DNA of 64,000 nt. It comes from Escherichia phage VEc20. The position numbers and the translations under genes were made by a program. The notes beneath the pieces were generated by a model. That model searched no databases and was not told the DNA's origin. It was given only the letters and a program-made list of their open reading frames with translations. Location of the stretch: sequence record MN022785.1; one strand, written 5' to 3'. Positions 1 to 64,000 of this stretch are shown piece by piece; positions within the stretch are counted from its first letter, which is position 1; each line of letters opens with the position of its first letter.

Positions 1-954
1 GGATTATCATCAAATGCTGAAGTAACAGCAGGAGATTTGATGGAAGCTTGGGACTTCTTTGCTGACCGTGAATCTGTTGACGTTCAACTGTTTATTGCGG
101 GTTCTTGTGCTGGTGAATCTTTAGAAACAGCATCTACTGTCCAAAAACACGTCGTTTCAATTGGTGATGCTCGTCAAGATTGCTTAGTATTGTGCTCACC
201 ACCGCGTGAAACTGTAGTTGGAATTCCTGTAACCCGTGCTGTTGATAACTTAGTCAATTGGAGAACTGCAGCAGGTTCATACACTGATAATAACTTTAAT
301 ATCAGTTCAACCTACGCAGCAATTGATGGTAACTACAAATATCAGTATGACAAATATAATGATGTGAATCGTTGGGTCCCATTAGCAGCTGATATTGCTG
401 GATTGTGTGCAAGAACTGATAACGTATCTCAGACTTGGATGTCTCCAGCTGGTTATAATCGTGGCCAGATTCTTAACGTTATTAAACTTGCTATTGAAAC
501 TCGCCAGGCTCAGCGCGACCGTTTATACCAAGAAGCTATCAACCCAGTAACTGGTACAGGTGGTGATGGTTACGTATTGTATGGTGATAAAACAGCTACT
601 TCTGTTCCTTCTCCATTTGATCGTATTAACGTTCGTCGTCTGTTTAATATGTTGAAAACGAATATCGGACGTAGTTCAAAATATCGTTTGTTCGAATTAA
701 ACAACGCGTTTACTCGTTCATCATTCCGCACAGAAACTGCCCAATACTTACAGGGAATTAAAGCTCTCGGTGGAATTTATGAATATCGTGTAGTTTGCGA
801 TACAACAAATAACACTCCGTCAGTAATTGATAGAAATGAGTTTGTTGCAACATTCTACATCCAACCGGCTCGTAGTATAAATTATATCCAACTTAATTTC
901 GTCGCAACTGCTACTGGTGCAGATTTTGATGAGTTAACTGGTCTTGCAGGTTAA
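1..954 (+). CDS. 18: tail sheath protein, C-terminal part (5' end outside window)
   Basis: Frame 1 open from base 1 to TAA at 952-954; sits directly upstream of tail tube gene as in T4; assignment by synteny and memory. Confidence 0.8.
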   Translation, partial: GLSSNAEVTAGDLMEAWDFFADRESVDVQLFIAGSCAGESLETASTVQKHVVSIGDARQDCLVLCSPPRETVVGIPVTRAVDNLVNWRTAAGSYTDNNFNISSTYAAIDGNYKYQYDKYNDVNRWVPLAADIAGLCARTDNVSQTWMSPAGYNRGQILNVIKLAIETRQAQRDRLYQEAINPVTGTGGDGYVLYGDKTATSVPSPFDRINVRRLFNMLKTNIGRSSKYRLFELNNAFTRSSFRTETAQYLQGIKALGGIYEYRVVCDTTNNTPSVIDRNEFVATFYIQPARSINYIQLNFVATATGADFDELTGLAG

Positions 955-1599
955 TTGATTATGGGGCTTCGGCCCCTATTCTCGAGGAAACAAGTGATTA
1001 TTTCTAAGTTTGTTACAATAAAACCAAGAAATCATTCAAAAATGTGGTCGACAATTCTGGGATATAAAGTATCATATCATGATACAGTATCTGTTCCAAT
1101 AGAATTAATGCCAAAGAATAGTAATAAAATAGTTGACGCTAAATGTGATTTGTGTGGTATTAAATTTAGTAGAAGCATTCAGCTTTTAAATAGAACACCC
1201 ACACATGCATGTAGAAAATGTAGCATTAAACAAGTTGCTATTAAAAATTCGGAAGTTCAATCTGGAATAAGTAGACCATGGCAAAGAGGTGATAAACATC
1301 CTCGATGGACTGGTAAAAGAAAAGAGTTTGCATTATATGCTAGTAGAGTTCATTCTATAACTAAGTCAGCTAAAATAAGAAAAATTTGGTCAAAATGGCC
1401 GAATGCTGATAAAATAGGAGTGTGTGGCGTAGAAGGTGCTTACCAACTCGATCATAAAGTATCTATCAAATATGGATTTGATAATTTAATTCCGCCGGAA
1501 ATTATAGCAAGCGTAAAAAATTTAGAAATAATCACTTGGGAATCTAACCGAGAAAAGTCAAAAAGAAATAGCGTAGATCTTTGGGATTTACTAGAATGA
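955..1599 (+). CDS. HNH-family endonuclease-like protein with Cys-rich zinc-ribbon; true start uncertain (track start is TTG; ATG candidates at 961 and 1042)
   Basis: CDLCG...CRKCS zinc-ribbon-like motif and C-terminal DHKVSIKYGFDN...N...N HNH-like motif; AT-rich codon usage unlike flanking late genes. Confidence 0.5.
   Translation: MIMGLRPLFSRKQVIISKFVTIKPRNHSKMWSTILGYKVSYHDTVSVPIELMPKNSNKIVDAKCDLCGIKFSRSIQLLNRTPTHACRKCSIKQVAIKNSEVQSGISRPWQRGDKHPRWTGKRKEFALYASRVHSITKSAKIRKIWSKWPNADKIGVCGVEGAYQLDHKVSIKYGFDNLIPPEIIASVKNLEIITWESNREKSKRNSVDLWDLLE
963..976 (+). terminator. GC-rich tetraloop hairpin GGGGC-TTCG-GCCCC immediately after gene 18 stop
   Basis: perfect 5-bp GC stem with UUCG loop seen in sequence. 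Confidence 0.4.
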
Positions 1600-1684
1600 T
1601 TCTAAAGGCCTGTTTCGGCAGGCCATATAAATACACTATATCCTTAATTCTTTAATTCTATATGCCCTAGGTTAAACATAGGGA

Positions 1685-1692
1685 TATAAATA
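1685..1692 (+). promoter_or_regulatory. late promoter motif TATAAATA upstream of gene 19 (second copy near 1626-1633)
   Basis: exact TATAAATA about 15 nt upstream of ATG 1707. Confidence 0.55.
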
Positions 1693-1706
1693 CTACAGAG
1701 GCTAAT

Positions 1707-2198
1707 ATGTTTGTAGATGATGTAACACGAGCGTTTGAATCTGGTGATTTTGCTCGACCTAACTTATTCCAAGTAGAAATTTCTTATCTTGGACAAAATT
1801 TTACATTCCAATGTAAAGCCACTGCTTTACCAGCTGGTATTGTAGAAAAAATTCCAGTCGGATTTATGAACCGTAAAATTAACGTAGCAGGCGATCGTAC
1901 ATTCGATGACTGGACTGTTACAGTAATGAACGATGAAGCTCATGATGCTCGCCAGAAGTTTGTTGATTGGCAAAGCATTGCTGCTGGTCAAGGAAACGAA
2001 ATTACTGGTGGAAAACCTGCAGAGTATAAAAAGAGCGCTATTGTTCGTCAATATGCTCGTGATGCTAAAACAGTAACAAAAGAAATTGAAATTAAAGGTC
2101 TGTGGCCTACTAACGTGGGTGAACTTCAATTAGATTGGGATTCAAACAATGAAATCCAAACCTTTGAAGTAACTCTTGCTCTCGATTATTGGGAATAA
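1707..2198 (+). CDS. 19: tail tube protein
   Basis: 163 aa, length and position match T4 gp19; ATG start after late promoter. Confidence 0.85.
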   Translation: MFVDDVTRAFESGDFARPNLFQVEISYLGQNFTFQCKATALPAGIVEKIPVGFMNRKINVAGDRTFDDWTVTVMNDEAHDARQKFVDWQSIAAGQGNEITGGKPAEYKKSAIVRQYARDAKTVTKEIEIKGLWPTNVGELQLDWDSNNEIQTFEVTLALDYWE

Positions 2199-2230
2199 AA
2201 TGAATGGGGAGAAATCCCCATCCTGCTTAA

Positions 2231-3855
<1,625 letters not shown>

Positions 3856-3856
<1 letters not shown>

Positions 3857-4095
3857 TGGAAGGTTTAATTGAAGCTATTAAATCAAACGACCTCGTAGCC
3901 GCTCGTAAATTATTTGCTGAAGCCATGGCTGCAAGAACGACTGATTTAATTAAAGAAGAAAAAATCGCTATCGCTCGTAATTTCTTAATCGAAGGTGAAG
4001 AACCTGATGACGAGGATGATGACGAAGACGAAGATAGTGATGATAAAGACGACAAAAAAGACAAAGACTCTGACGAAGACGAGGATGATGAATAA
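3856..4095 (+). CDS. 67: prohead core protein with polyacidic C-terminus
   Basis: 79 aa, D/E-rich tail; ATG overlaps gene 20 stop (TAATG). Confidence 0.75.
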
Positions 4096-4520
4096 TGCTT
4101 CTGATCCCTGAAACTCATGAATTAGTTCTCGAGAATGTCGAAGCACTTATTCCTGAAGCACAGGGTCGCTTTGACGAATTGTCTTCTGCTTTAAATAAAG
4201 ACGATATAAATACAATTGTCGAGAATATGCTTGATGATGAAACTGATTTAGCGGTTGCATTAGCTTCTATTAATGAAAATATGCCGTTAAATGAATTTAT
4301 CGTTAAACATGTTTCCGCCCGTGGTGAAATTACTCGCACTAAAGACCGCAAAACGCGTGAACGTAATGCATTTCAAACCACTGGGCTGTCTAAAGCAAAA
4401 CGTAGACAAATTGCTCGTAAAGCTACCAAAACGAAGATTGCCAATCCAGCAGGTCAATCTCGTGCTCAGCGTAAGCGTAAAAAAGCTCTTAAACGCCGTA
4501 AAGCATTAGGATTAAGCTAA
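4095..4520 (+). CDS. 68: prohead core protein
   Basis: 141 aa, basic C-terminus; start overlaps gp67 stop; synteny. Confidence 0.7.
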
Positions 4521-5158
4521 TGAATGAACCCCAATTACTAATTGAAACTTGGGGTCAACCTGGCGAAATTATTGATGGCGTACCAATGCTTGAATCTCAC
4601 GATGGAAAAGACTTAGGTTTAAAACCGGGTTTATACATCGAAGGAATATTCATGCAAGCGGAAGTCGTCAATAGAAATAAACGTCTTTATCCAAAACGTA
4701 TATTAGAAAAAGCGGTAAAAGACTATATTAATGAGCAAGTTTTAACTAAACAAGCTCTCGGAGAATTAAATCATCCTCCACGCGCTAATGTTGACCCGAT
4801 GCAAGCCGCTATCATTATAGAAGATATGTGGTGGAAAGGAAATGACGTATACGGACGAGCTCGTGTTATTGAAGGTGACCATGGTCCTGGAGATAAATTA
4901 GCAGCTAATATTCGTGCCGGATGGATTCCAGGAGTTTCTTCTCGTGGATTAGGTTCATTGACTGACACGAATAAAGGTTATCGTATCGTAAACGAAGGAT
5001 TCAAATTAACTGTAGGTGTTGATGCAGTATGGGGTCCAAGTGCTCCAGATGCATGGGTAACTCCTAAGGAAATTACCGAATCACAGACGGCGGAAGCCGA
5101 TACAAGTGCCGATGACGCCTATATGGCTCTCGCAGAGGCCATGAAAAAAGCGTTATAA
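4520..5158 (+). CDS. 21: prohead core protease
   Basis: 212 aa; position between 68 and 22; resembles T4 gp21 from memory. Confidence 0.85.
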   Translation: MNEPQLLIETWGQPGEIIDGVPMLESHDGKDLGLKPGLYIEGIFMQAEVVNRNKRLYPKRILEKAVKDYINEQVLTKQALGELNHPPRANVDPMQAAIIIEDMWWKGNDVYGRARVIEGDHGPGDKLAANIRAGWIPGVSSRGLGSLTDTNKGYRIVNEGFKLTVGVDAVWGPSAPDAWVTPKEITESQTAEADTSADDAYMALAEAMKKAL

Positions 5159-5161
5159 ATA
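5154..5161 (+). promoter_or_regulatory. late promoter motif TATAAATA upstream of gene 22
   Basis: exact TATAAATA overlapping gene 21 stop, about 28 nt upstream of ATG 5189. Confidence 0.5.
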
Positions 5162-5188
5162 TTATTATCTAAACAACAGGACTACAAA

Positions 5189-5998
5189 ATGCTTAAAGAA
5201 CAACTGATTGCCGAAGCGCAGAAAATTGATGCTTCCGTTGCTCTTGATAGTATTTTCGAATCAGTTAATATTTCTCCGGAAGCAAAAGAAACTTTCGGCA
5301 CTGTATTCGAAGCTACCGTCAAGCAGCACGCCGTTAAATTAGCTGAATCTCATATCGCTAAAATTGCTGAAAAAGCAGAAGAAGAAGTAGAAAAAAATAA
5401 AGAAGAAGCAGAAGAAAAAGCTGAGAAGAAAATCGCTGAGCAAGCTTCTAAATTCCTTGACCATCTTGCAAAAGAATGGCTCACTGAAAATAAATTAGCA
5501 GTTGATAAAGGCATCAAAGCCGAACTGTTTGAATCCATGCTTGGTGGATTAAAAGAGCTCTTTGTTGAACACAACGTTGTTGTTCCAGAAGAATCAGTTG
5601 ATGTTGTAGCTGAAATGGAAGAAGAGCTGCAAGAACATAAAGAAGAATCAGCTCGTCTGTTCGAAGAACTCAATAAGCGTGACGCATATATCAATTATGT
5701 GCAGCGTGAAGTGGCATTGAGCGAAAGTACTAAAGATCTGACTGAGTCTCAAAAAGAAAAAGTCTCTGCTCTGGTCGAAGGTATGGATTATTCAGATGCA
5801 TTCTCAAGTAAATTGAGTGCAATCGTAGAAATGGTGAAGAAATCTAATAAAGATGAAAGCACTATTACTGAGAGTATAAATACTCCTGATACTGAAGCAG
5901 CCGGACTGAATTTCGTCACTGAAGCTGTAGAAGATAAAGCTGCACCTGGTGCAGAAGATATTGTAAGTGTATATGCGAAAGTCGCATCTCGTTTCTAA
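5189..5998 (+). CDS. 22: prohead core scaffold protein
   Basis: 269 aa, highly charged E/K-rich helical protein; synteny. Confidence 0.85.
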   Translation: MLKEQLIAEAQKIDASVALDSIFESVNISPEAKETFGTVFEATVKQHAVKLAESHIAKIAEKAEEEVEKNKEEAEEKAEKKIAEQASKFLDHLAKEWLTENKLAVDKGIKAELFESMLGGLKELFVEHNVVVPEESVDVVAEMEEELQEHKEESARLFEELNKRDAYINYVQREVALSESTKDLTESQKEKVSALVEGMDYSDAFSSKLSAIVEMVKKSNKDESTITESINTPDTEAAGLNFVTEAVEDKAAPGAEDIVSVYAKVASRF

Positions 5999-6016
5999 TT
6001 TTAAAGGTTAACACAA

Positions 6017-7582
6017 ATGACTATCAAAACTAAAGCTGAACTTTTGAACAAATGGAAGCCATTACTGGAAGGTGAAGGTTTACCGGAAATTGCTAATAGC
6101 AAACAAGCGATTATCGCTAAAATCTTTGAAAACCAGGAAAAAGATTTCCAGACAGCTCCGGAATATAAAGACGAAAAAATTGCTCAGGCATTTGGTTCTT
6201 TCTTAACAGAAGCTGAAATCGGTGGTGACCACGGTTACAATGCTACCAACATCGCTGCAGGTCAGACTTCTGGCGCAGTAACTCAGATTGGCCCAGCTGT
6301 TATGGGTATGGTACGTCGTGCTATTCCTAACCTGATTGCTTTCGATATTTGTGGTGTTCAGCCGATGAACAGCCCAACCGGTCAGGTATTCGCACTCCGC
6401 GCGGTATATGGTAAAGACCCAATCGCTGCCGATGCTAAAGAAGCATTCCACCCAATGTATGGTCCAGATGCAATGTTCTCTGGTCAGGGTGCTGCTAAGA
6501 AATTCCCAGCTCTGGCTGCTAGCACACAAACCACAGTAGGTGATATCTATACTCACTTCTTCCAGGACACTGGTACTGTGTATCTGCAAGCTTCTGCTCA
6601 AGTAACAATCGATGCTGGTGCGACTGATGCTGCTAAATTAGATGCTGAAATTAAGAAACAAATGGAAGCTGGTGCACTGGTAGAAATCGCTGAAGGTATG
6701 GCTACTTCTATCGCTGAACTTCAGGAAGGTTTCAATGGTTCTACCGATAACCCATGGAATGAAATGGGCTTCCGTATCGATAAGCAAGTTATCGAAGCTA
6801 AATCTCGTCAGCTGAAAGCTGCTTACTCTATTGAATTAGCACAAGACCTCCGCGCTGTTCACGGTATGGATGCTGATGCTGAACTGTCTGGTATTCTGGC
6901 TACCGAAATCATGCTGGAAATCAACCGTGAAGTTGTTGATTGGATTAACTACTCCGCACAGGTTGGTAAATCTGGTATGACCCTGACTCCGGGTTCTAAA
7001 GCTGGTGTATTTGACTTCCAGGACCCAATCGATATTCGTGGTGCTCGCTGGGCAGGTGAATCCTTTAAAGCTCTGTTGTTCCAGATTGACAAAGAAGCAG
7101 TTGAAATTGCTCGTCAAACCGGTCGCGGCGAAGGTAACTTCATTATCGCTTCTCGTAACGTAGTTAACGTACTGGCTTCTGTTGATACTGGCATTTCTTA
7201 TGCTGCTCAAGGTTTGGCAACCGGTTTTAATACTGATACTACTAAGTCAGTATTTGCAGGTGTTCTGGGTGGTAAATACCGTGTATATATCGACCAGTAT
7301 GCTAAACAGGATTATTTCACTGTAGGTTATAAAGGTCCGAACGAAATGGATGCTGGTATTTACTATGCTCCATATGTAGCTCTGACTCCGCTGCGTGGTT
7401 CCGATCCGAAGAACTTCCAACCGGTAATGGGATTCAAAACTCGTTACGGTATCGGTATCAACCCATTTGCAGAATCCGCTGTTCAGGCTCCGGCTTCTCG
7501 CATCCAGAGCGGTATGCCTTCTATTCTGAATAGCCTTGGTAAAAACGCTTACTTCCGCCGTGTATATGTTAAAGGTATCTAA
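6017..7582 (+). CDS. 23: major capsid protein
   Basis: 521 aa; N-terminus MTIKTKAELLNKWKPLLEGEG matches T4 gp23 from memory. Confidence 0.95.
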   Translation: MTIKTKAELLNKWKPLLEGEGLPEIANSKQAIIAKIFENQEKDFQTAPEYKDEKIAQAFGSFLTEAEIGGDHGYNATNIAAGQTSGAVTQIGPAVMGMVRRAIPNLIAFDICGVQPMNSPTGQVFALRAVYGKDPIAADAKEAFHPMYGPDAMFSGQGAAKKFPALAASTQTTVGDIYTHFFQDTGTVYLQASAQVTIDAGATDAAKLDAEIKKQMEAGALVEIAEGMATSIAELQEGFNGSTDNPWNEMGFRIDKQVIEAKSRQLKAAYSIELAQDLRAVHGMDADAELSGILATEIMLEINREVVDWINYSAQVGKSGMTLTPGSKAGVFDFQDPIDIRGARWAGESFKALLFQIDKEAVEIARQTGRGEGNFIIASRNVVNVLASVDTGISYAAQGLATGFNTDTTKSVFAGVLGGKYRVYIDQYAKQDYFTVGYKGPNEMDAGIYYAPYVALTPLRGSDPKNFQPVMGFKTRYGIGINPFAESAVQAPASRIQSGMPSILNSLGKNAYFRRVYVKGI

Positions 7583-7597
7583 TCTTTGACGATTTAA

Positions 7598-7613
7598 GGG
7601 ACCTTCGGGTCCC
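7598..7613 (+). terminator. hairpin GGGACC-TTCG-GGTCCC followed by T-run, downstream of gene 23
   Basis: perfect 6-bp stem, UUCG loop, T-rich tail. Confidence 0.55.
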
Positions 7614-7630
7614 TTTAGTTGTTTTTATGG

Positions 7631-7638
7631 TATAAATA
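7631..7638 (+). promoter_or_regulatory. late promoter motif TATAAATA upstream of gene 24
   Basis: exact TATAAATA about 28 nt upstream of ATG 7666. Confidence 0.55.
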
Positions 7639-7665
7639 AATCATATAAACCAAAAGGAAAGCGCA

Positions 7666-8949
7666 ATGGCTAAAATCAACGAACTTCTGCGCGAATCAAC
7701 CACAACGAATAGCAACTCAATCGGTCGCCCAAATCTCGTTGCTTTGACTCGCGCTACCACTAAATTAATATATTCTGACATTGTAGCAACGCAAAGAACT
7801 AATCAACCTGTTGCTGCTTTTTATGGTATCAAATACCTTAACCCAGACAATGAATTTACATTTAAAACTGGTGCTACTTACGCTGGCGAAGCTGGATATG
7901 TAGACCGAGAACAAATCACAGAATTAACAGAAGAGTCTAAATTAACTCTCAATAAAGGCGATTTATTCAAATATAATAATATCGTTTATAAAGTATTAGA
8001 AGATACTCCATTTGCTGATATTGAAGAAAGCGACTTAGAGTTAGCTCTTCAGATTGCAATTGTTCTTTTAAAGGTTCGTCTATTTTCTGACGCAGCGTCA
8101 ACAAGCAAATTTGAAAGCTCTGATAGTGAAATTGCGGATGCTAGATTCCAGATTAATAAATGGCAAACCGCAGTTAAATCTCGTAAACTTAAAACTGGCA
8201 TCACAGTTGAATTAGCGCAAGATTTAGAAGCAAATGGATTCGATGCTCCTAATTTCTTGGAAGATTTGCTTGCAACTGAAATGGCGGATGAAATAAATAA
8301 AGATATTTTACAGTCTTTGATTACAGTGTCAAAACGCTATAAAGTTACAGGAATTACTGATAATGGATTCATCGATTTGAGTTATGCATCTGCACCTGAA
8401 GCTGGTCGTTCATTATATCGAATGGTATGTGAAATGGTTTCACATATCCAAAAAGAATCAACTTATACAGCAACATTTTGTGTAGCTTCAGCTCGTGCTG
8501 CTGCGATTCTTGCTGCATCAGGTTGGTTAAAACATAAACCGGAAGATGATAAATATCTTTCACAAAATGCCTACGGGTTCTTAGCTAATGGTTTACCGCT
8601 TTATTGCGATACTAACAGCCCATTAGATTATGTAATCGTTGGTGTAGTAGAAAATATCGGTGAAAAAGAAATTGTTGGTTCAATTTTCTATGCTCCGTAT
8701 ACAGAAGGTCTTGACTTAGATGACCCTGAACATGTAGGTGCATTTAAAGTTGTTGTTGATCCAGAAAGCTTACAACCGTCTATCGGTTTATTAGTTAGAT
8801 ATGCTTTATCAGCAAATCCTTATACCGTAGCAAAAGATGAAAAAGAAGCAAGAATAATTGATGGTGGAGACATGGATAAAATGGCGGGTCGTTCAGATTT
8901 GTCTGTTTTATTAGGTGTTAAATTACCAAAAATTATTATTGATGAATAA
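7666..8949 (+). CDS. 24: capsid vertex protein (gp23 paralog)
   Basis: 427 aa; synteny; resembles T4 gp24. Confidence 0.9.
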   Translation: MAKINELLRESTTTNSNSIGRPNLVALTRATTKLIYSDIVATQRTNQPVAAFYGIKYLNPDNEFTFKTGATYAGEAGYVDREQITELTEESKLTLNKGDLFKYNNIVYKVLEDTPFADIEESDLELALQIAIVLLKVRLFSDAASTSKFESSDSEIADARFQINKWQTAVKSRKLKTGITVELAQDLEANGFDAPNFLEDLLATEMADEINKDILQSLITVSKRYKVTGITDNGFIDLSYASAPEAGRSLYRMVCEMVSHIQKESTYTATFCVASARAAAILAASGWLKHKPEDDKYLSQNAYGFLANGLPLYCDTNSPLDYVIVGVVENIGEKEIVGSIFYAPYTEGLDLDDPEHVGAFKVVVDPESLQPSIGLLVRYALSANPYTVAKDEKEARIIDGGDMDKMAGRSDLSVLLGVKLPKIIIDE

Positions 8950-8954
8950 AACAA

Positions 8955-8972
8955 AGGGACCGAAAGGTCCCT
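8955..8972. terminator. bidirectional hairpin between convergent genes 24 and rnlB
   Basis: AGGGACC-GAAA-GGTCCCT with flanking T-run. Confidence 0.5.
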
Positions 8973-8978
8973 TTTTAT

Positions 8979-9986
8979 TTAGCTCACCAACTCAATCCAA
9001 GCTGGACGAAGTACATCTTGTACCATTTTAACTAATTCCTTTTTAATCAAAGAAGGATTATCTGCTTGAGTTAGAGTAATACCTTCACGAGAAGTTTCTT
9101 CCAAAATATCTTGAACAGTTAGCCCCATCACCTTTCCAAAATCCTTTGGACCAATTTCGCCAATTTTAGAAATAACGTTATTTACGCGGTTTAGTGTAAC
9201 GTAACAAGCTAAAATTCCAACCAATTTGTTATCAGCTTCTGATAGTTCAACTTTAGCTTTAATAGGCTTATCAGACTTTTTCTTTTCACTAAATTTAGAG
9301 TTCTTGCATTTAATCGCTACACGAGCACCGTTTGGCAGCCATTTAGGGAAACAAGGCTTCAGAACATAACCTTCTGCAGTATTATCACCAATAACATTAG
9401 CATCAAATACACAATTATTTGCTTCGACAAGGTCTTCCGATGCCGTAACGTTATAAGCGGCTAAGACGGAATCAAGGTCGTTTGGAATCATGATAAGAGC
9501 ATCAAATGTTCCACGTCCAAGCATTGGTGCCATTTTAAAACCAAACGTATTACAGAAATCTTGCATTTCGTAATCACTCATGTAATAAGTATCACCGCTT
9601 TCCGTGTTTATGATGATATCGAATACATAGAAATCTTTTTCACCGTAGTCAACACCTTTCTGAATTCCACCACCAGCGAATTCACCAAAGACTTGATATG
9701 TCACCGGCATTGAAGTTGAAATACTGTCCATGACTTCTTGAACGCCTTTAATAGCTTTATCATACTTTTTGAGTACTATTTCATAGCCATAAAAATCTTC
9801 TGCTGGAAGAATAGGGCCAGTACGTTTAGCGCAAGTTACTTTATCACGCTCAATAATCAATGAGAAATTTGTACCATGAATCTTTTCACGAGCTACCCAC
9901 TCCCCACCAGTCAATCCCAAGCTATAAAGTTTTTCAATGAATTTAGAATTGTAATGATTTTCAAGACTGCTATATTTTTTAAACAT
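8979..9986 (-). CDS. rnlB: RNA ligase 2
   Basis: 335 aa; nucleotidyltransferase motif I KIHGTN; matches T4 Rnl2 from memory. Confidence 0.9.
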
Positions 9987-9995
9987 AATTAATCC

Positions 9996-10274
9996 TCAAA
10001 ATGTAATTTCTAACCAATCACCATCACGCTGATCACTATTGACTTTAAAGCTGAATCCTTCTTTTCTCAGCCAATCACCAATTTCTTCAGTAATCAATTT
10101 ATCACGAGCAATACAATAATAATTAAAATGTGTTTTACCTTGTTCAGCTGCTTTATTAGCAAGTTCCGAAAAATCTTTAATAAAACATTCTAGCTTAAAC
10201 TGTTTACTTTTGAATGCTTTTTCGCGTAATTGATTAGCAAAAGATTCATTTTCATAAAGATCATACTGTTCCAT
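9996..10274 (-). CDS. hypothetical small protein (24.2-like position)
   Basis: 92-aa ORF, same strand, tight packing. Confidence 0.5.
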   Translation of the reverse strand: MEQYDLYENESFANQLREKAFKSKQFKLECFIKDFSELANKAAEQGKTHFNYYCIARDKLITEEIGDWLRKEGFSFKVNSDQRDGDWLEITF

Positions 10275-10476
10275 TTTTCACCTTTTTATTGATATGTCTT
10301 TTTCTATAGACAACTTTTTCTCGAGTTTCAAATTTATTCTTAGCAGTCATAGCTCGAGCCCATAATACAGCCACTTCTTTTGCCTGTAAGTTTAATTCAC
10401 GAGCAATTTCAATGAATGACTTTCCAGACTCATGAAGAGTAAACACCACAACCTCAGTTCTCATAATCAATCTCAT
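10261..10476 (-). CDS. small putative helix-turn-helix DNA-binding protein (24.3-like position)
   Basis: 71 aa; segment SGKSFIEIARELNLQAKEVAVLW resembles a sigma-region-4/LuxR-type HTH. Confidence 0.45.
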   Translation of the reverse strand: MRLIMRTEVVVFTLHESGKSFIEIARELNLQAKEVAVLWARAMTAKNKFETREKVVYRKRHINKKVKNGTV

Positions 10477-10546
10477 GTTATCGAGTTGGTGCCATTATAT
10501 ACATCATTTTCTGATTGTGTTTTGTGTGCTTTCAAAATGAAGAAAG

Positions 10547-10559
10547 GGGCCGAAGCCCC
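10547..10559 (-). terminator. GC hairpin GGGGC-CGAA-GCCCC downstream of hoc
   Basis: seen in sequence. Confidence 0.4.
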
Positions 10560-10565
10560 TTATGA

Positions 10566-11984
10566 TTATGGATAGGTATAGATGATACCAGTTTCTAAAG
10601 CAGTTTTATGAATGATATATCCATTACGCGATTCTTGGACATCAACTTCTGGATAGTCTTTCATCATCTTCTGAAGAGTGTAACGATGCAGGTAGTATTT
10701 ACTATCTGGATCTTCAGTTTTCCAATCTTTACCTTCTTCAGTCATTTTTTGAATTTCATCCATAACCCACCAACCGCACCAGATGTAAGCTGAGCTACGG
10801 TGTGGAAGAGGATGAACATAAGGTAATTCACCTTCTGGTTCTGGAGCAACTTTATCAGTTACCTGAACTTGACCTTCTGCCGTAATAGTTTTGCTATCAT
10901 AATCAGCAGCAGTAACAGTTGCAGTAACTTCAATAGTTTGACTTCCAATAGATGAGGTATCAACAGTATATACGTTAGTTGACCCTTCCACAGGAGAAGA
11001 ATCTTTCTTCCATGAGTAAGTAATTTGTGCTGCTTCAGGTGCGCCATTAACATTAGCAGTAAATGTAGCCGAAGCATCTTGCTGAACATTAATAGAAGGA
11101 GGAGTCAATGTAACCTGTGGATTCATTGTCTTCTTATTAACTGTCAATGATACTTCATTGGAAGTAACTTCCTTTTCATTATAATTTTCTGCAGTTACTT
11201 GGGCTACGCATTTAATTCTTTTTACTCCACTTGTAGTTGGAGTATAGTTAAATGTAGAGTTAGTTTCTCCACCAACTTGTGAATCATCTACATACCACTG
11301 ATACGTAGCAGACGCTCCGTCAGGTTGAGAAGCTAATGCAGCAGTAAATTGAACCGGGGTTCCAATTACTCCAGCAGCAGGACTAGCAGGAGTTACTGCC
11401 AAGGTAGTTGTCTGTGTCTTTTTATTAACTGTCAATGATACTTCATTGGAAGTAACGCTCAGTGCATCATAATCTGTCGCAGTTACTTGAGCTACACACT
11501 TAATTTTTTTAACTCCGCTTGTAGTAGGAGTATAATTGAATGTAGCAGAAGTTGCTTCGCTCACAGGAGAACCGTCAACGTACCATTGATACGTAGCAGA
11601 TGCGCCCGATGGCTGTGAAGCTAAGGCAGCAGTAAATTCAACGGCTGTTCCGATTACTCCTTCTGGAGGACTATTAGGAGTTACAGCTAAGGTAGTTGTT
11701 TGTGTCTTATTTTGAACTGTGATAGTTGTACTAATTTCAGCTGTTTCAGCTTCAGAATCAGGAATAGTATTTGTTGCAACTACCTTAATAGTCTTTTGAC
11801 CAGCAGGTCCTTTTAATACATAATCAAAAGTTGCTGCTGATCCTTCTTGGGGAGCATTATCTACGCTCCAAGCATAGGTAATAGTTCCACCTCCAGTTTC
11901 ACCACTGGGTGTAGCAGTAAACTGCTTGGTTTCATCAATAACCCCTGTCGGTGTTTTAGGAGTTATATCAACTGTAAAAGTCAT
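10566..11984 (-). CDS. hoc: Hoc outer capsid decoration protein with four Ig-like domains plus C-terminal capsid-binding domain
   Basis: 472 aa; repeated Ig-like units with conserved W/Y/C pattern; two central units about 85% identical; synteny. Confidence 0.85.
   Translation of the reverse strand: MTFTVDITPKTPTGVIDETKQFTATPSGETGGGTITYAWSVDNAPQEGSAATFDYVLKGPAGQKTIKVVATNTIPDSEAETAEISTTITVQNKTQTTTLAVTPNSPPEGVIGTAVEFTAALASQPSGASATYQWYVDGSPVSEATSATFNYTPTTSGVKKIKCVAQVTATDYDALSVTSNEVSLTVNKKTQTTTLAVTPASPAAGVIGTPVQFTAALASQPDGASATYQWYVDDSQVGGETNSTFNYTPTTSGVKRIKCVAQVTAENYNEKEVTSNEVSLTVNKKTMNPQVTLTPPSINVQQDASATFTANVNGAPEAAQITYSWKKDSSPVEGSTNVYTVDTSSIGSQTIEVTATVTAADYDSKTITAEGQVQVTDKVAPEPEGELPYVHPLPHRSSAYIWCGWWVMDEIQKMTEEGKDWKTEDPDSKYYLHRYTLQKMMKDYPEVDVQESRNGYIIHKTALETGIIYTYP
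11120..11695 (-). repeat. tandem 288-bp duplication inside hoc (two adjacent Ig-domain coding units)
   Basis: near-identical 35-mer TTATTAACTGTCAATGATACTTCATTGGAAGTAAC at about 11134 and 11422; protein repeats QTTTLAVTP...VSLTVNKKT twice. Confidence 0.8.
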
Positions 11985-11993
11985 AAGTTATCC

Positions 11994-12674
11994 TTATTTT
12001 AATGTTACGAAAGAAGAATTACGTGTTTCACGAATTAGAACTGATCCGTCACGATTAATGTAGTAAATTAAGCTAAATAAAGTTTGGTGTGCCGACGCAT
12101 GTTCAAAACTAGTTGGATGAGATTTCCAATCAGGAGTTTCAGCGATCCATTGATAAATCCACCAAGGAACCGTACAGAATCCTGGATTTTTCCCCAATAA
12201 TTGAAGATTCGGGCTAAAGTTTTCCGGAAGAGTAAATACAGACGGCTTTTCAGATTCAATAATCTCAGCTACAGCTTGTTCGAATTTTTCTTCAACAAAA
12301 GGAGTATCTTCAATCAAAACATCAGTATTTTCAGGAATTTTATCCGTTTCTACCACTTCAATTTTAATATCAGATTTAACTGGAGAATCAATCAGAAGTG
12401 CTGCTTCTGGATTAACTTCTTCATCGTCATATTTTAACCCCTCTGCAGCATCAGCAGCATCAATTAAGTCTTTAATAGATAACCCATCAGTCTCTGGCAT
12501 AGGTTCACTAGCGAGCTTCTGGAGGGCTTCTTCAATATCAGCAACGATATTATCAAAAGATTTATTCTTTTTGACCTTTATACCAAACTGTTCAGCATAT
12601 TCAGCTAATTTAGCTTTAGCTTCTTTATTATCATCAAGAGCCTTCAGCTCTGCAATATAATCTTTATCTATCAT
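11994..12674 (-). CDS. inh: inhibitor of prohead protease
   Basis: 226 aa, acidic; position between hoc and segE; length matches T4 Inh from memory. Confidence 0.65.
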   Translation of the reverse strand: MIDKDYIAELKALDDNKEAKAKLAEYAEQFGIKVKKNKSFDNIVADIEEALQKLASEPMPETDGLSIKDLIDAADAAEGLKYDDEEVNPEAALLIDSPVKSDIKIEVVETDKIPENTDVLIEDTPFVEEKFEQAVAEIIESEKPSVFTLPENFSPNLQLLGKNPGFCTVPWWIYQWIAETPDWKSHPTSFEHASAHQTLFSLIYYINRDGSVLIRETRNSSFVTLK

Positions 12675-12723
12675 AATATTTCCTCAGTATAAATATAGAT
12701 ATATTTATTACTCGGAAAATAGT

Positions 12724-13341
12724 ATGTACCACTTTGTATATGAAACAACAAATCTAATAAATGGTAAAAAGTATATAGGAAAACACTCTACTGATGACTT
12801 GAATGATGGTTACCTTGGTTCCGGTAAGGCAATTCAGCAGGCTATAAAGAAATATGGTGAAAACAATTTCTCTAGAACAATACTAAAAGAGTTTAAAACT
12901 TCCGAAGAAGCGTACATGTATGAAGAAGAAATTATAACTCCTGAACTAATAAAAAGCAAAAATTATTATAATATGAAACCTGGTGGAATTGGTGGAATTG
13001 TTATGACTACAGAGGTTATAGCAAAGATGAAAGAATCTTCCGCTAAAAGATTTGAAAACTCACCAGGCACGGTATTAGGTAAAACTTGTTACACCAATGG
13101 AACTAAAAATATTTTTATTAAACCTGGAGAACTTGTTCCAGAAGGATTTGTAAAAGGGATGGTTCATCCTAATAGAAAGTCCAGAAAAGGATGTAAAGTC
13201 AAACCGACTACCACAGGAACTTTTTGGGTCAATAATGGCGCAATAAATAAATTAATACAACCAGACGGTATTATTCCCGACGGATTTATTAAAGGTCGTC
13301 TCATGAAAAGAGATTCTAAAGGCAAATTTAGTAAGGCATAA
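12724..13341 (+). CDS. segE: GIY-YIG homing endonuclease
   Basis: N-terminal HFVYETTN...KKYIGKH GIY-YIG motif; located between inh and uvsW as in T4. Confidence 0.75.
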   Translation: MYHFVYETTNLINGKKYIGKHSTDDLNDGYLGSGKAIQQAIKKYGENNFSRTILKEFKTSEEAYMYEEEIITPELIKSKNYYNMKPGGIGGIVMTTEVIAKMKESSAKRFENSPGTVLGKTCYTNGTKNIFIKPGELVPEGFVKGMVHPNRKSRKGCKVKPTTTGTFWVNNGAINKLIQPDGIIPDGFIKGRLMKRDSKGKFSKA

Positions 13342-13343
13342 TT

Positions 13344-14852
13344 ATGGATATTAAAGTACATTTTCACGACTTCAGTCATGTACGCATCGATTGTGAAGAG
13401 AGCACGTTCCACGAATTAAGAGATTTCTTTTCGTTTGAGGCCGATGGATATAGATTTAACCCTCGCTTCAGATATGGCAACTGGGATGGGCGAATCCGTC
13501 TTTTAGATTATAATCGTCTTCTTCCATTCGGCTTAGTCGGGCAAATTAAAAAGTTCTGCGATAACTTTGGCTATAAAGCCTGGATTGACCCACAGATTAA
13601 CGAAAAAGAAGAATTATCAAGAAAAGATTTTGATGAATGGCTTTCTAAATTAGAAATCTATTCAGGAAATAAAAGAATTGAACCGCATTGGTATCAAAAA
13701 GATGCAGTGTTCGAAGGATTAGTTAATCGTCGTAGAATTCTTAATCTTCCAACATCCGCTGGTAAATCGTTAATTCAAGCTTTGCTTGCGCGATATTATT
13801 TGGAAAATTATGAAGGTAAAATTCTTATCATTGTTCCAACAACTGCTCTAACAACTCAGATGGCTGATGACTTCGTTGACTATCGTTTATTCAGTCATGC
13901 AATGATAAAGAAAATTGGTGGCGGAGCATCAAAAGATGATAAATATAAAAATGATGCACCAGTCGTTGTTGGTACATGGCAAACTGTAGTAAAACAACCG
14001 AAAGAATGGTTCTCACAGTTTGGAATGATGATGAATGATGAATGCCATCTTGCTACAGGAAAAAGTATTTCATCTATCATATCAGGTTTAAATAACTGCA
14101 TGTTCAAATTTGGTCTATCTGGTTCATTACGTGATGGCAAAGCCAATATCATGCAGTATGTTGGAATGTTTGGTGAAATATTTAAGCCAGTAACGACTTC
14201 TAAGTTAATGGAAGATGGACAAGTAACTGAGCTAAAAATTAATAGTATTTTTCTTCGCTATCCCGATGAGTTCACTACTAAATTAAAGGGAAAAACTTAT
14301 CAAGAAGAAATAAAAATTATTACGGGGCTTAGTAAAAGAAATAAATGGATCGCTAAATTGGCTATTAAGCTTGCACAAAAAGATGAAAACGCTTTTGTCA
14401 TGTTTAAACATGTATCACATGGTAAAGCTATTTTCGATTTAATTAAAAATGAATACGATAAAGTTTATTACGTATCAGGGGAAGTTGATACCGAAACCCG
14501 CAATATAATGAAAACCTTAGCTGAAAATGGTAAAGGAATAATTATAGTAGCTAGTTATGGTGTATTTTCTACTGGTATTTCAGTTAAAAATCTGCATCAC
14601 GTTGTTTTAGCGCACGGTGTTAAATCAAAAATCATTGTATTACAAACAATCGGTCGTGTATTACGTAAGCATGGTTCTAAAACAATCGCAACAGTCTGGG
14701 ACCTCATAGATGACTGTGGTGTCAAGCCAAAATCTGCTAATACTAAAAAGAAATATGTTCACTTGAACTATCTTTTAAAACACGGCATTGATCGTATTCA
14801 GCGCTACGCAGATGAAAAATTTAATTACGTAATGAAAACAGTTAATTTATAA
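13344..14852 (+). CDS. uvsW: UvsW RNA-DNA and DNA-DNA helicase
   Basis: 502 aa; N-terminus MDIKVHFHDFSHVRIDC matches T4 UvsW; helicase motifs DECH. Confidence 0.9.
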   Translation: MDIKVHFHDFSHVRIDCEESTFHELRDFFSFEADGYRFNPRFRYGNWDGRIRLLDYNRLLPFGLVGQIKKFCDNFGYKAWIDPQINEKEELSRKDFDEWLSKLEIYSGNKRIEPHWYQKDAVFEGLVNRRRILNLPTSAGKSLIQALLARYYLENYEGKILIIVPTTALTTQMADDFVDYRLFSHAMIKKIGGGASKDDKYKNDAPVVVGTWQTVVKQPKEWFSQFGMMMNDECHLATGKSISSIISGLNNCMFKFGLSGSLRDGKANIMQYVGMFGEIFKPVTTSKLMEDGQVTELKINSIFLRYPDEFTTKLKGKTYQEEIKIITGLSKRNKWIAKLAIKLAQKDENAFVMFKHVSHGKAIFDLIKNEYDKVYYVSGEVDTETRNIMKTLAENGKGIIIVASYGVFSTGISVKNLHHVVLAHGVKSKIIVLQTIGRVLRKHGSKTIATVWDLIDDCGVKPKSANTKKKYVHLNYLLKHGIDRIQRYADEKFNYVMKTVNL

Positions 14853-14864
14853 GGGCTTCGGCCC
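14853..14864 (+). terminator. GC hairpin GGGC-TTCG-GCCC after uvsW
   Basis: seen in sequence. Confidence 0.35.
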
Positions 14865-14877
14865 TTTGGAGAAAAAG

Positions 14878-15108
14878 ATGTTACTAGAATTTAAACAATT
14901 TCTTTATGAAGCTTCTATTGATGAATTTATGGGTAAAATTGCCTCTTGTCAAACATTAGAAGGTTTAGAAGAACTTGAAGCTTATTATAAGAAAAGAGTT
15001 AAAGAAACTGAATTAAAAGATACTGATGACATCTCAGTCAGAGATGCTTTGGCAGGAAAAAGAGCTGAATTAGAAGATTCAGACGATGAAGTAGAAGAAA
15101 GCTTTTAA
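14878..15108 (+). CDS. uvsW.1: UvsW.1 small acidic protein
   Basis: 76 aa from ATG preceded by GGAG; matches T4 UvsW.1 from memory. Confidence 0.6.
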   Translation: MLLEFKQFLYEASIDEFMGKIASCQTLEGLEELEAYYKKRVKETELKDTDDISVRDALAGKRAELEDSDDEVEESF

Positions 15109-15163
15109 ATTAAAAAAGGCCCAACCAAAAAGGAAGGGCCAAAACTATAGACTAAAGGTCACA

Positions 15164-15331
15164 CTATAGCAAAAGTTGCGTTTCATTTAATTGTTCTTCC
15201 GAACTTTCTGAAACTGGTAGTTCTTTAATGTAATTATAGCAAGGCCCAGGATGTACAGGACCTTTGTCTGTTTCAACAACCAATGCAGAATCGATTGGAG
15301 TTTTACAGACAACACAAATCTTATCTGACAT
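15164..15331 (-). CDS. small Cys-containing protein (uvsY.-2-like position), below track size cutoff
   Basis: 55-codon ORF hand-translated: MSDKICVVCKTPIDSALVVETDKGPVHPGPCYNY...; CxxC...C pattern. Confidence 0.35.
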   Translation of the reverse strand: MSDKICVVCKTPIDSALVVETDKGPVHPGPCYNYIKELPVSESSEEQLNETQLLL

Positions 15332-15359
15332 GATTGTCTCCTCTGAATTATATATCTAT

Positions 15360-15584
15360 TTATACAACTCTCATATGCATATCAATGCCCATATCTTTAG
15401 AATAAAAATATTCATCAAGATATCCGGCAAATTTTCCTTTAATATAAAGAACATCTTCACCGCACGGGTGGTCAGCCAGGATACGAATATCCTGACGCTT
15501 GAGATTATACTTTTTCATTAAGAATTGAATTTCCGTTTCAAATTCTTCTTCATAATTAAAAGCATCATCAATGCTATATCTCAT
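15360..15584 (-). CDS. hypothetical protein (uvsY.-1-like position)
   Basis: 74-aa ORF, start overlaps uvsY stop. Confidence 0.5.
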   Translation of the reverse strand: MRYSIDDAFNYEEEFETEIQFLMKKYNLKRQDIRILADHPCGEDVLYIKGKFAGYLDEYFYSKDMGIDMHMRVV

Positions 15585-15997
15585 TATTTTCCAGCCTCAA
15601 ATGCTCGCATGTCTTGAATATGCTTAATAGCAAATCCACGTGATTTAATAGCATCAAGAGCTCCGCTACAGAAATCTAATAAAATCCCCCAATACTGTAA
15701 CGAGGTATCAACCTTTAAAACATCCTTATCAGCTGATAGAACTGTCTTCATTTCTGATTTCTCGTAACGATCCATACTAAATTCATCACCATCTCCTCGT
15801 CCCGAGTAGTAGTCTAATTTAGCTTTAAGAGCAACTTTTTTCTGTGCTTCAATTCTAAGCATTTCCTTTTTAATACTTGAATGCTTATTAAGCCATTTAC
15901 TATATAACATCACATTATTAGCTGCTTCATATTGTAATTTAGTCGAATCTATAAACACATCTTTCTTCAATTCTTCTTGAAGATCTTCTAATTTCAT
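15584..15997 (-). CDS. uvsY: UvsY recombination mediator
   Basis: 137 aa; synteny and resemblance to T4 UvsY. Confidence 0.85.
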   Translation of the reverse strand: MKLEDLQEELKKDVFIDSTKLQYEAANNVMLYSKWLNKHSSIKKEMLRIEAQKKVALKAKLDYYSGRGDGDEFSMDRYEKSEMKTVLSADKDVLKVDTSLQYWGILLDFCSGALDAIKSRGFAIKHIQDMRAFEAGK

Positions 15998-16035
15998 ACT
16001 GTTCTCTATTCAATTGTTATTGGATGGACTTAGAT

Positions 16036-16068
16036 TCATTATACCACGTTTATACGTGAAGCATTATA
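16036..16068 (-). promoter_or_regulatory. putative middle promoter (MotA box TGCTT plus -10 TATAAT) upstream of uvsY
   Basis: minus strand reads TAATGCTTCACGTATAAACGTGGTATAAT. Confidence 0.35.
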
Positions 16069-16462
16069 CTCTATTACTGGAAGCCAGTTGCAGTTTTATC
16101 TGCTCAATATCATCAGGGTTATCAATGACCGAAAAGCGTATTTCTACTATCAGAGTATAATCATCATAAACCGGTATTACATTAACTGCTAATTTATCAA
16201 TACGTGGCTCATAGTTTCTTACTGCGCTTTCGATGTTACGCTCAACCGTATCAGCAGTAAGAGGAGTCATATTTTCAAAAAGCTGATCTGATAAATCACA
16301 TCCAAATTCAGGGTCAAAAGGTCTCGACCCCTTTCTGGTTGTAATAATTCCTAAAAGACTGTTTTTAATTGACCTTAATCCAAGAGATCTGGAAACGTCT
16401 TTGTCCCAATCCATTTTCATTTCTGGGTCAATGTCAGAATAAAGCTTATTAATATTTGCCAT
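16064..16462 (-). CDS. 25: baseplate wedge protein
   Basis: 132 aa; synteny; resembles T4 gp25. Confidence 0.85.
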   Translation of the reverse strand: MANINKLYSDIDPEMKMDWDKDVSRSLGLRSIKNSLLGIITTRKGSRPFDPEFGCDLSDQLFENMTPLTADTVERNIESAVRNYEPRIDKLAVNVIPVYDDYTLIVEIRFSVIDNPDDIEQIKLQLASSNRV

Positions 16463-17088
16463 TACAATAGCTCAAAGAATTCTTTGAGTCCTCTTATTAC
16501 ATGAGCGTGAGATTTTCCACACTCTGGACACTTAATTGGAACAGCCAAATAAACAGTAGGCTTTAAAAGCATATCTTTTATAGCTACAATATCTGACTCT
16601 GTGATGATAGAATATAAATCTTCCAACTCTTTTTCATTCAAGTCTTCAATTGGAATGCTTTCCCCGTTAGCATGAATCGTTTCTATGCATGATACTATCA
16701 TGTGGGCTATATTTTTATCATCAAAAATTTTAGGGTAATGGAACTTAATTTTGATGTCACCCAGTGTATACCAGAGGTCTTCTGGTGCATCTATTTGTGT
16801 ATGTAATAGATTTATATGGGTTGGTATTTCAGTTCCACAGGTGCACTTCCAGGAGTTTTCGTGATTAACTTCGCCGAGAGAATGTGCCCATAAATGAATC
16901 AACAATAGTTCTGATTCTTGGCGGTTTAAATCTTTTGCATTTGTGCAGTCTTTGATTAGCTTTTTAACAATTACTTCTACGGAACCATTATTTTTGGCAG
17001 TAATAAGTTCTAGATATTCTTTAAGCGTGAATGCGCGACAATTGATTATTTTAGAACCAACTCTCACATCAAATTTGTATTCATACAT
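16462..17088 (-). CDS. 26: baseplate hub protein
   Basis: 208 aa; synteny. Confidence 0.8.
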
Positions 17089-17109
17089 ATTTAGCTCCTT
17101 TATTTATCA

Positions 17110-17121
17110 TATTTATAAATA
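17110..17121. promoter_or_regulatory. overlapping divergent late promoter motifs between genes 26 and 51
   Basis: TATTTATAAATA contains TATAAATA on both strands. Confidence 0.5.
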
Positions 17122-17138
17122 GAATAAAAGGAGCATCT

Positions 17139-17888
17139 ATGGCAAACATTATTCGTTGTAAATTACCAGATGGTGTTCATCGTTTTAAACCATTTACGGT
17201 AGAAGATTATCGAGATTTTTTGTTAGTTCGAAACGATATAGAACATCGGTCACCACAAGAACAAAAAGAAATAATTACTGATTTAATTGATGATTATTTT
17301 GGAGACTATCCGAAGACTTGGCAACCATTTATATTTTTGCAGGTATTTGTAGGGTCAATAGGTAAAACTAAAGTACCAGTCACATTCGTATGTCCAAAAT
17401 GTAAAAAAGAAAAGACAGTTCCATTTGAAATATATCAAAAAGAATTAAAGGAACCTGTTTTTGATGTAGCTAATGTTAAAATTAAATTAAAGTTTCCTTC
17501 TGAGTTTTATGAAAATAAAGCAAAGATGATTACTGAAAATATTCATTCCGTCCAAGTAGATGAAATTTGGTATGATTGGAAGGAAATTAGCGAGTCCAGT
17601 CAAATAGAACTAGTTGACGCCATCGAGATAGAAACATTAGAAAAAATTCTCGATGCAATGAATCCTATTAATTTAACTCTACATATGTCATGCTGTAATA
17701 AGTACATTAAAAAATACACTGATATAGTAGACGTGTTTAAGCTATTAGTTAACCCAGATGAGATATTTACTTTTTATCAAATTAATCACACACTCGTAAA
17801 AAGTAATTATAGCTTAAATTCAATAATGAAAATGATTCCTGCCGAGCGCGGATTCGTATTAAAACTGATTGAGAAGGATAAACAATAA
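17139..17888 (+). CDS. 51: baseplate hub assembly protein
   Basis: 249 aa; synteny. Confidence 0.8.
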
Positions 17889-19063
17889 TGAGTATGTTGC
17901 AACGCCCCGGATATCCAAATCTCAGCGTTAAATTATTTGATAGCTACGACGCTTGGAGTAATAATAGATTTGTTGAATTAGCTGCTACTATTACCACATT
18001 AACTATGCGGGATTCTCTTTATGGCCGAAATGAAGGAATGCTGCAGTTTTATGATTCTAAAAACATCCATACAAAAATGGATGGAAATGAAATAATTCAG
18101 ATTTCTGTAGCTAATGCAAATGATATTAATAATGTTAAAACACGAATTTATGGATGTAAGCATTTTTCCGTGTCAGTAGATTCAAAAGGTGATAACATCA
18201 TTGCTATTGAATTGGGAACTATTCATTCTATAGAAAATCTTAAATTTGGTAGACCATTTTTCCCTGATGCGGGTGAATCTATAAAAGAAATGCTTGGCGT
18301 CATTTATCAAGACCGTACATTATTAACTCCAGCGATAAATGCTATAAATGCTTATGTTCCTGATATTCCATGGACTAGCACATTTGAAAACTATTTGTCA
18401 TATGTCAGAGAAGTTGCTCTAGCTGTAGGAAGCGACAAATTTGTATTTGTGTGGCAAGACATCATGGGAGTTAACATGATGGACTATGATATGATGATAA
18501 ATCAAGAACCATATCCAATGATTGTCGGTGAGCCATCTTTAATAGGTCAATTTGTCCAAGAATTAAAATATCCATTAGCATATGATTTTGTTTGGTTGAC
18601 TAAATCGAATCCTCACAAACGTGACCCAATGAAAAACGCTACTATCTATGCGCATTCATTTTTAGATTCTTCATTGCCAATGATTACTACAGGAAAGGGT
18701 GAAAACTCTATTGTAGTGTCAAGGTCAGGTGCTTATTCTGAAATGACTTATAGGAATGGATATGAAGAAGCTATTCGTCTTCAAACTATGGCACAATATG
18801 ACGGCTATGCTAAATGTTCTACTGTCGGTAATTTTAACTTGACTCCTGGTGTTAAAATTATTTTTAATGATAGTAAAAACCAATTTAAAACAGAATTTTA
18901 CGTTGATGAAGTTATCCATGAATTATCCAATAATAATTCAGTAACTCATCTATATATGTTCACTAATGCAACGAAACTGGAAACAATAGACCCAGTTAAG
19001 GTTAAAAATGAATTTAAATCTGATACTACCACTGAAGAAAGTAGTTCTTCCAATAAGCAATAA
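17888..19063 (+). CDS. 27: baseplate hub protein
   Basis: 391 aa; synteny. Confidence 0.85.
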
Positions 19064-19541
19064 AGAAGTTTCTATTCCTAAAATGGGTCTTAAACATTAT
19101 AACATTTTAAAAGATGTTAAAGGTCCTGATGAAAATTTAAAACTTCTTATTGATTCTATTTGTCCGAATTTATCGCCGGCAGAAGTTGATTTCGTTTCTA
19201 TTCATTTATTGGAATTTAATGGAAAGATTAAATCTCGTAAAGAAATAGATGGCTATACTTATGACATTAATGATGTCTATGTATGCCAAAGATTGGAATT
19301 TCAATACCAAGGAAATACATTTTATTTTAGACCTCCTGGAAAATTTGAACAATTTTTAACGGTGAGCGATATGTTATCTAAATGCTTGCTTAAGGTCAAC
19401 GATGAAGTTAAAGAAATTAATTTTCTTGAGATGCCAGCATTCGTTTTAAAATGGGCAAATGATATTTTTACAACTTTAGCAATTCCTGGCCCTAATGGTC
19501 CAATAACTGGAATTGGCAATATTATTGGATTATTTGAATGA
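19008..19541 (+). CDS. 28: baseplate hub distal subunit
   Basis: 177 aa; overlaps gene 27 3' end; synteny. Confidence 0.75.
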
Positions 19542-21310
19542 AAAAGCCACAAGAAATGCAAACGATGCGTAGAAAAGTTATTTCAGATAATAAACCAACA
19601 CAGGAAGCGGCTAAATCCGCTTCCAACACTTTATCTGGGCTTAATGACATTTCTACAAAATTGGATGATGCTCAAGCTGCTTCTGAATTAATTGCTCAAA
19701 CTGTCGAAGAAAAATCGAATGAAATAATTGGAGCAATTGACAATGTAGAAAGTGCAGTGAGTGATACTACTGCTGGTTCTGAGTTAATTGCTGAAACTGT
19801 CGAAATTGGCAACAATATTAATAAAGAAATCGGTGAATCACTCGGAAGCAAATTAGATAAATTAACAAGTTTACTAGAGCAAAAAATCCAGACAGCTGGA
19901 ATTCAACAGACTGGAACTAGTTTAGCCACTGTTGAAAGCGCTATTCCTGTTAAAGTCGTTGAGGATGATACTGCCGAATCTGTGGGTCCTTTATTACCAG
20001 CTCCCGAAGCAGTTAATAATGATCCTGACGCTGATTTTTTCCCTACCCCTCAACCAGTTGAACCCAAACAAGAATCGCCAGAAGAAAAACAGAAAAAAGA
20101 AGCATTTAACTTAAAATTATCTCAAGCTTTAGATAAATTAACAAAGACTGTTGATTTTGGATTTAAGAAATCCATTTCAATTAGTGATAAAATATCAAGC
20201 ATGTTATTTAAGTACACCATAAGTGCTGCTATTGAAGCTGCTAAAATGACTGCAATGATATTGGCTGTTGTTGTTGGAATAGACCTTTTGATGGTTCATT
20301 TTAAATACTGGTCAGATAAATTTTCAAAAGCCTGGGATTTATTTAATACTGACTTTACTAAATTCTCTAGCGAAACCGGAACATGGGGTCCTTTATTACA
20401 GAGCATCTTTAGTTCTATTGATGAAATTAAAAAGTTTTGGGAAGCCGGAGATTGGGGTGGATTGACAGTAGCTATTGTTGAAGGGCTTGGAAGTGTTCTT
20501 TATAATTTAGGAGAGCTTATTCAATTAGGTATGGCTAAATTATCTGCAGCAATTCTTCGAGTCATTCCTGGCATGAAGGATACTGCTGATGAAGTAGAAG
20601 GAAGAGCATTAGAAAATTTCCAAAATTCTACTGGAGCATCTCTTAATAAAGAAGACCAAGAAAAAGTAGCAAATTATCAAGATAAACGAATGAATGATGA
20701 TCTTGGCCCAATAGCAAAAGGATTAGACAAAATTGCGAACTGGAAAACTCGTGCATCTAACTGGATTCGTGGTGTAGATAATAAAGAAGCATTGACTACT
20801 GACGAAGAACGTGCAGCAGAAGAAGAAAAATTAAAACAACTTTCACCGGAAGAAAGAAAAAATGCTTTAATGAAAGCTAATGAAGCTCGTGCTGCGATGA
20901 TTCGTTTTGAAAAATATGCTGATTCAGCTGATATGAGCAAAGACTCGACAGTTAAATCAATTGAAGCTGCTCATGAAGACCTTAAAAAACGAATGAATGA
21001 TCCGGATTTAAATAATTCACCAGCAGTTAAAAAAGAACTTGCTTCTAGATTTGCTAAAATTGATGCCACTTATCAAGAGCTCAAGAAAAATCAACCTGAA
21101 GCAAAACCTGAAACTTCTGCTAAATCACCAGAAGCAAAACAGGTCCAGGTGATTGAAAAGAACAAAGCACAGCAAGCTCCTGTTCAACAAGCATCTCCTT
21201 CAATCAATAATACTAATAATGTTATTAAGAAAAATACTGTCGTTCATAATATGACACCCGTAACGAGCACGACTGCTCCTGGTGTATTTGATGCGACTGG
21301 AGTTAATTAA
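19538..21310 (+). CDS. 29: tail tube tape-measure/hub protein
   Basis: 590 aa; synteny. Confidence 0.85.
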   Translation: MKKPQEMQTMRRKVISDNKPTQEAAKSASNTLSGLNDISTKLDDAQAASELIAQTVEEKSNEIIGAIDNVESAVSDTTAGSELIAETVEIGNNINKEIGESLGSKLDKLTSLLEQKIQTAGIQQTGTSLATVESAIPVKVVEDDTAESVGPLLPAPEAVNNDPDADFFPTPQPVEPKQESPEEKQKKEAFNLKLSQALDKLTKTVDFGFKKSISISDKISSMLFKYTISAAIEAAKMTAMILAVVVGIDLLMVHFKYWSDKFSKAWDLFNTDFTKFSSETGTWGPLLQSIFSSIDEIKKFWEAGDWGGLTVAIVEGLGSVLYNLGELIQLGMAKLSAAILRVIPGMKDTADEVEGRALENFQNSTGASLNKEDQEKVANYQDKRMNDDLGPIAKGLDKIANWKTRASNWIRGVDNKEALTTDEERAAEEEKLKQLSPEERKNALMKANEARAAMIRFEKYADSADMSKDSTVKSIEAAHEDLKKRMNDPDLNNSPAVKKELASRFAKIDATYQELKKNQPEAKPETSAKSPEAKQVQVIEKNKAQQAPVQQASPSINNTNNVIKKNTVVHNMTPVTSTTAPGVFDATGVN

Positions 21311-21318
21311 GGAATAAT

Positions 21319-22413
21319 ATGGCAATTGTTAAAGAAATAACTGCTGATTTAATTAAAAAGTCCGGTGAGAAAATTTCAGCCGGACAGAGTACTAAATCAG
21401 AAGTAGGAACTAAAACATACACTGCCCAGTTTCCAACTGGGCGTGCTAGTGGTAATGACACTACAGGGGACTTCCAGGTAACAGATCTATATAAGAATGG
21501 ATTATTATTTACTGCATACAATATGTCATCTAGGGATTCTGGAAGTCTTAGATCGATGAGATCTAACTACTCTTCTTCATCTTCGAGTATTTTACGTACA
21601 ACAAGAAACACTATTAGTAGTACAGTATCAAAACTATCAAATGGATTAATATCAAATAATAATTCAGGAACAATAAGTAAAGCTCCTATCGCAAACATTC
21701 TTTTACCGAGATCTAAATCTGATGTTGATACATCATCACATAGATTTAATGATGTTCAAGAAAGCCTTATCAGTAGAGGTGGAGGTACTGCTACTGGAGT
21801 GCTAAGTAATATTGCTTCAACTGCAGTATTTGGGGCGTTGGAAAGTATAACACAAGGTATAATGGCTGATAATAATGAACAGATTTATACGACAGCCAGA
21901 AGTATGTATGGTGGTGCTGAAAATAGAACTAAAGTGTTTACATGGGATTTGACTCCACGTTCAACAGAAGATTTAATGGCTATTATTAATATCTATCAAT
22001 ATTTTAACTATTTTTCTTATGGTGAAACGGGTAAATCTCAATATGCTGCTGAAATAAAGGGGTATTTAGATGATTGGTATCGTTCTACGTTAATTGAACC
22101 TTTATCTCCGGAAGACGCAGCTAAAAATAAAACACTATTTGAGAAAATGACATCGAGTTTAACTAACGTTCTAGTGGTTTCAAACCCGACAATTTGGATG
22201 GTGAAAAACTTTGGTGCAACATCTAAGTTTGATGGAAAAACGGAAATATTTGGCCCATGCCAAATACAGAGCATCAGATTTGATAAAACACCTAATGGTA
22301 ACTTTAACGGATTAGCTATTGCTCCAAACCTCCCTAGTACATTTACTCTCGAGATTACTATGAGAGAAATTATCACGTTAAACCGTGCTTCTTTATATGC
22401 GGGGACTTTTTAA
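21319..22413 (+). CDS. 48: baseplate-tail tube junction protein
   Basis: 364 aa; synteny. Confidence 0.8.
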   Translation: MAIVKEITADLIKKSGEKISAGQSTKSEVGTKTYTAQFPTGRASGNDTTGDFQVTDLYKNGLLFTAYNMSSRDSGSLRSMRSNYSSSSSSILRTTRNTISSTVSKLSNGLISNNNSGTISKAPIANILLPRSKSDVDTSSHRFNDVQESLISRGGGTATGVLSNIASTAVFGALESITQGIMADNNEQIYTTARSMYGGAENRTKVFTWDLTPRSTEDLMAIINIYQYFNYFSYGETGKSQYAAEIKGYLDDWYRSTLIEPLSPEDAAKNKTLFEKMTSSLTNVLVVSNPTIWMVKNFGATSKFDGKTEIFGPCQIQSIRFDKTPNGNFNGLAIAPNLPSTFTLEITMREIITLNRASLYAGTF

Positions 22414-23378
22414 TGTATTCTTTAGAGGAATTTAATAATCAAGCAATAAACGCAGATTTCCAACGTAATAATATGTTTAGCTGCGTTTTTGCAACAACTC
22501 CATCAACTAAAAGCTCTTCGTTGATAAGTTCAATTAGCAACTTTTCTTATAATAACTTGGGCCTAAATTCAGATTGGTTAGGATTAACTCAAGGTGATAT
22601 TAATCAGGGAATTACCACGCTAATTACAGCTGGCACACAAAAACTGATAAGAAAATCAGGGGTTAGTAAATATCTTATTGGTGCCATGAGTCAACGTACA
22701 GTTCAAAGTTTATTAGGCTCATTTACAGTTGGTACATATTTAATTGACTTCTTTAACATGGCATATAACTCATCTGGATTGATGATATATTCTGTAAAAA
22801 TGCCAGAGAACAGATTATCCTATGAAACTGACTGGAACTATAATTCTCCTAATATTCGTATAACCGGAAGAGAATTAGACCCTTTGGTTATTTCATTTAG
22901 AATGGATTCAGAAGCTTGTAACTATCGTGCAATGCAAGACTGGGTTAACTCTGTTCAAGACCCAGTAACTGGACTGCGTGCTTTGCCGCAAGATGTCGAG
23001 GCAGATATTCAGGTTAATCTTCATTCTCGCAATGGATTACCACATACTGCGGTGATGTTCACTGGATGCATTCCAGTGTCCGTAAGCGCTCCTGAGTTAT
23101 CATATGATGGAGATAACCAAATAACTACATTTGATGTTACTTTTGCGTATAGAGTGATGCAGGCTGGAGCAGTTGATAGACAAGCTGCCCTTGAATGGCT
23201 TGAATCTGCTACTATAAATGGTATTCAAAGCGTTCTCGGAAATAGTGGAGGTGTTACTGGACTATCTAATTCGCTTTCACGACTTAGTAGATTAGGGGGA
23301 ACTGCAGGAAGCATTTCAAACATTAATACTATGACAGGAATTGTCAATTCGCAAAGTAAAATATTAGGAGCAATATAA
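22413..23378 (+). CDS. 54: baseplate tail tube initiator
   Basis: 321 aa; synteny. Confidence 0.8.
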   Translation: MYSLEEFNNQAINADFQRNNMFSCVFATTPSTKSSSLISSISNFSYNNLGLNSDWLGLTQGDINQGITTLITAGTQKLIRKSGVSKYLIGAMSQRTVQSLLGSFTVGTYLIDFFNMAYNSSGLMIYSVKMPENRLSYETDWNYNSPNIRITGRELDPLVISFRMDSEACNYRAMQDWVNSVQDPVTGLRALPQDVEADIQVNLHSRNGLPHTAVMFTGCIPVSVSAPELSYDGDNQITTFDVTFAYRVMQAGAVDRQAALEWLESATINGIQSVLGNSGGVTGLSNSLSRLSRLGGTAGSISNINTMTGIVNSQSKILGAI

Positions 23379-23382
23379 CAAC

Positions 23383-23400
23383 GGGGACCTTTCGGTCCCC
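23383..23400. terminator. hairpin GGGGACC-TTTC-GGTCCCC between convergent gene 54 and alt operon
   Basis: perfect 7-bp stem followed by T-run. Confidence 0.5.
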
Positions 23401-23406
23401 ATATTT

Positions 23407-23697
23407 TTATTTGCGGAATGAAATGAAAGCAGAAACTGAAGCAACTAAACTGTCTTCAATATAAACTTCAATTTTTACCGGAGCTTCTGACTCAAATTTA
23501 CCTGTTACTACACCCTGAAAAATACTTTCAGTCTGTTCTGGCTTTGAAAAATTTTCAGAAGGAAAAATTCCGAACTTTTTATCTGTTCCAAAAATTTTAA
23601 TAAATTCATCGTAAACCGCTTCGTTAAAAGCATTATCAGCAGGAATAACGCCTTCAACTACAAGTTCTTGACCTAAAAAGCGTAAAGAAGATTTCAT
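23407..23697 (-). CDS. hypothetical protein (alt.-3-like position)
   Basis: 96-aa ORF; GAGGA about 6 nt upstream of ATG. Confidence 0.5.
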   Translation of the reverse strand: MKSSLRFLGQELVVEGVIPADNAFNEAVYDEFIKIFGTDKKFGIFPSENFSKPEQTESIFQGVVTGKFESEAPVKIEVYIEDSLVASVSAFISFRK

Positions 23698-23704
23698 TTT
23701 GTGT

Positions 23705-23758
23705 TCCTCATGTTATGTCAGTAAGACTACTATAACACAACACGAGGGACTTGTAAAC
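23705..23758 (-). repeat. copy A of a perfect 54-bp repeat carrying a sigma70-type early promoter and Shine-Dalgarno leader
   Basis: identical 54-mer also at 37981-38034; minus strand reads GTTTAC-18nt-TATAGT (TGn-extended) then GAGGA. Confidence 0.8.
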
Positions 23759-24115
23759 TACATTTTGAACTTTTTAGTACGCGGAATAGGCATGCGTCGA
23801 TTTTATACTGTTTCATTGTTTGAAGAGCAGTATCAAAAACAGCATTAATGACACCAATTGGATTTCCACTCAAGTTTTTAAGCTTAACTAATGATAGTTT
23901 CTCATTAACACCTATCATTACGATATGCATCATTTTATCGCCTGGTTTAACGTTTTATTTGTATCACCGTCAGAGGTGTATGTACAAAATCTAAATCCAG
24001 GAAGTACGCTTTCTTCACCGGCTTGAATAGCAAAAATTTGAGGTATTTTATGCTTAGGATTTAAGTTAACAACCGGCGCCGAAGCGCCGTCAAATAATTC
24101 TGTAATAAGTTCCAT
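23730..24115 (-). pseudogene. truncated, frameshifted paralog of the Alt N-terminal region (two ORFs of 61 and 67 aa)
   Basis: the two ORFs align to Alt residues about 1-60 and 64-120 but are in different frames, overlapping by 4 nt. Confidence 0.55.
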
Positions 24116-24118
24116 GAT

Positions 24119-26215
24119 TTATCCTTGAACGAACTTGTAAGGCATGTTTGTAATATCTATGCAAGACGCAATAATTCCAAGAGATGATTCGACTTTCTGT
24201 TTAACATTTGATGAAACAAATGATGCAAAATCAACTCTATCTTCTATTTCAATATCACCAGTCATTGCAACTACTTCACCAGTTTCCATTAGACGGTCAC
24301 CGTCATAAATTACTGATTCGGTGAGTTCTTCCGTAGTCATAACTTCAGCTTGAATGAGTTTTGTATTATTAGATGTTGTTCCGTCGTTATTAGAAGCATC
24401 AGTTATTTTATTGACTTTGACCATCAATCCACGCGGTAGAATAACTTCAGCTTCTGTTGCTATTCCGAGACTTCCTGGATATACAACATTAACTTTATGA
24501 GCTCCATCAATTGCCCATCCTATTTGAACTTTAACGTATTCAGGATTTTCTTTATACGCTCTTATTTCGTTTGGATTAATAGTTATTCCTTCTTCATTTT
24601 TATCAACTGTTAATTCATTGCGAGCTTCTGGTTCTAAAAGACCAATACCAGCATGTGTAATTCCAAAACGTCCAAAAATGATAGGAGTTAAAGAAGTAGA
24701 TACAAAATTTCTGAAATAGAATACTTTATTTTTAACTAGTGCTTCGTATATAGGAGCAGTCATACTTTGAGCACGATAAACTGTAATGCCTTCTGGTATA
24801 CGATCACCATTTTCAAAAGCAGAATCTAAATTAGTTATAGCAGCTTCAATTTCTTTTTCACTCATTACTTCATAACGTTCTGGATCATAACGACCCAAAA
24901 GAAGATTATTGATGTCAGTATATCCTGAACCGCAATACTCTCTAATGCCACGCTTTTGTGATGGAGTATATTTAGAACCATCACGGGCAATAGTAATATC
25001 AATCATTGGACCTGCACCAATTCCAGAGAAACTATAAATCATTCTTTTGAGGAATTTAGTTTTTGTCGCGTTCCAGGAATTTTTAGTTATTTCTTCCCAG
25101 ACTTCATCTGGCTGTCCTTTACGGGTTTTATTATGTTTATCAAGCCAAGTATCTTTATATTCTTCAAATAATTGATTAACAGCTGCTGCGTATTTCTCTA
25201 AACATTTTATTGAAGTAGTCGGTTCATTTTTAATCGCATTAAGAATTACATCTTTAATTTTTTCAGAAACTTCATTAACCTCACTTTTTGAAAAGAATTT
25301 ATAGTCATAATGAAGTTCATCTGCAGTTCCTTCGGCAATGATTTTTGCTGCCTTAGTTTTAGAAGCTAATGAATTAATTCCAATTTTCATTTCTTCTGCT
25401 TCGGGAATTAAAGGTGCAGTAGCTGGTTTATTAAAATTAGCTGCTGTAGATTCATACTTCTGGAATAATTCACTTTCAAATCTAGAAGACTCTAATGATT
25501 GACTTTGTGCAATTGCTCTACGGGAAATTTTAACTTTAACGATTACAGCTTGGTCAGAACGTTTATCATTTTCTTGTGCAATAGATGCTGCAATTGCCTC
25601 ATTTTTAGTTACTTGAGCTCCAGTATCTTTATTGATATAAACATCACCGACCTTCGATTCAACTTTAGTAAAGAGCTCGGTACTAATTTCCGGAACCCCT
25701 GGAATGTCTTCTAGTGATACATTTTTGCGATGTATAAGAATATATGCATACTTTTTATCATAATCCCAGAGTTCCTTAAGAAGGACGTATCTGCCACCTG
25801 AACGACTACGGATAAGTCTATCAGCAATAACTTGAATTTGTCGAGCTTGACCAGCAGTTTTAGACTTAAGAATACGGAGCATACAGGCATCAATTTTATA
25901 CTGACGCATTGTTTGCATTGCAACAGTAAAAACCGAATTGATATAATTAATTGGGCTTGGACCAAGACCTTTCAATTTAGCAATTGAACCTTTAGCGGTT
26001 AATGTAAAAGGAACAATATGCATCATTTTATCGCCCATCTTTAAATCACGATTAGTATCACCTCCAGATGTATAGGTACATAAACGAAAGCCTGGTTGTT
26101 CAATTGCATCATCAACATGAACTGAAAAAATTTGTGGTATTTTCTTCTTTGGATTTAAGTTTGTAATCGGAAGAGTAGTATCTTCGTCAAATAATTCTGT
26201 AATTAGTTCCATCAT
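24119..26215 (-). CDS. alt: Alt ADP-ribosyltransferase (virion-packaged)
   Basis: 698 aa; N-terminus MELITELF...; resembles T4 Alt from memory; synteny. Confidence 0.85.
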   Translation of the reverse strand: MMELITELFDEDTTLPITNLNPKKKIPQIFSVHVDDAIEQPGFRLCTYTSGGDTNRDLKMGDKMMHIVPFTLTAKGSIAKLKGLGPSPINYINSVFTVAMQTMRQYKIDACMLRILKSKTAGQARQIQVIADRLIRSRSGGRYVLLKELWDYDKKYAYILIHRKNVSLEDIPGVPEISTELFTKVESKVGDVYINKDTGAQVTKNEAIAASIAQENDKRSDQAVIVKVKISRRAIAQSQSLESSRFESELFQKYESTAANFNKPATAPLIPEAEEMKIGINSLASKTKAAKIIAEGTADELHYDYKFFSKSEVNEVSEKIKDVILNAIKNEPTTSIKCLEKYAAAVNQLFEEYKDTWLDKHNKTRKGQPDEVWEEITKNSWNATKTKFLKRMIYSFSGIGAGPMIDITIARDGSKYTPSQKRGIREYCGSGYTDINNLLLGRYDPERYEVMSEKEIEAAITNLDSAFENGDRIPEGITVYRAQSMTAPIYEALVKNKVFYFRNFVSTSLTPIIFGRFGITHAGIGLLEPEARNELTVDKNEEGITINPNEIRAYKENPEYVKVQIGWAIDGAHKVNVVYPGSLGIATEAEVILPRGLMVKVNKITDASNNDGTTSNNTKLIQAEVMTTEELTESVIYDGDRLMETGEVVAMTGDIEIEDRVDFASFVSSNVKQKVESSLGIIASCIDITNMPYKFVQG

Positions 26216-26250
26216 ATCCTCTCTAGTGTTTATTCTATTTATAAAATTAA

Positions 26251-26265
26251 AGGCCCGAAGGCCTT
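26251..26265 (-). terminator. GC hairpin AGGCC-CGAA-GGCCT
   Basis: seen in sequence. Confidence 0.35.
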
Positions 26266-26453
26266 TAGTAATCTAGTGGTAAGAGAGTACGATATATTTC
26301 AAACTTTGGTCCTTTTTCATAGGCATCAAATGTTTCTGTAAATTTATTATAAGCGTATGCATCTACAAATTCGAGAATGACTTGTGATACAGAAGTAGAA
26401 ACATCTCCACCTTCTTTTTGAGCAATGACAATTGTTTCTAAGTAAGCTTTCAT
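26265..26453 (-). CDS. hypothetical small protein
   Basis: 62-aa ORF; start overlaps ligase stop. Confidence 0.45.
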   Translation of the reverse strand: MKAYLETIVIAQKEGGDVSTSVSQVILEFVDAYAYNKFTETFDAYEKGPKFEIYRTLLPLDY

Positions 26454-27913
26454 AGACCAGTTACCTCATGAAAATCACCAAATACATCCTCGAATGTATT
26501 AGCTTTAGTTTTATCTTCACGTAAACGAATCGCAATCGGAAGAAATAATTTAACGTAATCAGTGCGGCCATCAGATTTTAACCAACCGTTGCATTCGCAC
26601 TCTAGAATTTTTCCAATATAATAATTTTGGTTTTCCATAATGCGAGTACGGTCAAGTTCATGTGATTTTACACCGGCTTTATCTTTTAAGCCTGAACCAG
26701 CATTTACCTTAATTTTTCCACACTCTGACTCAAGAATAAATCCACCCGCTTTAGTAGGGTCTTTACGGTGAGGATAAATTCCTACAATTTTTAAATCAAC
26801 ATCAATTACTTCTTTAAATTTATAGAGATTTTTTGAACGAGCATTTTCCCATAATCCATCGATATTTTTGAGAATAATACCTTCAAGACCTTGGTCAATA
26901 TACTTTTTATAAATTACCTTAGCTTCATCTAGGTTATTTACTACCTGGTTTTCAATTAAAATTACTTTATCATAGCCTGATGTCATTTGTTCTAGTTTAG
27001 AAAAACGTACATCATATTTTAAACGAAACGCCGGAAGACCGTATATTTCTACCAACGGGACATAATCCCAGACCTGAAACTTCATGCATTGAGCTTCTTT
27101 TTCGGAAATGGTTCCCTTTAAAGATTTATTAGCGATTCCATTAGAAGTAGTACGTGATTCAGCTACTTCGGCGAATTCTTTGGCTTTACTAATTTCAGGA
27201 TAAGCATCAAAAAGAAAATCTAGGCCTTCTGGCTCCTTTTTAACTTGCTCATGGTATACCAATTCGCCATCAATTAACACGCCTTCTGGATGAATCTGGC
27301 GGGCTTCAGCGGTCATTTTGATTAATTCTTCCTTAAGAAGATCTAATCCTAGATATTCATTACCGGCTCGTGATAAAAGACGAACATCATCTAATTCATC
27401 ACCTCTGACTTCGGCAAAGCACCGAGCCCCATCAGCTTTTAACTGGGCAAAGGCTGGAAATTTGATATTCTTATTAATGCCTTTTTCATCATAAGAACTT
27501 GCCAGCATTTGAGGTTGTTCAGGAATTAAACCTGGCCAAACTTTGTTTGCAATAGATACTGAAGCACCACATTCAAGGTCTCGCATCATCACTCGACGCA
27601 AAACTTCAACATCATCTTTTTTACCATCGGTGATATATCCAGTTAATTCCTCAATTGCTGCATTTCCAGTCAATTTCCGAGTAGCTAATGTGAATTCAAT
27701 GAAGTCAAGCATATCGGTAAGAGTCAACATTCCAAAACTCTGGGTAGCAATACCAGGTTTAGGCCATTTCTTGATATAATACTGCAGCCCACGAGAATAA
27801 GTCAGACGATATACTCGTTTAAGCAATTCATTATCTTTATTCTTTTCAAGAATTGCTTGCTTCTGCTTAGTTGAACCAATAGATGCTATTTCGTTCAGAA
27901 TTTTAAGAATCAT
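26450..27913 (-). CDS. 30: ATP-dependent DNA ligase
   Basis: 487 aa; adenylation motif KADGAR; N-terminus matches T4 ligase from memory. Confidence 0.9.
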   Translation of the reverse strand: MILKILNEIASIGSTKQKQAILEKNKDNELLKRVYRLTYSRGLQYYIKKWPKPGIATQSFGMLTLTDMLDFIEFTLATRKLTGNAAIEELTGYITDGKKDDVEVLRRVMMRDLECGASVSIANKVWPGLIPEQPQMLASSYDEKGINKNIKFPAFAQLKADGARCFAEVRGDELDDVRLLSRAGNEYLGLDLLKEELIKMTAEARQIHPEGVLIDGELVYHEQVKKEPEGLDFLFDAYPEISKAKEFAEVAESRTTSNGIANKSLKGTISEKEAQCMKFQVWDYVPLVEIYGLPAFRLKYDVRFSKLEQMTSGYDKVILIENQVVNNLDEAKVIYKKYIDQGLEGIILKNIDGLWENARSKNLYKFKEVIDVDLKIVGIYPHRKDPTKAGGFILESECGKIKVNAGSGLKDKAGVKSHELDRTRIMENQNYYIGKILECECNGWLKSDGRTDYVKLFLPIAIRLREDKTKANTFEDVFGDFHEVTGL

Positions 27914-28179
27914 TGTTCATCCTTCAGAGTTTGGTTTACAGCTCTATTATAAATCAATTCATCATTAAGCTCAGTCAAAGACTTATGATATGTGGTTCTA
28001 ACTTTATTTCCTTGCATCCAGTGCTTGATATAAATGAAACCTTGCTCTACGCATTTTTTAAAAATTCGTTCGTCTTTTTGAGCTCGGAATTCTGGATTGC
28101 ATCTAAAAAATTGATTTACGTGACCGTAATCACGTGTAGTATTACCTTCATTTTCATAAATAGTGTGAACAACAAACAT
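27910..28179 (-). CDS. hypothetical protein
   Basis: 89-aa ORF, overlapping stop/start with neighbours. Confidence 0.5.
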   Translation of the reverse strand: MFVVHTIYENEGNTTRDYGHVNQFFRCNPEFRAQKDERIFKKCVEQGFIYIKHWMQGNKVRTTYHKSLTELNDELIYNRAVNQTLKDEQ

Positions 28180-29018
28180 TAGAATGCTCCTTGGAAAATA
28201 TTATCACCACAAGTAGGTCTATTATACAAATACTCTATACCGCCGGGTTTAATATAGTTCCATGTCTGAAACGGATGTGTCTGATATGGATGATATAGAT
28301 GATTATAAGGATTAAATCCAGGAGTTCTCCAGGTAGTGTTCCAACGAAAAGAATCGTTTTTAATCATCTTTTCAATTACATCTTTTATAGCTTTTTCACT
28401 ATCAAAACTTTCTTTATTTTCCTTTGGTGAAAAAAGCTTATTCTCTACATCGTTCCATGTATAAACTCGCTGAGCAGTTTTTGGAATACTGTCACGTTCC
28501 CCTCGAGCCATCCAATAAACAGGAACACTTAATATTTCACTCGCGTGATCGCAGTGGTGAGCGAGATCGTCAATATAACAAATTACGTTATATTTCTCTT
28601 TTGCCTTTTTGAACAACTCTTCTTTTGAAGAATCATGACCACACATCAGTACTTCTGAGAAGGCACCAGGAAAAAGAGCATTCAAATTAAATTGACGATT
28701 CAGCAGAGCGTCAATAGAATCACCCAGCGCTGTAACAGCTACAAAATTATAATCTTCTTTTAATTTGTTAATTACACACAGAGCATCTTTATATGGAGAC
28801 AAGTAACGAATAAAATCTGAACGATTGTATTTTTCAATTAACTTGACACCAAGTTCTTCATCACAATTAAAAAGTTTACCAGGAGAAATAAATTTTTCAT
28901 CTTGGATCATTTTTAAAATATGTTCCAACGGAAGATTATATTTCTGAGCAAAATAAGGAAGGCCTGATTGCCAGCTTAAACACACTCCATCAATATCAGT
29001 TAAAATAGTAGGCTTCAT
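28179..29018 (-). CDS. HAD-superfamily phosphatase-like protein
   Basis: motif I ILTDIDGV near N-terminus and motif IV YIDD; 279 aa. Confidence 0.55.
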   Translation of the reverse strand: MKPTILTDIDGVCLSWQSGLPYFAQKYNLPLEHILKMIQDEKFISPGKLFNCDEELGVKLIEKYNRSDFIRYLSPYKDALCVINKLKEDYNFVAVTALGDSIDALLNRQFNLNALFPGAFSEVLMCGHDSSKEELFKKAKEKYNVICYIDDLAHHCDHASEILSVPVYWMARGERDSIPKTAQRVYTWNDVENKLFSPKENKESFDSEKAIKDVIEKMIKNDSFRWNTTWRTPGFNPYNHLYHPYQTHPFQTWNYIKPGGIEYLYNRPTCGDNIFQGAF

Positions 29019-29479
29019 AGAGAGTCTCTTAATAGGTTTAACACATCAATAAATTCAGCTTCGGTTAGTATTGTATCATCTTTTGTTAGACCACTAGCCA
29101 TGCTGTGCTTCAAAACTTTTCCTTTCGAGGCTTGTAACGCATCACGAAAGCCCTTGTTTTGGATCGCTGCTTCAAAATATGCATTTGTGTATAATTCTTT
29201 CCACGCCGGGGAGTATCTTGAAAATGGAACTCCAAGCCAGAAGAGGGTTCCACGGTCTTGAGCTCTTGCATAAGACCTTCCAGCTTGTTGGGCGGCAAGC
29301 CCGGATAACCCAAATATACGACGTTGTTGTTCAACGTTTTTCACCTTGCATCCTTGGAGGAATCCTTCAAGACCTCCAAATTGAATACCATCCATAACGA
29401 AAGGCCAATGGGCGAAATTACTTAATGCACATGATGGCCACCTAAAATTGCTTCTAATCTCTAACTCAGACATTTTCAA
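29015..29479 (-). CDS. NADAR (YbiA-like) domain protein
   Basis: ALSNFAHWPFVMDGIQFGGLEGFLQGCK resembles the NADAR/YbiA signature FSNFA.WP..DG....SEH.FQA.K. Confidence 0.55.
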   Translation of the reverse strand: MKMSELEIRSNFRWPSCALSNFAHWPFVMDGIQFGGLEGFLQGCKVKNVEQQRRIFGLSGLAAQQAGRSYARAQDRGTLFWLGVPFSRYSPAWKELYTNAYFEAAIQNKGFRDALQASKGKVLKHSMASGLTKDDTILTEAEFIDVLNLLRDSL

Positions 29480-29672
29480 TGCTTATAATTTCAACATCAG
29501 CCCAATGACCATAGCAAGGAAGACGAAATTCAACTGGCCAGTTAGGGTCCTTTTCTAATATAATAGACTCAACTCGTGGTTCTTCACGTTCATCAGTATA
29601 TGGATTTTTATCTGTTACTTTATATGTGACCTTAATGTACTGAATTCCAAAAATCTTATTAATTATATTCAT
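29466..29672 (-). CDS. hypothetical protein
   Basis: 68-aa ORF. Confidence 0.45.
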   Translation of the reverse strand: MNIINKIFGIQYIKVTYKVTDKNPYTDEREEPRVESIILEKDPNWPVEFRLPCYGHWADVEIISIENV

Positions 29673-29866
29673 ACTAATTCCTTTAATCCGTAGATAGGAG
29701 ATAATTCATCACCCATACGAAGGTCTTCATTTCCATCTACCCAGGAAACAATATAAGCCTCTTTTATTTGAATACCACTCCATTTAAATGGAGGTAGAAC
29801 CTTAGAAATTAATCCAGGTATACCAACTCCCTTTAATTCAACAGTTTGACCTAAAAAGAATTTCAT
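29669..29866 (-). CDS. hypothetical protein
   Basis: 65-aa ORF. Confidence 0.45.
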   Translation of the reverse strand: MKFFLGQTVELKGVGIPGLISKVLPPFKWSGIQIKEAYIVSWVDGNEDLRMGDELSPIYGLKELV

Positions 29867-30153
29867 TAGAACCTCATCTGAAAACCGTGCGATTTAACAT
29901 TACCGCCGCCAATATCAGAGATATTAATTTCGCGCGCAATTGAAGGGTCAATGTCAATTTCACGATTGAGTTTAGTGATAGCTAAAGTATCGCGCCCATT
30001 TACAGTACGAAACTCTAAAGGACAAACCACATCAACGTAGTTTTTAATCGATTCACTGGTAGGCTGCAAATGAGCAGGAAGGTCTTTAGGCGCCTTTGAG
30101 AAAACCACTTCACAGAAATTTTTGCGGGTATCAAAATAAGTAGTCATAAACAT
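29866..30153 (-). CDS. hypothetical protein
   Basis: 95-aa ORF. Confidence 0.5.
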   Translation of the reverse strand: MFMTTYFDTRKNFCEVVFSKAPKDLPAHLQPTSESIKNYVDVVCPLEFRTVNGRDTLAITKLNREIDIDPSIAREINISDIGGGNVKSHGFQMRF

Positions 30154-30170
30154 AGTATTTTCCTCAGTAA

Positions 30171-30185
30171 GGGGCCGAAGCCCCT
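30171..30185 (-). terminator. GC hairpin GGGGC-CGAA-GCCCC
   Basis: seen in sequence. Confidence 0.35.
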
Positions 30186-30194
30186 CATTTTATT

Positions 30195-30572
30195 TTAAAT
30201 ATCAAATTCGTTAAGAACTACATCAAAGATTGCTTCAAGATGCTCAGGTTTAGCTCTGTTACTCAGAATATGACGAATCCAAGTTTTAACCAGAAGCTTG
30301 CGATTAACGCCATTCCAGCAAGGATGAGTCCCTAAATCGCGTTGACGAAAATCATCATCCAAAGCAATTTTGAAGTTGGAACCTTCCATTGTGATTGAAA
30401 CCGTGATGCCATTTTCAAATCGCATATAAACGTAGTTAGGAGTCATATACTGTTCAATTTCGCATACTGATCCATTTTGATGTTTCCAAAGGCAGATGGT
30501 ATCAATAGAACCTGCAATACCATTAGAAACATATTTACGTTCAAAGTTAATGTAGTTCATTTTATTCTCCAA
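30195..30572 (-). CDS. hypothetical protein
   Basis: 125-aa ORF. Confidence 0.5.
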   Translation of the reverse strand: MENKMNYINFERKYVSNGIAGSIDTICLWKHQNGSVCEIEQYMTPNYVYMRFENGITVSITMEGSNFKIALDDDFRQRDLGTHPCWNGVNRKLLVKTWIRHILSNRAKPEHLEAIFDVVLNEFDI

Positions 30573-30627
30573 GATGTTTAATTGCGGTACAGGTATATAA
30601 TATCATGTCCTGTACCAAAGTAAACAA

Positions 30628-30960
30628 TTATTTTACTACTTTCCAATGCTGCATGTCAAGTTTACCAACTTTTTTCATCTTCTCAATTAAGCGTTCGGCA
30701 CGTTGGCGAGCTGTAACATAATACCATTCACCTAATTCATTTTGTTCAATTTTTCCAACGATTACTGTATTCAATTCATAAATCCAACCAGTAAAGAAAT
30801 TATGAACTTGAATTGTAAAGGTGAAATCTGTTCCCATACCTTCTGTTGTTTCTACTTCAATAATATCACCTTCAACTGCCATTAAGAACCACATAGTTTC
30901 ATCATATTTACCATTGAAGCATTTAGTTTTAACTGCAGCGTTCAGATTAATCGTTTTCAT
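30628..30960 (-). CDS. hypothetical protein
   Basis: 110-aa ORF. Confidence 0.5.
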   Translation of the reverse strand: MKTINLNAAVKTKCFNGKYDETMWFLMAVEGDIIEVETTEGMGTDFTFTIQVHNFFTGWIYELNTVIVGKIEQNELGEWYYVTARQRAERLIEKMKKVGKLDMQHWKVVK

Positions 30961-31046
30961 TTTATTCTCCTTTGTTTGTGTAAGATAATACTATCACAAA
31001 GGAACCATACTGTAAACAACTTTATGCAATCTTTGGAAAATAAAAA

Positions 31047-31066
31047 AGGACTCCCGAAGGAGTCCT
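31047..31066 (-). terminator. hairpin AGGACTCC-CGAA-GGAGTCCT
   Basis: perfect 8-bp stem. Confidence 0.4.
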
Positions 31067-31070
31067 CAAC

Positions 31071-31289
31071 TTATGCTTTCTGCTTACCAAAACGAGAAGC
31101 ATCATCTCGAAGAACCGCACGTGCTCGGCGCATGATCTTCTCAACAGTTTGATTGATACGAGAGTTCGACCCACGCTTGTAGCCAGCGCGTTTAGAATCA
31201 CCAACTTTCTTTTCAACTGCTTTCTTTGCTTTAGCTTGTTTTGCCATTATAAATTCTCTTTTAAATGAAAATGCAGGACTTATTGGCAT
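31071..31289 (-). CDS. small basic protein (likely start at internal ATG, MAKQAKAKK...)
   Basis: K/R-rich 58-72 aa ORF. Confidence 0.4.
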   Translation of the reverse strand: MPISPAFSFKREFIMAKQAKAKKAVEKKVGDSKRAGYKRGSNSRINQTVEKIMRRARAVLRDDASRFGKQKA

Positions 31290-31645
31290 TGCCTGCGCAA
31301 GCCCTCAAGGGGAACATAGGTTTTTGGATATTTAACGACCAGGATAACCATAAACCCGTCATCATACCTTATAGCTCTTATCTGTTGCACACCGTTAGCT
31401 TAAAGGTTCCGGGTTCGATTTCTCGAGGATAAGATATATACTGATGGATATATAGGCCTTGAGGCGTACTCCCGATTGGCCATCACCTCGGGGTAGCATG
31501 CACTTGCCGCTATAAGAATAACATTCAAGAGGTACACCGTAAAACTGCCGGGGTCTTAAAACTATAATGATTCGCAAATCATTAATCAGACAGTTCGACG
31601 GCTCCTCGATTTTAGCTCACACTAAGGCAGTGAATCTCCAGTAAA

Positions 31646-31894
31646 TTACTTCAGTGTTACCACAAAGTGACGAACTGCTTTTCGTGCAGCAGAAGCCAAA
31701 GGCTTAGCATATTTAAGTTCATCTTTTTCCTGAAGCTCAGCAGCTAATGCAGTTTGAGCAGGATTCAGATGTTTGAAATAACGCAGGATTTCAAGAGCTT
31801 CGGCTTCAACATCAATAGATGCGCCATAGTTTTCGTGACCATTATTCCATGCGTTTCGTTGCAGTTCAAGAGCGTGTTGTAATTGTTTAATCAT
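31646..31894 (-). CDS. rIII: probable RIII lysis-inhibition accessory protein
   Basis: 82 aa, immediately downstream of gene 31 on the same strand as in T4; length matches T4 RIII from memory. Confidence 0.55.
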   Translation of the reverse strand: MIKQLQHALELQRNAWNNGHENYGASIDVEAEALEILRYFKHLNPAQTALAAELQEKDELKYAKPLASAARKAVRHFVVTLK

Positions 31895-32041
31895 TTAAAA
31901 ATTCTCGTTAGAGATTAAAACTCGGTAGTCACGTTCTTCTGAATTTCATCTTCTTTCGACAGATCTCTCAGTTGTAGACTACCACATAGAATTGTTCGGT
32001 TAACTTATTATTCCGACACCCAATTCATATTATTATTTATA

Positions 32042-32377
32042 TCACTTATAAAGACACGGAATAGCTTTATAGTGACAGGTAACAAATTTTTGTTTAATTT
32101 CTTTTGGCTGCTTAAGACCCAGAGCTACAAAAGGATGCGGAACATTTCGAATTTGACCAACTGGGAGAGAAGTCAAATCACCAACTTCGCAGAAACCTTC
32201 AGGAACATCAGGACCGACAGAGTGAATTACACACAGTTCAGGAACTTCACCTTGAACACGTTTACCGATAATAAGTCCTGATTCTGTAACTTCTTCATCA
32301 CCGGCTTGTGAAGGTTCAGAAACTAAAATAACATATTCACCGACAGCGCGAATTGGTAGCTGTTGTACTTCAGACAT
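32042..32377 (-). CDS. 31: GroES-like co-chaperonin for capsid protein folding
   Basis: 111 aa; [22 protein letters not shown]... matches T4 gp31 from memory. Confidence 0.9.
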
Positions 32378-32433
32378 CGTTTTTCCTTTTTGTTAACAGA
32401 TGAGTTAATAATAACAAATAATTCTTAAAGCAT

Positions 32434-32742
32434 TTATTTACCAATAAATTGGAGCAAATGCTCAACTTTCATACCATTAACAGAAATCAATTTGTCAATA
32501 GAAAAACCTCGCCAAGCGCCAAGTTCAACATCAAATACTGGAATCATATCCGTAGATTCTTTCCGAGTAGATTCAGTCAATTTACCGGTTTGCATGGTTG
32601 GCATAAAGTCTGCATCACGAGTACCTTTCATAGTACGAATAGTACCATCAGACTTTTCAAAAACTACGTTTGAAACACCCATGGACAATTTAGTTTTCAA
32701 AATTTCACGAATTGCTACTTTCTGCTCAGTTGTTAGTTTCAT
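32434..32742 (-). CDS. hypothetical protein
   Basis: 102-aa ORF. Confidence 0.5.
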   Translation of the reverse strand: MKLTTEQKVAIREILKTKLSMGVSNVVFEKSDGTIRTMKGTRDADFMPTMQTGKLTESTRKESTDMIPVFDVELGAWRGFSIDKLISVNGMKVEHLLQFIGK

Positions 32743-32979
32743 TTATTTACCTATCACAGTTTTAATATGAGTTGTTCCACGTTCTTTAAGGGTGGAAAGT
32801 AATTTTTGGCATTTTTCTAAATCAGATTTCCAACTATGTGGTCTATCAATACAAACCCAGTTTGACTTATAATACTGCTTCCATTTAGAGAAAAAATACT
32901 TCTTATACTCTACAGCAAATGAAATGTTCTCGTTGGAATAAGAACTAATTGCTGTGAGCTGTACCAAACGAAATTTCAT
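32743..32979 (-). CDS. hypothetical protein
   Basis: 78-aa ORF. Confidence 0.45.
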   Translation of the reverse strand: MKFRLVQLTAISSYSNENISFAVEYKKYFFSKWKQYYKSNWVCIDRPHSWKSDLEKCQKLLSTLKERGTTHIKTVIGK

Positions 32980-33560
32980 TATTCACCACAGAATTCGTTG
33001 ATATTTTCCCAGTTTAACTTATTCAAGTTTTTCTTAGGAACATTAAACACTTCAATACCTGCATTTCGCAGAATATCATCCCAGCCAGGTTTATTTTTAT
33101 CGTATGTTTCACAATAAACCAGCTTTTTAATTCCAGATTGAGCTATCGCTTTTGCGCAATCTGGACATGGAGAAAGTGTTACATACATAGTAGCACCTTC
33201 AATAGAAGAACCATTTCGTGCAGCAAACAAAATTGCATTTAGTTCAGCATGAATTTCATTTTTAGATGACCATTCCGAGTGAGCACTACGATGTTCTTTC
33301 GCCAAGACAAAACGATCAGTTGAACCAAATGATACACATTCGGGCTTATGGCCTTGAATGATAGTGTGTTTAGGCTTATTCAACAACCAACCTTGCTCAG
33401 CAGCATAATCACAGCAATTTACTCCACCTGCGGGTGAACCATTATACCCAGTAGAAATAATACGTCCATTCTTTTCAATTACTGCTCCTACCTTCCAGGA
33501 ACAACATTTTGATTCCTGCGATACTAAATATGCAATTTGAAGTACTGTACTCGCTTTCAT
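32979..33560 (-). CDS. cd: dCMP deaminase
   Basis: 193 aa; zinc-binding motifs HAE and PCxxC (SPCPDCAKAI). Confidence 0.9.
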   Translation of the reverse strand: MKASTVLQIAYLVSQESKCCSWKVGAVIEKNGRIISTGYNGSPAGGVNCCDYAAEQGWLLNKPKHTIIQGHKPECVSFGSTDRFVLAKEHRSAHSEWSSKNEIHAELNAILFAARNGSSIEGATMYVTLSPCPDCAKAIAQSGIKKLVYCETYDKNKPGWDDILRNAGIEVFNVPKKNLNKLNWENINEFCGE

Positions 33561-33895
33561 TTCATAATCACCAGATAAGCAGATTTAGCAGTTTCAACAC
33601 GATAAATTTCGTGACGAAGTTTAGTTATACTTTTAATAACAGAACTAATTATATTCTGCCCATCTTTAAAGCGGTTTTTCTTATCAATAAAAACTGCGCC
33701 AGTCATCTTTTTGTGAAGCTCAACTGGATACTTCGTCACAATAATAGCATCATACACAGAAGGATGAATACTATTCACCAGAGTATCATTCATTAAAGTT
33801 ATTCTAATGAACTGTGCTGTTTCAGAATCAAGCGCTCTATGATCGCCAGTATCATTTTCAAGACAATTATCAATTATATCAGTTAAATTCATCAT
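33557..33895 (-). CDS. hypothetical protein
   Basis: 112-aa ORF. Confidence 0.5.
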   Translation of the reverse strand: MMNLTDIIDNCLENDTGDHRALDSETAQFIRITLMNDTLVNSIHPSVYDAIIVTKYPVELHKKMTGAVFIDKKNRFKDGQNIISSVIKSITKLRHEIYRVETAKSAYLVIMK

Positions 33896-34128
33896 AGTAC
33901 GCCATACACCCTTTGTGCTTCAACTAATCCATCAAAATCCAGTTTAAGATGCGATATTTGATCGCCATCACCTGGATTCACAATTACTAATACTGAACGA
34001 GGAGTTTCGGTAATAACACGAACCGATGTTTCAGGAAATCGTTCAGAAACCTTATTTACCAATTCCTGAGCAAATAGTTTAACTTTTTCTTGGAATTCTT
34101 TAACAGTAATTGGTTTTTCACTTAGCAT
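33892..34128 (-). CDS. hypothetical protein
   Basis: 78-aa ORF. Confidence 0.45.
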   Translation of the reverse strand: MLSEKPITVKEFQEKVKLFAQELVNKVSERFPETSVRVITETPRSVLVIVNPGDGDQISHLKLDFDGLVEAQRVYGVL

Positions 34129-34649
34129 GTTGATCCCAGCTCCTTACTTTCAACGTTTTTAACTAATTTGACAGAAACTAATTCAGCATCTTGAGTAATC
34201 ATTACCGGGCCTTCTTCATACTCTTCAAGATATTCTAGAGCTTTCTTTTTAGCTTCTTCCTTCGTATCAGTTTGAGCATAGATATAAAACATACAACCAG
34301 TAATACCTACTACTTTCCACTTAATTTCTTTATCAGTTTTAATTTCAAATTTACTGACAGAATCATCTTTTTGAACTTCTTCGAAAAAAGAATATTCTAA
34401 CATATAAGCAATTGAAAATAACGGGCTAACTTTATAAGATTCGCCCATTACATCAACAGCTTTATACCAACAATCATCAATTTCGCGTTTAATGCTAATA
34501 ACATTTTTCGCAGGATCTATTTTTACTTTAAATGAATTTTCCCCAATAAACTGGGCAATTCGTTTATTAGCCCCGCAAGTTTCATTAAAAATATCTTTAT
34601 ATCCAGCTTTAAAGCGATAAACCTTATCTTCTTCAAACCATTCGCTCAT
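34122..34649 (-). CDS. hypothetical protein
   Basis: 175-aa ORF. Confidence 0.5.
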   Translation of the reverse strand: MSEWFEEDKVYRFKAGYKDIFNETCGANKRIAQFIGENSFKVKIDPAKNVISIKREIDDCWYKAVDVMGESYKVSPLFSIAYMLEYSFFEEVQKDDSVSKFEIKTDKEIKWKVVGITGCMFYIYAQTDTKEEAKKKALEYLEEYEEGPVMITQDAELVSVKLVKNVESKELGSTC

Positions 34650-34711
34650 TTCAATTTCCTCATTTGTTTTGGTAGAGCTATAATATCACAACTCTACCGT
34701 AAAGTAAACTA

Positions 34712-35017
34712 TTAAATTGCTTTGAATTCTGATGTCTGTGATTCAAAGCGAATATCGCCTTTGATGACTAGCTCAGCATCAAGACCGAATACAACAATGA
34801 TATGCGCTGAACCTGGATACAACGTGATGGCAACAGAATCCACCTGGTCTGGAAGCAAAGTATTCAATACATGAGTCACTTGAGCGTGGATTCGAAGTTC
34901 AGCTGCATTATCAAGCTTTTCAAACATGTTATTAGCGATAATTTGGCTAAACACTACTTCTACGATTTTAGAGTAAGTCGGAAACATATTTACCTCACAT
35001 AATTTTCTTCGAGCCAA
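34712..35017 (-). CDS. hypothetical protein
   Basis: 101-aa ORF. Confidence 0.45.
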   Translation of the reverse strand: MARRKLCEVNMFPTYSKIVEVVFSQIIANNMFEKLDNAAELRIHAQVTHVLNTLLPDQVDSVAITLYPGSAHIIVVFGLDAELVIKGDIRFESQTSEFKAI

Positions 35018-35190
35018 TCAATAACATCCAAAGCGTTATCAAAAGTTGAACCATCTACTTTGTCTTCTGTTTCATAATCAAGAACATCTAGGCCTACTCT
35101 TCCGTCAACAATAGGCCATAAACAAAATAGATATTTCTTTTCTTTTTCAATTTTATCACAAAGACGATAAATCTTTTCTATATTATTCAT
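34990..35190 (-). CDS. hypothetical protein
   Basis: 66-aa ORF. Confidence 0.4.
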   Translation of the reverse strand: MNNIEKIYRLCDKIEKEKKYLFCLWPIVDGRVGLDVLDYETEDKVDGSTFDNALDVIDWLEENYVR

Positions 35191-35379
35191 AAGTTTTCCA
35201 TGGTAAAGGCAGTTTAGTTTTCTTTACTGTTAGTTCAATATCAGGATTCTTTTCTCTTAATTTAAGGCATTCCTCCCAAGCTCTGATTTCACTAGTGAAT
35301 ACACAAAATTGCCCATTACTAGTACCAACTAAACCACTATTTACAATAACAATAGACCAAGTTTCATGATGCCACGCCA

Positions 35380-35380
<1 letters not shown>
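35183..35380 (-). CDS. hypothetical protein
   Basis: 65-aa ORF. Confidence 0.4.
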
Positions 35381-36605
<1,225 letters not shown>

Positions 36606-36608
36606 TTA

Positions 36609-36839
36609 TTATTTCTCAACCAATGATTGAATATAATCATGCAGGTCTTTAGATGCTTTACCCCACTTATTTTGGTATTCATTTTTAAGATTAGCCCGAG
36701 ATTGAGCTAATAAAACATCATTAGTTGGAGGTAAAGATTCTAACCGTTGAATCTGGCGTCCATAAATCATTGCAGCCATCTCGGATTCATAAATCAATCC
36801 TTTGAGATGTTCAAATTGATGCCATGAAATCATTTGCAT
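36609..36839 (-). CDS. hypothetical protein
   Basis: 76-aa ORF. Confidence 0.45.
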   Translation of the reverse strand: MQMISWHQFEHLKGLIYESEMAAMIYGRQIQRLESLPPTNDVLLAQSRANLKNEYQNKWGKASKDLHDYIQSLVEK

Positions 36840-37129
36840 TTATCCTCTTTTAGCTCTTGACGATAATAACATATCATAGTTTTTTGGTCATGTACATATC
36901 GTTTTACATCATTAAGCCAAATACGAAATTCCTGGGAATCTTCAAATGGCATACCGACCCAAGCTTTACCATCAATAACTTTAACTTGCCAAGATAGTTT
37001 AGCTTCATCATATGACTTTATTTGTACAGGCCAATTAGGATGAACTGTTTCTTTCTTTACTTCTAGAGGCTTTGTCGAACAACCAACTAGAAGACCAATA
37101 GATAATATTACTGCTGATAGTTTAATCAT
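36830..37129 (-). CDS. predicted lipoprotein
   Basis: N-terminus MIKLSAVILSIGLLVGC: hydrophobic core followed by lipobox L-V-G-C; Ser at +2. Confidence 0.55.
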   Translation of the reverse strand: MIKLSAVILSIGLLVGCSTKPLEVKKETVHPNWPVQIKSYDEAKLSWQVKVIDGKAWVGMPFEDSQEFRIWLNDVKRYVHDQKTMICYYRQELKEDKCK

Positions 37130-37479
37130 TTAGAAAGGTCCTGGATGTCTTCTGCGAACTTGTTGAAGGAGTTGTTGATTTGTTTTTCAACCAATCCTGG
37201 CTTATGAGCCACCACATCCGCCTTCTTTGCGTCTTTGCGCAGTTTTTCATTTTCACGCTCAATAGCAGCAATTGCCTCACGATTTTTATTATTCATCGCA
37301 TCAATATAATTATACTGAATTCGCAAATTGTTTAATGCTAAAGCGTTTTCATTGGCCGTTTTTGTAATTTCTACAACAGACGTTTCTAATCTTTCAATTT
37401 TATTTTTTAAAATTAAAGAAGTTCCGCCCAATGCAATTACAATTAATAGCAAACCTGTTGTCGTATTACTTAATTGCAT
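37126..37479 (-). CDS. predicted membrane-anchored coiled-coil protein
   Basis: single N-terminal hydrophobic helix GLLLIVIALGGTSLIL, then charged helical region. Confidence 0.5.
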   Translation of the reverse strand: MQLSNTTTGLLLIVIALGGTSLILKNKIERLETSVVEITKTANENALALNNLRIQYNYIDAMNNKNREAIAAIERENEKLRKDAKKADVVAHKPGLVEKQINNSFNKFAEDIQDLSK

Positions 37480-37976
37480 AAAGTTTTAATAACCTCTATA
37501 ATATCGTCTTGAGAAAGACCGTTAATTAAAATATGATGTTCCGCCGGAGATTTAGAAATTTTAAAGCATGCCGCAACATCTTCTGCCATATCTGATGCAC
37601 TACGATTTGGATTACTAATCCCAAGGCGGTGTTTTCCCGTTAAAGGATTAACGATGATATAGCATTTACAGTTGTTAATATGAACATTAGGTTGAGTCTG
37701 ATTAATGAACACATCACAATCATATTTCGCAAGCTGATTTTCTAAAAAGACTTTCATCTCCTCAACCGCATCAGGAAGCATATCACGGGCTTGCTCAAGA
37801 CGACGATTTCGATATTCTTTAATGGTCGTTTTCCGCTTGACTTGCTTAGCTAAATCTTTCTTAAGATCGGTGATATATCCAACTCGACGATTTCCTTTGA
37901 ATACAGAAATCCCATCTGTAGTATCACCGTATGCTTCAACGACCATTTCAGTAGTAATAAGTTGTAAATCCATCAT
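37470..37976 (-). CDS. alc: probable Alc (inhibitor of host transcription elongation)
   Basis: about 167 aa, immediately downstream of rnlA as in T4. Confidence 0.65.
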   Translation of the reverse strand: MMDLQLITTEMVVEAYGDTTDGISVFKGNRRVGYITDLKKDLAKQVKRKTTIKEYRNRRLEQARDMLPDAVEEMKVFLENQLAKYDCDVFINQTQPNVHINNCKCYIIVNPLTGKHRLGISNPNRSASDMAEDVAACFKISKSPAEHHILINGLSQDDIIEVIKTLCN

Positions 37977-37980
37977 AAAG

Positions 37981-38034
37981 TCCTCATGTTATGTCAGTAA
38001 GACTACTATAACACAACACGAGGGACTTGTAAAC
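37981..38034 (-). repeat. copy B of the perfect 54-bp promoter/leader repeat
   Basis: identical to 23705-23758; GAGGA 4 nt upstream of alc ATG. Confidence 0.8.
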
Positions 38035-38037
38035 AGC

Positions 38038-39625
<1,588 letters not shown>

Positions 39626-39633
39626 AATAAAAT

Positions 39634-39647
39634 GGGCCTTGCGGCCC
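39634..39647 (-). terminator. GC hairpin GGGCC-TTGC-GGCCC
   Basis: seen in sequence. Confidence 0.35.
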
Positions 39648-39652
39648 ACTCC

Positions 39653-40822
39653 TTAAAAATATTTTTTAAAACTCATCATAACTTTATCATCAACATCATT
39701 ATCAATCTGTGCTACAAGGTAAGATGACAGTTCTACTTCTTGCGGCGCGGATTGAACATTATCAGAATTAAGGTATTCACGAATCCAAGGATATGGATGT
39801 TTAACCGGAGCATCGGTAATTGGGCATGGAAGACCGCACTGTTTCATACGAGATACAGTTAAGTAATCAATAAAGCTCCACATGCTATTTGTATTTAATC
39901 CAGGAACATCACCATCTTTAAATAAATGAACTGCCCAATCTTTTTCTTGGCGGTTAACTTCCATGAAAATATCAACTGCTTCTTGTTCACACTCTTGAGC
40001 AATTTTAACCCATTCATCGCCATCAGTGCCAAGTTGAAGTTGACGAATAATATATTGAGTGCCTTTAAGGTGAAGCTGCTCATCACGTGCAATGAACTTC
40101 ATAATCTTGGCATTACCTTCCATGATTTCCATATTCTTGTGGAAGTTAAAGGTACATGCGAAAGATACATAAAAACGAATAGCTTCTAAGGCATTAATAA
40201 CGTGCAAACAGAGGTAAAGAGATTTCATTAGCTCTCGTTTGGCGTATTCAACGACTTTACCAAGTTCATCTTTGCGCCAACCTTCAGACAAAATTCCTTC
40301 GTATTCTTCTTTAGCGTTTTCCCAATAACGAGTTTTAATCAGAACATCATCATAATAACGTCCAATGGATTCAGCACGTTTCATAATAGCTTCATCTAGT
40401 ACAATCTCATCAAATACCTTTGACGGATCAGTATAAAGATTTCGCATGATATGTGTATATGAACGGCTGTGAATAGTTTCACTAAAAGTCCATGTAGCAA
40501 CCCATGTATCAAGGCTTGGGTCTGAAATTAATGACATAAGTACAGCAGACGGTGCACGACCCTGAATGCTATCCAAAAGTGATTGATACTTCAGGTTATT
40601 AGTAAAAATATTTTGCTGATACTGAGGAAGCTTATTAAACTGTGCAGCATCCATCATTAAGTTTACTTCTTCAGGACGCCAGAAAAATGATAAAGATTTC
40701 TCAATAAGTTCTTCAAATACTCTATGCCGTTGAATATCATATCGAGCTAAACCCAATCCAGAACCAAAAAACATCGGCTCAGTCAAAATATTAACAGGGG
40801 ATGTATTAAAAACTGTACTCAT
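39653..40822 (-). CDS. nrdB: ribonucleotide reductase small subunit, uninterrupted (no intron)
   Basis: continuous 389-codon ORF; resembles T4 NrdB. Confidence 0.9.
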   Translation of the reverse strand: MSTVFNTSPVNILTEPMFFGSGLGLARYDIQRHRVFEELIEKSLSFFWRPEEVNLMMDAAQFNKLPQYQQNIFTNNLKYQSLLDSIQGRAPSAVLMSLISDPSLDTWVATWTFSETIHSRSYTHIMRNLYTDPSKVFDEIVLDEAIMKRAESIGRYYDDVLIKTRYWENAKEEYEGILSEGWRKDELGKVVEYAKRELMKSLYLCLHVINALEAIRFYVSFACTFNFHKNMEIMEGNAKIMKFIARDEQLHLKGTQYIIRQLQLGTDGDEWVKIAQECEQEAVDIFMEVNRQEKDWAVHLFKDGDVPGLNTNSMWSFIDYLTVSRMKQCGLPCPITDAPVKHPYPWIREYLNSDNVQSAPQEVELSSYLVAQIDNDVDDKVMMSFKKYF

Positions 40823-41460
40823 TTAGAATCCTTAAATTTACATTTATCATAATGCCATCTTAGAGCATTGCCTTTATTAACTTTCTTGCCACAATGCGGA
40901 CAAGGCGGATACTCTATACTTTGCTTAGTTCTCAAAGAAATCAAATCGCGAGTTTCTTTAGTATGAGGAACATCTCTTGTCGGAGAGATTGTACCATACA
41001 TCGGATTAAGCACGCCGACTTTAGCAGCAGCTATATTCTTTTTAGCTTCTTCGGTTTTAGGTTTTCTCATGCGAGCTAAATGCTCTTTGGTAAATTTCCT
41101 TCCTTTAAGAGCTCTACTTATCTTTTCCCTGGTTTCTATAGAAACTTCACGTCCTATAGCAGCTTCAGATAAACGTCGTCTACCTAATTCGTATAGTTGA
41201 GAAGAAATTTTATATGAGCGATTTTTACCAGTCAAGCACATTAAACCAAAAGCTTTCTTTAATCCTGGGGTGTCATATATTTTGCATAAAAGCCAATGAG
41301 CTATAAAATGCTCTCTACCTGTTAATTCAACTAAATTTTCTTTATCATCAGAACCTCCCATGCATCTAGGGATTATATGATGAGTCTCTTTATATCCTAA
41401 TAAAGGTTCCCGAGCCTGAGCTCGGGAAATTAGGTCATTATAGATTTTTTGATAATTCAT
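40819..41460 (-). CDS. mobE: free-standing HNH homing endonuclease between nrdA and nrdB
   Basis: HNH motif HHIIPRCMGGSDDKENLVELTGREHFIAHW; repeated ETREKIS-like NUMOD-type motifs; position as T4 mobE. Confidence 0.7.
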   Translation of the reverse strand: MNYQKIYNDLISRAQAREPLLGYKETHHIIPRCMGGSDDKENLVELTGREHFIAHWLLCKIYDTPGLKKAFGLMCLTGKNRSYKISSQLYELGRRRLSEAAIGREVSIETREKISRALKGRKFTKEHLARMRKPKTEEAKKNIAAAKVGVLNPMYGTISPTRDVPHTKETRDLISLRTKQSIEYPPCPHCGKKVNKGNALRWHYDKCKFKDSK

Positions 41461-43724
41461 TACAATTTACACGCTGCACAATCTTCAGCTTTTGGAGTTT
41501 CTATTTCATAATCATCAGTACCAGAACCATCGCGGGTATTATGATAATAGAAATTTTTTCCGCCAAAATACCAAAAATACAAAAGGTCATCAATCATTAT
41601 TGACATTGGAACCTTGCCTTTAGGGAAGATTTGGGGGTCATAGTATGTATTCGCCGAAGCTGATTGACAAACCCATTTCAGCATAATAGCTACCTGCGTA
41701 AGATAAGGTTTATTACCTTTCTTAGCTAATTTCCATGTATAGTCGTAAAGGTCTATGTTATGCTCAATATTGGGCACGACCTGATTAAAGGAGCCCTCTT
41801 TTGATTCTTTAACAGAGACTGGTCCACGTGGAGGCTCGATACCGTTTGTACTGTTAGAAACTTGGGAAGATGACTCACATGGCATAAGTGCTGATAATGT
41901 GCTATTACGGATGCCAAAGAGCTTAAGGTCTTCCCGCAGCGACGACCAGTCACAAACGTATTTTGGAGCTGCGATTTGGTCAATCTTTTTATTGTACCAG
42001 TCGATAGGTAATTCGCCTCGAGACCAACGAGTGTCTGAATAATATTCGCAAGGTCCTTTTTCTTTGGCGAGCTTAATGGATGCTTTAATGAGTCCATACT
42101 GTAATCTCTCAAATAGTTCATGTGTTAAATCGTTAGCATCTTCATAAGAAGCAAAGTTACTTGCCAGCCAAGCTGCATAGTTAGTAACACCTACACCGAG
42201 GTTACGACGCTTTTTAGCTTTTTCTGCTTCAGGAACTGGATATCCTTGGTAATCCAAAAGATTATCAAGAGCACGAACTTGGACTTCTGCCAATTCATTA
42301 ATTTTATCTTGGTCTTGCCAATCAAAATTATCCAGTACGAATGCAGAAAGAGTACACAATCCAATTTCAGCATCAGGACTATTCACATCATTTGTTGGAA
42401 TAGCAATTTCACAGCACAAGTTACTCTGACGAATAGGTGCCTTTTCACGAATAAACGGAGTATAGTTATTCGTATTATCAATGAACTGCACATAAATCCT
42501 TGCTGTTCCTGAACGTTCAGTCATGAGCAATTCAAATAGTTCACGGGCTTTAATACGCTTTTTACGAATATTAGGGTCTTTTTCTGCGGCTTCGTATAAT
42601 TCACGGAAACGGTCTTGGTCTTTAAAATAAGAATAATAAAGCTCGCCACCCATTTCATGCGGACTGAACAAAGTAATGTAATCGTTCTTTCCGAATCGTT
42701 CCATCATCAAATCATTCAGCTGAACACCATAATCCATATGACGAATGCGGTTTTCTTCTACGCCTTTGTTATTTTTCAAAACGAGAAGATTTTCAACTTC
42801 CAAATGCCAAATAGGATAATAAGCAGTAGCAGCGCCGCCACGAATTCCACCCTGTGAACATGATTTAACTGCAGTCTGAAAATGTTTCCAAAAAGGAATA
42901 ACACCAGTATGACGTACTTCACCCATGTCAATCTTAGAACCTTCAGCACGAATCATACCAACGTTAATACCAATTCCAGCGCGTTTAGAGATATATTCAA
43001 CAATTGAAGCAGAAGCTTTATTAATTGACTTCAATGAATCACCAGCTTCAATAACAACACATGAACTAAACTGTCGAGTCGGAGTACGGCAACCAGCCAT
43101 AATAGGAGTTGGCAATGAAATCTGTCGAGTAGATACCGCTTCATAAAAACGAATAACATGTTTTAATCTATCAACAGGTTCATCTTGATGCAATGCCATT
43201 CCAATAGTCATAAATGCAAACTGTGGAGTTTCATAAATTTGACCAGTGGTTTTATCTTTAACTAGATATTTTTCTTTTAATTGCATCGCCCCGGAATAAG
43301 TAAATTCCATATCCCGCTCGTGCTTAATTTTTGATTCTAAAAATGTAATTTCTTCTGCTGAATATTTTGACAATAATTCAGGGTCGTATTTACCTTCATT
43401 TACACAGTAAGAAATATGGTCAATAAATGAACGTGGTTCATACTGCCCATAAACATGCTTACGAAGAGCAAACATTAAACAGCGTGCAGCTACATATTGA
43501 TAATCAGGCTCTTCAACCGAAATAGAATTCGCAGCGGCCTTAATGACAATAGTCTGAATATCATCAGTTGTCATTCCATCACGGAGATAAGATTTAATAT
43601 TTTCATATAATTCATAAGGATCTACTGATGTTCCCTCAGCTGCCCAAGATAAAACTTTAATAATTTTTTGCGGGTCAAAGCTCTGAGAAACACCACTACT
43701 TTTGATAACATTAATTAATTGCAT
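41460..43724 (-). CDS. nrdA: ribonucleotide reductase large subunit
   Basis: 754 aa; synteny and resemblance to T4 NrdA. Confidence 0.9.
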   Translation of the reverse strand: MQLINVIKSSGVSQSFDPQKIIKVLSWAAEGTSVDPYELYENIKSYLRDGMTTDDIQTIVIKAAANSISVEEPDYQYVAARCLMFALRKHVYGQYEPRSFIDHISYCVNEGKYDPELLSKYSAEEITFLESKIKHERDMEFTYSGAMQLKEKYLVKDKTTGQIYETPQFAFMTIGMALHQDEPVDRLKHVIRFYEAVSTRQISLPTPIMAGCRTPTRQFSSCVVIEAGDSLKSINKASASIVEYISKRAGIGINVGMIRAEGSKIDMGEVRHTGVIPFWKHFQTAVKSCSQGGIRGGAATAYYPIWHLEVENLLVLKNNKGVEENRIRHMDYGVQLNDLMMERFGKNDYITLFSPHEMGGELYYSYFKDQDRFRELYEAAEKDPNIRKKRIKARELFELLMTERSGTARIYVQFIDNTNNYTPFIREKAPIRQSNLCCEIAIPTNDVNSPDAEIGLCTLSAFVLDNFDWQDQDKINELAEVQVRALDNLLDYQGYPVPEAEKAKKRRNLGVGVTNYAAWLASNFASYEDANDLTHELFERLQYGLIKASIKLAKEKGPCEYYSDTRWSRGELPIDWYNKKIDQIAAPKYVCDWSSLREDLKLFGIRNSTLSALMPCESSSQVSNSTNGIEPPRGPVSVKESKEGSFNQVVPNIEHNIDLYDYTWKLAKKGNKPYLTQVAIMLKWVCQSASANTYYDPQIFPKGKVPMSIMIDDLLYFWYFGGKNFYYHNTRDGSGTDDYEIETPKAEDCAACKL

Positions 43725-44041
43725 AAGTCCTCAACTTGAAAATCGTCTTTAAACAATCGGTTAACTATATGAGCTATTATATCACCATGACACGGCTTTG
43801 GTTTACATGTGCATCCTAGCCTCATTCCGCGTAAAGGCTCTAAATGTGCTTTAGTTATTTCTCCGGATTTAATTCGACGTATAAAATCTTTTTTGAATAA
43901 TTCAATGGCAGCCTCCCGGCTGCCAGCATCTTTACCGACGTAATTTCCCCAAAATGTACCGCGGTGAATATTAATATCAAAGTCGGATTTATATTTATTC
44001 ACTACCTGGCATAGACGGCCCGCGCGACGATAATTCGTCAT
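43715..44041 (-). CDS. hypothetical protein with Cys/His motif
   Basis: 108 aa; [13 protein letters not shown] motif. Confidence 0.5.
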
Positions 44042-44270
44042 ATTGTTTTTCCGTTAAAACAGTAATATCATAGTAACAATCAGAAGAAGTTTTAACTGTA
44101 GAAATTTTATTATCAAAATACTCACGAGTCATTTTATGAGTATAATATTTTTTACCATAAATGATAATAGGCTGATTTGGTCCTGGAACTTCTAACTCGC
44201 TTGGGTTAGGAAGTGTAAAAAGAATGGCACCAGAAGTATCTTTAAATCGTAAAATCATATATCCTCTCAA
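43995..44270 (-). CDS. hypothetical protein
   Basis: 91-aa ORF. Confidence 0.45.
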
Positions 44271-44281
44271 TTAAATTAAAA

Positions 44282-44593
44282 TTATACCGCCATTTTTCCT
44301 TTCAAGACACCGTGGGATTGATAATCTTTGAGAACGAAATCTTTAGGCCTAAGTTTAAGAACATATTTTAATTGTTCTTTAGTAGAAAGATATCGGAATT
44401 TATAAGGTAGACCACTTATTACCAGCTCACAAAGCTCTTTAGGTTCACGCCTCAAAATTTCTTTACATTGTTCTACGTGATTCATATAGATATGAGTATT
44501 ACCACCAGAAAATATCAAATCTCCTGGAATAAGATTACACATCTTAGCTACAATATGCGTCAAGGCAGCGTACGAGGCAATGTTGAACGGTAG
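44282..44593 (-). CDS. td: thymidylate synthase, exon 2
   Basis: in-frame continuation LPFNIASYA... after intron; exon1+exon2 = 286 codons. Confidence 0.9.
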   Translation of the reverse strand, partial: LPFNIASYAALTHIVAKMCNLIPGDLIFSGGNTHIYMNHVEQCKEILRREPKELCELVISGLPYKFRYLSTKEQLKYVLKLRPKDFVLKDYQSHGVLKGKMAV

Positions 44594-45609
44594 CATTATG
44601 TTCAGATAAGGTCGTTAATCTTATCCCGGAATTATATCCAGCTGCATGTCACCATGCAGAGCAGACTATATCTCCAACTTGTTAAAGCAAGTTGTCTATC
44701 GTTTCGAGTCACTTGACCCTACTCCCTAAAGGGATAGTCGTTAGGCATTTATGTAGAACCAATTCCACTTATCAGATTTTACACGGTAAGTAACTAATCC
44801 TGATGAAATTTCAAAATGTCTAGCCGCATCGGCTGCACATTCAAAAATAATCCCATCGCATGAAATCTTTTTGATGTTAGCTGGCTTTTTGCCTTTCATC
44901 TTTTCAGATAGTTTAGTTTTAGTTTTTTCTGAATGTTTGTGATTAAAGAACGGGTTATTTTCACCTGAACGTTTTCGGCACTTTCCACAAGTATCGGCCG
45001 AAGATGGTATGCGAACACCGCATTTACAAAACTTGTGGTTTTCTGGATTCCATCGGCCATTTTTACTTCCGTGTTTACCATAAAGAGCTTTCCGACCATC
45101 AGGACCAAGCTTAAGCATCTTAGCTTTAACAGTTTCAGCTCGTTTCTTAGCAATTTCTTCTTTTAATGGATGATTTGAAAGCACATCGCCAAAAGACGCA
45201 TCAGCAATATTATATCCATTAATTTTAGAATTTAGCTCTTTAATCCAAAAATTTTCTCGTTCAATAATCAAATCTTTCTCATATGGAATTTCTTCCAGTA
45301 CAGAGCATTCAAAAACATTACCATGTTTATTAAAAGACCTTTGAAATTTTATAGAAGAGTGAACACCGTTTTCAAGGTCTTTAAAATGTCTCTTCCATCT
45401 TTTCTCAAAATCTTTAGCACTTCCAACATACACTTTACCGTTTAAAGTGTTTTTAATCTGATAAATTCCGCTTTTCATAAACACCTCTTTTTATATAGAA
45501 GTATTTATTAAAGGGTAGTCCTACAATTTAGCACGGGATTGTCTACTAGAGAGGTCCCCCGTTTAGATAGATTACAAGTATAAGTCACCTTATACCTAGG
45601 CCTAAATTA
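44594..45609 (-). mobile_element. td group I self-splicing intron (1016 nt) carrying I-TevI
   Basis: 5' intron sequence TAATTTAGGCCTAGGTATAAGGTGACTTATACTTGTAATCTATCTAAACGGGG... matches T4 td intron from memory; ends in G before exon 2; length 1016 as in T4. Confidence 0.9.
44741..45478 (-). CDS. I-TevI: intron-encoded GIY-YIG homing endonuclease
   Basis: MKSGIYQIKNTLNGKVYVGSAKDFEKRWKRHF... matches I-TevI from memory; 245 aa. Confidence 0.9.
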   Translation of the reverse strand: MKSGIYQIKNTLNGKVYVGSAKDFEKRWKRHFKDLENGVHSSIKFQRSFNKHGNVFECSVLEEIPYEKDLIIERENFWIKELNSKINGYNIADASFGDVLSNHPLKEEIAKKRAETVKAKMLKLGPDGRKALYGKHGSKNGRWNPENHKFCKCGVRIPSSADTCGKCRKRSGENNPFFNHKHSEKTKTKLSEKMKGKKPANIKKISCDGIIFECAADAARHFEISSGLVTYRVKSDKWNWFYINA

Positions 45610-46158
45610 ACCCAAGAAAACATCTACACTGCGTTGATACCACTGCAAATCCAAATAGCCATTACGCACATTAAACTGATAGAACATATGACAAGGCGGT
45701 AATGCCATATATTTAAGTTCAGCTGGATTCCACGCAGAAACAATTTGTCGCCTATCATTCGGCAGTTTTTTAATACGATCAATAACTTCTACAATTTGGT
45801 CTACACCGCCAAAATCACGCCACTGTTTTCCATAAATTGGACCAAGTTCACCGCTATGGTATCCTAAATCTTTTGCTTGATTTTCGTAATTTTCATCCCA
45901 GACTGTTTTGCCTTGAATTAATGAATCATGCTGAATTAATCGTAAATCATTGACATTTGTGCTTCCTGATAAAAACCAAAGTAGCTCAGCAATGCATGCA
46001 TTCCAGGCGAGCTTTTTAGTTGTTACTGCAGGAAAACCTTTACTTAAATCCCAGCGTAATTTAGTACCGAACAAAGCAATTGTTCCTGTGCCTGTTCGAT
46101 CATCGGTTTCATAGCCATTTTCAAAAATGTCTTTAATTAAATCTTGGTATTGTTTCAT
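45610..46158 (-). CDS. td: thymidylate synthase, exon 1
   Basis: 183 codons ending ...VDVFLG at the 5' splice site. Confidence 0.9.
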
Positions 46159-46203
46159 TTAGTACCTTATATAAATTATAATACATTTTATGAAGCTAAA
46201 TAA

Positions 46204-46563
46204 TCAATACGGTTTAGCATCAAATTTTCTTTCGATTTCAGGAGTGAAATATAATTCTTTACCGCGTTTAGAAAAGCGACCAATAATATGATAATTATTC
46301 TCATCAAACGTGATATTACCAATATCCATAGCTTTCAACCAAATATCGATATTTCTATCCAGCTTTATGTCAAAATTCCAATACGGAGAACTATTACCGA
46401 AAATACTGCAAGCGGATTCAGTGAAACAACTGCTATAAATCTTGTCTTTAGGAACTACTAATTGATAGACACCTTTAATAAACTGAGGACCTTGCCATTT
46501 TGGCTGTTTTGCGTCTTTTTCTAATAGAATAGGATAATAATTAAAGTTCATATTTTCCGCCAC
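46204..46563 (-). CDS. hypothetical protein inserted between frd and td
   Basis: 119-aa ORF occupying a junction that I recall as a direct frd/td overlap in T4. Confidence 0.5.
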   Translation of the reverse strand: MAENMNFNYYPILLEKDAKQPKWQGPQFIKGVYQLVVPKDKIYSSCFTESACSIFGNSSPYWNFDIKLDRNIDIWLKAMDIGNITFDENNYHIIGRFSKRGKELYFTPEIERKFDAKPY

Positions 46564-46571
46564 GCGTTATT

Positions 46572-47398
<827 letters not shown>

Positions 47399-47408
47399 AT
47401 TATTTTCC

Positions 47409-47651
47409 TTAAATAGACTTTTTCACAATTTTCCAATCAGCTTTAAACTGCTCGACGTCAGAATGGTAAATCCAGAATCCTGCGCTTTCTCCGTCTTCAT
47501 AAAGAGGACATCCATCACATTCATCTTCCCATCCCATGCCACGTAAAAGGTGTTCAGCTTTTTCAACAAGTTCAGAATCTTTACCGATGATATTAAAATA
47601 CCATTTACCTCTAACTTCTGAATCTTTGATGCTCTGGCGTTGTAATCTCAT
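47409..47651 (-). CDS. hypothetical protein
   Basis: 80-aa ORF. Confidence 0.45.
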   Translation of the reverse strand: MRLQRQSIKDSEVRGKWYFNIIGKDSELVEKAEHLLRGMGWEDECDGCPLYEDGESAGFWIYHSDVEQFKADWKIVKKSI

Positions 47652-47807
47652 TTTATTCTCCTTAGCAAGCTTTAATCAAAAGATATAAACAGACCAACAT
47701 AACTGCTGCCATAATATAAGGTGCGAACATTTTCTTTTCTCCATTAGTTTTGATAGGGTAATAGTATCACACTACTACCCTTCTGTAAACTACTTTTTGA
47801 AAGTTTT

Positions 47808-48155
47808 TCACAAAAGTTCAATGATTTCATCTACATTGTTTTCGTCAACAATGCAGTGAATTTTTGTTACGCCAGAAACTTTGTCTTTGACTTCATCTTC
47901 TTCAGAAGTCGGTTCTTTATACTCACGAAAACAATGAAATTCGTCTTCACAAACGTTAAAGTAAAAATGCTTTCCATTTGCGCATTCAATGTGTTTTATT
48001 ACTCTAAATCCATCAACAAAGAAAGCTTCTTTAACTTCAAACCATCCGCCATTTTCTTGAATAATTTTAACTATTGCTGAATTAGAACGTGGGCGATAAT
48101 TAATAAATGTATCAATAAGTCTTGGAACAAGTTCATACTTTTTACCGATATACAT
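47808..48155 (-). CDS. hypothetical protein
   Basis: 115-aa ORF. Confidence 0.5.
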   Translation of the reverse strand: MYIGKKYELVPRLIDTFINYRPRSNSAIVKIIQENGGWFEVKEAFFVDGFRVIKHIECANGKHFYFNVCEDEFHCFREYKEPTSEEDEVKDKVSGVTKIHCIVDENNVDEIIELL

Positions 48156-48199
48156 TATGTTTTCCTCATTTTAACGGGGCTGTAATAGCCCCTTGATAA

Positions 48200-48490
48200 T
48201 TATTGTTCAATCAATCCCATGTAAAATTCTGCGTCTTCAGAATCCATACCATCACAATATTCATTAGCCATAAAGCGGGTGAGGTCTTCAAGAGGACCTT
48301 CAATAACGATTTGAATACTCCAAAACTTAGAATCTTGCACGCTTGTGATACTAAGTTCAGGATAACGATTACGAATAATTTCTTCGATATATTCAAAATC
48401 AACGATGTCAATATCAACTTTAGCCATATTATTTTCCTCTTTAATCATCAGCAGTATTGCCGATAGTTGTATAGTACCATGGAAGGACAA
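48200..48490 (-). CDS. hypothetical acidic protein
   Basis: 96-aa ORF. Confidence 0.45.
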
Positions 48491-48530
48491 GGATGTAAAC
48501 CGTTTTGTGAAAAAATTTTTGAAATAAAAA

Positions 48531-48549
48531 GGGGACCTCTAGGGTCCCC
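48531..48549 (-). terminator. hairpin GGGGACC-TCTAG-GGTCCCC downstream of gene 32
   Basis: perfect 7-bp stem. Confidence 0.45.
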
Positions 48550-48571
48550 AATTAATTAGTAATATAATCTA

Positions 48572-49477
48572 TTAAAGGTCATTCAAAAGGTCATCTAGGT
48601 CCGTGTCATCAGCACTAGATGAACTGCCAGAGCTTGAGCTCATAAAATCATCTTCAGTTTTTGTATTGAAGTCATCAACATTGAATGCATCCAAATCATC
48701 AGCAACTTTATCAGCTTTCTTAGCAGCAGTTGCAGCAGCACCGCCCATCACAGCAGTTCCCATAACTTGACCGAATTTAGTATTCAGTTCTTCAAATGAT
48801 TTGAATTTATCTTTAGAAGTCATTTCAGAAAGGTCAACCATTTGTTCGAACAGTTCTTTCTGGAAAGATTCATCATCAATGTTTGGAATCGCAGATTGAT
48901 TCAGGAATTTAGATTCATCGTAGTTACTAAATCCGGAAACTTGTTTAACTTTCAGTACAAAGTTAGCACCTTCCCACGGACAAGTTACATCAACCGGAGT
49001 TTCACCCATTTCAACATCAACCGCAATCATTGCATTGATTTTATCCCAGATTTTCTTACCGAAACGATATTTAAATACTTTACCTTCATTTTCTGGAGCA
49101 GCTGGGTCTTTTACAACAAGAATATTAGCCCAGTAAGAAGTTTTACGTTTAACAAGACTGTACTCTTTATTGTCAGTGTTGTACAGATCATTTTTACTGA
49201 TGTACTGACATACTGGGCAAGAATCGTAATCACCATGGGTAGATGAACATGTTTCAATATACCATTTACCATTTTTCTTGAAACCGTGATTTACAAGAAT
49301 TGCGAATGGTGCTTGTTCATCATTTTTAGACGGAAGAAAACGAATTACTGCTTGACCGTTACCCGCATTATCGAGTTTCAGTTTCCACTCGCCTTTATCT
49401 TCAGAAGAAAAACCTTTATTGCCATTCAGTTTAGCCATTTGTGCAGCAAGTTCAGCAGTAGATTTACGTTTAAACAT
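48572..49477 (-). CDS. 32: single-stranded DNA-binding protein
   Basis: 301 aa; [23 protein letters not shown]... matches T4 gp32 from memory; acidic C-terminus. Confidence 0.95.
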
Positions 49478-49560
49478 TTTATTTCCTTTTTAATTTAATT
49501 TAATTAACAGTTGGTGCTATGACACTTTACCTCATAGCTGGCATAATTCGCAATACTCTG
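49478..49560 (-). promoter_or_regulatory. gene 32 mRNA leader / translational autoregulatory operator
   Basis: minus strand reads ...AATTAAATTAAATTAAAAAGGAAATAAAATG, the A/U-rich UUAAA-repeat leader known for T4 gene 32. Confidence 0.55.
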
Positions 49561-50164
49561 GGTCTTCGAGAGGTATCCAACCTAAGTTGAAATACTTTAC
49601 CATCGATTTAGCAGTTGTATCAGTTATATTTATATTACCTTTAACTCTTCGCCATCCAGGAGTTTTACCGTACAGATTAGAGGATAATAATAACACATAA
49701 TTCTCGTAAGCAATATGAGATAATTTCCAAGACTCTATATTAGCTCGTGATGTTTTCCAAGGTCTAAAATCGTCACGGTTCATATAATTAGCCAATCTCA
49801 TATGCTCTCTAACTTCCGGGTCTTTGGCTGGATGAGTTTCACCACTCACACCAAATCCACCACCAGCATATACCAGATTAAAATAGTCTGGATTATCTCT
49901 TGCATTTACTTCAAGTTGGTATTTTCGTTCTGCTTCAATAACATCCAAGTCATCATCAATTTGAATTATTTTAACGCTCGGTTTTTGAAGCATTAGCGCA
50001 TTCAAAAATCTTTTTTGTTTACATGAGCTCCAGTATTCCTTTCCGGAAGAGTCATATATTATTCCGTTCTCAAATGAGCAATTTAATTTACTACCGATAT
50101 AATAGTATGGCGGAGTCTTATTTTTGACACGGTCTTCAAATGTAAACCAATATACTATATTCAT
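49532..50164 (-). CDS. segG: GIY-YIG homing endonuclease-like protein between 32 and 59
   Basis: N-terminal NIVYWFTF...YYYIGSK GIY-YIG motif; position as T4 segG. Confidence 0.6.
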   Translation of the reverse strand: MNIVYWFTFEDRVKNKTPPYYYIGSKLNCSFENGIIYDSSGKEYWSSCKQKRFLNALMLQKPSVKIIQIDDDLDVIEAERKYQLEVNARDNPDYFNLVYAGGGFGVSGETHPAKDPEVREHMRLANYMNRDDFRPWKTSRANIESWKLSHIAYENYVLLLSSNLYGKTPGWRRVKGNINITDTTAKSMVKYFNLGWIPLEDPEYCELCQL

Positions 50165-50165
50165 A

Positions 50166-50819
50166 TCAATACTTGCAAGATTTCACAATTTCAATGAAAA
50201 CATTTTTAGCTTTCTGTGAATCAATATTTAAAATTTTTCTATAAGCCTTTAACTTTATAGAATAATTATTCCAGACTAAATTATCAGTCTGTTCATCGTG
50301 TTTATCAATTATATTTAAAAACGAATCAAGCAAGATAAACGTTTCAAACGAAATTATGTTCGATTGAAGTAGTTTAAAAATATAACTTGATTGAACTTTT
50401 GGATTATATTCAAAAATTTCTTTAAAAGCAGAAACTTCAACTTTTTTACTGAAATAGTAAATGTTGCGAATATCTTCTTCAAACTTAAATTTAATTTGCT
50501 TCAAGCGTCCGATATATTCACGATAAAACACAAGTGCATCAGCGTCAGAGATGTCGCCAATCCAAGCATCCTGGTTAGCAACCAGATTGCTTATAAAGAT
50601 TAAAGCAAGTTCCTTTAATTTATATTTTTCTGATAACTTCTGGAAAAAATACTTATCCCTTCGCTTTTGATAAGCGGCATCAGACACCCGCATGCACCAA
50701 TTATACTTAATTACATCATACTTTCCATTCATATGTTGTTTTATCATTAAGTATAATTTATAAACTGATTTACCATCAATATATCTTTCACCACCAGCAG
50801 GCATGCGGAGTTTAATCAT
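50166..50819 (-). CDS. 59: helicase loader
   Basis: 217 aa; matches T4 gp59 from memory. Confidence 0.9.
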   Translation of the reverse strand: MIKLRMPAGGERYIDGKSVYKLYLMIKQHMNGKYDVIKYNWCMRVSDAAYQKRRDKYFFQKLSEKYKLKELALIFISNLVANQDAWIGDISDADALVFYREYIGRLKQIKFKFEEDIRNIYYFSKKVEVSAFKEIFEYNPKVQSSYIFKLLQSNIISFETFILLDSFLNIIDKHDEQTDNLVWNNYSIKLKAYRKILNIDSQKAKNVFIEIVKSCKY

Positions 50820-51154
50820 AGTAGAAAATCTAATGTATTAGTTTTTTCACAACGAACAACAGAAGGACGTAAAAGATTTTCGTCAATAGCTTCTGACTGA
50901 ATTTTTTCAATTATACCCGAAGGAATAAATTTAGCAAATTGAGTTTCAGGAATAGAATTTTCTTCCAAGAATGCTGTTGTAGCTTCAAGATAACTCATTC
51001 CAAACTCTTCTACCATTTTTTCAATAATAAATCCATTTTCTTGACGATCAAGAAGCTTTGCTATTTCATCCTTTTCTTTCTTGATTGAAAGTTCTTTTTC
51101 TGAAAGACCGGTCTCATCGACCGGACGAATATCATTTAGAGAAAACTGTGTCAT
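50816..51154 (-). CDS. 33: late transcription co-activator
   Basis: 112 aa from MTQFSLNDIRPV; matches T4 gp33 from memory. Confidence 0.85.
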   Translation of the reverse strand: MTQFSLNDIRPVDETGLSEKELSIKKEKDEIAKLLDRQENGFIIEKMVEEFGMSYLEATTAFLEENSIPETQFAKFIPSGIIEKIQSEAIDENLLRPSVVRCEKTNTLDFLL

Positions 51155-51401
51155 AAAGTTCAACTACCTCTTCAGTTTCAGCTTCAAACACATCACGGTT
51201 ATCTTTATGATACAAAGCTAACAAACGATTAAACATCTTACCATCAACGCCAAGTTCATCTTTAGCACGAATTCGAATATCTTTAATCAGTTCATTATAA
51301 CCGGAAATTTTCAGTTTATGATCAGATGCTTCTTTAATAAATTTAGCCAAGTCTTCGCCATGGATAGCTTCATCAAATTCAACCATTTCTTTTTTAGCCA
51401 T
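51132..51401 (-). CDS. dsbA: dsDNA-binding protein
   Basis: 89 aa; synteny. Confidence 0.8.
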   Translation of the reverse strand: MAKKEMVEFDEAIHGEDLAKFIKEASDHKLKISGYNELIKDIRIRAKDELGVDGKMFNRLLALYHKDNRDVFEAETEEVVELYDTVFSK

Positions 51402-51409
51402 TATTCACC

Positions 51410-52327
51410 TCAAAATTCATTAATGCTATTAGTTAATTTAGAAAGACCCGCTTTTACAAAATATGAATAAATTTTGCCACGCGGTGGTAATTTATATGAA
51501 TTATAGTAATTCACAATGTTTGAAGCAATATTATCAGGAATATAATCAAAATCAATTAGAACTAAATTTTCTTTATAACGATTATATTCAGATTCTGTGA
51601 GAAGCACCTTAGCTTGCTCACGGTCATTAGCAATAGCTTCAACGATTGAAGTTTTCATTGAAGGAGTTCGTTCACCTTCAACTCTGGTAAACCAAAAGTC
51701 AGATCGTACTTTAACTGAAGCAACGTTATCCTTTTTGTCGCCCTTAAGGATTTTAGTCATACAGTCAATTTCAGCAGAACCGCTTTTAATTTTAACCCAT
51801 TTCTTATGCATCGGTGACCATTGCTTAACATTTGGATATTTGTGAAGCTGTGTAAAGTCACCATCCGATGAAATGATTAAAATCTTATGTCCTTCTAAAG
51901 AGAACTTTTTAACAAGAACAGCAATGTGGTCATCTGCTTCATACTTATCAATATCCATAACAATGTATGGCATATAAGCTTTCAATTCATCTATAACTTT
52001 ATGGCTGGATTCAAAATAACCTTCCCAGTCCCAAGTAGATTCTTCTCGTGCTTTTCCACGGTTTTTCTTGTAATAATACGCGAAATCACGACGCCAATAT
52101 CCAGATTTCGCGTTATCAATACACAGTACAATTTTAGTGTATCCAAGTGTTTTTGCTTTTTTGACATTAAACTTAATTGAGTTCAATATCAAATGACGAA
52201 CCATTGATAAATTAATTTTTTCTTTATCTGGGAAGTTTACCAGAGCAGTTGAAAGAGCAATTTGACTAAAGTCAATAAAGCAAATTCCTTCTTTGTAATC
52301 TTCATCCAGCATCATTTCTAAATCCAT
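51410..52327 (-). CDS. rnh: RNase H (5'-3' exonuclease)
   Basis: 305 aa from MDLEMMLDEDYKEG; matches T4 RNase H from memory. Confidence 0.9.
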   Translation of the reverse strand: MDLEMMLDEDYKEGICFIDFSQIALSTALVNFPDKEKINLSMVRHLILNSIKFNVKKAKTLGYTKIVLCIDNAKSGYWRRDFAYYYKKNRGKAREESTWDWEGYFESSHKVIDELKAYMPYIVMDIDKYEADDHIAVLVKKFSLEGHKILIISSDGDFTQLHKYPNVKQWSPMHKKWVKIKSGSAEIDCMTKILKGDKKDNVASVKVRSDFWFTRVEGERTPSMKTSIVEAIANDREQAKVLLTESEYNRYKENLVLIDFDYIPDNIASNIVNYYNSYKLPPRGKIYSYFVKAGLSKLTNSINEF

Positions 52328-52389
52328 ATGAACCTCGTTCAATTAGTGAGATTTCTATTATATACTATCTAAATCTTAAAGTAAACAGG

Positions 52390-52397
52390 TATAAATA
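52390..52397 (+). promoter_or_regulatory. late promoter motif TATAAATA upstream of gene 34
   Basis: exact TATAAATA about 35 nt upstream of ATG 52432. Confidence 0.55.
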
Positions 52398-52431
52398 CTT
52401 ATTATTGAAAACACAATAGGAGCCCGGGAGA

Positions 52432-55400
52432 ATGGCCGAGATTAAAAGAAAGTTCAGAGCAGAAGATGGTCTGGACGCAGGTGGCGATAAAATAATCAAC
52501 GTAGCTTTAGCTGATCGTACCGTAGGAACTGACGGTGTTAACGTTGATTACTTAATTCAAGAAAACACAGTTCAGCAATATGATCCAACTCGTGGATATT
52601 TAAAAGATTTTGTAATCATTTATAATAATCGTTTTTGGGCAGCAACGGATAATATTCCAAAACCTGCTGGAAATTTTAATAGAATTCGTTGGAAAGCATT
52701 ACGTACTGATGCCGTATATACAACCGTATCATCTGGACCATATCAATTAAAATCCGGAGAAGCAATTTCAGTAGATACATCAGTTGGCAATGACATTGAG
52801 TTTACTTTACCAGCTTCTCCGCTTGATGGAGAAACCGTAATAATTCAAGATATCGGTGGAAAACCTGGCATAAATCAGGTTAAAATAAATTCTTCAAATC
52901 AGAGTATTGTCAATTTTAGAGGTGAACAGGTACGTTCAGTTTTAATGACTCATCCAAAGTCACAGATGGTATTCATTTTTAATAATCGTTTGTGGCAAAT
53001 GTATATTGCTGATTATAGCAGAGAAGCTGCGATTGTTACTCCATCGACTGCATATCAAGCACAATCTAATGATTTTATCGTACGTAGATTTACTTCTGCC
53101 GCGCCGATTAATGTTAAGCTCCCAAGATTTGCCAATCATGGAGATATCATTAATTTCGTTGATTTAGATAAATTAAATCCACTTTATCATACAATTGTTA
53201 CGACATATGATGAAACGACGTCAGTGCAAGAAGTTGGAACTCATTCCATTGAAGGCCGTACATCGATTGACGGTTTCTTGATGTTTGATGATAATGAGAA
53301 ATTGTGGAGATTGTTTGACGGGGATAGTAATGCGCGTTTACGCATTATAACAACTAATTCTAATATTCGTCCAAATGAAGAAGTCATGGTATTTGGCGCG
53401 AATAATGGAACAACCCAAACAATTGAACTTCAGCTTCCAACCGATATTTCCATTGGTGATACTGTTAAAATTTCCATGAATTACATGAGAAAAGGACAAA
53501 CAGTTAAAATCAAAGCTGCCGGTGAAGATAAAATTGCTTCTTCAGTTCAATTGCTGCAATTCCCAAAACGCTCAGAATATCCGCCTGAAGCTGAATGGGT
53601 AACAGTTCAAGAATTAGTTTTTAATGGTGAAACTAATTATGTACCAGTTTTGCAACTTGCTTATATAGAAGATTCTAATGGAAAATACTGGGTTGTACAG
53701 CAAAACGTTCCGACAGTTGAAAGAGTCGATTCTTTAAATAATTCTACTAGAGCAAGATTAGGCGTAATTGCTTTAGCTACGCAAGCTCAAGCAAATGTCG
53801 ATTTAGAAAATTCTCCACAAAAAGAATTAGCAATTACTCCAGAAACGTTAGCTAATCGTACTGCTACTGAAACTCGCAGAGGTATTGCAAGAATAGCAAC
53901 TACTGCTCAAGTGAATCAGAACACCACATTCTCTTTTGCAGATGACCTTATCATCACTCCTAAAAAGCTGAATGAAAGAACTGCTACAGAAACTCGTAGA
54001 GGTGTCGCTGAAATTGCTACGCAGCAGGAAACTAATACAGGTACTGATGATACTACAATCATCACTCCTAAAAAGCTTCAAGCTCGTCAAGGTTCTGAAT
54101 CATTATCTGGTATTGTAACTTTTGTATCTACCGCAGAAGCTACTCCAGCTTCTAGCCGTGAATTAAATGGTACGAATGTTTATAATAAAAACACTAATAA
54201 TTTAGTTGTTTCACCTAAAGCTTTGGATCAGTATAAAGCTACTCCAACGCAACAAGGCGCAGTAATTTTAGCAGTTGAAAGTGAAGTAATTGCTGGACAA
54301 AGCCAAGAAGGATGGGCAAATGCGGTTGTAACGCCAGAAACGTTACATAAAAAGACATCAACTGATGCAAGAATTGGTTTAATTGAAATTGCTACACAAA
54401 GCGAAGTTAATACAGGAACTGATTATACTCGTGCAGTCACTCCTAAAACTTTAAATGACCGTAGAGCAACTGAAAGTTTAAGTGGTATAGCTGAAATTGC
54501 TACACAGGTTGAATTCGACGCAGGCGTCGACGATACTCGTATCTCTACACCATTAAAAATTAAAACCAGATTTAATAGTACTGATCGTACTTCTGTTGTT
54601 GCTCTATCTGGATTAGTTGAATCAGGAACTCTCTGGGACCATTATACCCTTAATATTCTTGAAGCAAATGAGACACAGCGTGGTACACTTCGTGTAGCTA
54701 CACAAGTTGAAGCTGCTGCAGGAACATTAGATAATGTTTTGATAACTCCTAAAAAGCTTTTAGGTACTAAATCTACTGAAGCACAGGAAGGTGTCATTAA
54801 AGTTGCAACTCAGTCTGAAACTGTGGCTGGAACGTCAGCAAATACTGCTGTATCTCCAAAAAATTTAAAATGGATTGTGCAGAGTGAACCTACTTGGGCA
54901 GCTACTACTGCAATAAGAGGTTTTGTTAAAACTTCATCTGGTTCAATTACATTCGTTGGTAATGATACGGTAGGTTCAACACAGCCATTAGAATCATATG
55001 AGAAAAATGGTTATGCAGTATCACCATATGAATTAAATCGCGTATTAGCAAATTATTTGCCATTAAAAGCAAAAGCTGTAGATAGTAATTTATTAGATGG
55101 TCTAGATTCGCTCCAGTTCATTCGTAGGGACATTGCACAAACAGTTAATGGTTCACTAACCTTAACCCAACAAACGAATCTGAGTGCCCCTCTTGTATCA
55201 TCTAGTACTGCTACATTCGGTGGATCAGTTTCAGCAAATAGTACATTAACTATTTCTAATACTGGAACGGCAACTCGTCTGATTTTTGAGAAAGGACCTC
55301 AAACTGGAACAAACCCAGCTCAAACGATGACAGTCAGAGTGTGGGGAAATCAATTTAGTGGGGAATCAGACACAACACGTTCTACCGTATTTGAAGTTAG

Positions 55401-56301
55401 TGATGAAACGTCTAGTCATTTTTATTCTCAGCGTAATAAAGCTGGAAATATAACATTTAATATCAACGGTACAGTAACACCGATAAATGTTAATGCTTCA
55501 GGAACATTGAATGCAAATGGTGTAGCAACATTTGGTAATTCAGTCACTGCAACTGGTGAAATTATTTCTCGAAGCGCAAATGCTTTCCGTGCTATTAACG
55601 GAAATTATGGTTTCATTGTTCGCAATGATGGGTCAGTAACGAATTTTATGCTTACTGCATCGGGTGATCAAACTGGCGTATTTAATGGATTGCGTCCTTT
55701 AGCTATTAATAATGCATCTGGCCAAGTAACGATTGGTGAAAGCTTAATCATTGCAAAAGGTGCTACTATAAGTTCAGGCGGTTTAACTGTTAACTCGAGA
55801 ATTCGTTCTCAGGGTACTAAAACCTCTGATTTATATACCCGTGCGCCAACATCTGATACAGTAGGATTCTGGTCAATCGATATTAATGATTCAGCCACTT
55901 ATAACCAGTTCCCGGGTTATTTTAAAATGGTTGAAAAAACTAATGAAGTGACTGGACTTCCATACTTAGAACGTGGTGAAGAAGTTAAATCTCCTGGTAC
56001 ATTGACTCAGTTTGGTAACACACTTGATTCACTTTACCAAGATTGGATTACTTATCCAACGACCCCAGAAGCACGTACCACTCGCTGGACACGTACATGG
56101 CAGAAAACCAAAAACTCTTGGTCAAGTTTTGTTCAGGTATTTGACGGAGGTAACCCTCCTCAACCTTCAGATATAGGAGCGATCCCATCTGATAATGGAA
56201 TAATAGGTAATCTTACTATTCGCGATTTCTTGCGAATTGGTAATGTTCGCATTATTCCTGACCCAGTGAATAAAACTGTTAAATTTGAGTGGATTGAATA
56301 A
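52432..56301 (+). CDS. 34: long tail fibre proximal subunit
   Basis: 1289 aa; internal ITPKKL...ATETRRG.AEIAT repeats; matches T4 gp34 size and N-terminus. Confidence 0.9.
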   Translation: MAEIKRKFRAEDGLDAGGDKIINVALADRTVGTDGVNVDYLIQENTVQQYDPTRGYLKDFVIIYNNRFWAATDNIPKPAGNFNRIRWKALRTDAVYTTVSSGPYQLKSGEAISVDTSVGNDIEFTLPASPLDGETVIIQDIGGKPGINQVKINSSNQSIVNFRGEQVRSVLMTHPKSQMVFIFNNRLWQMYIADYSREAAIVTPSTAYQAQSNDFIVRRFTSAAPINVKLPRFANHGDIINFVDLDKLNPLYHTIVTTYDETTSVQEVGTHSIEGRTSIDGFLMFDDNEKLWRLFDGDSNARLRIITTNSNIRPNEEVMVFGANNGTTQTIELQLPTDISIGDTVKISMNYMRKGQTVKIKAAGEDKIASSVQLLQFPKRSEYPPEAEWVTVQELVFNGETNYVPVLQLAYIEDSNGKYWVVQQNVPTVERVDSLNNSTRARLGVIALATQAQANVDLENSPQKELAITPETLANRTATETRRGIARIATTAQVNQNTTFSFADDLIITPKKLNERTATETRRGVAEIATQQETNTGTDDTTIITPKKLQARQGSESLSGIVTFVSTAEATPASSRELNGTNVYNKNTNNLVVSPKALDQYKATPTQQGAVILAVESEVIAGQSQEGWANAVVTPETLHKKTSTDARIGLIEIATQSEVNTGTDYTRAVTPKTLNDRRATESLSGIAEIATQVEFDAGVDDTRISTPLKIKTRFNSTDRTSVVALSGLVESGTLWDHYTLNILEANETQRGTLRVATQVEAAAGTLDNVLITPKKLLGTKSTEAQEGVIKVATQSETVAGTSANTAVSPKNLKWIVQSEPTWAATTAIRGFVKTSSGSITFVGNDTVGSTQPLESYEKNGYAVSPYELNRVLANYLPLKAKAVDSNLLDGLDSLQFIRRDIAQTVNGSLTLTQQTNLSAPLVSSSTATFGGSVSANSTLTISNTGTATRLIFEKGPQTGTNPAQTMTVRVWGNQFSGESDTTRSTVFEVSDETSSHFYSQRNKAGNITFNINGTVTPINVNASGTLNANGVATFGNSVTATGEIISRSANAFRAINGNYGFIVRNDGSVTNFMLTASGDQTGVFNGLRPLAINNASGQVTIGESLIIAKGATISSGGLTVNSRIRSQGTKTSDLYTRAPTSDTVGFWSIDINDSATYNQFPGYFKMVEKTNEVTGLPYLERGEEVKSPGTLTQFGNTLDSLYQDWITYPTTPEARTTRWTRTWQKTKNSWSSFVQVFDGGNPPQPSDIGAIPSDNGIIGNLTIRDFLRIGNVRIIPDPVNKTVKFEWIE

Positions 56302-56309
56302 GAGGTATT

Positions 56310-57425
56310 ATGGAAAAATTTATGGCAGAGTTTGGACAAGGATATGTCCAAACGCCATTTTTATCGGAAAGCAATTCAGTAAGATATAAAATAAGCATAG
56401 CGGGTTCTTGCCCGCTTTCTACTGCGGGGCCATATGTTAAATTTCAGGATAATCCCGTTGGAAATCAAACATTTAGTGCAGGTCTTCATTTAAGAGTTTT
56501 TGACCCTTCTACGGGAGCATTAGTTGATAGCAAGTCATATGCTTTTTCTGCTTCAAACAATACAACATCTGCCGCTTTTGTCAGTTTCATGAATTCTTTG
56601 TCAAACAATAGACTTGTTGCTATATTAACTAGCGGAAAGGTTAATTTTCCTCCTGAAGTGGTATCTTGGTTAAGGGGAGCAGGAACTTCAGTTTTTCCAT
56701 CAGATTCAGTATTGTCAAGATTTGACGTGTCATATGCTGCTTTTTATACTTCTTCTAAAAGAGCTATTGCATTAGAGCATGTTAAACTAAGTAATAGAAA
56801 AAGCACAGATGATTATCAAACTATTTTAGATGTTGTATTTGATAGTTTAGAAGACGTCGGAGCTACAGGATTTCCTAAAAGAACATACGAAAGCGTTGAG
56901 CAATTTATGTCTGCGGTTGGAGGAACTAATAATGAAATTGCGCGATTGCCAACTTCAGCTGCTATAAGTAAACTTTCTGACTACAATTTAATTCCTGGTG
57001 ATGTTCTTTATCTTAAAGCACAACTATATGCTGATGCTGATTTACTTGATCTTGGAACTACAAATATATCTATTCGTTTTTATGATGCATCAAATGGATA
57101 TATTTCCTCGACCCAAGCTGAGTTTACTGGGCAAGCTGGGTCTTGGGAATTAAAAGAAGATTATGTAGTTGTTCCTGAAAATGCAGTAGGATTTACGATA
57201 TATGCACAAAGAACTGCCCAAGCAGGTCAAGGCGGCATGAGAAATTTAAGCTTTTCTGAAGTATCAAGAAATGGCGGCATTTCAAAACCTGCCGAATTTG
57301 GCGTCAACGGTATTCGCGTTAATTATGTCTGCGAATCGGCTTCACCTCCAGATATAATGGTACTTCCTACACAAGCCTCTTCTAAAACTGGCAAAGTGTT
57401 TGGGCAAGAATTTAGAGAAGTTTAA
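56310..57425 (+). CDS. 35: long tail fibre hinge protein
   Basis: 371 aa; synteny. Confidence 0.85.
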   Translation: MEKFMAEFGQGYVQTPFLSESNSVRYKISIAGSCPLSTAGPYVKFQDNPVGNQTFSAGLHLRVFDPSTGALVDSKSYAFSASNNTTSAAFVSFMNSLSNNRLVAILTSGKVNFPPEVVSWLRGAGTSVFPSDSVLSRFDVSYAAFYTSSKRAIALEHVKLSNRKSTDDYQTILDVVFDSLEDVGATGFPKRTYESVEQFMSAVGGTNNEIARLPTSAAISKLSDYNLIPGDVLYLKAQLYADADLLDLGTTNISIRFYDASNGYISSTQAEFTGQAGSWELKEDYVVVPENAVGFTIYAQRTAQAGQGGMRNLSFSEVSRNGGISKPAEFGVNGIRVNYVCESASPPDIMVLPTQASSKTGKVFGQEFREV

Positions 57426-57430
57426 ACTGA

Positions 57431-57448
57431 GGGAGCCTTCGGGTTCCC
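57431..57448 (+). terminator. hairpin GGGAGCC-TTCG-GGTTCCC plus T-run after gene 35
   Basis: seen in sequence. Confidence 0.5.
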
Positions 57449-57456
57449 TTTTTCTT

Positions 57457-57464
57457 TATAAATA
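57457..57464 (+). promoter_or_regulatory. late promoter motif TATAAATA upstream of gene 36
   Basis: exact TATAAATA about 24 nt upstream of ATG 57488. Confidence 0.55.
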
Positions 57465-57487
57465 ATATTAAAATAAAGGGGCATATA

Positions 57488-58138
57488 ATGGCTGATTTAA
57501 AAGTAGGTTCAACTGTAGGTGGATCTGTCATTTGGCATCAAGGAAATTTTCCATTGAATTCAGCCGGTGACGATGTACTCTACAAATCATTTAAAATATA
57601 TTCAGAATATAATAAACCACAGGCAGCTGATAACGATTTCGTTTCTAAAGCTAATGGTGGTACTTACACCGGTCCAATTACTATTAATTACGGGGTAAAT
57701 AGTTATCTTCAATTAAGTAATAATGAAACCCCCATTCGAATTCGTTCTGGTGGCGGTACCGGTAATACTCTTGTAGTTGGCGGCTCTTCCGGCGGTATTA
57801 GTTTTAGACCTGCAGGTAGTGAAATCACTACTGGACAAATTACTATTACACCAGAAGGTTTGACAACATTTACCAGGGCTGTAACGGCTCCATCGGTAAC
57901 TGTTACATCTACTCCTTCCGCAGCATCTGATGTTACTCGTAAAGATTATGTTGATGGAGCAATAAATACTGTTACAGCAAATGCAAACTCTAGGGTATTA
58001 CGCTCTGGAGACACTATGACAGGAAATTTAACTGCGCCAAACCTTTTTTCACAGAATCCTGCATCTCAACCTTCACACGTTCCACGATTTGACCAAATCG
58101 TAATTAAGGATTCTGTTCAAGATTTCGGCTATTATTAA
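57488..58138 (+). CDS. 36: long tail fibre distal connector
   Basis: 216 aa; synteny. Confidence 0.85.
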
Positions 58139-58146
58139 GAGGACTT

Positions 58147-61100
58147 ATGGCTACTTTAAAACAAATACAATTTAAAAGAAGCAAAACTGCAGGTCAACGT
58201 CCTGCTGCTTCAGTATTAGCCGAAGGTGAATTGGCTATAAACTTAAAAGATAAAACAATTTTCACAAAAGATGACTTAGGTAGTGTTATAGAATTAGGTT
58301 TAAAATATGGAGGAACAATTGATGGTTCTTTAACTGTTAATGGAAACATAATTGGAAATTTAACAGGTAACGCTGCAACTGCAACGAAATTAAAAACAGC
58401 ACGAAAAATTAATGGTATATCCTTTGATGGGTCAAAAGATATCACGCTAACTCCATCTGACATAAATGTCAATAGCACAACGTTTATAAAAAATAACGGC
58501 GAATTACCTGTTGATGCTAATTTAGATGAGTATGGGCCTGTTGAAGAATATCTTGGAGTTTGGTCGAAAGCAACTTCAACCAACGCTCAACCAGCAAATA
58601 AATTTCCAGAAGAAAATGCTGTAGGTGTTCTAGAAGTATTTGTGGCCGGTCAATTTGCTGGTACTCAGAGATATACAACTAGATACGGAAATGTTTATAT
58701 TCGTTCCTTGACTGCTACATGGAACGGAGTAAACGGTCCGTGGAGTGCGTGGCGAAATATTCAATCTGGTACTCGTCCACTGTCAACAACGATTGATCTT
58801 AATGATCTAGGAGGCGCTGAACACCTTGGTTTGTGGCGAAATAGTTCAAATTCCATTGCTACCTTTGACAGAAATTTCCCAGAAGAAGGATCGTCAGCTC
58901 AAGGACTTTTAGAAGTATATGAAGGTGGAAACTATTCTCGCACACAGAGATATACGACCAGATTTGGTGTTGTTTATACTCGCTGTCTTGCTGCTGCATG
59001 GGATGCATCTGCACCTAAATGGGGACCGTGGCAACAAGTCGGTAATGTCACACCGGCGACTTTCTATGACGGAGACCTGAATGATTTTAAAGCTCCTGGG
59101 TTATATAACATTTTAGGCACTGATGCCGTTATTAACTGTCCTACCGGTGAAGGTTTGCCGACTGTTATTGTTGGTTTGCTGGAAGTTAAACAGCGTGCTT
59201 CTGGCGGTGCTATTTTCCAAAAATTTACTACTGCCGGAACGGGTGCAACTACTCGCGATCGTATTTTTGAGCGTGCATATACTGGTGGTGTGTGGGGTGC
59301 ATGGAACGAAGTATATACATCTTATTCCCTGCCAATTACTTTGGGTATGGGTGGTATTAAATCTAACTTAGCAGAGTTAGACTGGCAAACATTTGATTTT
59401 GTTCCTGGTAGTATGTTTAGCGTTCCTTTGAACAAAATAAAGAACATGCCAGCTAATATGGATTGGGGTACGATTGACGGAAACTTAATTATGTTTTCTG
59501 TTGGTCCTAGCGAGCACACCAGCACAGGACGTACTGTTCAGGTTTGGCGTGGTACTGTATCCCAGACAAACTACCGTTATTTTGTCGTTCGTGTATTCGG
59601 TAATTCAGGAAATAGAACTTGCACAGTTCGTCGCGTTGTTCTTGAAGATGGTCGCCACAAATGGACAGCGCAACAAGATTTTAATGGCGCAGTTAACTTC
59701 GGTGCTCCTACCAATTTTAACTCTACTGTTAACCTTAATAACACTACCACTTTTAAAACAGAAGTTAAATTTCGCTCATTGAATGCATTCCGTATGTATG
59801 GCGGAAAATTTGGTACAATTTTCCGTAATGATGGAGAGAGTCTTTATATTCTTTCCACCGACGAAGATGATCAAGATGGAAACTTTAATAAAAATAGACC
59901 TTTCCGCTATCAATTAAAAACTGGCGATGTTACTTTGGGTGGCACTAGTGGTGCTAACGTTTTAAAATTAAAACGTGATTCTCTCACCGCATTTTTTGGT
60001 GGTGATATTAACATGAAAGGCTTGATGACTTTTGACGCCGGACGTTTAGGATCACGAGATTATTTTAAATTTAACCATTGGGGTGATAGTAATAATGCGC
60101 GCGATAACATTATTCAGTTAGAAGACAGCAAAGGCGTTCATTTTTCCACTGAACGTACTTTAGCGACAGGTGCAATTAAAACTAAATTTTTTGGTGAAAC
60201 CTTCACTGACGGTACATTATACCTAAATCAGATGAATAATAGCTCTGAACGATTCTCTATCAACAATTGGGGAAATTCAGAAGTTGGACGCGCGGCAATC
60301 TTAGAAATCAGCGATTCACAAGGTTATCACTTCTATACGGAACGTAGAACAGATGACAGTTTGGTGTTTGATATATCCGGTGCGTTGACCGTGCGTGGAC
60401 CTAACGGAATAACCGTCAAAAACTCAACTGGTGCACGCCATATCTGGTTTAGAGATGATAGCGAAACAGAAAAGGCTGTTATTTGGGTGACCGATGATGG
60501 TATTTTACATATACGAAATAATCGTGGGGGTTCATTTAGTCATCACTTCCAAGGTGCAATGATTAAAGCGGGAGAGCGTGTTCCTTATGCCGGAGATCAA
60601 GGGCTTATTCGCGGTGAAGTTTCTGGTGGTGCATGGGTAGACTGGCGAGATCGTCCGGCTGGATTGTTGGTAGACTGTCAGGACTCACGAAGTCAAGCAT
60701 ATAACATTTGGAAAGCTACTCATTGGGGCGAACAGCACCTTGCGGCGATGGGTGTTCATGCTGGCGGTGGTAATCCTCATGTTGTATTGCATGTGGGTGG
60801 GAGTGATTATGCATTTGCATCTAACGGTGATTTTACTGCTGGTGCTGCTGTATATTGTAACGACGTTTATATTCGTTCTGACCGTCGTCTGAAAAATAAT
60901 GTTGAAGACTACGAAGAGAATGCGGTGGATAAGGTAAATAAACTCAAAGTTAAAACCTATGATAAAGTTAAATCTCTTTCTGACCGCGAAGTTATCGGCC
61001 ATGAGATTGGTATTATCGCACAGGATTTGCAAGAAGTATTACCGGAAGCTGTTAGCACTTCTAGTGTCGGATCTCAGGATAACCCAGAAGAAATTTTAAC

Positions 61101-61230
61101 AATTTCTAACTCTGCTGTGAACGCGCTTTTAATTAAGGCTATCCAAGAAATGAGCGAAGAAATTAAAGAATTAAAAACGCCTTTCTTCACTAAAATTGCT
61201 CGCAAAATTAGTAATTATTTTAAATTCTAA
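58147..61230 (+). CDS. 37: long tail fibre distal subunit with C-terminal intramolecular chaperone domain
   Basis: 1027 aa; last 117 aa carry S-D-R-R-L-K...[15 protein letters not shown]...LLIKAIQEM signature. Confidence 0.9.
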
Positions 61231-61236
61231 CAACAA

Positions 61237-61249
61237 GGGGCTTTGCCCC
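61237..61249 (+). terminator. GC hairpin GGGGC-TTTG-CCCC between genes 37 and 38
   Basis: seen in sequence. Confidence 0.4.
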
Positions 61250-61262
61250 TTTGGAGAAAATT

Positions 61263-62063
61263 ATGGCAGTAGTTGGAGTTCCTGGCTGGATTGGAAGTTC
61301 AGCCGTAAATGAAACGGGTCAGCGCTGGATGAGTCAAGCAGCTGGTCAATTAAGATTGGGTGTTCCTTGCTGGATGAGTCAATTTGCAGGTCGCTCAAGA
61401 GAAATTATTCATACACTTGGAGCAGACCATAACTTCAATGGTCAATGGTTCCGAGATAGATGTTTTGAGGCCGGTAGTGCACCTATAGTGTTTAATATTA
61501 CAGGTGATTTAGTATCATATTCTAAAGATGTTCCTTTATTCTTCATGTACGGGGATACGCCTAATGAATATGTTGTTCTTAATATTCATGGTGGTGTTCA
61601 TATGTGGGGTCGTGGTGGTAATGGTGGATACACTCACTCGGGAGGCGACGGTAACGGTACACAAGGTGGTCATGTTATTCAAAATGATATCGGTGGACGG
61701 CTTCGTATTTGGAACTACGGTGTTATAGCTGCTGGCGGTGGCGGCGGTGGTGGTATTGCATATCGTCCACACTCAGGGGCAAACTGGCAAGATATCGGTG
61801 GCGGTGGTGGTCGACCTTTCGGTGGCGCTGGCGGTGGCGGTTATTCCGGTGGTGCTGCTTCGTATGAAGGTCCGGGTGGTGGTTATGACTATGGTAACGC
61901 ACACTCCGGCGCTGGTGGTAATGCTGGTGCTGCTGGTCAGAATGCATGGTCTGACGGCGGTAAAGTTCTTAAAGTTGGTGTTGGTGGTGCGTCTGGTCAT
62001 GCAGTGTTTGGATCTTCTCCAACTTGGGGTGTTGTTGGAACAATTTACGGACCAAGAGTATAA
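61263..62063 (+). CDS. 38: gp38 tail-fibre adhesin with glycine-rich motifs (T2/T6 type)
   Basis: [30 protein letters not shown]-terminus; central poly-Gly islands separated by short variable segments; GGAG before ATG. Confidence 0.8.
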
Positions 62064-62093
62064 TGTGAATAAATACCCTTAAAAGGAGGGTCT

Positions 62094-62750
62094 ATGGCAG
62101 CACCTAGAATATCATTTTCGCCCTCTGATATTCTGTTGGGTGTTCTAGATCGCTTGTTCAAAGATAACGCTACCGGGAAGGTTCTTGCTTCCCGGGTAGC
62201 TGTCGTAATTCTTTTGTTTATAATGGCGATTGTTTGGTATAGGGGAGATAGTTTCTTTGAGTACTATAAGCAATCAAAGTATGAAACATACCGTGAAATT
62301 ATTGAAAAGGAAAGAAATGCACGCTTTGAATCTGTCGCCCTGGAACAACTCCAGATAGTTCATATATCATCTGAGGCAGACTTTAGTGCGGTGTATTCTT
62401 TCCGCCCTAAAAACTTAAACTATTTTGTTGATATTATAGCATATGAAGGAAGATTACCTTCAACAATAACTGAAAAATCACTTGGAGGATATCCTGTTGA
62501 TAAAACTATGGATGAATATACAGTTCATTTAAATGGACGTCATTATTATTCCAACTCAAAATTTGCTTTTTTACCAACTAAAAAGCCTACTCCCGAAATA
62601 AACTACATGTACAGTTGTCCATATTTTAATTTGGATAATATCTATGCTGGAACGATAACCATGTACTGGTATAGAAATGATCATATAAGTAATGACCGCC
62701 TTGAATCAATATGTGCTCAGGCGGCCAGAATATTAGGAAGGGCTAAATAA
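62094..62750 (+). CDS. t: holin
   Basis: 218 aa; N-terminal TM segment VAVVILLFIMAIVWY; matches T4 holin T from memory. Confidence 0.9.
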   Translation: MAAPRISFSPSDILLGVLDRLFKDNATGKVLASRVAVVILLFIMAIVWYRGDSFFEYYKQSKYETYREIIEKERNARFESVALEQLQIVHISSEADFSAVYSFRPKNLNYFVDIIAYEGRLPSTITEKSLGGYPVDKTMDEYTVHLNGRHYYSNSKFAFLPTKKPTPEINYMYSCPYFNLDNIYAGTITMYWYRNDHISNDRLESICAQAARILGRAK

Positions 62751-63023
62751 TTATTTGTTCGTATACATCTCTAAATATCGATATACACTCTCAAAACCCT
62801 CGTTGAATTCGTCGATGAGGGTTTTCTTATCTTCTTGAGTTAATTCAGAAACAATTTTACGGAATGAATTCTGATTTAACTTTCTACCTTCATGCGTTAC
62901 TCCAATCTCATTCAGAAATGCAATAAAATTAGCACGATTTTCAACAATATCTTCTCTGGAAAATTTAATCAAAATAGACGCAACAGTAATAATTTCACGA
63001 ACTGTATCAATGTTTTTATTCAT
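62751..63023 (-). CDS. asiA: anti-sigma70 factor
   Basis: 90 aa; MNKNIDTVREIITVASILIKF... matches T4 AsiA from memory. Confidence 0.9.
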   Translation of the reverse strand: MNKNIDTVREIITVASILIKFSREDIVENRANFIAFLNEIGVTHEGRKLNQNSFRKIVSELTQEDKKTLIDEFNEGFESVYRYLEMYTNK

Positions 63024-63035
63024 TAACTATACCAC

Positions 63036-63188
63036 TCAATTAGTTGACTTTGTTATAATATCATCAGACACTTGATTTGTAAACTGGTCTGTGTTATTTT
63101 CTTCAAAAATTTTTTCTACGAATTCCTTGAACGACTCACGTTCCTGAGCTACATTATGCTCGATTACCTTTTCAAGATTATGACTCAT
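63036..63188 (-). CDS. small acidic protein, below track cutoff
   Basis: 50-codon ORF hand-translated (MSHNLEKVIEHNVAQERE...). Confidence 0.3.
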   Translation of the reverse strand: MSHNLEKVIEHNVAQERESFKEFVEKIFEENNTDQFTNQVSDDIITKSTN

Positions 63189-63463
63189 TCGAAATAATCT
63201 TCAATTTCGTAATCATGGACATAAATCATTATAGTTTTTAATACATCATCAATACTTTTTCCTGGAGCTGGAATTACGTAAAAATATCCTGCTTTTGAGA
63301 GGTCTTTATAAGTTCCAACCAAGAAATCATTATTCTCGAGATGTAATTCTTCAACTAATTCATTAACAATTGAATGGTATAAATTTGGTAGAAACTTATA
63401 TAGCTTTTCTAGAATATCAATTTTGATTGTATATTGAACCACAGATTGAGAATCAATAATCAT
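63185..63463 (-). CDS. arn: possible Arn anti-restriction protein
   Basis: 92 aa, acidic, located beyond asiA as in T4; length matches T4 Arn from memory, sequence not verified. Confidence 0.4.
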   Translation of the reverse strand: MIIDSQSVVQYTIKIDILEKLYKFLPNLYHSIVNELVEELHLENNDFLVGTYKDLSKAGYFYVIPAPGKSIDDVLKTIMIYVHDYEIEDYFE

Positions 63464-63546
63464 AGACCTTCCCCTTATGTTTCTGTTTGCGATTAGATTC
63501 TTTAAACGCTTTCTTCTTATCCTTATGAACAGAAGCTTTATTAAAA

Positions 63547-63765
63547 TTATGTTTTGCGACTAAATTGTTCATAGTGCTGAATTACCTCTCTCAAACATTT
63601 GCATGTGAATGAAAACTTTTTAGCTACACCACATTCAAATATATGTTCTCTTAAATCACGTGTGTCAGTATATCCCATCTCAACAATAAAATGTCGTATT
63701 AGATTTTTATCTTTATCATTGAGAGAATTAAAATAATCGGATTTTGAATTAATTTCCCTGGCCAA
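63547..63765 (-). CDS. hypothetical protein with CxxC...C motif
   Basis: 72-aa ORF. Confidence 0.4.
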   Translation of the reverse strand: MAREINSKSDYFNSLNDKDKNLIRHFIVEMGYTDTRDLREHIFECGVAKKFSFTCKCLREVIQHYEQFSRKT

Positions 63766-63994
63766 ATTGAATCACCTTCAGTTGACGTTTTAGTTCTTTT
63801 ATCATTTCTTCATTCATCGCAATATAAAGATCGCGTAAAGCGGGTTTTAACATTCCATTTACTGGAGAACTAAATGGACATACATAATCTTTTCCTACGA
63901 GCTTTTTAGTGAATTCCATATTACAGAACTGAAATGCCGGTTCATTAGCATAAATTCCCCAATTGGTTGACATCATTTTATTGGCATATTCCAA
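63749..63994 (-). CDS. hypothetical protein
   Basis: 81-aa ORF. Confidence 0.4.
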   Translation of the reverse strand: MEYANKMMSTNWGIYANEPAFQFCNMEFTKKLVGKDYVCPFSSPVNGMLKPALRDLYIAMNEEMIKELKRQLKVIQFGQGN

Positions 63995-64000
63995 TGCTTG

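Follow-up and report, generated by a model that had tools for sequence, protein, structure and literature searches.

The six small ORFs at 29466-31289 of Escherichia phage VEc20 (record MN022785.1) are already known: the block is the long-annotated T4 gene set 30.4-30.9. The best explanation for the block, which we hold to be rather probable, is that it contains six genuine, individually dispensable genes which are expressed before DNA replication and whose small products most likely are stoichiometric binders of host proteins or RNA. The window, i.e., the whole stretch of 64,000 nucleotides that was analysed, is from a Tequatrovirus and has 99.8% identity with Yersinia phage fPS-2. The six ORFs are consecutive, all lie on the minus strand, and map one-to-one onto T4 30.4, 30.5, 30.6, 30.7, 30.8, and 30.9 with 96-100% amino acid identity in a gene order shared with T4 (alt, alt.1, 30, 30.1, 30.2, 30.3 ... 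30.9, rIII, 31). Order, strand, neighbours and promoter/terminator spacers are as in T4 30.4-30.9 (NP_049818-NP_049823); the VEc20 spacer upstream of 30.9 contains a 155-nt segment (RNA module X) which is absent from T4, and aside from this segment only point differences are found. The features are collected in Table 1.

Table 1. Positions in the window of the genes, spacer elements and structured RNAs discussed in the text.
Feature	Position	Strand	Remark
Gene 30.4 orthologue, 68 aa, acidic	29466..29672	-	PHROG 2042, unknown function
Gene 30.5 orthologue, 65 aa	29669..29866	-	100% identity to T4 30.5
Gene 30.6 orthologue, 95 aa	29866..30153	-	PHROG 2153, unknown function
GC-rich hairpin GGGGC-UUCG-GCCCC	30171..30184	.	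Between 30.7 and 30.6
Gene 30.7 orthologue, 121 aa from ATG at 30560	30195..30560	-	Pfam PF06919
Tandem promoter-like sites upstream of 30.7	30597..30659	-	Consensus matches
Gene 30.8 orthologue, 110 aa	30628..30960	-	Pfam PF06019; GGAG Shine-Dalgarno at 30970-30967
Composite terminator/promoter spacer, PeSL-like	30988..31067	-	Between 30.9 and 30.8
Gene 30.9 orthologue, 58 aa, pI 11.4	31071..31247	-	100% identity to T4
Hairpin C, GCAGG...CCUGC 31296-31273 + U-rich tract 31272-31263	31263..31296	-	Terminator-like
Module A, candidate H-type pseudoknot	31315..31360	-	Covariation
Module X, 143-nt structured RNA	31371..31513	-	Covariation

The first-pass annotation had listed six ORFs of 65-125 aa. 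Six minus-strand ORFs are indeed present, but their lengths from 30.4 to 30.9 are 68, 65, 95, 121, 110, and 58 aa, the 125-aa form being one which starts at an upstream TTG. The block does not extend to 31289 as had been proposed: the true start of 30.9 is at 31247, which corresponds to the 58-aa protein of the T4 annotation, and the last 42 nt are non-coding spacer. The start at 31289, which would give a 72-aa form, was rejected, as its ATG is part of a hairpin loop, the surrounding stretch has 1-nt indels, and the ATG is not conserved (the site reads CAACGCC in Dhakavirus IME281). All six ORFs are under purifying selection and are genuine genes, not chance ORFs, because each of them has conserved counterparts in further Tevenvirinae genera, and the dN/dS values are 0.02-0.47 over the six (0.23-0.35 for 30.4). 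Against CIP9 and TU02 the dS of 30.9 is 0.39, and that of the neighbouring genes is above 1.

The ORFs had further been described as chained by overlaps of 4-14 nt. At three junctions the genes do overlap: 30.6 and 30.5 share 1 nt, 30.5 and 30.4 share 4 nt, and 30.4 and 30.3 share 8 nt with the ATG at 29473 as the start, or 14 nt with the TTG. The other three junctions, 30.9|30.8, 30.8|30.7 and 30.7|30.6, are spacers, 110, 67, and 41 nt long, in which hairpins and early-promoter-like sites are found. With stop/start overlap at only three of the six junctions the block is not a translationally coupled chain of overlapping genes. Because these three junctions are spacers containing such elements, the block would consist of about three transcription units rather than one single chain; the units are deduced from matches to promoter consensus sequences.

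In the 30.9|30.8 spacer a minus-strand hairpin, GAGGACUCC-UUCG-GGAGUCCUU with a U-tract (31067-31037), is followed by an early-type promoter, TTTACA-N17-TAGTAT (31016-30988, minus strand), and at the corresponding position phage Lutter has an annotated terminator and promoter. Upstream of 30.7 there are two promoter-like sites on the minus strand, TTGACA-N18-TAAAAT at 30659-30630 and the T4-early-type TTTACT-N16-TATTAT at 30624-30597, and an inverted repeat covers the -10 of the latter. The GC-rich hairpin at 30171 has its T-rich tail on the plus strand only, so that it would probably terminate the early minus-strand transcript poorly. The proposed units would be 30.9 with its own structured leader and terminator, 30.8 behind the early promoter, and 30.7 followed by 30.6, 30.5, 30.4, and 30.3 behind the tandem promoters, the last four genes being joined through overlapping stop/start codons. 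Through the GGAG in their ribosome-binding sites, 30.8 and 30.7 would be open to shut-off by the phage RNase RegB after the early phase; in 30.7 the Shine-Dalgarno GGAG, at 30570-30567, corresponds to the cleavage motif of RegB, and the T4 30.7 mRNA is a RegB substrate (PMC9409239).

Spacers of this kind are possible PeSL cassettes (promoter-early stem-loops), which are a feature of the hyperplastic regions of T4-type phages (Arbiol 2010; Comeau 2014, PMC4122927). The PeSL early promoter consensus of T4/PST is TTTACW-N17-TAYWAT (PMC4122927). The 30.9|30.8 spacer of VEc20 has a stem-loop and then a promoter, the -10 of which has one mismatch to TAYWAT, and the 30.8|30.7 spacer has the TTTACT-N16-TATTAT site. 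Gene gains and losses among the relatives are roughly bounded by these spacers.

That the block is an accessory region, as suggested at first reading, is borne out both by the varying gene content and by the non-essentiality of the genes in T4, where all nine genes 30.1-30.9 are non-essential by transposon sequencing with 95-100% of the TA sites hit (HIDEN-SEQ supplement). As in a hyperplastic region, the gene content varies while the flanking core is kept: in the relatives compared 30.4, 30.5, 30.6, and 30.8 are variable, and 30 (ligase), rIII and 31 are constant, as are 30.7 and 30.9. T2 lacks both 30.5 and 30.8 and has a truncated form of 30.4, which is otherwise found in the compared Tequatro-, Dhaka- and Mosigvirus loci; 30.5 is absent from ime09 as well and 30.8 from SEA1; Mosigvirus S143_2 has an unrelated 205-aa ORF in place of 30.6; and Shigella phage SP21535 is without 30.3-30.8. 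Two fusion proteins (P0011 and P0023) contain two Pfam families each. We propose that 30.4, 30.5, 30.6, and 30.8 could be gained and lost through deletion and replacement at the regulatory spacers. The genes 30.7 and 30.9 behave like conserved genes and not like shuffled cargo, because they are found in 10 of the 10 Tevenvirinae loci compared. The placement thus sorts the variable cargo from the two genes present in every locus compared.

The statement in the first-pass annotation that the ORFs have no recognisable catalytic motifs agrees with the searches. In Pfam only the self-named families PF06919 and PF06019 were matched, and 30.4, 30.5, 30.6, and 30.9 gave no match; all PHROG matches of the six proteins are of "unknown function"; NCBIfam and PADLOC scans of the six gave no match; and the PDB, searched by sequence with a concatenate of the six proteins, returned no match better than E = 0.8. 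By hmmscan 30.7 matches PF06919 (Phage Gp30.7) over its full length with 176.5 bits (E = 1.8e-52, cut-off 27 bits). It contains an invariant motif, DxxRxRDLxxHPxWNxxNRK, which, being rich in Arg, His, Asn and Lys, might serve in catalysis or in the binding of nucleic acid; R72, R74, D75, H79 and N86-K88 are among its invariant residues. The structure model of 30.7 is of moderate confidence only (1 of 5 models), and no convincing fold match was found for this predicted structure. 30.8 matches PF06019 (Phage GP30.8) with 199.1 bits (E = 2.4e-59, cut-off 25 bits), a domain carried by 88 of the 88 relatives found, and it exists as two divergent alleles of about 110 and about 122 aa. The 30.8 model is a confident fold (pLDDT 95.7) with no known fold relative. 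30.4 has a conserved C-terminal motif, LPxYGHWADVEIIS.

A literature search under their gene-product names, UniProt names and accessions gave nothing on 30.4, 30.6, 30.8, and 30.9, and these genes do not appear in the main text of the CRISPRi-ART paper. The six genes are among roughly 130 T4 genes still uncharacterised. Of the six only 30.5 has a demonstrated function, published in a preprint (bioRxiv 10.1101/2024.12.17.629029). T4 30.5 co-purifies with the host polyphosphate kinase Ppk (Robbins et al., bioRxiv 10.1101/2024.12.17.629029), and it directly activates the bacterial NLR-like sensor bNACHT11, which reportedly binds 30.5 via its SNaCT domain and triggers cell death. The VEc20 protein consists of the identical 65 residues; the activity data are those of the T4 protein. 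The role of 30.5 in that work is to trigger immunity, not to inhibit it. The immediate downstream neighbour of the block is 30.3, which overlaps 30.4 at the stop/start codons. T4 30.3 is AdfN, a validated anti-DarTG1 NADAR enzyme which removes the ADP-ribosylation made by DarT1; VEc20 30.3 is 99% identical and matches Pfam PF08010. It should be noted that AdfN is an enzyme with a recognisable fold, whereas the six ORFs of the block are without one. VEc20 is in this way directly linked to recent experiments on two proteins, namely those on 30.5 with Ppk and bNACHT11 and those on AdfN with DarTG1.

The products of the block are small and have no recognisable catalytic domain, and their action is most likely stoichiometric, through binding to host proteins or RNA. 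By extrapolation 30.4, 30.6, 30.7, and 30.8 would each bind some host factor, and 30.9, which is basic and highly conserved, would bind nucleic acid. It is very improbable that the six ORFs are non-functional filler or annotation artefacts retained through linkage to their neighbours, as the lack of domains and of a laboratory phenotype might suggest; this is already refuted by the selection analysis, dN/dS being far below 1 across genera for all six genes. Motifs are conserved as well, the 30.8 family counts 88 members and has the confident model described above, and deletion of 30.5 has an experimental phenotype on a bNACHT11 host (bioRxiv 10.1101/2024.12.17.629029). The proposal of an anti-defence candidate island is only partly upheld: the region is accessory and variable, has AdfN as its neighbour and encodes a 30.5 identical to the T4 activator of bNACHT11, but anti-defence activity is demonstrated for none of the six genes, and 30.5 is a trigger. 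We judge it rather unlikely that at least one of 30.4, 30.6, 30.7, 30.8, and 30.9 is a dedicated anti-defence protein inhibiting a specific bacterial immune system. The vicinity of AdfN, the varying gene content and the nature of the proteins, which are small early-expressed orphans, argue for it, and small orphan early genes of T4 (tk.4 and nrdC.1) have recently been shown to be anti-defence genes. HIDEN-SEQ against RexAB, RnlAB, CBASS, DarTG1, DarTG2, Mokosh and several clinical isolates names other T4 genes as its conditional hits, however, and in that paper 30.4-30.9 occur only in gene-list and statistics tables, with an adjusted p = 1 in one comparison. Nor is there similarity to any characterised anti-defence inhibitor, by PDB sequence for the six proteins or by fold for the 30.7 and 30.8 models, and the one gene with a known effect, 30.5, acts in the opposite direction.

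With a similarly low likelihood 30.9, possibly together with 30.7, could be not an accessory gene but a conserved regulator of gene expression in the phage, with 30.9 as an RNA-binding protein acting on translation or mRNA and autoregulated via its structured leader. T4 gp32, which is autoregulated through a leader pseudoknot, is the model for such a regulator. The presence of 30.9 and 30.7 in all loci compared fits with this idea, as do the pI of 30.9 and its 97% amino acid identity to the protein of a Kanagawavirus, where the identity of the ligase is no more than 55%. A conserved structured RNA with a hairpin adjoining the Shine-Dalgarno lies immediately upstream of 30.9, and 30.9 is kept together with this leader in SP21535, where 30.3-30.8 are deleted. 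On the other hand no RNA-binding family is homologous to 30.9: phmmer, run exhaustively against 1.84 billion representatives, returned its own family only (4 clusters, all E <1e-18). The autoregulation is pure inference. 30.9 is non-essential in T4, though it has merely 6 TA sites (HIDEN-SEQ supplement). We keep the reading of the block as six dispensable genes for small binding proteins; it offers concrete targets for deletion and pull-down experiments, and nothing new in kind.

The rIII-30.9 spacer is another matter. It encodes what we tentatively regard as a set of structured RNAs (X, A and hairpin C) which match no Rfam family and are confined to T4-type phages, and which could form a ligand- or protein-responsive leader (riboswitch-like or autoregulated) controlling 30.9, or a stable small RNA with its own function; this is possible, but doubtful. 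Module X is folded into seven helices round a linker-free four-way junction with a GNRA-capped hairpin, 97.2% of the cells being paired, and 22 pairs have compensatory changes vs 9.6±2.0 in shuffles. It is absent from T4 and T2, and 91-96% identical in Klebsiella Jiaodavirus phages; it was found neither in E. coli genomes nor in one genome each of 185,579 bacterial and archaeal species. A single extra IMG/VR match was a chance 20-mer inside a tail gene. A tRNA was ruled out, and a relationship to T4 rnaC/rnaD was rejected with alignment scores within those of shuffles. Two likenesses noted by eye, to the SAM-I riboswitch (CUUAUC...GAUAAG) and to a type I-F CRISPR repeat, were dropped because no covariance model supports either.

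In module A the stem S1 is formed by 31360-31355 pairing with 31343-31337, followed by an A-rich linker (31336-31321), and S2 by 31354-31348 pairing with 31320-31315; other genera have a strong S2, T4-type phages a weak one. In alignment A6 of this module 79.5% of the cells are paired, and the covariation score is 0.489 vs 0.195 in shuffles (0/500), with slid controls at 0.06-0.18. There is one copy in the 64-kb window. Module A was rejected as a small ORF (AUGAUG...), as the ORFs are not conserved in frame, and as a promoter, since by counting on the sequences the hexamer-like elements are too closely spaced for sigma-70. Hairpin C immediately precedes the 30.9 Shine-Dalgarno, at the margin of the block or beyond it; a hairpin is found at this position in every genus examined, with differing stem sequences. 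Rfam covariance models run on X, A and B-C gave no hit at the gathering threshold and nothing at all on X or A, the only hit being the DUF2815 RNA on the B-C part with 14.5 bits (threshold 41.2, E = 7.8).

As in the T4 gene 32 leader and in riboswitch and attenuator leaders, the VEc20 spacer would provide a structured 5' leader: it has a pseudoknot candidate, and a hairpin and U-tract directly precede the ribosome-binding site of a gene for a small basic protein. It differs from these in having neither sequence nor covariance-model similarity to any Rfam family. Should the spacer RNAs control 30.9 or have a function in trans, a new phage RNA element would have come to light in a virus that is among the best studied. 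The order of the RNA modules differs between genera.

The window is a Tequatrovirus. Over bases 29000-31700 it shares 99.8% identity with Yersinia phage fPS-2 and 99.6% with the Escherichia 'slur' phages; 984 phage records match this stretch. The gene order around the block on the minus strand is alt, alt.1, 30 (DNA ligase), 30.1, 30.2, 30.3, the six small ORFs, rIII, 31, 31.1, 31.2 and cd. The T4 annotation (NC_000866) has the same order and names the six ORFs 30.4, 30.5, 30.6, 30.7, 30.8 and 30.9; the proteins of the window are 96, 100, 99, 98, 99 and 100% identical to these, respectively (tblastn). Judged by sequence comparison the six ORFs are real genes. Homologues with conserved motifs occur in up to nine further Tevenvirinae genera, and pairwise dN/dS against the Dhaka-, Mosig-, Jiaoda- and Kanagawavirus homologues is 0.02-0.47, a range which resembles that of the neighbours ligase, rIII and gene 31. 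The block is already known: annotation of its ORFs goes back decades, and the relevant experiments have been published.

The best-supported reading is that 30.4-30.9 are early, dispensable effector genes whose products would act by binding host components, and that the genes would be turned over by recombination at the regulatory spacers between them. Experiments have shown this for one member and for the neighbouring gene, and we infer it for the rest; the proposal in the first-pass annotation of an accessory/anti-defence candidate region is for this reason supported in part. The block is accessory and has links to immunity. None of its members, though, has been demonstrated to be an inhibitor; one of them acts as a trigger, and two show the conservation of core genes. 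The trigger is 30.5: the NLR-related sensor bNACHT11 is activated by T4 30.5, deletion of the gene gives a viable phage which partially escapes bNACHT11 defence, and host polyphosphate kinase co-purifies with 30.5, as confirmed by reciprocal co-immunoprecipitation (Robbins et al., bioRxiv 10.1101/2024.12.17.629029). The 30.5 sequence of the window is identical. The neighbour is 30.3, or AdfN, a NADAR enzyme shown to be necessary and sufficient against DarTG1 (bioRxiv 10.1101/2025.11.20.689424; PMC11257639).

According to the T4 transposon sequencing study HIDEN-SEQ, genes 30.1 to 30.9 are non-essential in E. coli K-12, and the TA sites hit in 30.4-30.9 were 21/21, 19/20, 22/22, 28/29, 25/25 and 6/6 (bioRxiv 10.1101/2025.11.20.689424). 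The conditionally essential genes given in its main text for RexAB, RnlAB, CBASS, DarTG1, DarTG2, Mokosh, Septu and other systems are other T4 genes. Genes 30.4-30.9 appear only in its gene-list and statistics tables, with an adjusted p = 1 in the one comparison considered.

The absence of recognisable catalytic motifs noted earlier was borne out, no recognisable domain being found in any of the six proteins with Pfam, PHROG, NCBIfam, PADLOC or the PDB. The only Pfam matches are the self-named PF06919 (30.7) and PF06019 (30.8), every PHROG match is of 'unknown function', the NCBIfam and PADLOC scans gave no match, and no PDB chain is related in sequence. The 30.9 protein has 58 aa and a pI of 11.4; an exhaustive phmmer search with it over 1.84 billion representatives returned four clusters, each with E below 1e-18. 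A 72-aa version of 30.9 starting at 31289 is not the real gene: the T4 annotation has 58 aa, equivalent to a start at 31247 here, and the ATG at 31289 lies within a hairpin loop, is not present in Dhakavirus and is surrounded by a stretch with frame-breaking 1-nt indels.

Gene content was compared among ten loci from ten phages. Genes 30.7 and 30.9 are present in all ten; 30.5 is absent from T2 and ime09, and 30.8, which has two alleles only about 40% identical, from T2 and SEA1. Genes 30.4 and 30.3 are confined to Tequatro-, Dhaka- and Mosigvirus, and in one Mosigvirus 30.6 is replaced. Shigella phage SP21535, which shares its species with the close relatives of the window, has lost 30.3 to 30.8 and retained 30.9 with its leader; the deletion (L072, the SP21535 record, 4832-5315) leaves a 63-aa ORF. 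Two database proteins (P0011 and P0023) combine PF08010 with PF06919 or PF06019 in one chain, which is consistent with similar deletions in other phages.

The earlier description of ORFs chained with 4-14 nt overlaps is correct only by half: 30.6/30.5, 30.5/30.4 and 30.4/30.3 overlap by 1, 4 and 8 nt, and spacers of 110, 67 and 41 nt lie between 30.9/30.8, 30.8/30.7 and 30.7/30.6. The signals in these spacers (see table) appear to fit the description of PeSLs, the composite terminator/promoter cassettes of T4-type hyperplastic regions, whose T4/PST promoters have the consensus TTTACW-N17-TAYWAT (PMC4122927). An 8-bp inverted repeat, GGTACAGG...CCTGTACC (30581-30617, minus strand), flanks the -10 of the early promoter 5' of 30.7. 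The GGAG Shine-Dalgarno sequence of 30.8 and 30.7 is the motif cleaved by T4 RNase RegB, and the T4 30.7 mRNA is a standard substrate in RegB assays (PMC9409239).

Features of the rIII–30.9 spacer and of the spacers within the block
Feature	Position	Strand	Description
Module X	31513-31371	-	143-nt conserved structured RNA, seven covarying helices
Module A	31360-31315	-	conserved hairpin and H-type pseudoknot candidate
Hairpin B	31312-31302	-	short; CCCCUUGAGGG and CUUGCG
Hairpin C and U-rich tract	31296-31273 (hairpin); 31263-31312 (stretch with B)	-	directly 5' of 30.9 ribosome-binding site
Strong hairpin and U-tract	31067-31037	-	3' of 30.9
TTTACA-N17-TAGTAT	31016-30988	-	follows hairpin and U-tract in 30.9/30.8 spacer
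TTGACA-N18-TAAAAT and TTTACT-N16-TATTAT	upstream of 30.7		promoter-like sites
GGGGC-UUCG-GCCCC hairpin	30.7/30.6 spacer

The rIII–30.9 spacer (31248-31645) has a G+C content of 0.42, against about 0.35 around it, and its conservation exceeds that of the flanking genes. Its module X was found in 25 of 50 T4-type loci examined, always between rIII and 30.9; T4 and T2 are without it. In Klebsiella phages it is 91-96% identical, and the flanking proteins there are only 37-88% identical to those of the window. The fold predicted by RNAalifold from 16 distinct versions places the seven helices around a linker-free four-way junction and has a GNRA-capped hairpin; 97.2% of cells are paired (slid controls 29-42%), and compensatory changes occur in 22 of the 44 pairs (shuffles 9.6±2.0, 0/500). 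Module X was not found in E. coli genomes or among 185,579 bacterial and archaeal species represented by one genome apiece. The sole extra IMG/VR match is a chance 20-mer within coding sequence, and X shows no similarity to T4 rnaC or rnaD. An early-promoter-like TTTACG-N17-TATTCT (31515-31543, minus strand) has its -10 at the 5' edge of module X, and the corresponding sequence in T2-type phages is TTTACG-N17-TACTAT; use of the site is doubtful, since a start there would remove helix P1 of X.

Module A is present as a single copy in the window. Its outer stem covaries (GAC/GUC, GUC/GAC, GGC/GCC, GUG/CAC, GUU/AAC), and an invariant A-rich linker, CGUUAAAUAUCCAAAA, connects its parts. In most genera the loop is complementary, through its 5' part, to sequence 3' of this linker, so that an H-type pseudoknot would result. 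Paired cells make up 79.5% over 20 lineages, and the covariation score is 0.489 (shuffles 0.195, 0/500; slid controls 0.06-0.18), for a structure derived by eye from the very sequences scored. The second helix is weak in the T4-type phages themselves, and the G·U pairs favour the minus strand, on which the genes lie. The order of the modules varies by genus, A lying 5' of X in Jiaodavirus and 3' of it in the window; in SEA1 and CIP9 module A begins 3-5 nt past the rIII stop codon. Hairpin C and its U-rich tract end about 12 nt 5' of the 30.9 Shine-Dalgarno sequence, and all genera examined have a hairpin at this position with unrelated stem sequences.

No Rfam family matches the spacer RNAs; the best score, weak and sub-threshold, is that of the DUF2815 RNA on the hairpin B–C stretch (14.5 bits, gathering score 41.2). 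These elements may be a regulatory leader of 30.9, an rIII 3'UTR or a separate small RNA. The 30.9 coding sequence (31071-31247) has a dS of only about 0.24-0.39 between genera, unusually low at 0.39 against Kanagawa- and Jiaodavirus, where the dS of its neighbours is above 1. This suggests either constraint at the nucleotide level or a recent exchange of 30.9 together with its leader.

On the other side of the block, 30.2 (28179-29018, minus strand; 279 aa), described earlier as HAD-like, has no Pfam match; hints come only from PHROG, with a weak similarity to polynucleotide kinase/phosphatase (E = 0.0036), and from NCBIfam, with a sub-threshold match. Gene 30.3 (adfN) contains a 74-aa ORF in another frame (29110-29334, minus strand), which matches 30.3' of the T4 annotation, labelled there as internal translation in a different reading frame.

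Follow-up and report, generated by a model that had tools for sequence, protein, structure and literature searches.

A covarying, non-coding RNA fold in the spacer between rIII and 30.9 of T4-like phages

What occupies the long stretch of DNA that follows rIII in Escherichia phage VEc20, and why is it kept? The 64,000 nucleotides of sequence record MN022785.1 that we analyzed, referred to here as the window, are a Tequatrovirus (T4-like) segment in which positions 31000-32000 are 100% identical to Escherichia phages slur03, slur08, slur14 and vB_EcoM_Lutter. The gene order on the minus strand is cd, 31.2, 31.1, gene 31 (32042-32377), rIII, the gap, and 30.9 with its terminator. An earlier sequence-only reading had singled out an ORF-free interval of about 355 nt at 31290-31645 and proposed that it might be a decayed gene, a structured non-coding RNA, or a regulatory or recombination site. 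The gap is indeed present at that place, and it is even longer: because 30.9 is annotated as 31071-31247 both in the 100%-identical Lutter genome and in T4, we take the spacer to be 31248-31645, or 398 nt. The lower bound of 31290 had come from an upstream in-frame ATG at 31289 and gives way to the annotated start at 31247. The 30.9 protein matches PHROG 1427, for which no function is given there, and it matched no Pfam family.

The contention that all other spacers in the window are shorter than 60 bp was too strong, since spacers of 147 bp (31895-32041) and 110 bp (30961-31070) lie beside this locus and another of 285 bp is found at 63464-63748. When ATG-initiated ORFs of at least 70 aa are considered, 31290-31645 is the fourth largest uncovered interval in the window, and with ORFs of at least 50 aa the residual 31433-31645 is the second largest. 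The gap nonetheless exceeds chance expectation, as a long spacer is retained across loci and its center, a segment of about 155 nt that we call the core, is under strong constraint. In a survey of 47 rIII loci from IMG/VR, a long spacer was kept at every locus with a detected 30.9 homologue, measuring 120-295 nt where the core was absent and 262-422 nt where it was present; the core was found at 19 of the 47.

BLAST searches with the gap matched about 990 phage records, and the central ~155 nt was found in the rIII-30.9 spacer of about 410 phage records at 91-100% identity. The hosts of the T4-like phages that carry it include Escherichia, Shigella, Yersinia, Klebsiella, Enterobacter, Citrobacter, Raoultella, Edwardsiella and Serratia. 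The interior of the core is 84-96% identical between phages, compared to 65-79% for rIII, gp31 (gene 31) and 30.9 in the same pairs (the window against Moon, PEi20, a Klebsiella phage, Serratia 4S and EnC07), and the rIII proteins are 64-77% identical. The core is gained or lost as an exact module. The T4 spacer, which is 244 nt long, lacks precisely the segment corresponding to 31366-31520 of the window and has GA in its place, and phi92, which carries a T4-type fragment of the region, lacks the same segment. Other Tequatroviruses have a different hairpin insert of about 50 nt at the exact core site, indicating that the site behaves as a cassette slot.

Outside these phages the searches were negative. 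BLAST found no core matches in 5,426 E. coli genomes, and the PLSDB plasmids yielded two 30-nt chance matches and no copy of the core. When one genome from each GTDB species was scanned for the pattern, there was a single match, which the covariance model did not confirm; nor did that model confirm four scan matches with other spacings (L031, L033, L036 and L046) or the match L027, and it detected no core in T4, phi92, RB43, RB16 or KP15. In JGI metagenomes and IMG/VR, every confirmed match came from a contig that could belong to a T4-like phage, and the complete contigs among these measured 165-175 kb. In every collection searched, the core was thus restricted to T4-like phages that infect Enterobacterales.

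Comparative analysis revealed that the core is a folded RNA. RNAalifold, applied to 22 distinct copies aligned simply with MAFFT, returned 44 pairs in 8 helices, 19 of the pairs compensatory. In this alignment 97.4% of the pair cells are paired, compared to 27-42% after a shift of the 3' partners by 1-3 columns, and none of 500 shuffles reached any of the observed measures. A set of 28 distinct sequences, which adds the divergent copies from JC221 (Yersinia), Olmo (Klebsiella), EcS1 and fHe-Yen9-01 (locus L081), aligned by the covariance model, has 99.0% of its pair cells paired and 29 of 44 pairs compensatory, with at least one compensatory pair in each of the 8 helices; the slid-partner controls gave 25-42% paired, and 0 of 500 shuffles matched the compensatory count. 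One alignment, A4, was itself fitted to the covariance model. Most members are nearly identical (the effective sequence number in the model is 1.3), so the covariation rests on about 8-10 lineages. The helices hold 64 G-U cells and no A-C cells, placing the structure only on the minus strand, the one that carries the flanking genes in sense.

Folded as a single sequence, the window's core gives a centroid structure that reproduces all of the helices of the consensus. Thermodynamic support is modest (energy z = -1.7 for the core and -1.2 for the whole gap), and the case therefore rests on covariation rather than on thermodynamics. The helices are not all equally secure. RNAalifold on a small, more divergent MAFFT alignment recovered P1 and P4-P7 and replaced P2 and P3 with a local hairpin because that region misaligns there; an alternative hairpin, GGCA/UGCU, is also predicted in place of P2, but the L081 copy breaks this pairing and supports P2. 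The P2/P3 arm is thus less secure than P1, P4, P5, P6 and P7.

The unit proves to be smaller than the 355 nt originally proposed: it is the ~150-nt center, on the minus strand, and the remainder consists of separate small hairpin modules. The covariance model matched the window once, at 31362-31520 (187 bits, E ~1e-38). Coordinates, helix sequences and their variants are collected in Table 1. Four helices, P1, P2, P4 and P5, adjoin without unpaired linkers to form a four-way junction. Invariant nucleotides are concentrated at this junction, in the internal loop of arm 1 and in P7/J7-5, while helix tips and P1 vary, which is the pattern expected if a tertiary core is the functional part. The 18-mer GCUAACGGUGUGCAACAG served as the scan pattern and is therefore identical by construction in pattern-recruited loci; the independently recovered copies of Olmo (L049) and L081 deviate from it at one or two positions. 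Complementarity of the P7 loop to other sequences in the window did not rise above chance.

Table 1. Features of the rIII-30.9 region in window coordinates, listed 5' to 3' along the minus strand.
Feature	Position	Strand	Sequence or form	Support and variants
rIII	31646-31894	minus	lysis-inhibition accessory protein	Lutter and T4 annotations; upstream neighbor of core
rIII-proximal stem	31537-31601	minus	inner UNCG-type hairpin UAAUGAUU-UGCG-AAUCAUUA (31565-31584), then UAGUUUUAAG	MFE and centroid folds
Core structured RNA domain	31368-31516	minus	~150 nt, P1 5' strand to P1 3' strand	covariance model, consensus covariation, centroid fold
P1	31509-31516 with 31368-31375	minus	5' strand CUUAUAGC, 3' strand GCUAUAAG	5/5 consensus pairs compensatory between lineages; CUUAUAGC/GCUAUAAG, UAAAC/GUUUA, CAUAC/GUAUG, ACAC/GUGU, AUUAG/CUAAU
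P2-P3 arm	31464-31508	minus	one arm off the four-way junction	
P2	31506-31508 with 31455-31457	minus	GGC with GCC	one compensatory event (L081, C-G to U-A)
Arm-1 internal loop	31498-31505	minus	AAGUGCAU, asymmetric; AAGNGCAU faces CCU-NNN-G	conserved
P3	31464-31497	minus	bent hairpin, tip length variable	8/10 pairs compensatory; CCCGA/UCGGG, CUCUA/UAGAG, CGGAU/AUCCG, CCGAU/AUCGG, GCAUCAA/UUGAUGC
P4	31435-31454	minus	simple hairpin UAUAUAU-CCAUCA-GUAUAUA	4/7 pairs compensatory; AUACA/UGUAU, AUAUA/UAUAU, AUGUA/UACAU, GCGUA/UACGU
P5 arm	31376-31434	minus	opens into three-way junction (P5/P6/P7)	
P5	31428-31434 with 31376-31382	minus	UCUUAUC with GAUAAGA	5/7 pairs compensatory; CUUAUC/GAUAAG, UUCAUC/GAUGAG, UUCUAUC/GAUAGAA
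P6	31415-31426	minus	UCGA-GAAA-UCGA, GNRA loop	3/4 pairs compensatory; UCGA/UCGA, CUGA/UCAG, CCA/UGG; loop GAAA or GUAA in most members, GNRA in nearly all
P7	31410-31414 with 31389-31394	minus		2/5 pairs compensatory (Olmo C-G to U-A; L081 G-C to A-U); ACCCG/CGG, ACCUG/CAG, ACCCA/UGG
P7 loop	31395-31409	minus	GAACCUUUAAGCUAA, 15 nt	conserved; GA(A/C)CC-UUUAAGCUAA almost invariant
Junction strand	31383-31388	minus	GCAACA	
Module M	31319-31365	minus	AUGAUG, hairpin GACGGG...CCUGGUC, loop GUUUAUGGUUAUC, then CGUUAAAUAUCCAAAAACC	
H1 hairpin	31301-31315	minus	GUUCCCC-UUGA-GGGC	once in window
Terminator-like hairpin	31263-31296	minus	GCAGG...CCUGC, then AUUUUCAUUU (U-rich tail)	15 nt upstream of 30.9 start codon
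30.9	31071-31247	minus	177 nt, 58 aa, very basic, start MAKQ...	T4 and Lutter annotation; downstream neighbor

The three symmetry strings that had first suggested structure are all found in the sequence, and two of them are helices seen from the opposite strand: GATATATA-CTGATG-GATATATA corresponds in this way to hairpin P4, and CCTTGAGG...CCTCGGGG to the P2/P3 arm. The third, GGTTCGATT, had been likened to a T-loop and is no such thing. It lies on the antisense strand, opposite the P6/P7 boundary (AAUCGAACC), and ARAGORN found 0 tRNA genes across the whole window, so a tRNA or T-loop identity was rejected. Of the three options raised at the outset, it is the structured non-coding RNA that is strongly supported, through a covariation-backed structure, the very feature whose absence was to have counted against it.

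The core is also found in a second genomic context. Divergent copies scoring 98-113 bits are present in about 21 Pseudotevenvirus-like phages with genomes of ~175-180 kb, among them JC221, Olmo, GAP161, phiEap-3, EC-F2 and about 15 more. In these phages the core follows uvsY and uvsY.-2 within a non-coding tract of 300-700 nt that ends at a bidirectional terminator, and it faces the convergent uvsW.1 with no annotated or conserved gene downstream. In all members of both contexts the core is co-directional with the upstream gene, either rIII or uvsY.-2. It begins directly after the rIII stop codon in Citrobacter phage Moon and about 10-20 nt past it in EnC07, and no conserved promoter preceding the core was found across contexts. 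From this placement after a stop codon and the lack of a conserved promoter we infer that the core is co-transcribed with the rIII (or uvsY/uvsY.-2) mRNA, and rIII in the window probably shares its transcript with the core. The shared orientation is indirect evidence that the core is transcribed, and processing and stability of that RNA are presumed. One candidate for a promoter of its own, TTTACG-N17-TATTCT (8/12 matches), was rejected: it precedes the core only in the window, the core abuts rIII in other genera, and a start there would remove the 5' strand of P1.

Around the core, several smaller RNA-like modules, also conserved, make up the spacer like a mosaic. Module M has a conserved loop, GUUNUNGGUYAUC, with CGUUAAAUA after it. 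The module turned up in most rIII-30.9 spacers that were examined, that of T4 among them, and sits either before or after the core; its stem covaries (GACGGG/CCUGUC, GUGG/CCAC, GUCGUAG/CUAGAC and GGCG/CUGCC). A small ORF starting at the AUGAUG of this module, 34 aa in the window, was considered and set aside, as a stop ends it within 3-10 codons in phages of other genera. Motifs of the H1 type, GUACCC(C)-loop-GGGGCUUG, occur after the core or at the equivalent non-coding locus in JC221, Olmo, RB43, RB16 and KP15, with the consensus GUWCCCC-loop-GGGGC. H1 abuts P1 in Klebsiella and Edwardsiella phages and is about 50 nt away in the window, where module M lies between. The terminator-like hairpin has an equivalent of different sequence in other genera, GGGAGC...GCUCCC followed by AUGUAUUUCU; a simple terminator scan did not call the window's copy. 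Module M, H1 and the terminator-like stem are separate modules that probably define the processing or termination of the spacer RNA. The rIII-proximal stem is conserved in Tequatrovirus, T4 and phi92 and not in other genera.

Stem-loop modules known as PeSL cassettes mark sites of modular insertion and deletion in T4-type phages (PMC2839356, PMC4122927), and the window's rIII-proximal stem together with TTTACG-N17-TATTCT is PeSL-like. Either PeSLs or terminators may account for the flanking elements at 31263-31296 and 31537-31601. The core itself differs, in that PeSLs are simple stem-loops with a sigma-70-like promoter and occur many times per genome, whereas the core is a single-copy domain of 8 helices without a promoter consensus. 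No promoter or terminator was called inside the core, and it does not fit the class of intrinsic terminators or PeSLs.

The core is, in all likelihood, a functional structured RNA. As to its kind, our preferred interpretation, held with moderate confidence, is that it is an autonomous folded RNA module, co-transcribed with the upstream gene, and not a leader of 30.9. The core would fold independently of its flanks, and the near-invariant nucleotides of its junctions and loops would form a tertiary pocket or surface; this might serve to catalyze a reaction, or a protein, a small ligand or a second RNA might recognize it. Rather than being tailored as a leader for 30.9, the core would be an accessory, exchangeable module. 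Three observations argue for an autonomous module and against a 30.9 leader or riboswitch, namely the second context without a conserved downstream gene, the presence of the hairpins in T4 without the core, and the occurrence of module M on either side. We consider it possible, and put it forward tentatively, that the core represents the first class of RNA in the T-even group to sense a ligand or act as a catalyst, in which the conserved loops would be the pocket or active site of a cassette exchanged by phages, for example a metabolite sensor, or a decoy for a host RNA-targeting defense or RNA-processing factor.

A riboswitch-like cis-regulator is the alternative with most in its favor, although we find it doubtful. 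The core would then be an aptamer in the 5' leader of 30.9, and ligand binding would set the formation of the hairpin at 31263-31296 and hence the transcription or translation of 30.9. The anatomy is aptamer-like, in that the closing helix covaries and is free in sequence, several helices meet at junctions, and the nucleotides of these junctions hardly vary, and in ~410 of ~430 records the core is upstream of and co-directional with 30.9, with a hairpin and U-rich tract in between. However, the Pseudotevenvirus-like copies have no conserved downstream gene and face a convergent one, T4 and many other phages have these hairpins and express 30.9 although they lack the core, and the position of the core relative to the hairpins is not fixed, as module M can be on either side. 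Inspection revealed no alternative pairing between the 3' strand of P1 and the hairpin, no known riboswitch class was matched, and 30.9 has no known function hinting at a ligand. Of the general features of riboswitches, the covarying closing helix and conserved junctions were found, and a consistent 5'-leader position with a competing platform was not.

Riboswitch aptamers built on four-way junctions include the yybP-ykoY Mn2+ class and NiCo. The core resembles them in its size range, in a covarying closing P1 of free sequence, in its multi-helix junction and near-invariant junction and loop nucleotides, and in its usual site 5' of a gene with a hairpin and U-tract in between. It differs from them in that it has no Rfam match, occurs also without a downstream gene, is missing from T4, which keeps the putative platform, and has a gene context that suggests no ligand. 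The autonomous module has an observation to contend with as well: in about 95% of records the core sits upstream of 30.9 with the terminator-like hairpin in between, the classical layout of a riboswitch.

A self-cleaving ribozyme or dedicated processing element, which would cleave the transcript of rIII-30.9 or of the uvsY operon at a fixed position and thereby separate cistrons or define ends, appears unlikely. Small ribozymes are common in phage intergenic DNA, and the core occupies an intercistronic or 3'-terminal site in its two contexts and has extremely conserved unpaired nucleotides. Its linker-free four-way junction, with conserved loops in two arms, recalls the natural hairpin ribozyme, which has a perfect four-way junction and two loop-bearing arms; in the core, the conserved unpaired nucleotides of two arms could dock side by side. 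The differences are substantial, as one arm of the core is a three-way junction and not an internal loop, and the core is about three times larger. At ~150 nt it exceeds the small self-cleaving classes in general, and there was no match to the Rfam hammerhead, hairpin, twister, twister-sister, pistol, hatchet, HDV or glmS models at E up to 10.

It is very unlikely that the element acts at the level of DNA, whether as a folded single strand or protein site for recombination, replication initiation or homing, or as a selfish mobile sequence. Gain and loss as an exact module, the different insert at the same site in other phages, the second locus, and the movement of a T4-type spacer fragment into phi92 are all consistent with such an element. 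However, a duplex site would not maintain compensatory changes at 29 of 44 pairs, nor tolerate G-U cells to the complete exclusion of A-C, a strand asymmetry that also disfavors the regulatory or recombination site suggested in the sequence-only reading. A GNRA loop caps P6 in nearly all members, and the core without exception shares the orientation of the gene before it and lies on the strand that is transcribed. Neither terminal repeats nor associated transposase or endonuclease genes are present, and the core is present in a single copy in the window and once per matching record. The divergence of P1 to saturation while the interior remains constant suggests purifying selection rather than recent spread, which argues against a selfish element.

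The chance that this is a decayed gene or an unannotated small protein gene is negligible: mechanical ORFs of 60 aa (TTG start, 31395-31577), 45 aa (GTG start) and 34 aa (31261-31365) can be drawn, and several GenBank records call "hypothetical proteins" on the homologous stretch, but no reading frame is open through the core in any of the 28 distinct homologues, the longest stop-free runs fall in differing frames, the indels are of 1, 2, 4 and 7 nt, and the substitutions are helix-compensatory and not third-position. No candidate gene was noticed at the 47 related rIII loci, where spacers are at most 422 nt, though this was not a systematic ORF scan. Alignment to related phages, the comparison proposed at the outset, thus showed a conserved core with compensatory changes and no intact-gene counterpart among the spacers examined.

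Comparison with known RNAs indicated that the core is a new RNA family without a detectable relative. No Rfam 15 model (4227 models, including all riboswitch and ribozyme classes) matched the window at gathering thresholds, and with permissive filters none appeared within 31248-31645 even when E was allowed to reach 10; the Rfam check advised for the gap therefore yielded no known family. Sub-threshold matches fell only outside the gap, on the 30.9 terminator and elsewhere, and these, Atu_C8 (31.4 bits, threshold 50) and Phe_leader, were rejected as terminator look-alikes. The core has what is expected of a new family of non-coding RNA: covariation on one strand, conservation above that of its coding neighbors, and no coding potential. 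GOLLD, ROOL and raiA are orphan structured RNAs that were discovered by comparative genomics and are often associated with phages. The core is like them in having a conserved complex fold defined by covariation, but shows no homology to them in Rfam and is much smaller than GOLLD or ROOL.

Among the phage's own relatives, T4 encodes rnaC and rnaD, stable RNAs of ~120-140 nt (species 1 and 2) of the T-even phages that are co-transcribed and processed and have no function assigned (PMC3014915). The likeness is that of one small phage-encoded RNA to another; rnaC and rnaD sit in the tRNA cluster, and rnaC, on our reading of its sequence, has a tRNA-like 3' part that the core lacks. Homology to them was rejected, as the best score of the model on T4 69.5-74.5 kb was 6.3 bits (E 0.64) and BLAST of the core gave no T4 match. 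Literature searches by gene names, keywords and exact conserved sequences found no description of the core, and its absence from T4 may explain why it has apparently never been described.

A review of T4 reported that no riboswitch or trans-acting small RNA had been characterized in this phage, and suggested that the genomes of its relatives might supply candidates (PMC3014915). The core is such a candidate, with a complex fold backed by covariation that, over six genera or more, is steadier than the proteins encoded next to it. It is new as an RNA family, and we do not extend that word to mechanism. It is present in hundreds of genomes of therapeutic and model phages, where it is unannotated or mis-annotated as "hypothetical proteins". 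Since VEc20 and T4 provide near-isogenic natural alleles with and without the core, its function is directly testable by swapping a 155-nt cassette.

Besides the core, the predicted structured RNA domain of ~150 nt, the spacer between rIII and 30.9 holds a second conserved RNA-like element, module M. Of the rIII-30.9 spacers examined, most contained it, among them that of T4 and those of most rIII loci in the comparison set L054-L097. The stem of its hairpin covaries and the loop is conserved, and whether the module sits upstream or downstream of the core depends on the genus.

The site of the core itself behaves like a cassette slot. Alignment of five loci from other Tequatroviruses (L054, L056, L059, L060 and L065) to window ~31366-31520 placed a different insert of ~50 nt (ACUAUCACGCGUCAGAAAAAGGUUAUCUGUCUAAGUCGUGG) exactly at the core site, and a sequence related to this insert was found downstream of module M in L071. 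Preceding the core is a promoter-like sequence similar to TTTACW-N17-TAYWAT, the early promoter of T4 type that forms part of PeSL cassettes (PMC4122927). Its -10 element is absent in T4, and therefore arrived with the core insertion; transcription starting here would yield a core with a truncated P1, the closing helix.

Also found in the spacer was a small hairpin, H1, which occurs once in the 64-kb window, with copies in JC221 (~1925-1945 of locus L007), Olmo (~2197-2215 of L049), RB43, RB16 and KP15. In both contexts, rIII-30.9 and uvsY.-2/uvsW.1, H1 adjoins the core or occupies the equivalent non-coding tract. In Pseudotevenvirus and Slopekvirus phages, conserved modules form a mosaic across the non-coding tract that runs from uvsY.-2 to the convergent uvsW.1. 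One stretch of this tract, when translated, gives the conserved peptide ...LRRP(I/M)EFTFG(E/G)VI(D/G)(K/N)IPSxKG..., with several synonymous differences among JC221, RB43 and KP15; this stretch may be an unannotated micro-ORF.

Features of the rIII-30.9 spacer and of the uvsY.-2/uvsW.1 tract
Feature	Location	Strand	Description
Module M	window 31319-31365	minus	AUGAUG, then covarying hairpin with loop GUUNUNGGUYAUC, then CGUUAAAUAUCCAAAAC
H1	window 31301-31315		hairpin motif GUACCC(C)-loop-GGGGCUUG
Promoter-like sequence	window 31521-31550		TTTACG-N17-TATTCT; precedes core
uvsY.-2/uvsW.1 tract	L007 (JC221) 1650-2340		
uvsY.-2/uvsW.1 tract	L050 (RB43) 1987-2245		
uvsY.-2/uvsW.1 tract	L052 (KP15) 1857-2185		
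uvsY.-2/uvsW.1 tract	L051 (RB16)		

An in-frame ATG at window 31289 would lengthen 30.9 by 14 codons (MPISPAFSFKREFI-MAKQ..., window 31248-31289). This ATG lies inside a terminator-like hairpin and has no conserved counterpart in other genera, and the annotated start at 31247 is better supported. The 3' end of 30.9 and its terminator (window 31032-31115, minus strand) gave a sub-threshold Rfam match to Atu_C8, a Rhizobiales sRNA (31.4 bits, E 4e-4, against a gathering score of 50), which looks like mere terminator-hairpin likeness. Another ORF-poor interval, 285 nt near the window end (63464-63748), contains no ATG-initiated ORF of at least 50 aa on either strand.

Part of the rIII region was also recovered from phi92, a Justusliebigvirus outside the T4-like phages, where a fragment at 2372-2703 of locus L002, within a tRNA gene array and immediately upstream of tRNA-Gly, is 98-99% identical and comprises the 3' part of rIII and a core-less T4-type spacer. 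This fragment represents horizontal transfer between unrelated myoviruses.

Follow-up and report, generated by a model that had tools for sequence, protein, structure and literature searches.

The lipoprotein and membrane protein genes between alc and pseT of Escherichia phage VEc20 in all probability encode the two-component spanin of T4-like phages

Two overlapping open reading frames on the minus strand of Escherichia phage VEc20 almost certainly specify the two components of a T4-like phage's spanin, with the pseT.3 orthologue encoding the i-spanin and the pseT.2 orthologue encoding the o-spanin. They are located in a stretch of 64,000 nucleotides of the sequence record MN022785.1, referred to below as the window, in which an earlier note had interpreted them as an envelope-targeted module for superinfection exclusion or receptor masking. 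As a lysis device the pair is already known; it does not constitute a new module for superinfection exclusion. T4 PseT.3/PseT.2 was reportedly described by Summer et al. in 2007 as a two-component spanin of 'separated' architecture. The T4 proteins are regarded as the paradigm of this architecture (Kongari et al. 2018, PMC6139136), and the bioinformatics identification of the T4 pair is confirmed by complementation and cysteine mutagenesis (PMC6139136). The main value of the present analysis is accordingly a correct annotation, as the recognition of the pair avoids its mis-filing as an exclusion system.

Direct reading of the sequence placed both open reading frames on the minus strand where the earlier note had drawn them, arranged head to tail as orthologues of pseT.3 and pseT.2. 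The features of the pair and of its genetic context are given below with the coordinates of the window.

36830..37129, minus strand: o-spanin gene, pseT.2 orthologue (open reading frame, T4 identity, phrog_812)
37079..37129, minus strand: lipoprotein signal peptide, residues 1-16, and codon of the lipobox Cys17 (37079-37081), by direct sequence reading
37079-37090, minus strand: lipobox L-V-G-C, residues 14-17 (match of the lipobox regular expression at residue 14)
36836..36871, minus strand: C-terminal segment of the o-spanin with Cys87 (36869-36871) and Cys98 (36836-36838), the disulfide-forming residues according to T4 PseT.2
37126..37479, minus strand: i-spanin gene, pseT.3 orthologue, 117 amino acids (open reading frame, T4 identity, phrog_739, AF2)
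37408..37458, minus strand: codons of the i-spanin transmembrane helix, residues ~8-24, TGLLLIVIALGGTSLIL (Kyte-Doolittle, window of 17)
37126..37129, minus strand: 4-nt overlap ATGA between the i-spanin gene and the o-spanin gene, junction sequence TCTAAATGATT, read directly
38005..38033, minus strand: putative early sigma-70 promoter with extended -10 region in the rnlA-alc gap (TTTACA-17-TATAGT with TG)
36285-36605: open reading frame of 106 amino acids between pseT.1 and pseT, phrog_2364 (function unknown)
62094..62750, plus strand: holin gene t, a partner in the lysis pathway ~25 kb from the pair, context (phrog_860, E 6.5e-107)
31646..31894, minus strand: rIII, an accessory gene of lysis inhibition, context (phrog_1457, E 4.7e-44)
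58147-62063: fibre genes gp37/gp38, with gp38 at 61251-62063

Upstream of the pair are the genes for Alc (PF17527, E 2.7e-90) and then RNA ligase A; downstream are pseT.1, the extra open reading frame of 106 amino acids and then the gene for the polynucleotide kinase PseT. The proposed location between alc and pseT was thus confirmed, with pseT.1 and the 106-residue reading frame, which was found in 462 phage records, separating the pair from pseT itself. The window belongs to a Tequatrovirus: over bases 36200-38100 it has 100% identity with Escherichia phages vB_EcoM-CHD94UKE2, G3F7 and G3F10 and 99.9% with slur03/slur14. The 1:1 colinearity of the window with phage slur14 breaks beyond ~40.8 kb. 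In a scan of the whole window against Rfam, the gathering score was reached by no family, the split td gene included. The earlier note had also remarked that an envelope-targeted pair stands out among genes of nucleotide metabolism, an impression that hardly holds, as scattered lysis genes are known in T4 and as holin gene t and rIII likewise occupy separate positions in the window.

The identity of the pair was deduced from comparisons with T4 (record HM137666) and with the PHROG families. The lipoprotein and T4 PseT.2 agree in all 99 residues (100% identity), and the partner of the lipoprotein shares 91.5% identity with T4 PseT.3, the 10 differences being confined to residues 2-36 and the remainder being identical from residue 37 onwards. 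The lipoprotein matched the 'Rz-like spanin' family phrog_812 over residues 1-99 (E 3.5e-43), and its PHROG matches comprise this one spanin family, one further family whose function is unknown, and nothing else. The partner matched phrog_739, also termed 'Rz-like spanin', over residues 1-117 (E 3.2e-37), with a weak match to a second spanin family, phrog_214 (E 7.8e-6). In near-identical genomes the two genes are labelled 'outer membrane lipoprotein Rz1' and 'spanin Rz', the latter for instance in Kha5h, or 'o-spanin' and 'i-spanin'; in many near-identical GenBank records one or both genes are designated 'hypothetical protein' or 'putative membrane protein'. Scans of Pfam, NCBIfam and PADLOC yielded no family that reached its threshold for either protein, the lipoprotein giving zero matches to Pfam and the i-spanin coiled-coil matches that were all below threshold. 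A sequence search of the PDB returned nothing meaningful for both proteins (best E 0.22 and 0.47), and neither a curated Pfam or NCBIfam model nor a solved structure was found for the fold of the pair.

The functional evidence comes from experiments with the T4 proteins (PMC6139136). A plasmid carrying pseT.3 and pseT.2 (ppseT.3pseT.2) restored lysis in a lambda RzamRz1am lysogen, and the PseT.2 variants C87S and C98S as well as the double mutant were all lysis-defective, which makes both cysteines essential. Both T4 proteins were detected with antibodies; PseT.3 formed no SDS-stable dimer, as expected for a protein without cysteines, and ~30% of PseT.2 was present as a dimer that is sensitive to reducing agent, solely when PseT.3 was present (PMC6139136). 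This dependence of the disulfide-linked dimer on PseT.3 provides indirect evidence for a complex of i-spanin and o-spanin in T4. On the basis of these T4 data, the identical o-spanin and the 91.5% identical i-spanin of VEc20 are predicted to act in lysis as well.

The o-spanin precursor consists of 99 amino acids, and the mature form is predicted to be an outer-membrane lipoprotein of 83 amino acids. The N-terminus reads MIKLSAVILSIGLLVGC followed by STK, with Lys3 in the n-region and an unbroken hydrophobic core thereafter; on inspection by eye, it presumably fits the PROSITE PS51257-type lipoprotein rule. The signal peptide and sorting calls are rule-based; they reproduced the previously described lipoprotein signal with the lipobox LVGC and Ser18 at the +2 position, with no Asp as a 'Lol-avoidance' signal. 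The Kyte-Doolittle profile (window of 17) has an N-terminal peak of 2.18 and values of at most 0.28 elsewhere. When the lipobox filter was applied to the 563 ATG-started candidate reading frames of at least 40 amino acids in the window, a single one passed, namely that of the lipoprotein. Cysteine residues are present at positions 17, 87 and 98, and cleavage before Cys17 agrees with the published size of 83 amino acids for the mature T4 o-spanin, the T4 i-spanin being of 117 amino acids (PMC6139136). For the o-spanin, AF2 run on the single sequence gave an unusable model (pLDDT 44), whose weak beta/alpha pattern is a hint at most.

The overlapping upstream gene encodes a protein with zero cysteines and a single hydrophobic segment, with a maximum of 2.29 at residue 8 of the Kyte-Doolittle profile (window of 17) and values of at most 0.30 elsewhere. 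Accordingly, the one N-terminal transmembrane helix noticed before was found again, and the i-spanin is predicted to be a type II inner-membrane protein, the bulk of which is periplasmic. The helical nature of the remaining domain was likewise supported by a single-sequence AF2 model (pLDDT 88.7), which contains a helix from residue 5 to 91, a break at 92-93 within Lys-Pro-Gly and a second helix from 94 to 116. The hydrophobic residues keep one heptad register over residues 26-117, the observed value being equalled in none of 5000 shuffles; this whole-domain single-register test was significant, whereas the windowed heptad score (28 residues) was not (216 of 2000 shuffles). The proposal of an envelope-targeted two-gene module thus stood in its structural part, as a lipoprotein together with a transmembrane partner that carries a coiled-coil-like periplasmic domain.

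The conservation of these features was examined in 15 IMG/VR loci and six divergent annotated phages, namely Aeromonas Aeh1, Pectobacterium My1 (Demerecviridae), RB16, Serratia LC53, Salmonella STML-198 and Klebsiella Mineola, which resulted in alignments of 17 distinct o-spanins and 19 distinct partners. None of the 17 o-spanins departs from Cys in the lipobox or from Gly at -1, and all of them have Ser or Ala and never Asp at the +2 position. Two C-terminal cysteines are kept in every full-length o-spanin with a spacing of 11 residues, or 8 in RB16. An IMG/VR contig encodes a shortened o-spanin of 63 amino acids without both C-terminal cysteines, which is explained by a pseudogene or else by faulty assembly of the contig. 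Each of the 19 partners contains an N-terminal hydrophobic segment of very variable sequence, and towards the C-terminus the i-spanins share the motif VVAxKPxLVEKQINxSF, which is strongly conserved. In every related locus that was examined, the two genes lie side by side, mostly with an overlap of 4 nt; the overlap is 10 nt long in Aeh1 and 34 nt long in My1. The key residues are kept at 30-70% identity between family members, and the spanin features extend over Tequatrovirus, Mosigvirus-like phages, Jiaodavirus, Gelderlandvirus, Winklervirus, Pseudotevenvirus, Aeromonas Cinqassovirus and one phage of the Demerecviridae. In many genera the pair resides within the alc-pseT early cluster, but Aeh1 and My1 carry it in a different neighbourhood, which indicates that the linkage to alc is not universal.

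A comparison with the T4 DNA revealed ~1-2% mismatches across the region, but 24 mismatches in the 150 nt at 37350-37499. This divergent patch spans the 5' end of the i-spanin gene, which specifies the cytoplasmic tip, the transmembrane domain and the juxtamembrane turns, as well as the 3' end of alc. Since it coincides with the segment that is hypervariable in the whole family, the simplest explanation is a mosaic patch within a region that tolerates change.

With respect to the timing of expression, the spanins of lambda are late genes, served by the late promoter pR' along with the rest of the lysis genes. The putative sigma-70 promoter in the rnlA-alc gap has 10 of 12 matches and reads GTTTACA...TGTTATAGT. 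The genes alc, pseT.3, pseT.2, pseT.1, the 106-residue reading frame and pseT overlap or abut consecutively, and no terminator-like site was detected on the minus strand from 38000 to 35000; this promoter would thus be expected to drive alc through pseT as one string. From 32041 to 49627 the minus strand contains no exact T4 late promoter TATAAATA, none with one mismatch is suitably placed before the pair, and a search for a MotA-box middle promoter before the pair gave no match. In time-resolved RNA-seq and proteomics of T4, pseT.2 was classified as 'early-RNA_early-Protein' and pseT.3 as 'early-RNA_middle-Protein', and alc and pseT.1 were also assigned to early RNA (PMC9697503 supplements). 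The designation of both genes as early was therefore borne out at the level of T4 RNA. Early synthesis is atypical for a lysis gene, yet compatible with the spanin model, in which it would do no harm, since the complex stays inert as long as the wall is intact.

Three other explanations of the gene pair were weighed against the spanin assignment. The small size of the reading frames, and nothing more, would speak for chance open reading frames or a mis-annotation of non-coding sequence; protein-level matches of the o-spanin in 1241 phage records (tblastn), the key residues conserved at 30-70% identity and the detection of both T4 proteins by proteomics (PMC9697503 supplements) and with antibodies (PMC6139136) are opposed to this view, which is refuted by the conservation together with the proteomic detection. 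The function suggested in the earlier note, according to which the early lipoprotein of the outer membrane, alone or together with its partner, obstructs the receptor or the DNA entry of later phages as T5 Llp does with FhuA, would be consistent with a genuine lipoprotein that is made early in T4 and with the position of the pair among early genes behind a sigma-70-like promoter. Moreover, the literature searched contains no exclusion experiment on pseT.2/pseT.3, and no report of an exclusion or receptor-inactivating activity of pseT.2 was found in it. Against this function, BLASTP produced no local alignment of the lipoprotein with T5 Llp even at E <= 100, PADLOC gave no match, and gp38, the nearest of the fibre genes checked, lies ~24 kb from the pair, whereas T5 llp adjoins oad. 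The obligate partner with a transmembrane domain and the two conserved cysteines are spanin traits that are dispensable for Llp, and the known exclusion functions of T4 are Imm and Sp. Furthermore, the identical protein has been demonstrated experimentally to be a functional o-spanin, and the pair, as the T4 spanin, replaces lambda Rz/Rz1 in lysis (PMC6139136). Exclusion as the function of the pair is therefore extremely improbable, and an additional exclusion activity alongside the spanin role has a very small probability.

The early expression also bears on the view that the pair is a true spanin whose early assembly gives the infected envelope a second, pre-lysis property, which might be a tethering or stiffening of the outer membrane, a resistance to lysis from without or to secondary adsorption, or stability during lysis inhibition. 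This would partly rescue the intuition of the earlier note, and it is favoured by early RNA and early or middle protein in T4 (PMC9697503 supplements), unlike the late lambda spanins, by the missing late promoter before the pair in VEc20 and by the retention of the genes in the alc-pseT early cluster across many genera. However, genome position and harmlessness until wall degradation explain the early synthesis more simply, and Aeh1 and My1 carry the pair in a different neighbourhood, so that such a dual use appears very unlikely, if somewhat less so than exclusion as the main function.

The components of the spanin model are provided by the gene anatomy, the sorting signals, the helices and heptads, the identity with T4 and the conservation of the key residues. 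In the proposed mechanism, the i-spanin would be anchored in the inner membrane via its N-terminal helix with an N-in/C-out orientation, and its helical, heptad-patterned domain of ~90 residues would reach into the periplasm, with the lipidated o-spanin sitting in the inner leaflet of the outer membrane. The periplasmic domains of both proteins would then bind to each other, and the resulting complexes would pass through the peptidoglycan mesh and link both membranes. The lysis function, the cysteine requirement and the partner-dependent isomerisation of disulfides are adopted from the T4 literature (PMC6139136), and Cys87 and Cys98 of the VEc20 o-spanin may likewise be engaged in an intramolecular disulfide first and in two intermolecular disulfides in the complex. 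The spanin complexes would be made from early infection on and kept inactive by intact peptidoglycan. Once holin T triggers and endolysin E removes the wall, they would diffuse and collapse, fusing the inner membrane with the outer one, and the last barrier to the release of progeny would thereby be removed. The peptidoglycan restraint and the terminal membrane fusion are proposed by analogy with lambda Rz/Rz1, membrane fusion having been demonstrated for the lambda spanins only.

A comparison with known systems shows the closest agreement with T4 PseT.3/PseT.2. The o-spanin is the same residue for residue, and the i-spanin is of the same length and identical from residue 37; the 4-nt overlap, the position between alc and pseT.1, and the presence of Cys87 and Cys98 in the o-spanin and of no cysteine in the i-spanin are also shared. 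The two helices with a break that were described for T4 PseT.3 (PMC6139136) correspond to the KPG break in the AF2 model of the VEc20 protein. The differences consist of ten i-spanin substitutions in residues 2-36, affecting the cytoplasmic tip, the transmembrane domain and the first juxtamembrane turns, and of the 106-residue reading frame between pseT.1 and pseT, which is absent from T4.

Lambda Rz/Rz1 likewise combines a type II inner-membrane protein that has a helical coiled-coil periplasmic domain with an outer-membrane lipoprotein and requires homotypic disulfides, and the T4 pair substitutes for it in lambda lysis (PMC6139136). In lambda, however, Rz1 is embedded within Rz in another frame, whereas the genes are consecutive in VEc20, and the short Rz1 is rich in proline and unstructured, compared with 83 amino acids and predicted beta and alpha elements in PseT.2. 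The cysteines are located in Rz of lambda but in the o-spanin only in VEc20, both of them being essential in T4 (PMC6139136). The T4 pair is early (PMC9697503 supplements), in contrast to the late spanins of lambda.

T5 Llp resembles the VEc20 o-spanin as a small phage lipoprotein with a classical lipobox that is made early. It differs from the o-spanin in cysteine pattern and function and shows no detectable sequence similarity to it; moreover, llp (NC_005859.1) is a solo gene of 77 amino acids that is oriented divergently beside the receptor-binding gene oad, with no transmembrane partner. The FhuA-blocking T5 Llp is labelled 'Cor superinfection exclusion protein' in NC_005859.1. Finally, the unimolecular spanin gp11 of T1 shares the final step of lysis and the outer-membrane lipoprotein anchor with the pair, but it unites a lipid anchor at one end, a C-terminal transmembrane domain at the other and a beta-rich periplasmic domain in one polypeptide, whereas VEc20 has two distinct proteins.

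The i-spanin, the PseT.3 orthologue of VEc20, departs from that of T4 within a single short segment, and its relatives include two loci at which the o-spanin deserves separate description. The features concerned are as follows.

37350-37499: patch diverging from T4, covering the N-terminus and transmembrane domain of the i-spanin and the 3' end of alc
L017 (IMGVR_UViG_2974741249_000001), 1998-2189: truncated o-spanin homologue, 63 aa
L019 (Pectobacterium phage My1, Demerecviridae), 845-1536: spanin locus

The patch contains 24 mismatches to T4 in 150 nt, compared with about 1-2% in its flanks, and all 10 amino-acid differences between the i-spanin and its T4 counterpart fall inside it. It looks like a recombination mosaic within the hypervariable transmembrane segment of the family. 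Among the relatives, L017 encodes an intact i-spanin, but its o-spanin is missing the two C-terminal cysteines that are essential; the truncation reflects either gene decay to a pseudogene or an error, in assembly or by frameshift. The o-spanin of the T5-like phage My1 is about 30% identical to T4 PseT.2, retains the C-terminal cysteine pair of that protein and overlaps its i-spanin gene by 34 nt. Since a PseT.2 relative is thus encoded by a member of the Demerecviridae, the PseT.2 family spans more than one phage family.

Additional features of the window concern the genes around the spanin pair and those encoding virion components.

36285-36605, minus strand: extra 106-aa ORF between pseT.1 and pseT (phrog_2364, unknown function)
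40819-41460, minus strand: HNH-type homing endonuclease ORF, 213 aa (phrog_655, E 1.7e-66)
44282-46158, minus strand: split thymidylate synthase gene
45607-46158 and 44282-44596, minus strand: exon-like ORFs of thymidylate synthase
44741-45484, minus strand: GIY-YIG homing endonuclease ORF, 247 aa, flanked by both exon-like ORFs
61251-62063, plus strand: adhesin-type gp38, 270 aa (phrog_2056 'tail fiber protein; host specificity', E 5.3e-110)
10606-12600, minus strand: predicted Hoc-like head decoration gene (coordinates from the slur14 annotation)

The 106-aa ORF, which is missing from the T4 record HM137666, overlaps its 3' neighbour pseT by 4 nt. It was found in 462 phage records, one of which labels it DUF6388, and yielded no match in Pfam or PADLOC. 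The HNH ORF is inserted between nrdB and nrdA, a placement that resembles that of T4 mobE; the Tequatrovirus phage slur14, although 99.9% identical otherwise, does not carry it. The nrdB gene itself is a single 389-aa ORF (39653-40822) and therefore lacks an intron. The layout of the split thymidylate synthase gene resembles that of T4 td, with its I-TevI-bearing group I intron; a search of Rfam at the gathering threshold detected no group I intron.

The gp38 ORF directly follows gp37, with its start listed as TTG, whereas slur14 carries at the equivalent position a shorter gene annotated as 'tail fiber assembly'. Accordingly, the fibre regions of the two phages differ despite their 99.9% identical spanin regions. 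The Hoc-like gene is annotated in slur14 with 1995 bp (664 aa), and this annotated length suggests extra Ig-like repeats, the product being much longer than T4 Hoc, which comprises 376 aa.

Follow-up and report, generated by a model that had tools for sequence, protein, structure and literature searches.

The td gene of Escherichia phage VEc20 is T2-like and very probably received its TuIa-type group I intron through homing, from a donor whose td exons were Mosigvirus-like, and the intron belongs to a T6-type set of elements in the stretch analysed (64,000 nt of sequence record MN022785.1; hereafter the window). The intron shares 90% identity with that of T4, 99.9% with the td intron of TuIa (AY262157) and, there being 0 mismatches over 1016 nt, 100% with the introns that the Mosigvirus phages NRG-P0074 and BEU50 carry (SQ17 is a further carrier, all lying at 99.9–100%), whereas the td exons of the window are 99.6% identical to those of intronless T2 and only ~77% identical to the Mosigvirus-like exons of the TuIa-type carriers, with which they share only ~60–80 nt beside the intron. 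Positions 1–515 of exon 1 match intronless T2 td at 513/515. Features are listed in Table 1.

Table 1. Coordinates of the td–nrdB region and of other endonuclease-like genes in the window.
Feature	Position	Strand	Description
ORF19.1-like gene	994..1599	+	Between genes 18 and 19; fold-level HNH similarity only
segE	12724..13341	+	GIY-YIG free-standing endonuclease gene; 99.2% to T4 segE; Pfam SegE_GIY-YIG 6.6e-09
nrdB	39653..40822	-	Continuous 389-codon ORF, no intron; Pfam Ribonuc_red_sm 7.7e-37
Empty nrdB intron / I-TevIII site	40155..40156	-	After nrdB nt 667; gap-free alignment across T4/RB3 site
Polymorphic region, nrdB nt 114–131	40692..40709	-	At mapped MobE nick sites (alignment; sites from PMC2790892)
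mobE, T6-type allele	40819..41460	-	213 aa; free-standing HNH endonuclease gene between nrdA and nrdB
Intrinsic-terminator-like hairpin	41407..41428	-	In mobE 5′ end; from scan, 9-bp stem, 6 G-C pairs, tail CCTTTATTAG
nrdA	41460..43724	-	754 aa; DNA 96–98.5% identical to T4, T6 and Lutter nrdA
td exon 2	44282..44593	-	312 nt including stop, codons 184–286; CTACCG directly after terminal G of intron
Downstream donor-type tract (putative co-conversion)	44558..44593	-	+1 to +36, possibly to +47; informative sites vs T2, NRG-P0074
td group I intron, TuIa-type allele	44594..45609	-	1016 nt; boundaries identical to T4 td intron
I-TevI gene	44741..45478	-	245 aa; GIY-YIG homing endonuclease, inside td intron
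Late-promoter-like sequence and RBS/start-codon hairpin of I-TevI	45477..45513	-	TAATAAATA; conserved with T4
td exon 1	45610..46158	-	549 nt, thymidylate synthase codons 1–183; ends ...TTGGGT as in T4
Upstream donor-type tract (putative co-conversion)	45610..45631	-	-22 to -1, possibly to -33; informative sites vs T2, NRG-P0074
segG	49532..50164	-	Free-standing endonuclease gene, genes 59/32 junction; phrog_7504 2.5e-133

Homing footprint around the td intron

T2 and NRG-P0074 differ at 232 positions, which served as informative sites. Upstream of the intron, from -534 to -34, the window was T2-type at 118/118 of these sites; from -22 to +36 it was donor-type at 17/19; and downstream, from +48 to +252, it was T2-type at 82/83. 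The CAACG cleavage motif of I-TevI lies at -27 to -23 (45632–45636), just outside the upstream donor-type tract. As read from these comparisons, the patch is a co-conversion tract beginning beside the I-TevI cleavage motif, and its presence on both sides of the intron points firmly to homing of the intron into a T2-like td, the donor being one whose own td exons were Mosigvirus-like. Sites -4 and +3 inside the patch have neither the T2 nor the NRG-P0074 state, so either a phage not quite identical to NRG-P0074 was the donor or the patch mutated after the transfer.

Vertical inheritance of the intron along with td, its difference from T4 being ordinary drift and no recent transfer having taken place, would accord with the canonical insertion site and with ribozyme parts close to those of T4. 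It would not lead one to expect an intron without a single mismatch to Mosigvirus phages whose exons are so distant, set in exons that are almost those of T2 and flanked exactly by a donor-type patch; the present data make it unlikely, and we give it very little credence. Mixing of Tequatrovirus and Mosigvirus reads from one sample into an assembly chimera might be suspected from the fact that this exact combination of exons and intron was not found in the phage collection, where the top match to the td precursor was 95.5%. Such an artefact is, however, highly improbable: both switch points are within ~35–50 nt of the intron and the upstream one is beside the I-TevI motif, which fits homing and is unexpected of mis-assembly, and in the Tequatroviruses sutha and TB004, which also have this intron type, the tracts end elsewhere. 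Acquisition by homing, the preferred reading, makes this a clean natural case of modest value, in which an intron is identical across two phage genera and its host gene is otherwise like that of an intronless relative; it is useful for gauging the reach of co-conversion when exons are ~23% diverged.

Intron structure and the I-TevI gene

The original prediction that td is split by a 1016-nt group I intron, and that joining the exons restores a thymidylate synthase of 286 codons, held on both counts. The splice junctions (...TTGGGT/TAATTT... and ...CATAATG/CTACCG...) are positioned as in T4 (NC_000866), the U ending exon 1 and the G at the intron 3′ end that characterise the canonical td insertion site are both present, and translation of the joined exons gives a 286-aa protein. 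Alignment of td to T4 and T2, proposed with the prediction as a check, returned the junctions of T4 and exons resembling T2. The T4 element also agrees with that of the window in the position and length of its ORF, and differs from it (90% DNA identity) by small changes in the internal guide and operator.

A scan of the whole window against Rfam at the gathering threshold gave no match. A permissive local search matched RF00028 at 44642–44872 (36.2 bits, E 3.9e-7, under the gathering score of 50), a score below threshold being expected because a 738-nt ORF interrupts the intron. Identity to T4 is 93–99% in the non-coding ribozyme parts, compared with 88% in the I-TevI ORF. Within the 147-nt 3′ ribozyme part (98.6% identical to T4), the two substitutions, U.G to U-A and G.U to A-U, fall in what appear from the sequence to be evident hairpins, and in P1 seven standard or G.U pairs are possible between the internal guide GCCUAGG of the intron and CUUGGGU at the end of exon 1. 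By analogy with T4, the intron RNA would self-splice and a 286-aa thymidylate synthase would be made.

The I-TevI gene truly starts at the ATG at 45478, the mechanical ORF list having given a GTG two codons further upstream. It had been described as intact, a description supported by matches to all three Pfam domains (GIY-YIG PF01541, 1.4e-16; zinc finger PF22635, 1.8e-17; DNA-binding domain PF20987, 1.9e-31) and to TIGR01453 (182.9 bits, cut-off 56). The protein is identical to that of T4 at 217/245 residues, the codon differences comprising 48 synonymous and 28 non-synonymous changes, and 0/28 of the substitutions affect catalytic or zinc-binding residues: the GIY-YIG motif, R27, E75, N90 and four zinc-finger cysteines are all kept in alignment with T4 and T6 I-TevI. 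Conserved too are the late-promoter-like sequence and the RBS hairpin (-13.0 kcal/mol, z -4.95 vs shuffles), the regulatory role of which has been described (PMC2988022). Cleavage by I-TevI occurs at 23 nt and 25 nt upstream of where the intron is inserted (PMC2988022). If the allele in the window behaves as its T4 counterpart does, I-TevI made late in infection would cut the intronless td of co-infecting phages at this distance, and repair would then copy the intron into the cut gene.

In several records carrying the TuIa-type intron, td is annotated as a pair of distinct thymidylate synthase genes and the endonuclease genes are labelled generically or as hypothetical. The case matters for annotation, given td split in two and endonuclease genes vaguely labelled in such records.

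mobE and the empty nrdB intron site

The continuity of nrdB over 389 codons, and the absence from it of the T4 intron with I-TevIII, were likewise borne out. An alignment with T4, T6 and T2, which had been suggested as a check, extended to RB3 and others, runs unbroken across the insertion site of the T4 (598-nt) and RB3 (1091-nt) introns, and a cryptic intron in nrdB was rejected on this ground: the target gene and insertion-site sequence of the T4/RB3 element are in the window and the element is not. Precise deletion of an intron that nrdB once had is conceivable, since the life cycle accepted for homing elements includes intron loss (PMC2988022), and nrdB nt 451–630, just upstream of the site, are unusually variable among phages. 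We nevertheless consider it unlikely, as neither an intron remnant nor exon polymorphism of T4 or RB3 type adjoins the site in the alignment, and as the nrdB intron was matched in 129 phage records, about a third of 388 intron-containing strains, making absence the common state. The I-TevIII element is simply absent from nrdB.

The gene between nrdA and nrdB, originally called an HNH gene resembling mobE, matched Pfam HNH (PF01844, 23.1 bits, cut-off 21.4) and NUMOD3 (34.5 bits) as well as the homing endonuclease family phrog_655 (1.7e-66). Its DNA is 98.9% identical to the Lutter gene and 97.5% identical to the T6 gene annotated MobE (AY262134), and an HNH gene other than mobE (e.g. hef) was rejected on the latter figure. 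The gene overlaps a neighbour at either end, its start codon sharing bases with the nrdA stop codon in TAATGA and its stop codon with the nrdB start codon in ATGA. The location, the overlap with the nrdA stop and the 5′ terminator are as reported previously (PMC2790892, PMC2988022), a terminator in this region having been described for all mobE-carrying phages (PMC2790892); the hairpin in the window folds at -21.3 kcal/mol (z -4.83). T4 mobE (Wilson and Edgell 2009, PMC2790892) shares these three features, and its product is near-identical to that of the window over residues 1–55, the HNH region, and different thereafter. In the T4 annotation, MobE (141 aa) and NrdB.1 (83 aa) are separate and follow each other in that order, whereas the window and T6 have one 213-aa ORF ending in NrdB.1 sequence; in RB3 MobE (243 aa) the C-terminal half is unrelated.

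Whether the HNH protein cleaves intronless nrdB, a test put forward with the original prediction, is partly answered in the literature, since in T4 x T2 crosses MobE-dependent nicks were mapped to nt 122–126 at the nrdB 5′ end and not to the intron site (PMC2790892). In the window, nrdB codon 42 reads AAA (Lys), a variant among those on record for phages with mobE (PMC2790892). Over nrdB nt 1–180, T6 and a48 match the window at 178/180 positions and Lutter at 179/180, compared with only 145–146/180 for T2 and ESh25, a pattern indicating that the nrdB 5′ end travels with the mobE allele. On the model of T4, mobE would be co-transcribed with nrdA, its expression damped by the internal terminator, and MobE would nick the nrdB 5′ end in phages lacking mobE, thereby favouring its own inheritance.

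A mobE-like gene that is no longer active, being either a decaying passenger or kept only for nrdB expression signals, would account for the T6-type allele being full-length in only 49/142 matching phage records; moreover, the middle promoter of nrdB, situated within the 3′ part of T4 mobE, selects against deletion (PMC2790892), and endonuclease activity has never been demonstrated for MobE in vitro, that of T4 included (PMC2790892). That the gene no longer encodes an active homing endonuclease is nonetheless quite improbable, the 213-aa ORF being intact, its HNH region almost identical to that on which in vivo nicking by T4 MobE depends (PMC2790892), and the nrdB 5′ end co-varying with the allele as an active element predicts.

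Gene arrangement and other endonuclease-like genes

The window is a segment of a Tequatrovirus (T4-like) genome, and the genes of the td, nrdB and mobE region are all on the minus strand. The region represents the nucleotide-metabolism gene cluster of a T4-like phage (nrdB, mobE, nrdA, nrdA.1, nrdA.2, td, frd), holding two selfish DNA elements, the td intron with I-TevI and mobE, in T6-type configuration. It is 95–100% identical to sequenced phages, which rules out a chance origin of the arrangement, and the closest records in the phage collection have 95–96% identity over 8.2 kb. T6 (MH550421, AY262134) is identical in gene order and content, with a td intron encoding a 245-aa I-TevI, an intronless nrdB and a 213-aa mobE, and with one more ORF lying between td and frd in both; however, T6 and the window carry different alleles of the td intron (101 mismatches in 1016 nt), and their nrdB genes differ in the middle (90.8% identity overall). 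The layout is common to T6, a48, KarlGJung and Lutter. The arrangement is therefore ordinary, being that of T6 and several other sequenced Tequatroviruses.

That T-even phages differ in their complement of introns and endonucleases has been on record since the 1980s. Relative to T4, the content of the window was rightly called mosaic, the td intron being kept together with I-TevI, nrdB intronless and a mobE-like gene present, and all coordinates and sizes given in the original prediction were reproduced. The elements (97–100% identical to public records) and their arrangement were already known, and nothing is added here to the understanding of how phage introns or homing endonucleases work; the exception to this ordinariness is the copied-in footprint of the intron.

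The window had also been credited with five endonuclease-like genes. The count stands for segE, segG, mobE and I-TevI; for the gene at the 18/19 junction, an HNH identity is plausible but weakly supported, as the ORF19.1-like gene gave a weak PHROG homing-endonuclease match (8e-4) and no Pfam or NCBIfam match at E <= 0.01. We suggest, tentatively and with considerable doubt that both parts are right, that the TuIa-type intron was transferred independently and very recently from a Mosigvirus-like phage to a T2-like Tequatrovirus, leaving unusually short tracts (~22–33 nt upstream, 36–47 nt downstream) with ends unlike those of other Tequatroviruses carrying this intron, and that the 18/19 gene represents an unannotated HNH-like family at this junction in many T4-like phages. 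Were both readings true, the genome would be a natural instance of homing between genera across strongly diverged exons, and the T4-like repertoire would gain a new family of free-standing endonucleases.

Three insertions relative to T4 (34122–34649, 36285–36605 and 47153–47398) were rejected as endonuclease genes, having no Pfam matches and matching only PHROG families of unknown function, and T4 segD is absent from the window. segG is 99.5% identical to T4 segG over 592 nt, and a further GIY-YIG nuclease gene, denA (39215–39649), was left out of the original count.

Arrangement of the td, nrdB and mobE elements

On the minus strand, the region runs rnlA, denA, nrdB, mobE, nrdA, nrdA.1, nrdA.2, td exon 2, the intron with I-TevI, td exon 1, an extra ORF and frd. 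The original prediction of an intron-split td, an intronless nrdB and an HNH gene between nrdA and nrdB was borne out in each stated particular by junctions, ORFs, alignments and family matches, and was correctly interpreted: known genes occupy known sites in a known combination. What follow-up has gained is the identity of the intron allele, a fine-scale homing footprint and a clearer picture of the form of mobE. Coordinates are given in the table.

Features of the td–nrdB region (window positions)
Feature	Position	Strand	Details
td exon 1	45610–46158, 549 nt	minus	3′ end TTGGGT
td intron	44594–45609, 1016 nt	minus	begins TAATTT, final letters AATG
I-TevI	44741–45478, 245 aa from ATG	minus	Pfam GIY-YIG, I-TevI zinc-finger, I-TevI DNA-binding; TIGR01453
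td exon 2	44282–44593	minus	begins CTACCG
Terminator-like hairpin	41428–41407	minus	in mobE 5′ coding region
mobE	40819–41460, 213 aa	minus	Pfam HNH and NUMOD3 matches
nrdB	39653–40822	minus	single 389-codon ORF

The window is collinear with T4 (NC_000866) from gene 18 to past gene 38, bar a handful of insertions or replacements. An 8.2-kb query around the region matched 1001 phage records, the best being Tequatrovirus a48, KarlGJung, Lutter and T6 (95–96% identity). Judged from sequence, the arrangement of elements is that of T6 (MH550421), in which td likewise has an intron encoding a 245-aa I-TevI, nrdB is intronless, the annotated mobE is of the same 213-aa form and the additional ORF separates td from frd; this layout recurs in a48 and Lutter. 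T4 and RB3, unlike the window, carry an nrdB intron, whereas T2 and ESh25 have no mobE and no intron in either td or nrdB. That close T-even relatives differ in their introns and endonucleases is already established; papers of 1987 and 1989, cited in PMC2988022, dealt with the patchy distribution of the nrdB intron. Within the phage collection, spliced td matched 719 records, 500 of which cover the query in a single continuous place; the td intron matched 259 (198 near full length), the RB3 nrdB intron 129 (85 near full length) and the window's mobE 142 (49 full length).

The td intron and its homing footprint

The intron shares its splice junctions with the td intron of T4, and joining the exons yields a 286-aa thymidylate synthase, in agreement with the predicted 1016-nt group I intron. 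Rfam searches of the whole window at the gathering threshold gave zero matches; in a local permissive scan the group I model RF00028 scored 36.2 bits (E 3.9e-7) at 44642–44872, below the gathering score of 50; with a 738-nt ORF interrupting the ribozyme, a low score is to be expected. By comparison over its full length, the intron is a TuIa-type allele: BEU50 and NRG-P0074 have it at 100% identity and phage TuIa (AY262157) at 99.9%, and 21 records reach ≥99%. Its non-coding ribozyme parts share 93–99% identity with T4, T6 and RB3. As read from the alignment, the internal guide is GCCUAGG, against GCCUGAG in T4, and is able to pair with the exon end CUUGGGU, while the 3′ portion of the ribozyme has two substitutions, which change U.G to U-A and G.U to A-U in evident hairpins.

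The 245-aa I-TevI ORF is intact, as had been proposed, with all three Pfam families and TIGR01453 matched. Its DNA is ~88% identical to T4, T6 and RB3, and 217/245 residues are the same as in T4; the 28 substitutions spare the GIY-YIG motif, R27, E75, N90 and the four zinc-finger cysteines. Codon differences (48 synonymous, 28 non-synonymous) indicate a gene under purifying selection. Upstream, the late-promoter-like sequence TAATAAATA and the hairpin over the ribosome-binding site are kept with small variants, those of TuIa in the hairpin having been noted already in a review (PMC2988022). An operator-like sequence at 45483–45500 (minus strand) reads CTACCCTTTAATAAATAC, by eye nearer the T4-type homing site CTACCGTTTAATA than T4's own operator TTGCCCTTTAATA is; the exon sequence adjoining the intron is CTACCGTTCAACA.

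Exon positions 1–515 of td match intronless T2 at 513/515; the window's td exons share only ~77% identity with those of NRG-P0074, BEU50 and SQ17, all classified as Mosigvirus. We analysed the 232 exon sites that differ between T2 and NRG-P0074, numbered from the insertion site. Sites −534 to −34 were T2-type (118/118), sites −22 to +36 were NRG-P0074-type in 17/19 cases (the remaining two, −4 and +3, being like neither), and sites +48 to +252 were again T2-type (82/83). CAACG, the I-TevI cleavage motif, occupies −27 to −23; as the enzyme is reported to cut 23 and 25 nt before the insertion site (PMC2988022), the upstream switch falls no more than ~11 nt from the expected break. Such a pattern is the product that would be expected of double-strand-break repair from an intron-containing donor, and shows that a T2-like td received the intron from a donor whose exons were Mosigvirus-like. 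In sutha and TB004, Tequatrovirus phages with the same intron type, the tracts are longer upstream and extend downstream only to +17; these different ends mark them as separate events or later recombinants. The window's exact exon/intron combination was found in no collection record (best match 95.5%). The last ~80 nt of td (44282–44362, minus strand) are RB3/ESh25-like (78–79/81, against just 65/81 for T2 and T4), altering the C-terminal residues to KDYQSHGVLKGKMAV, and are a putative further recombination joint inside td.

mobE and the intronless nrdB

The HNH gene predicted between nrdA and nrdB proved to be mobE, given its HNH and NUMOD3 matches and annotated T6 counterpart. MobE residues 1–55, with the HNH motif, are near-identical in the window, T6, T4 and RB3, and diverge beyond. 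The RB3 protein differs in having 243 aa and an unrelated C-terminal half; in T4 the annotated MobE has 141 aa and is succeeded by a distinct ORF of 83 aa, nrdB.1, whose sequence is that of the last 83 residues of MobE in the window, including a CPHC...H...C motif. Since nrdB.1 is the C-terminal part of a single MobE in the window and T6, the T4 region has the look of a longer gene that was disrupted or rearranged. The nrdB.1 counterpart occupies 40819–41070 (minus strand) in the window, 5717–5968 in the T4 comparison segment and the C-terminal part of the 213-aa T6 protein. The mobE gene overlaps both neighbours: its start codon shares TAATGA with the nrdA stop, an overlap also described in T4 (PMC2988022), and its stop codon shares ATGA with the nrdB start. 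Terminators of the kind tabulated are reported in every mobE-carrying phage (PMC2790892).

The T4 (598-nt) and RB3 (1091-nt) introns follow nrdB nt 667, equivalent to window 40156/40155. No intron was found in the window's nrdB, the alignment running uninterrupted over this site, which upholds the prediction of a continuous gene lacking the T4 intron. Over nt 1–180, nrdB matches phages with the same mobE allele closely (T6 and a48 178/180, Lutter 179/180), but mobE-less T2 and ESh25 at only 145–146/180. MobE-dependent nicks have been mapped within this stretch, at nt 122–126 (codon 42) of T2 nrdB (PMC2790892), so the originally proposed experiment on nrdB cleavage is partly answered: the target is the nrdB 5′ end and not the intron site. 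Codon 42 in the window is AAA (Lys), among the forms reported for mobE-carrying phages (PMC2790892). Between the nick region and the I-TevIII insertion site, nt 451–630 (40193–40372, minus strand) show 58–74% identity with indels, compared with 90–100% in the remainder of the gene, and fall into at least five allele types across T4/T6, RB3/a48, T2, ESh25 and window/Lutter.

Other endonuclease-like genes and differences from T4

Of five endonuclease-like genes originally proposed, mobE, I-TevI, segE and segG stand, the last two being 99.2% and 99.5% identical to their T4 counterparts. The fifth, an ORF19.1-like gene between genes 18 and 19, had no Pfam or NCBIfam match; D153, H154, N176 and N185 are invariant across 38 homologues, and distant homologues occupy the same position in Shewanella, Serratia and Pectobacterium phages, making the HNH label plausible but not established. 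Comparison with T4 revealed no segD sequence between genes 23 and 24, where the gap between ORFs is 83 nt. An additional GIY-YIG nuclease gene, denA, is non-homing.

The ORF between td and frd (46204–46563, minus strand; 119 aa) belongs to phrog_1928, a function-unknown family, and is present in T2, T6 and RB3, whereas td and frd overlap in T4. Relative to T4, a 519-nt insertion between cd.2 and cd.3 (34122–34649, minus strand) encodes a 175-aa protein of phrog_3710, also function-unknown, with no Pfam match, and the hoc-position ORF (10566–11984, minus strand) has 472 aa rather than 376. Distal gene 37 and gene 38 (58302–62068, plus strand) are without a T4 match, the usual tail-fibre mosaicism.

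Follow-up and report, generated by a model that had tools for sequence, protein, structure and literature searches.

The gene between frd and td in Escherichia phage VEc20 is, on balance, best explained as an accessory gene of the nucleotide-precursor operon that was inherited vertically in this phage and lost in T4, and whose product would act as a binding helper. The gene, labelled X here, was studied in a stretch of 64,000 nucleotides of sequence record MN022785.1, referred to below as the window. An earlier note on this DNA had proposed that X was a recent insertion into a conserved junction. The junction is indeed a site of gene gain and loss, but a recent insertion in this phage was not borne out and loss in T4 is favoured. 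X is already known, as an annotated hypothetical protein of a small family of T4-like phages, and is the phrog_1928/RB32ORF229c protein of T2, RB14, RB51, RB3, AR1 and others, from which nothing sets it apart. Homologues are labelled in GenBank as 'hypothetical protein' or 'RB32ORF229c', with ar1_242 the name used in AR1. No relevant paper on RB32ORF229c, on phrog_1928 or on the frd-td junction turned up in a literature search, and the review of Petrov et al. (PMC2993671) lists frd and td only as genes of auxiliary metabolism.

The locus is laid out as follows, in the order of transcription.

47808-48155, minus strand: frd.2-like ORF (Pfam FRD2)
47761..47789, minus strand: nearest upstream T4-early-type promoter-like site, TTTACA-17-TACTAT with TG, a consensus match only
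47409-47651, minus strand: frd.1 (DUF5417)
47153-47398, minus strand: 81-aa ORF, phrog_3183, no Pfam match, ATGA overlap with the frd start
46572..47153, minus strand: frd, dihydrofolate reductase (DHFR), 193 aa, C-terminus ...ESVYK* (Pfam DHFR_1, E 3e-19)
46567..46578, minus strand: left direct repeat, TAAATGAAA(T)AA, at the frd stop (exact 9-mer 46570-46578)
46552..46571, minus strand: frd-X spacer, 20 nt (AATAACGCGTGGCGGAAAAT), corresponding to the frd tail still translated in RB3 and F2
46204-46563, minus strand: ORF as first read, GTG start, 119 aa (ORF list and sequence)
46552..46563, minus strand: possible 4-codon N-terminal extension of X from GTG 46563, probably untranslated here
46204..46551, minus strand: X, the 115-aa phrog_1928 protein, ATG at 46551, stop TGA at 46204-46206 (ORF list, HMM, selection)
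46159..46203, minus strand: X-td spacer, 45 nt, with promoter-like TTGATT-18-TATTAT (promoter scan)
46150..46161, minus strand: right direct repeat, TAAATGAAA(C)AA, at the td start (exact 9-mer 46153-46161)
45610..46158, minus strand: td exon 1 (ORF list; collinearity with intronless td stops near 45608-45610)
44741-45484, minus strand: I-TevI within the td group I intron (I-TevI domains found)
44282-44596, minus strand: td exon 2 (ORF list)

The first 576 nt of frd are 94.8% identical to T4 frd at the nucleotide level. I-TevI has its GIY-YIG, zinc finger and DNA-binding domains. An Rfam scan of 44000-48600 found no RNA elements and, at E up to 0.1, gave no group I intron match in 44600-45610 even though td is split, presumably because the long intron ORF breaks the match to the model. 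T4 has only a gap of ~70 nt between frd.1 and frd and lacks the 81-aa ORF found there in the window; since it lacks X as well, T4 is reduced on both sides of frd.

A 360-bp frame separating frd and td, as first described, is present, but it has two possible starts, and ATG 46551 (115 aa) is likelier to be the start of X than GTG 46563. Starts of the ATG 46551 type are used in all GenBank annotations checked, and the homologues in Mosigvirus SF and in the metagenome locus L011 begin at the equivalent methionine. GGCGGA lies 4 nt 5' of ATG 46551, and no Shine-Dalgarno-like sequence was seen ahead of GTG 46563. One relative, L012, has a 119-aa form initiated by ATG at the codon equivalent to GTG 46563.

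X is a genuine protein-coding gene under purifying selection. Comparison of the window with Bas38 revealed 11 synonymous and no non-synonymous differences within X, and dN/dS was 0.09-0.14 against L011 and L012, to which X is 63-66% identical. The only family matched is PHROG phrog_1928, labelled as of unknown function in PHROGs v4 (HMM, E 9.5e-36; residues 8-115 aligned to profile positions 2-125 of 126). Scans against Pfam (E up to 10), NCBIfam and PADLOC gave no match to X, in keeping with the initial description of an ORF with no recognisable motif. The family is small, accounting for only 51 of the 50%-identity clusters in a set of 1.84 billion representative proteins, and is specific to the T4-like phages (Straboviridae): all members with an identified source come from T4-like phages or from contigs with T4-like gene content. 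Even members of only about 25% identity retain the invariant motifs, and the family HMM found nothing besides X in positions 139000-147000 of T4 and in the whole 64-kb window. A frame open by chance might be suspected from the lack of any known domain and the weak Shine-Dalgarno sequence, but this reading is refuted by the selection on the gene (a dN/dS of about 0.1), the conserved family and a confident AlphaFold2 fold, and its probability is practically nil.

Attempts to place X among the T4-like phages showed that it is the reference phage that departs from the rule. The T4 genome (NC_000866) has no gene between frd and td, which share an ATGA overlap as stated in the earlier note. When the junction was compared across T-even genomes most relatives of T4 proved to carry the ORF. 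X was found by tblastn in 588 of 50,697 phage records, about 362 of them at ≥90% amino acid identity. A further 156 records cover 80% or more of the 3 kb of the window that run from frd through X to td and include the td intron and I-TevI. The direct T4-type junction was found with a 50-nt probe across it in only 35 records, comprising T4 and its laboratory derivatives, RB55, RB59, vB_EcoM_112, G28, F1, HY03, SG1 and a few more. With 362 carriers against 35 records of the T4 type it is therefore T4, and not the VEc20 window, that is unusual. The X protein is 100% identical in T2, RB14, RB3, KIT03 and others, and in T2, RB14 and RB3 it occupies the same locus. Filled and empty junctions both occur within each of Tequatrovirus, Mosigvirus and Dhakavirus. 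The slot is empty, with the ATGA overlap, in Mosigvirus RB69, Dhakavirus MX01 and Gaprivervirus PSD2001, which represent the three closest genera, and in these phages the frd product ends ...VYK*.

The geometry of the junction can be compared directly between T4 and the window. The T4 junction is exactly that of the window minus the 417 nt between two copies of TAAATGAAA, one at the frd stop and the other at the td start; removal of one repeat together with the 408 nt between the copies reproduces it to the base. A repeat search (family D2) showed that in extended form the repeats are identical at 11/12 bases, with a spacing of 417 nt. The 9-mer is a common gene-boundary motif that joins a stop to ATG-AAA, and nine copies are present in the window. 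Neither a transposase nor terminal inverted repeats were found at the ends of the X cassette, so that X is flanked by a direct repeat of 9-12 bp without the other marks of an IS or MITE-like element.

Divergence within Tequatrovirus tells against a late arrival. X and its flanks have diverged to similar degrees, with dS between the window and RB3 of 0.18 for X, 0.23 for frd and 0.14 for td, and between the window and Bas38 of 0.20, 0.16 and 0.17 respectively. The frd of T4 is 96.5% identical to that of Bas38, a carrier of X, whereas the window and T2 are 94.4% identical and RB3 is only 91-92% identical to any other phage; the T4 frd is therefore nested among those of X carriers. Ungapped frd identities for F2, CJY920 and JS98 are deflated by indels, and codon-aligned values were preferred. 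Given the repeat geometry, the matched dS, the nested frd and the absence of transposon signs, the polarity at the junction was probably that of a loss of X in the T4 lineage. X in the window would then be a resident, vertically inherited Tequatrovirus allele, which T4 and its closest kin would have lost most simply by recombination between the 9-bp boundary repeats TAAATGAAA, an event that removes 417 nt and recreates the ATGA overlap of frd and td.

Several observations speak for the reading of X as foreign or mobile DNA that recently entered a conserved ATGA junction in the VEc20 lineage. The empty junction is common to T4, RB69, MX01 and PSD2001, the flanking repeat of 9-12 bp resembles a target duplication, X (31.9% GC) is more AT-rich than its flanks (37-38%), lateral entry of X can be demonstrated in Mosigvirus SF and phage NHEP36, and the window's X is nearer to L011 and L012 than its frd is. 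However, the allele is shared by hundreds of Tequatroviruses in which it has kept pace with its flanks, the same slot is filled in at least 11 other T4-like lineages, the 9-mer is an ordinary boundary motif unaccompanied by transposase or terminal inverted repeats, and the flanks of T4 nest among those of carriers. The 'recent' part of this reading is thus largely refuted, and the reading as a whole is improbable. RB69, MX01 and PSD2001 share the X-less ATGA junction and the ...VYK* ending of frd, so the empty slot could be ancestral to the T-even-proper clade and X have been regained later; X may also have been lost long ago and regained at an early date. The tree of X conflicts with those of frd and td, the window's X being 63-66% identical to L011 and L012 where its frd is only 48% identical. 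A caveat to any argument from nesting is that recombination is rampant in this region, as the mosaics ECO07P1, CJY920 and F2 show, which makes such arguments weak.

The edges of the gene vary among carriers. In RB3 (L026, 47-661) and F2 (L027, 44-661) frd is 11-12 codons longer, ends ...VYKNEITCGGKYEF* and overlaps X by 11 nt, whereas the window and T2 have two A's fewer in an A-run, so that frd ends ...VYK* and a 20-nt spacer follows. The ATG of the ATGA at the frd stop (46572-46574) and the first six bases of the spacer together read ATG AAA TAA (46566-46574). The idea that these bases were a vestigial td start, left as the scar of an insertion, was dropped, as RB3 and F2 translate the same bases as part of the frd tail. 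The X-td spacer measures 45 nt in T2 as in the window, 44 nt in RB3 and only 13-15 nt in F2, SF and NHEP36. The additional ~30 nt in the window include a TATAAT-like and a GCTT-containing sequence and may represent a promoter inserted ahead of td.

Beyond Tequatrovirus the association of X with frd is old. The homologue search proposed in the earlier note was productive: 11 or more further T4-like lineages have a homologue at the same frd-td position. In seven other genera, represented by the following phages, the homologue lies directly 3' of frd at 31-46% identity.

Kanagawavirus, phage ZX14
Mosugukvirus, phage PM2
Jiaodavirus, phage JIPh_Kp122
Gelderlandvirus, phage Melville
Marfavirus, phage VAC36
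Moonvirus, phage CF1
Winklervirus, phage Kc304

X also follows frd directly in Edwardsiella phage PEi20 and in the metagenomic T4-like contigs L011 and L012, and it does so as well in the very distant L014 and L015, where identity to the td of the window is down to 30-34%. X and frd overlap by 1-23 nt in most carriers outside Tequatrovirus. Between X and td most of these lineages have another ORF, Y, a tandem phrog_1928 paralogue sharing with X the motifs QKKW, HGxY, GN and GRFxKxG..F.P; both Y and the distant members of X match phrog_1928. A further small gene, Z (phrog_9550), lies ahead of td in L011 and VAC36. In JS98 (NC_010105, L018) an unannotated ORF of 68 aa occupies the frd-td slot at ~1596-1802; its start codon lies in the ATGA that ends frd, and it shares 81% identity with the phrog_9550 gene before td in L011. 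The ancestral home of phrog_1928 would be the slot 3' of frd and 5' of td, which in many genera holds X and Y in tandem, sometimes followed by Z and usually with overlapping stop and start codons.

The same slot has also seen traffic between genera. Mosigvirus SF and phage NHEP36 carry X within otherwise RB69-like flanks, where the ATGA at the end of frd supplies the ATG of X. For the window and SF, dS was 0.74 for X, about 1.8 (1.78) for td and saturated for frd, and between F2 and SF it was 0.12 for X as against 0.79 for td. With dS of X below that of the flanks across genera, X must have crossed genus borders after the flanks diverged. Three mosaics break sharply at the frd/td junction:

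ECO07P1 (L023): frd T2-like (96.7%), X absent, td Dhakavirus-like (89.8% to MX01)
CJY920 (L024): frd F2-like, X absent, td Dhakavirus-like
F2 (L027): frd mosaic and in part JS98-like, X of the SF-type allele, td Mosigvirus-like

Crossovers probably took place at GTRTATAAATGAA and TAAATGAAACAATA, two short boundary sequences that are conserved, and the slot is a hot spot of lateral exchange among T-even genera. Carriage of X by homing of the I-TevI intron was considered and rejected for SF, F2 and NHEP36, because these phages are intronless and their td is Mosigvirus-like up to the intron site.

Three BASEL records (MZ501052, MZ501066 and MZ501089; Bas38, FriedrichMiescher and KarlGJung) label X a 'putative homing endonuclease'. 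An intergenic site, polymorphic presence and an age younger than that of the flanks are hallmarks of the seg and mob genes of T4. X resembles seg and mob in lying between conserved genes, in being present or absent within genera and in moving faster than its flanks, and it has the sporadic presence and lateral spread expected of a free-standing homing endonuclease that invades empty frd/td junctions. Such an identity is nevertheless very unlikely. Unlike seg and mob, X has no nuclease motif (EDxHD included) or catalytic residue, and it has deep, stable synteny with frd and tandem paralogues, both untypical of homing genes. No GIY-YIG, HNH, LAGLIDADG or PD-(D/E)XK domain was found with Pfam at E up to 10, the paralogues of X gave no match to Pfam, NCBIfam or PADLOC, and a scan of 16 members at E up to 1 found no nuclease domain. 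Conserved Asp, Glu and His residues are lacking among 71-77 family members, which argues against any nuclease and against the BASEL label. The protein has only 115 aa, and its predicted barrel-like fold is unlike that of known homing nucleases. The label therefore appears unfounded. Another parallel is offered by frd.1 (DUF5417), frd.2 (FRD2), frd.3, nrdA.1 and nrdA.2 in the gene 32-frd-td-nrdA region, which have the operon context and size class of X, vary among T4 relatives and are of unassigned function. X and Y differ from these genes in being unrelated to them in sequence, in being coupled to frd and in that they alone lie between two enzymes of the thymidylate cycle.

Structure prediction, which had also been proposed at the outset, gave a confident AlphaFold2 model of X from an alignment of 71 sequences (pLDDT 93.2, pTM 0.86). 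The model has strands at residues 6-12, 27-34 and 62-64, a helix at 68-77 and further strands at 80-82, 86-96 and 99-104, and the protein is of 13.6 kDa with a pI of 8.5. Alignments of 71-77 members showed W19, G91, K95 and G97 to be invariant and L9, G27, Y29, F93 and F102 to be nearly so (90% or more). Of the motifs shared within phrog_1928 (QKKW, HG(I/V)Y, GN, GRFxKxG..F.P) the first two read QPKW and KGVY in the window. A BFVD structure search retrieved only uncharacterised proteins of T4-like phages. The modelled layout may distantly resemble that of OB folds (Teb1, Cdc13, RPA, SSB/PriB, HIN, S1), and the conserved W, Y, R, F and K residues are so placed as to hint at OB-type binding of ssDNA, RNA or oligosaccharide. 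No terminator is predicted between X and the early-type promoter-like site at 47761..47789, and X would be expressed early in infection.

From the model and the gene order X can be pictured as a non-catalytic beta-barrel-plus-helix protein, made early along with DHFR and thymidylate synthase (TS), that would aid dNTP supply, without being essential to it, through binding to the DHFR/TS enzymes or to single-stranded nucleic acid. That X is a non-catalytic binding protein aiding the nucleotide-precursor machinery is a tentative proposal, in which the link to DHFR and TS comes from gene order. A role as an anti-defence or host-range cassette comes close to this in likelihood. Such a 'moron' would have no functional tie to folate or thymidylate and would occupy a slot that is merely permissive and prone to recombination; presence and absence within three genera, the recent spread between genera (seen in F2 and SF) and the character of the gene, which is small, AT-rich, in an early context, dispensable in T4 and without an enzymatic motif, all agree with it. 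T4 and RB69 do without X, which is thus dispensable there. The polymorphism within genera and the spread between them are explained just as well by an anti-defence or selfish cassette as by a binding helper. The place beside frd has, however, been kept across very deep divergence and X is usually translationally coupled to frd, both of which count against a merely permissive slot, as does the absence of a PADLOC match, though the PADLOC library is without anti-defence genes; on its own this reading is rather unlikely. A bolder and similarly doubtful suggestion is that X and Y are a third component, so far unrecognised, of the phage thymidylate-cycle module, a small OB-like adaptor tethering DHFR and TS to each other or to gp32-coated ssDNA, or else a selected counter-defence cassette. 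As an adaptor X/Y would be co-translated with DHFR and act within the dNTP-synthesising complex. Either version, if true, would account for both the deep synteny with frd and the recent sweeps across genera.

The finding is mostly corrective of a T4-centric reading. The reference phage T4 is atypical at the frd/td junction, and genes that appear 'extra' by comparison with T4 should therefore not be read as insertions unless the relatives have been checked. The locus shows that overlapping stop/start motifs (TAAATGAA) can serve as breakpoints for precise gene loss, and such motifs are probably also breakpoints for the exchange of cassettes between phage genera. The phrog_1928 family is tied to the DHFR gene across deep divergence yet dispensable in T4, which makes X an inexpensive candidate to test as an accessory factor in the nucleotide metabolism of phages.
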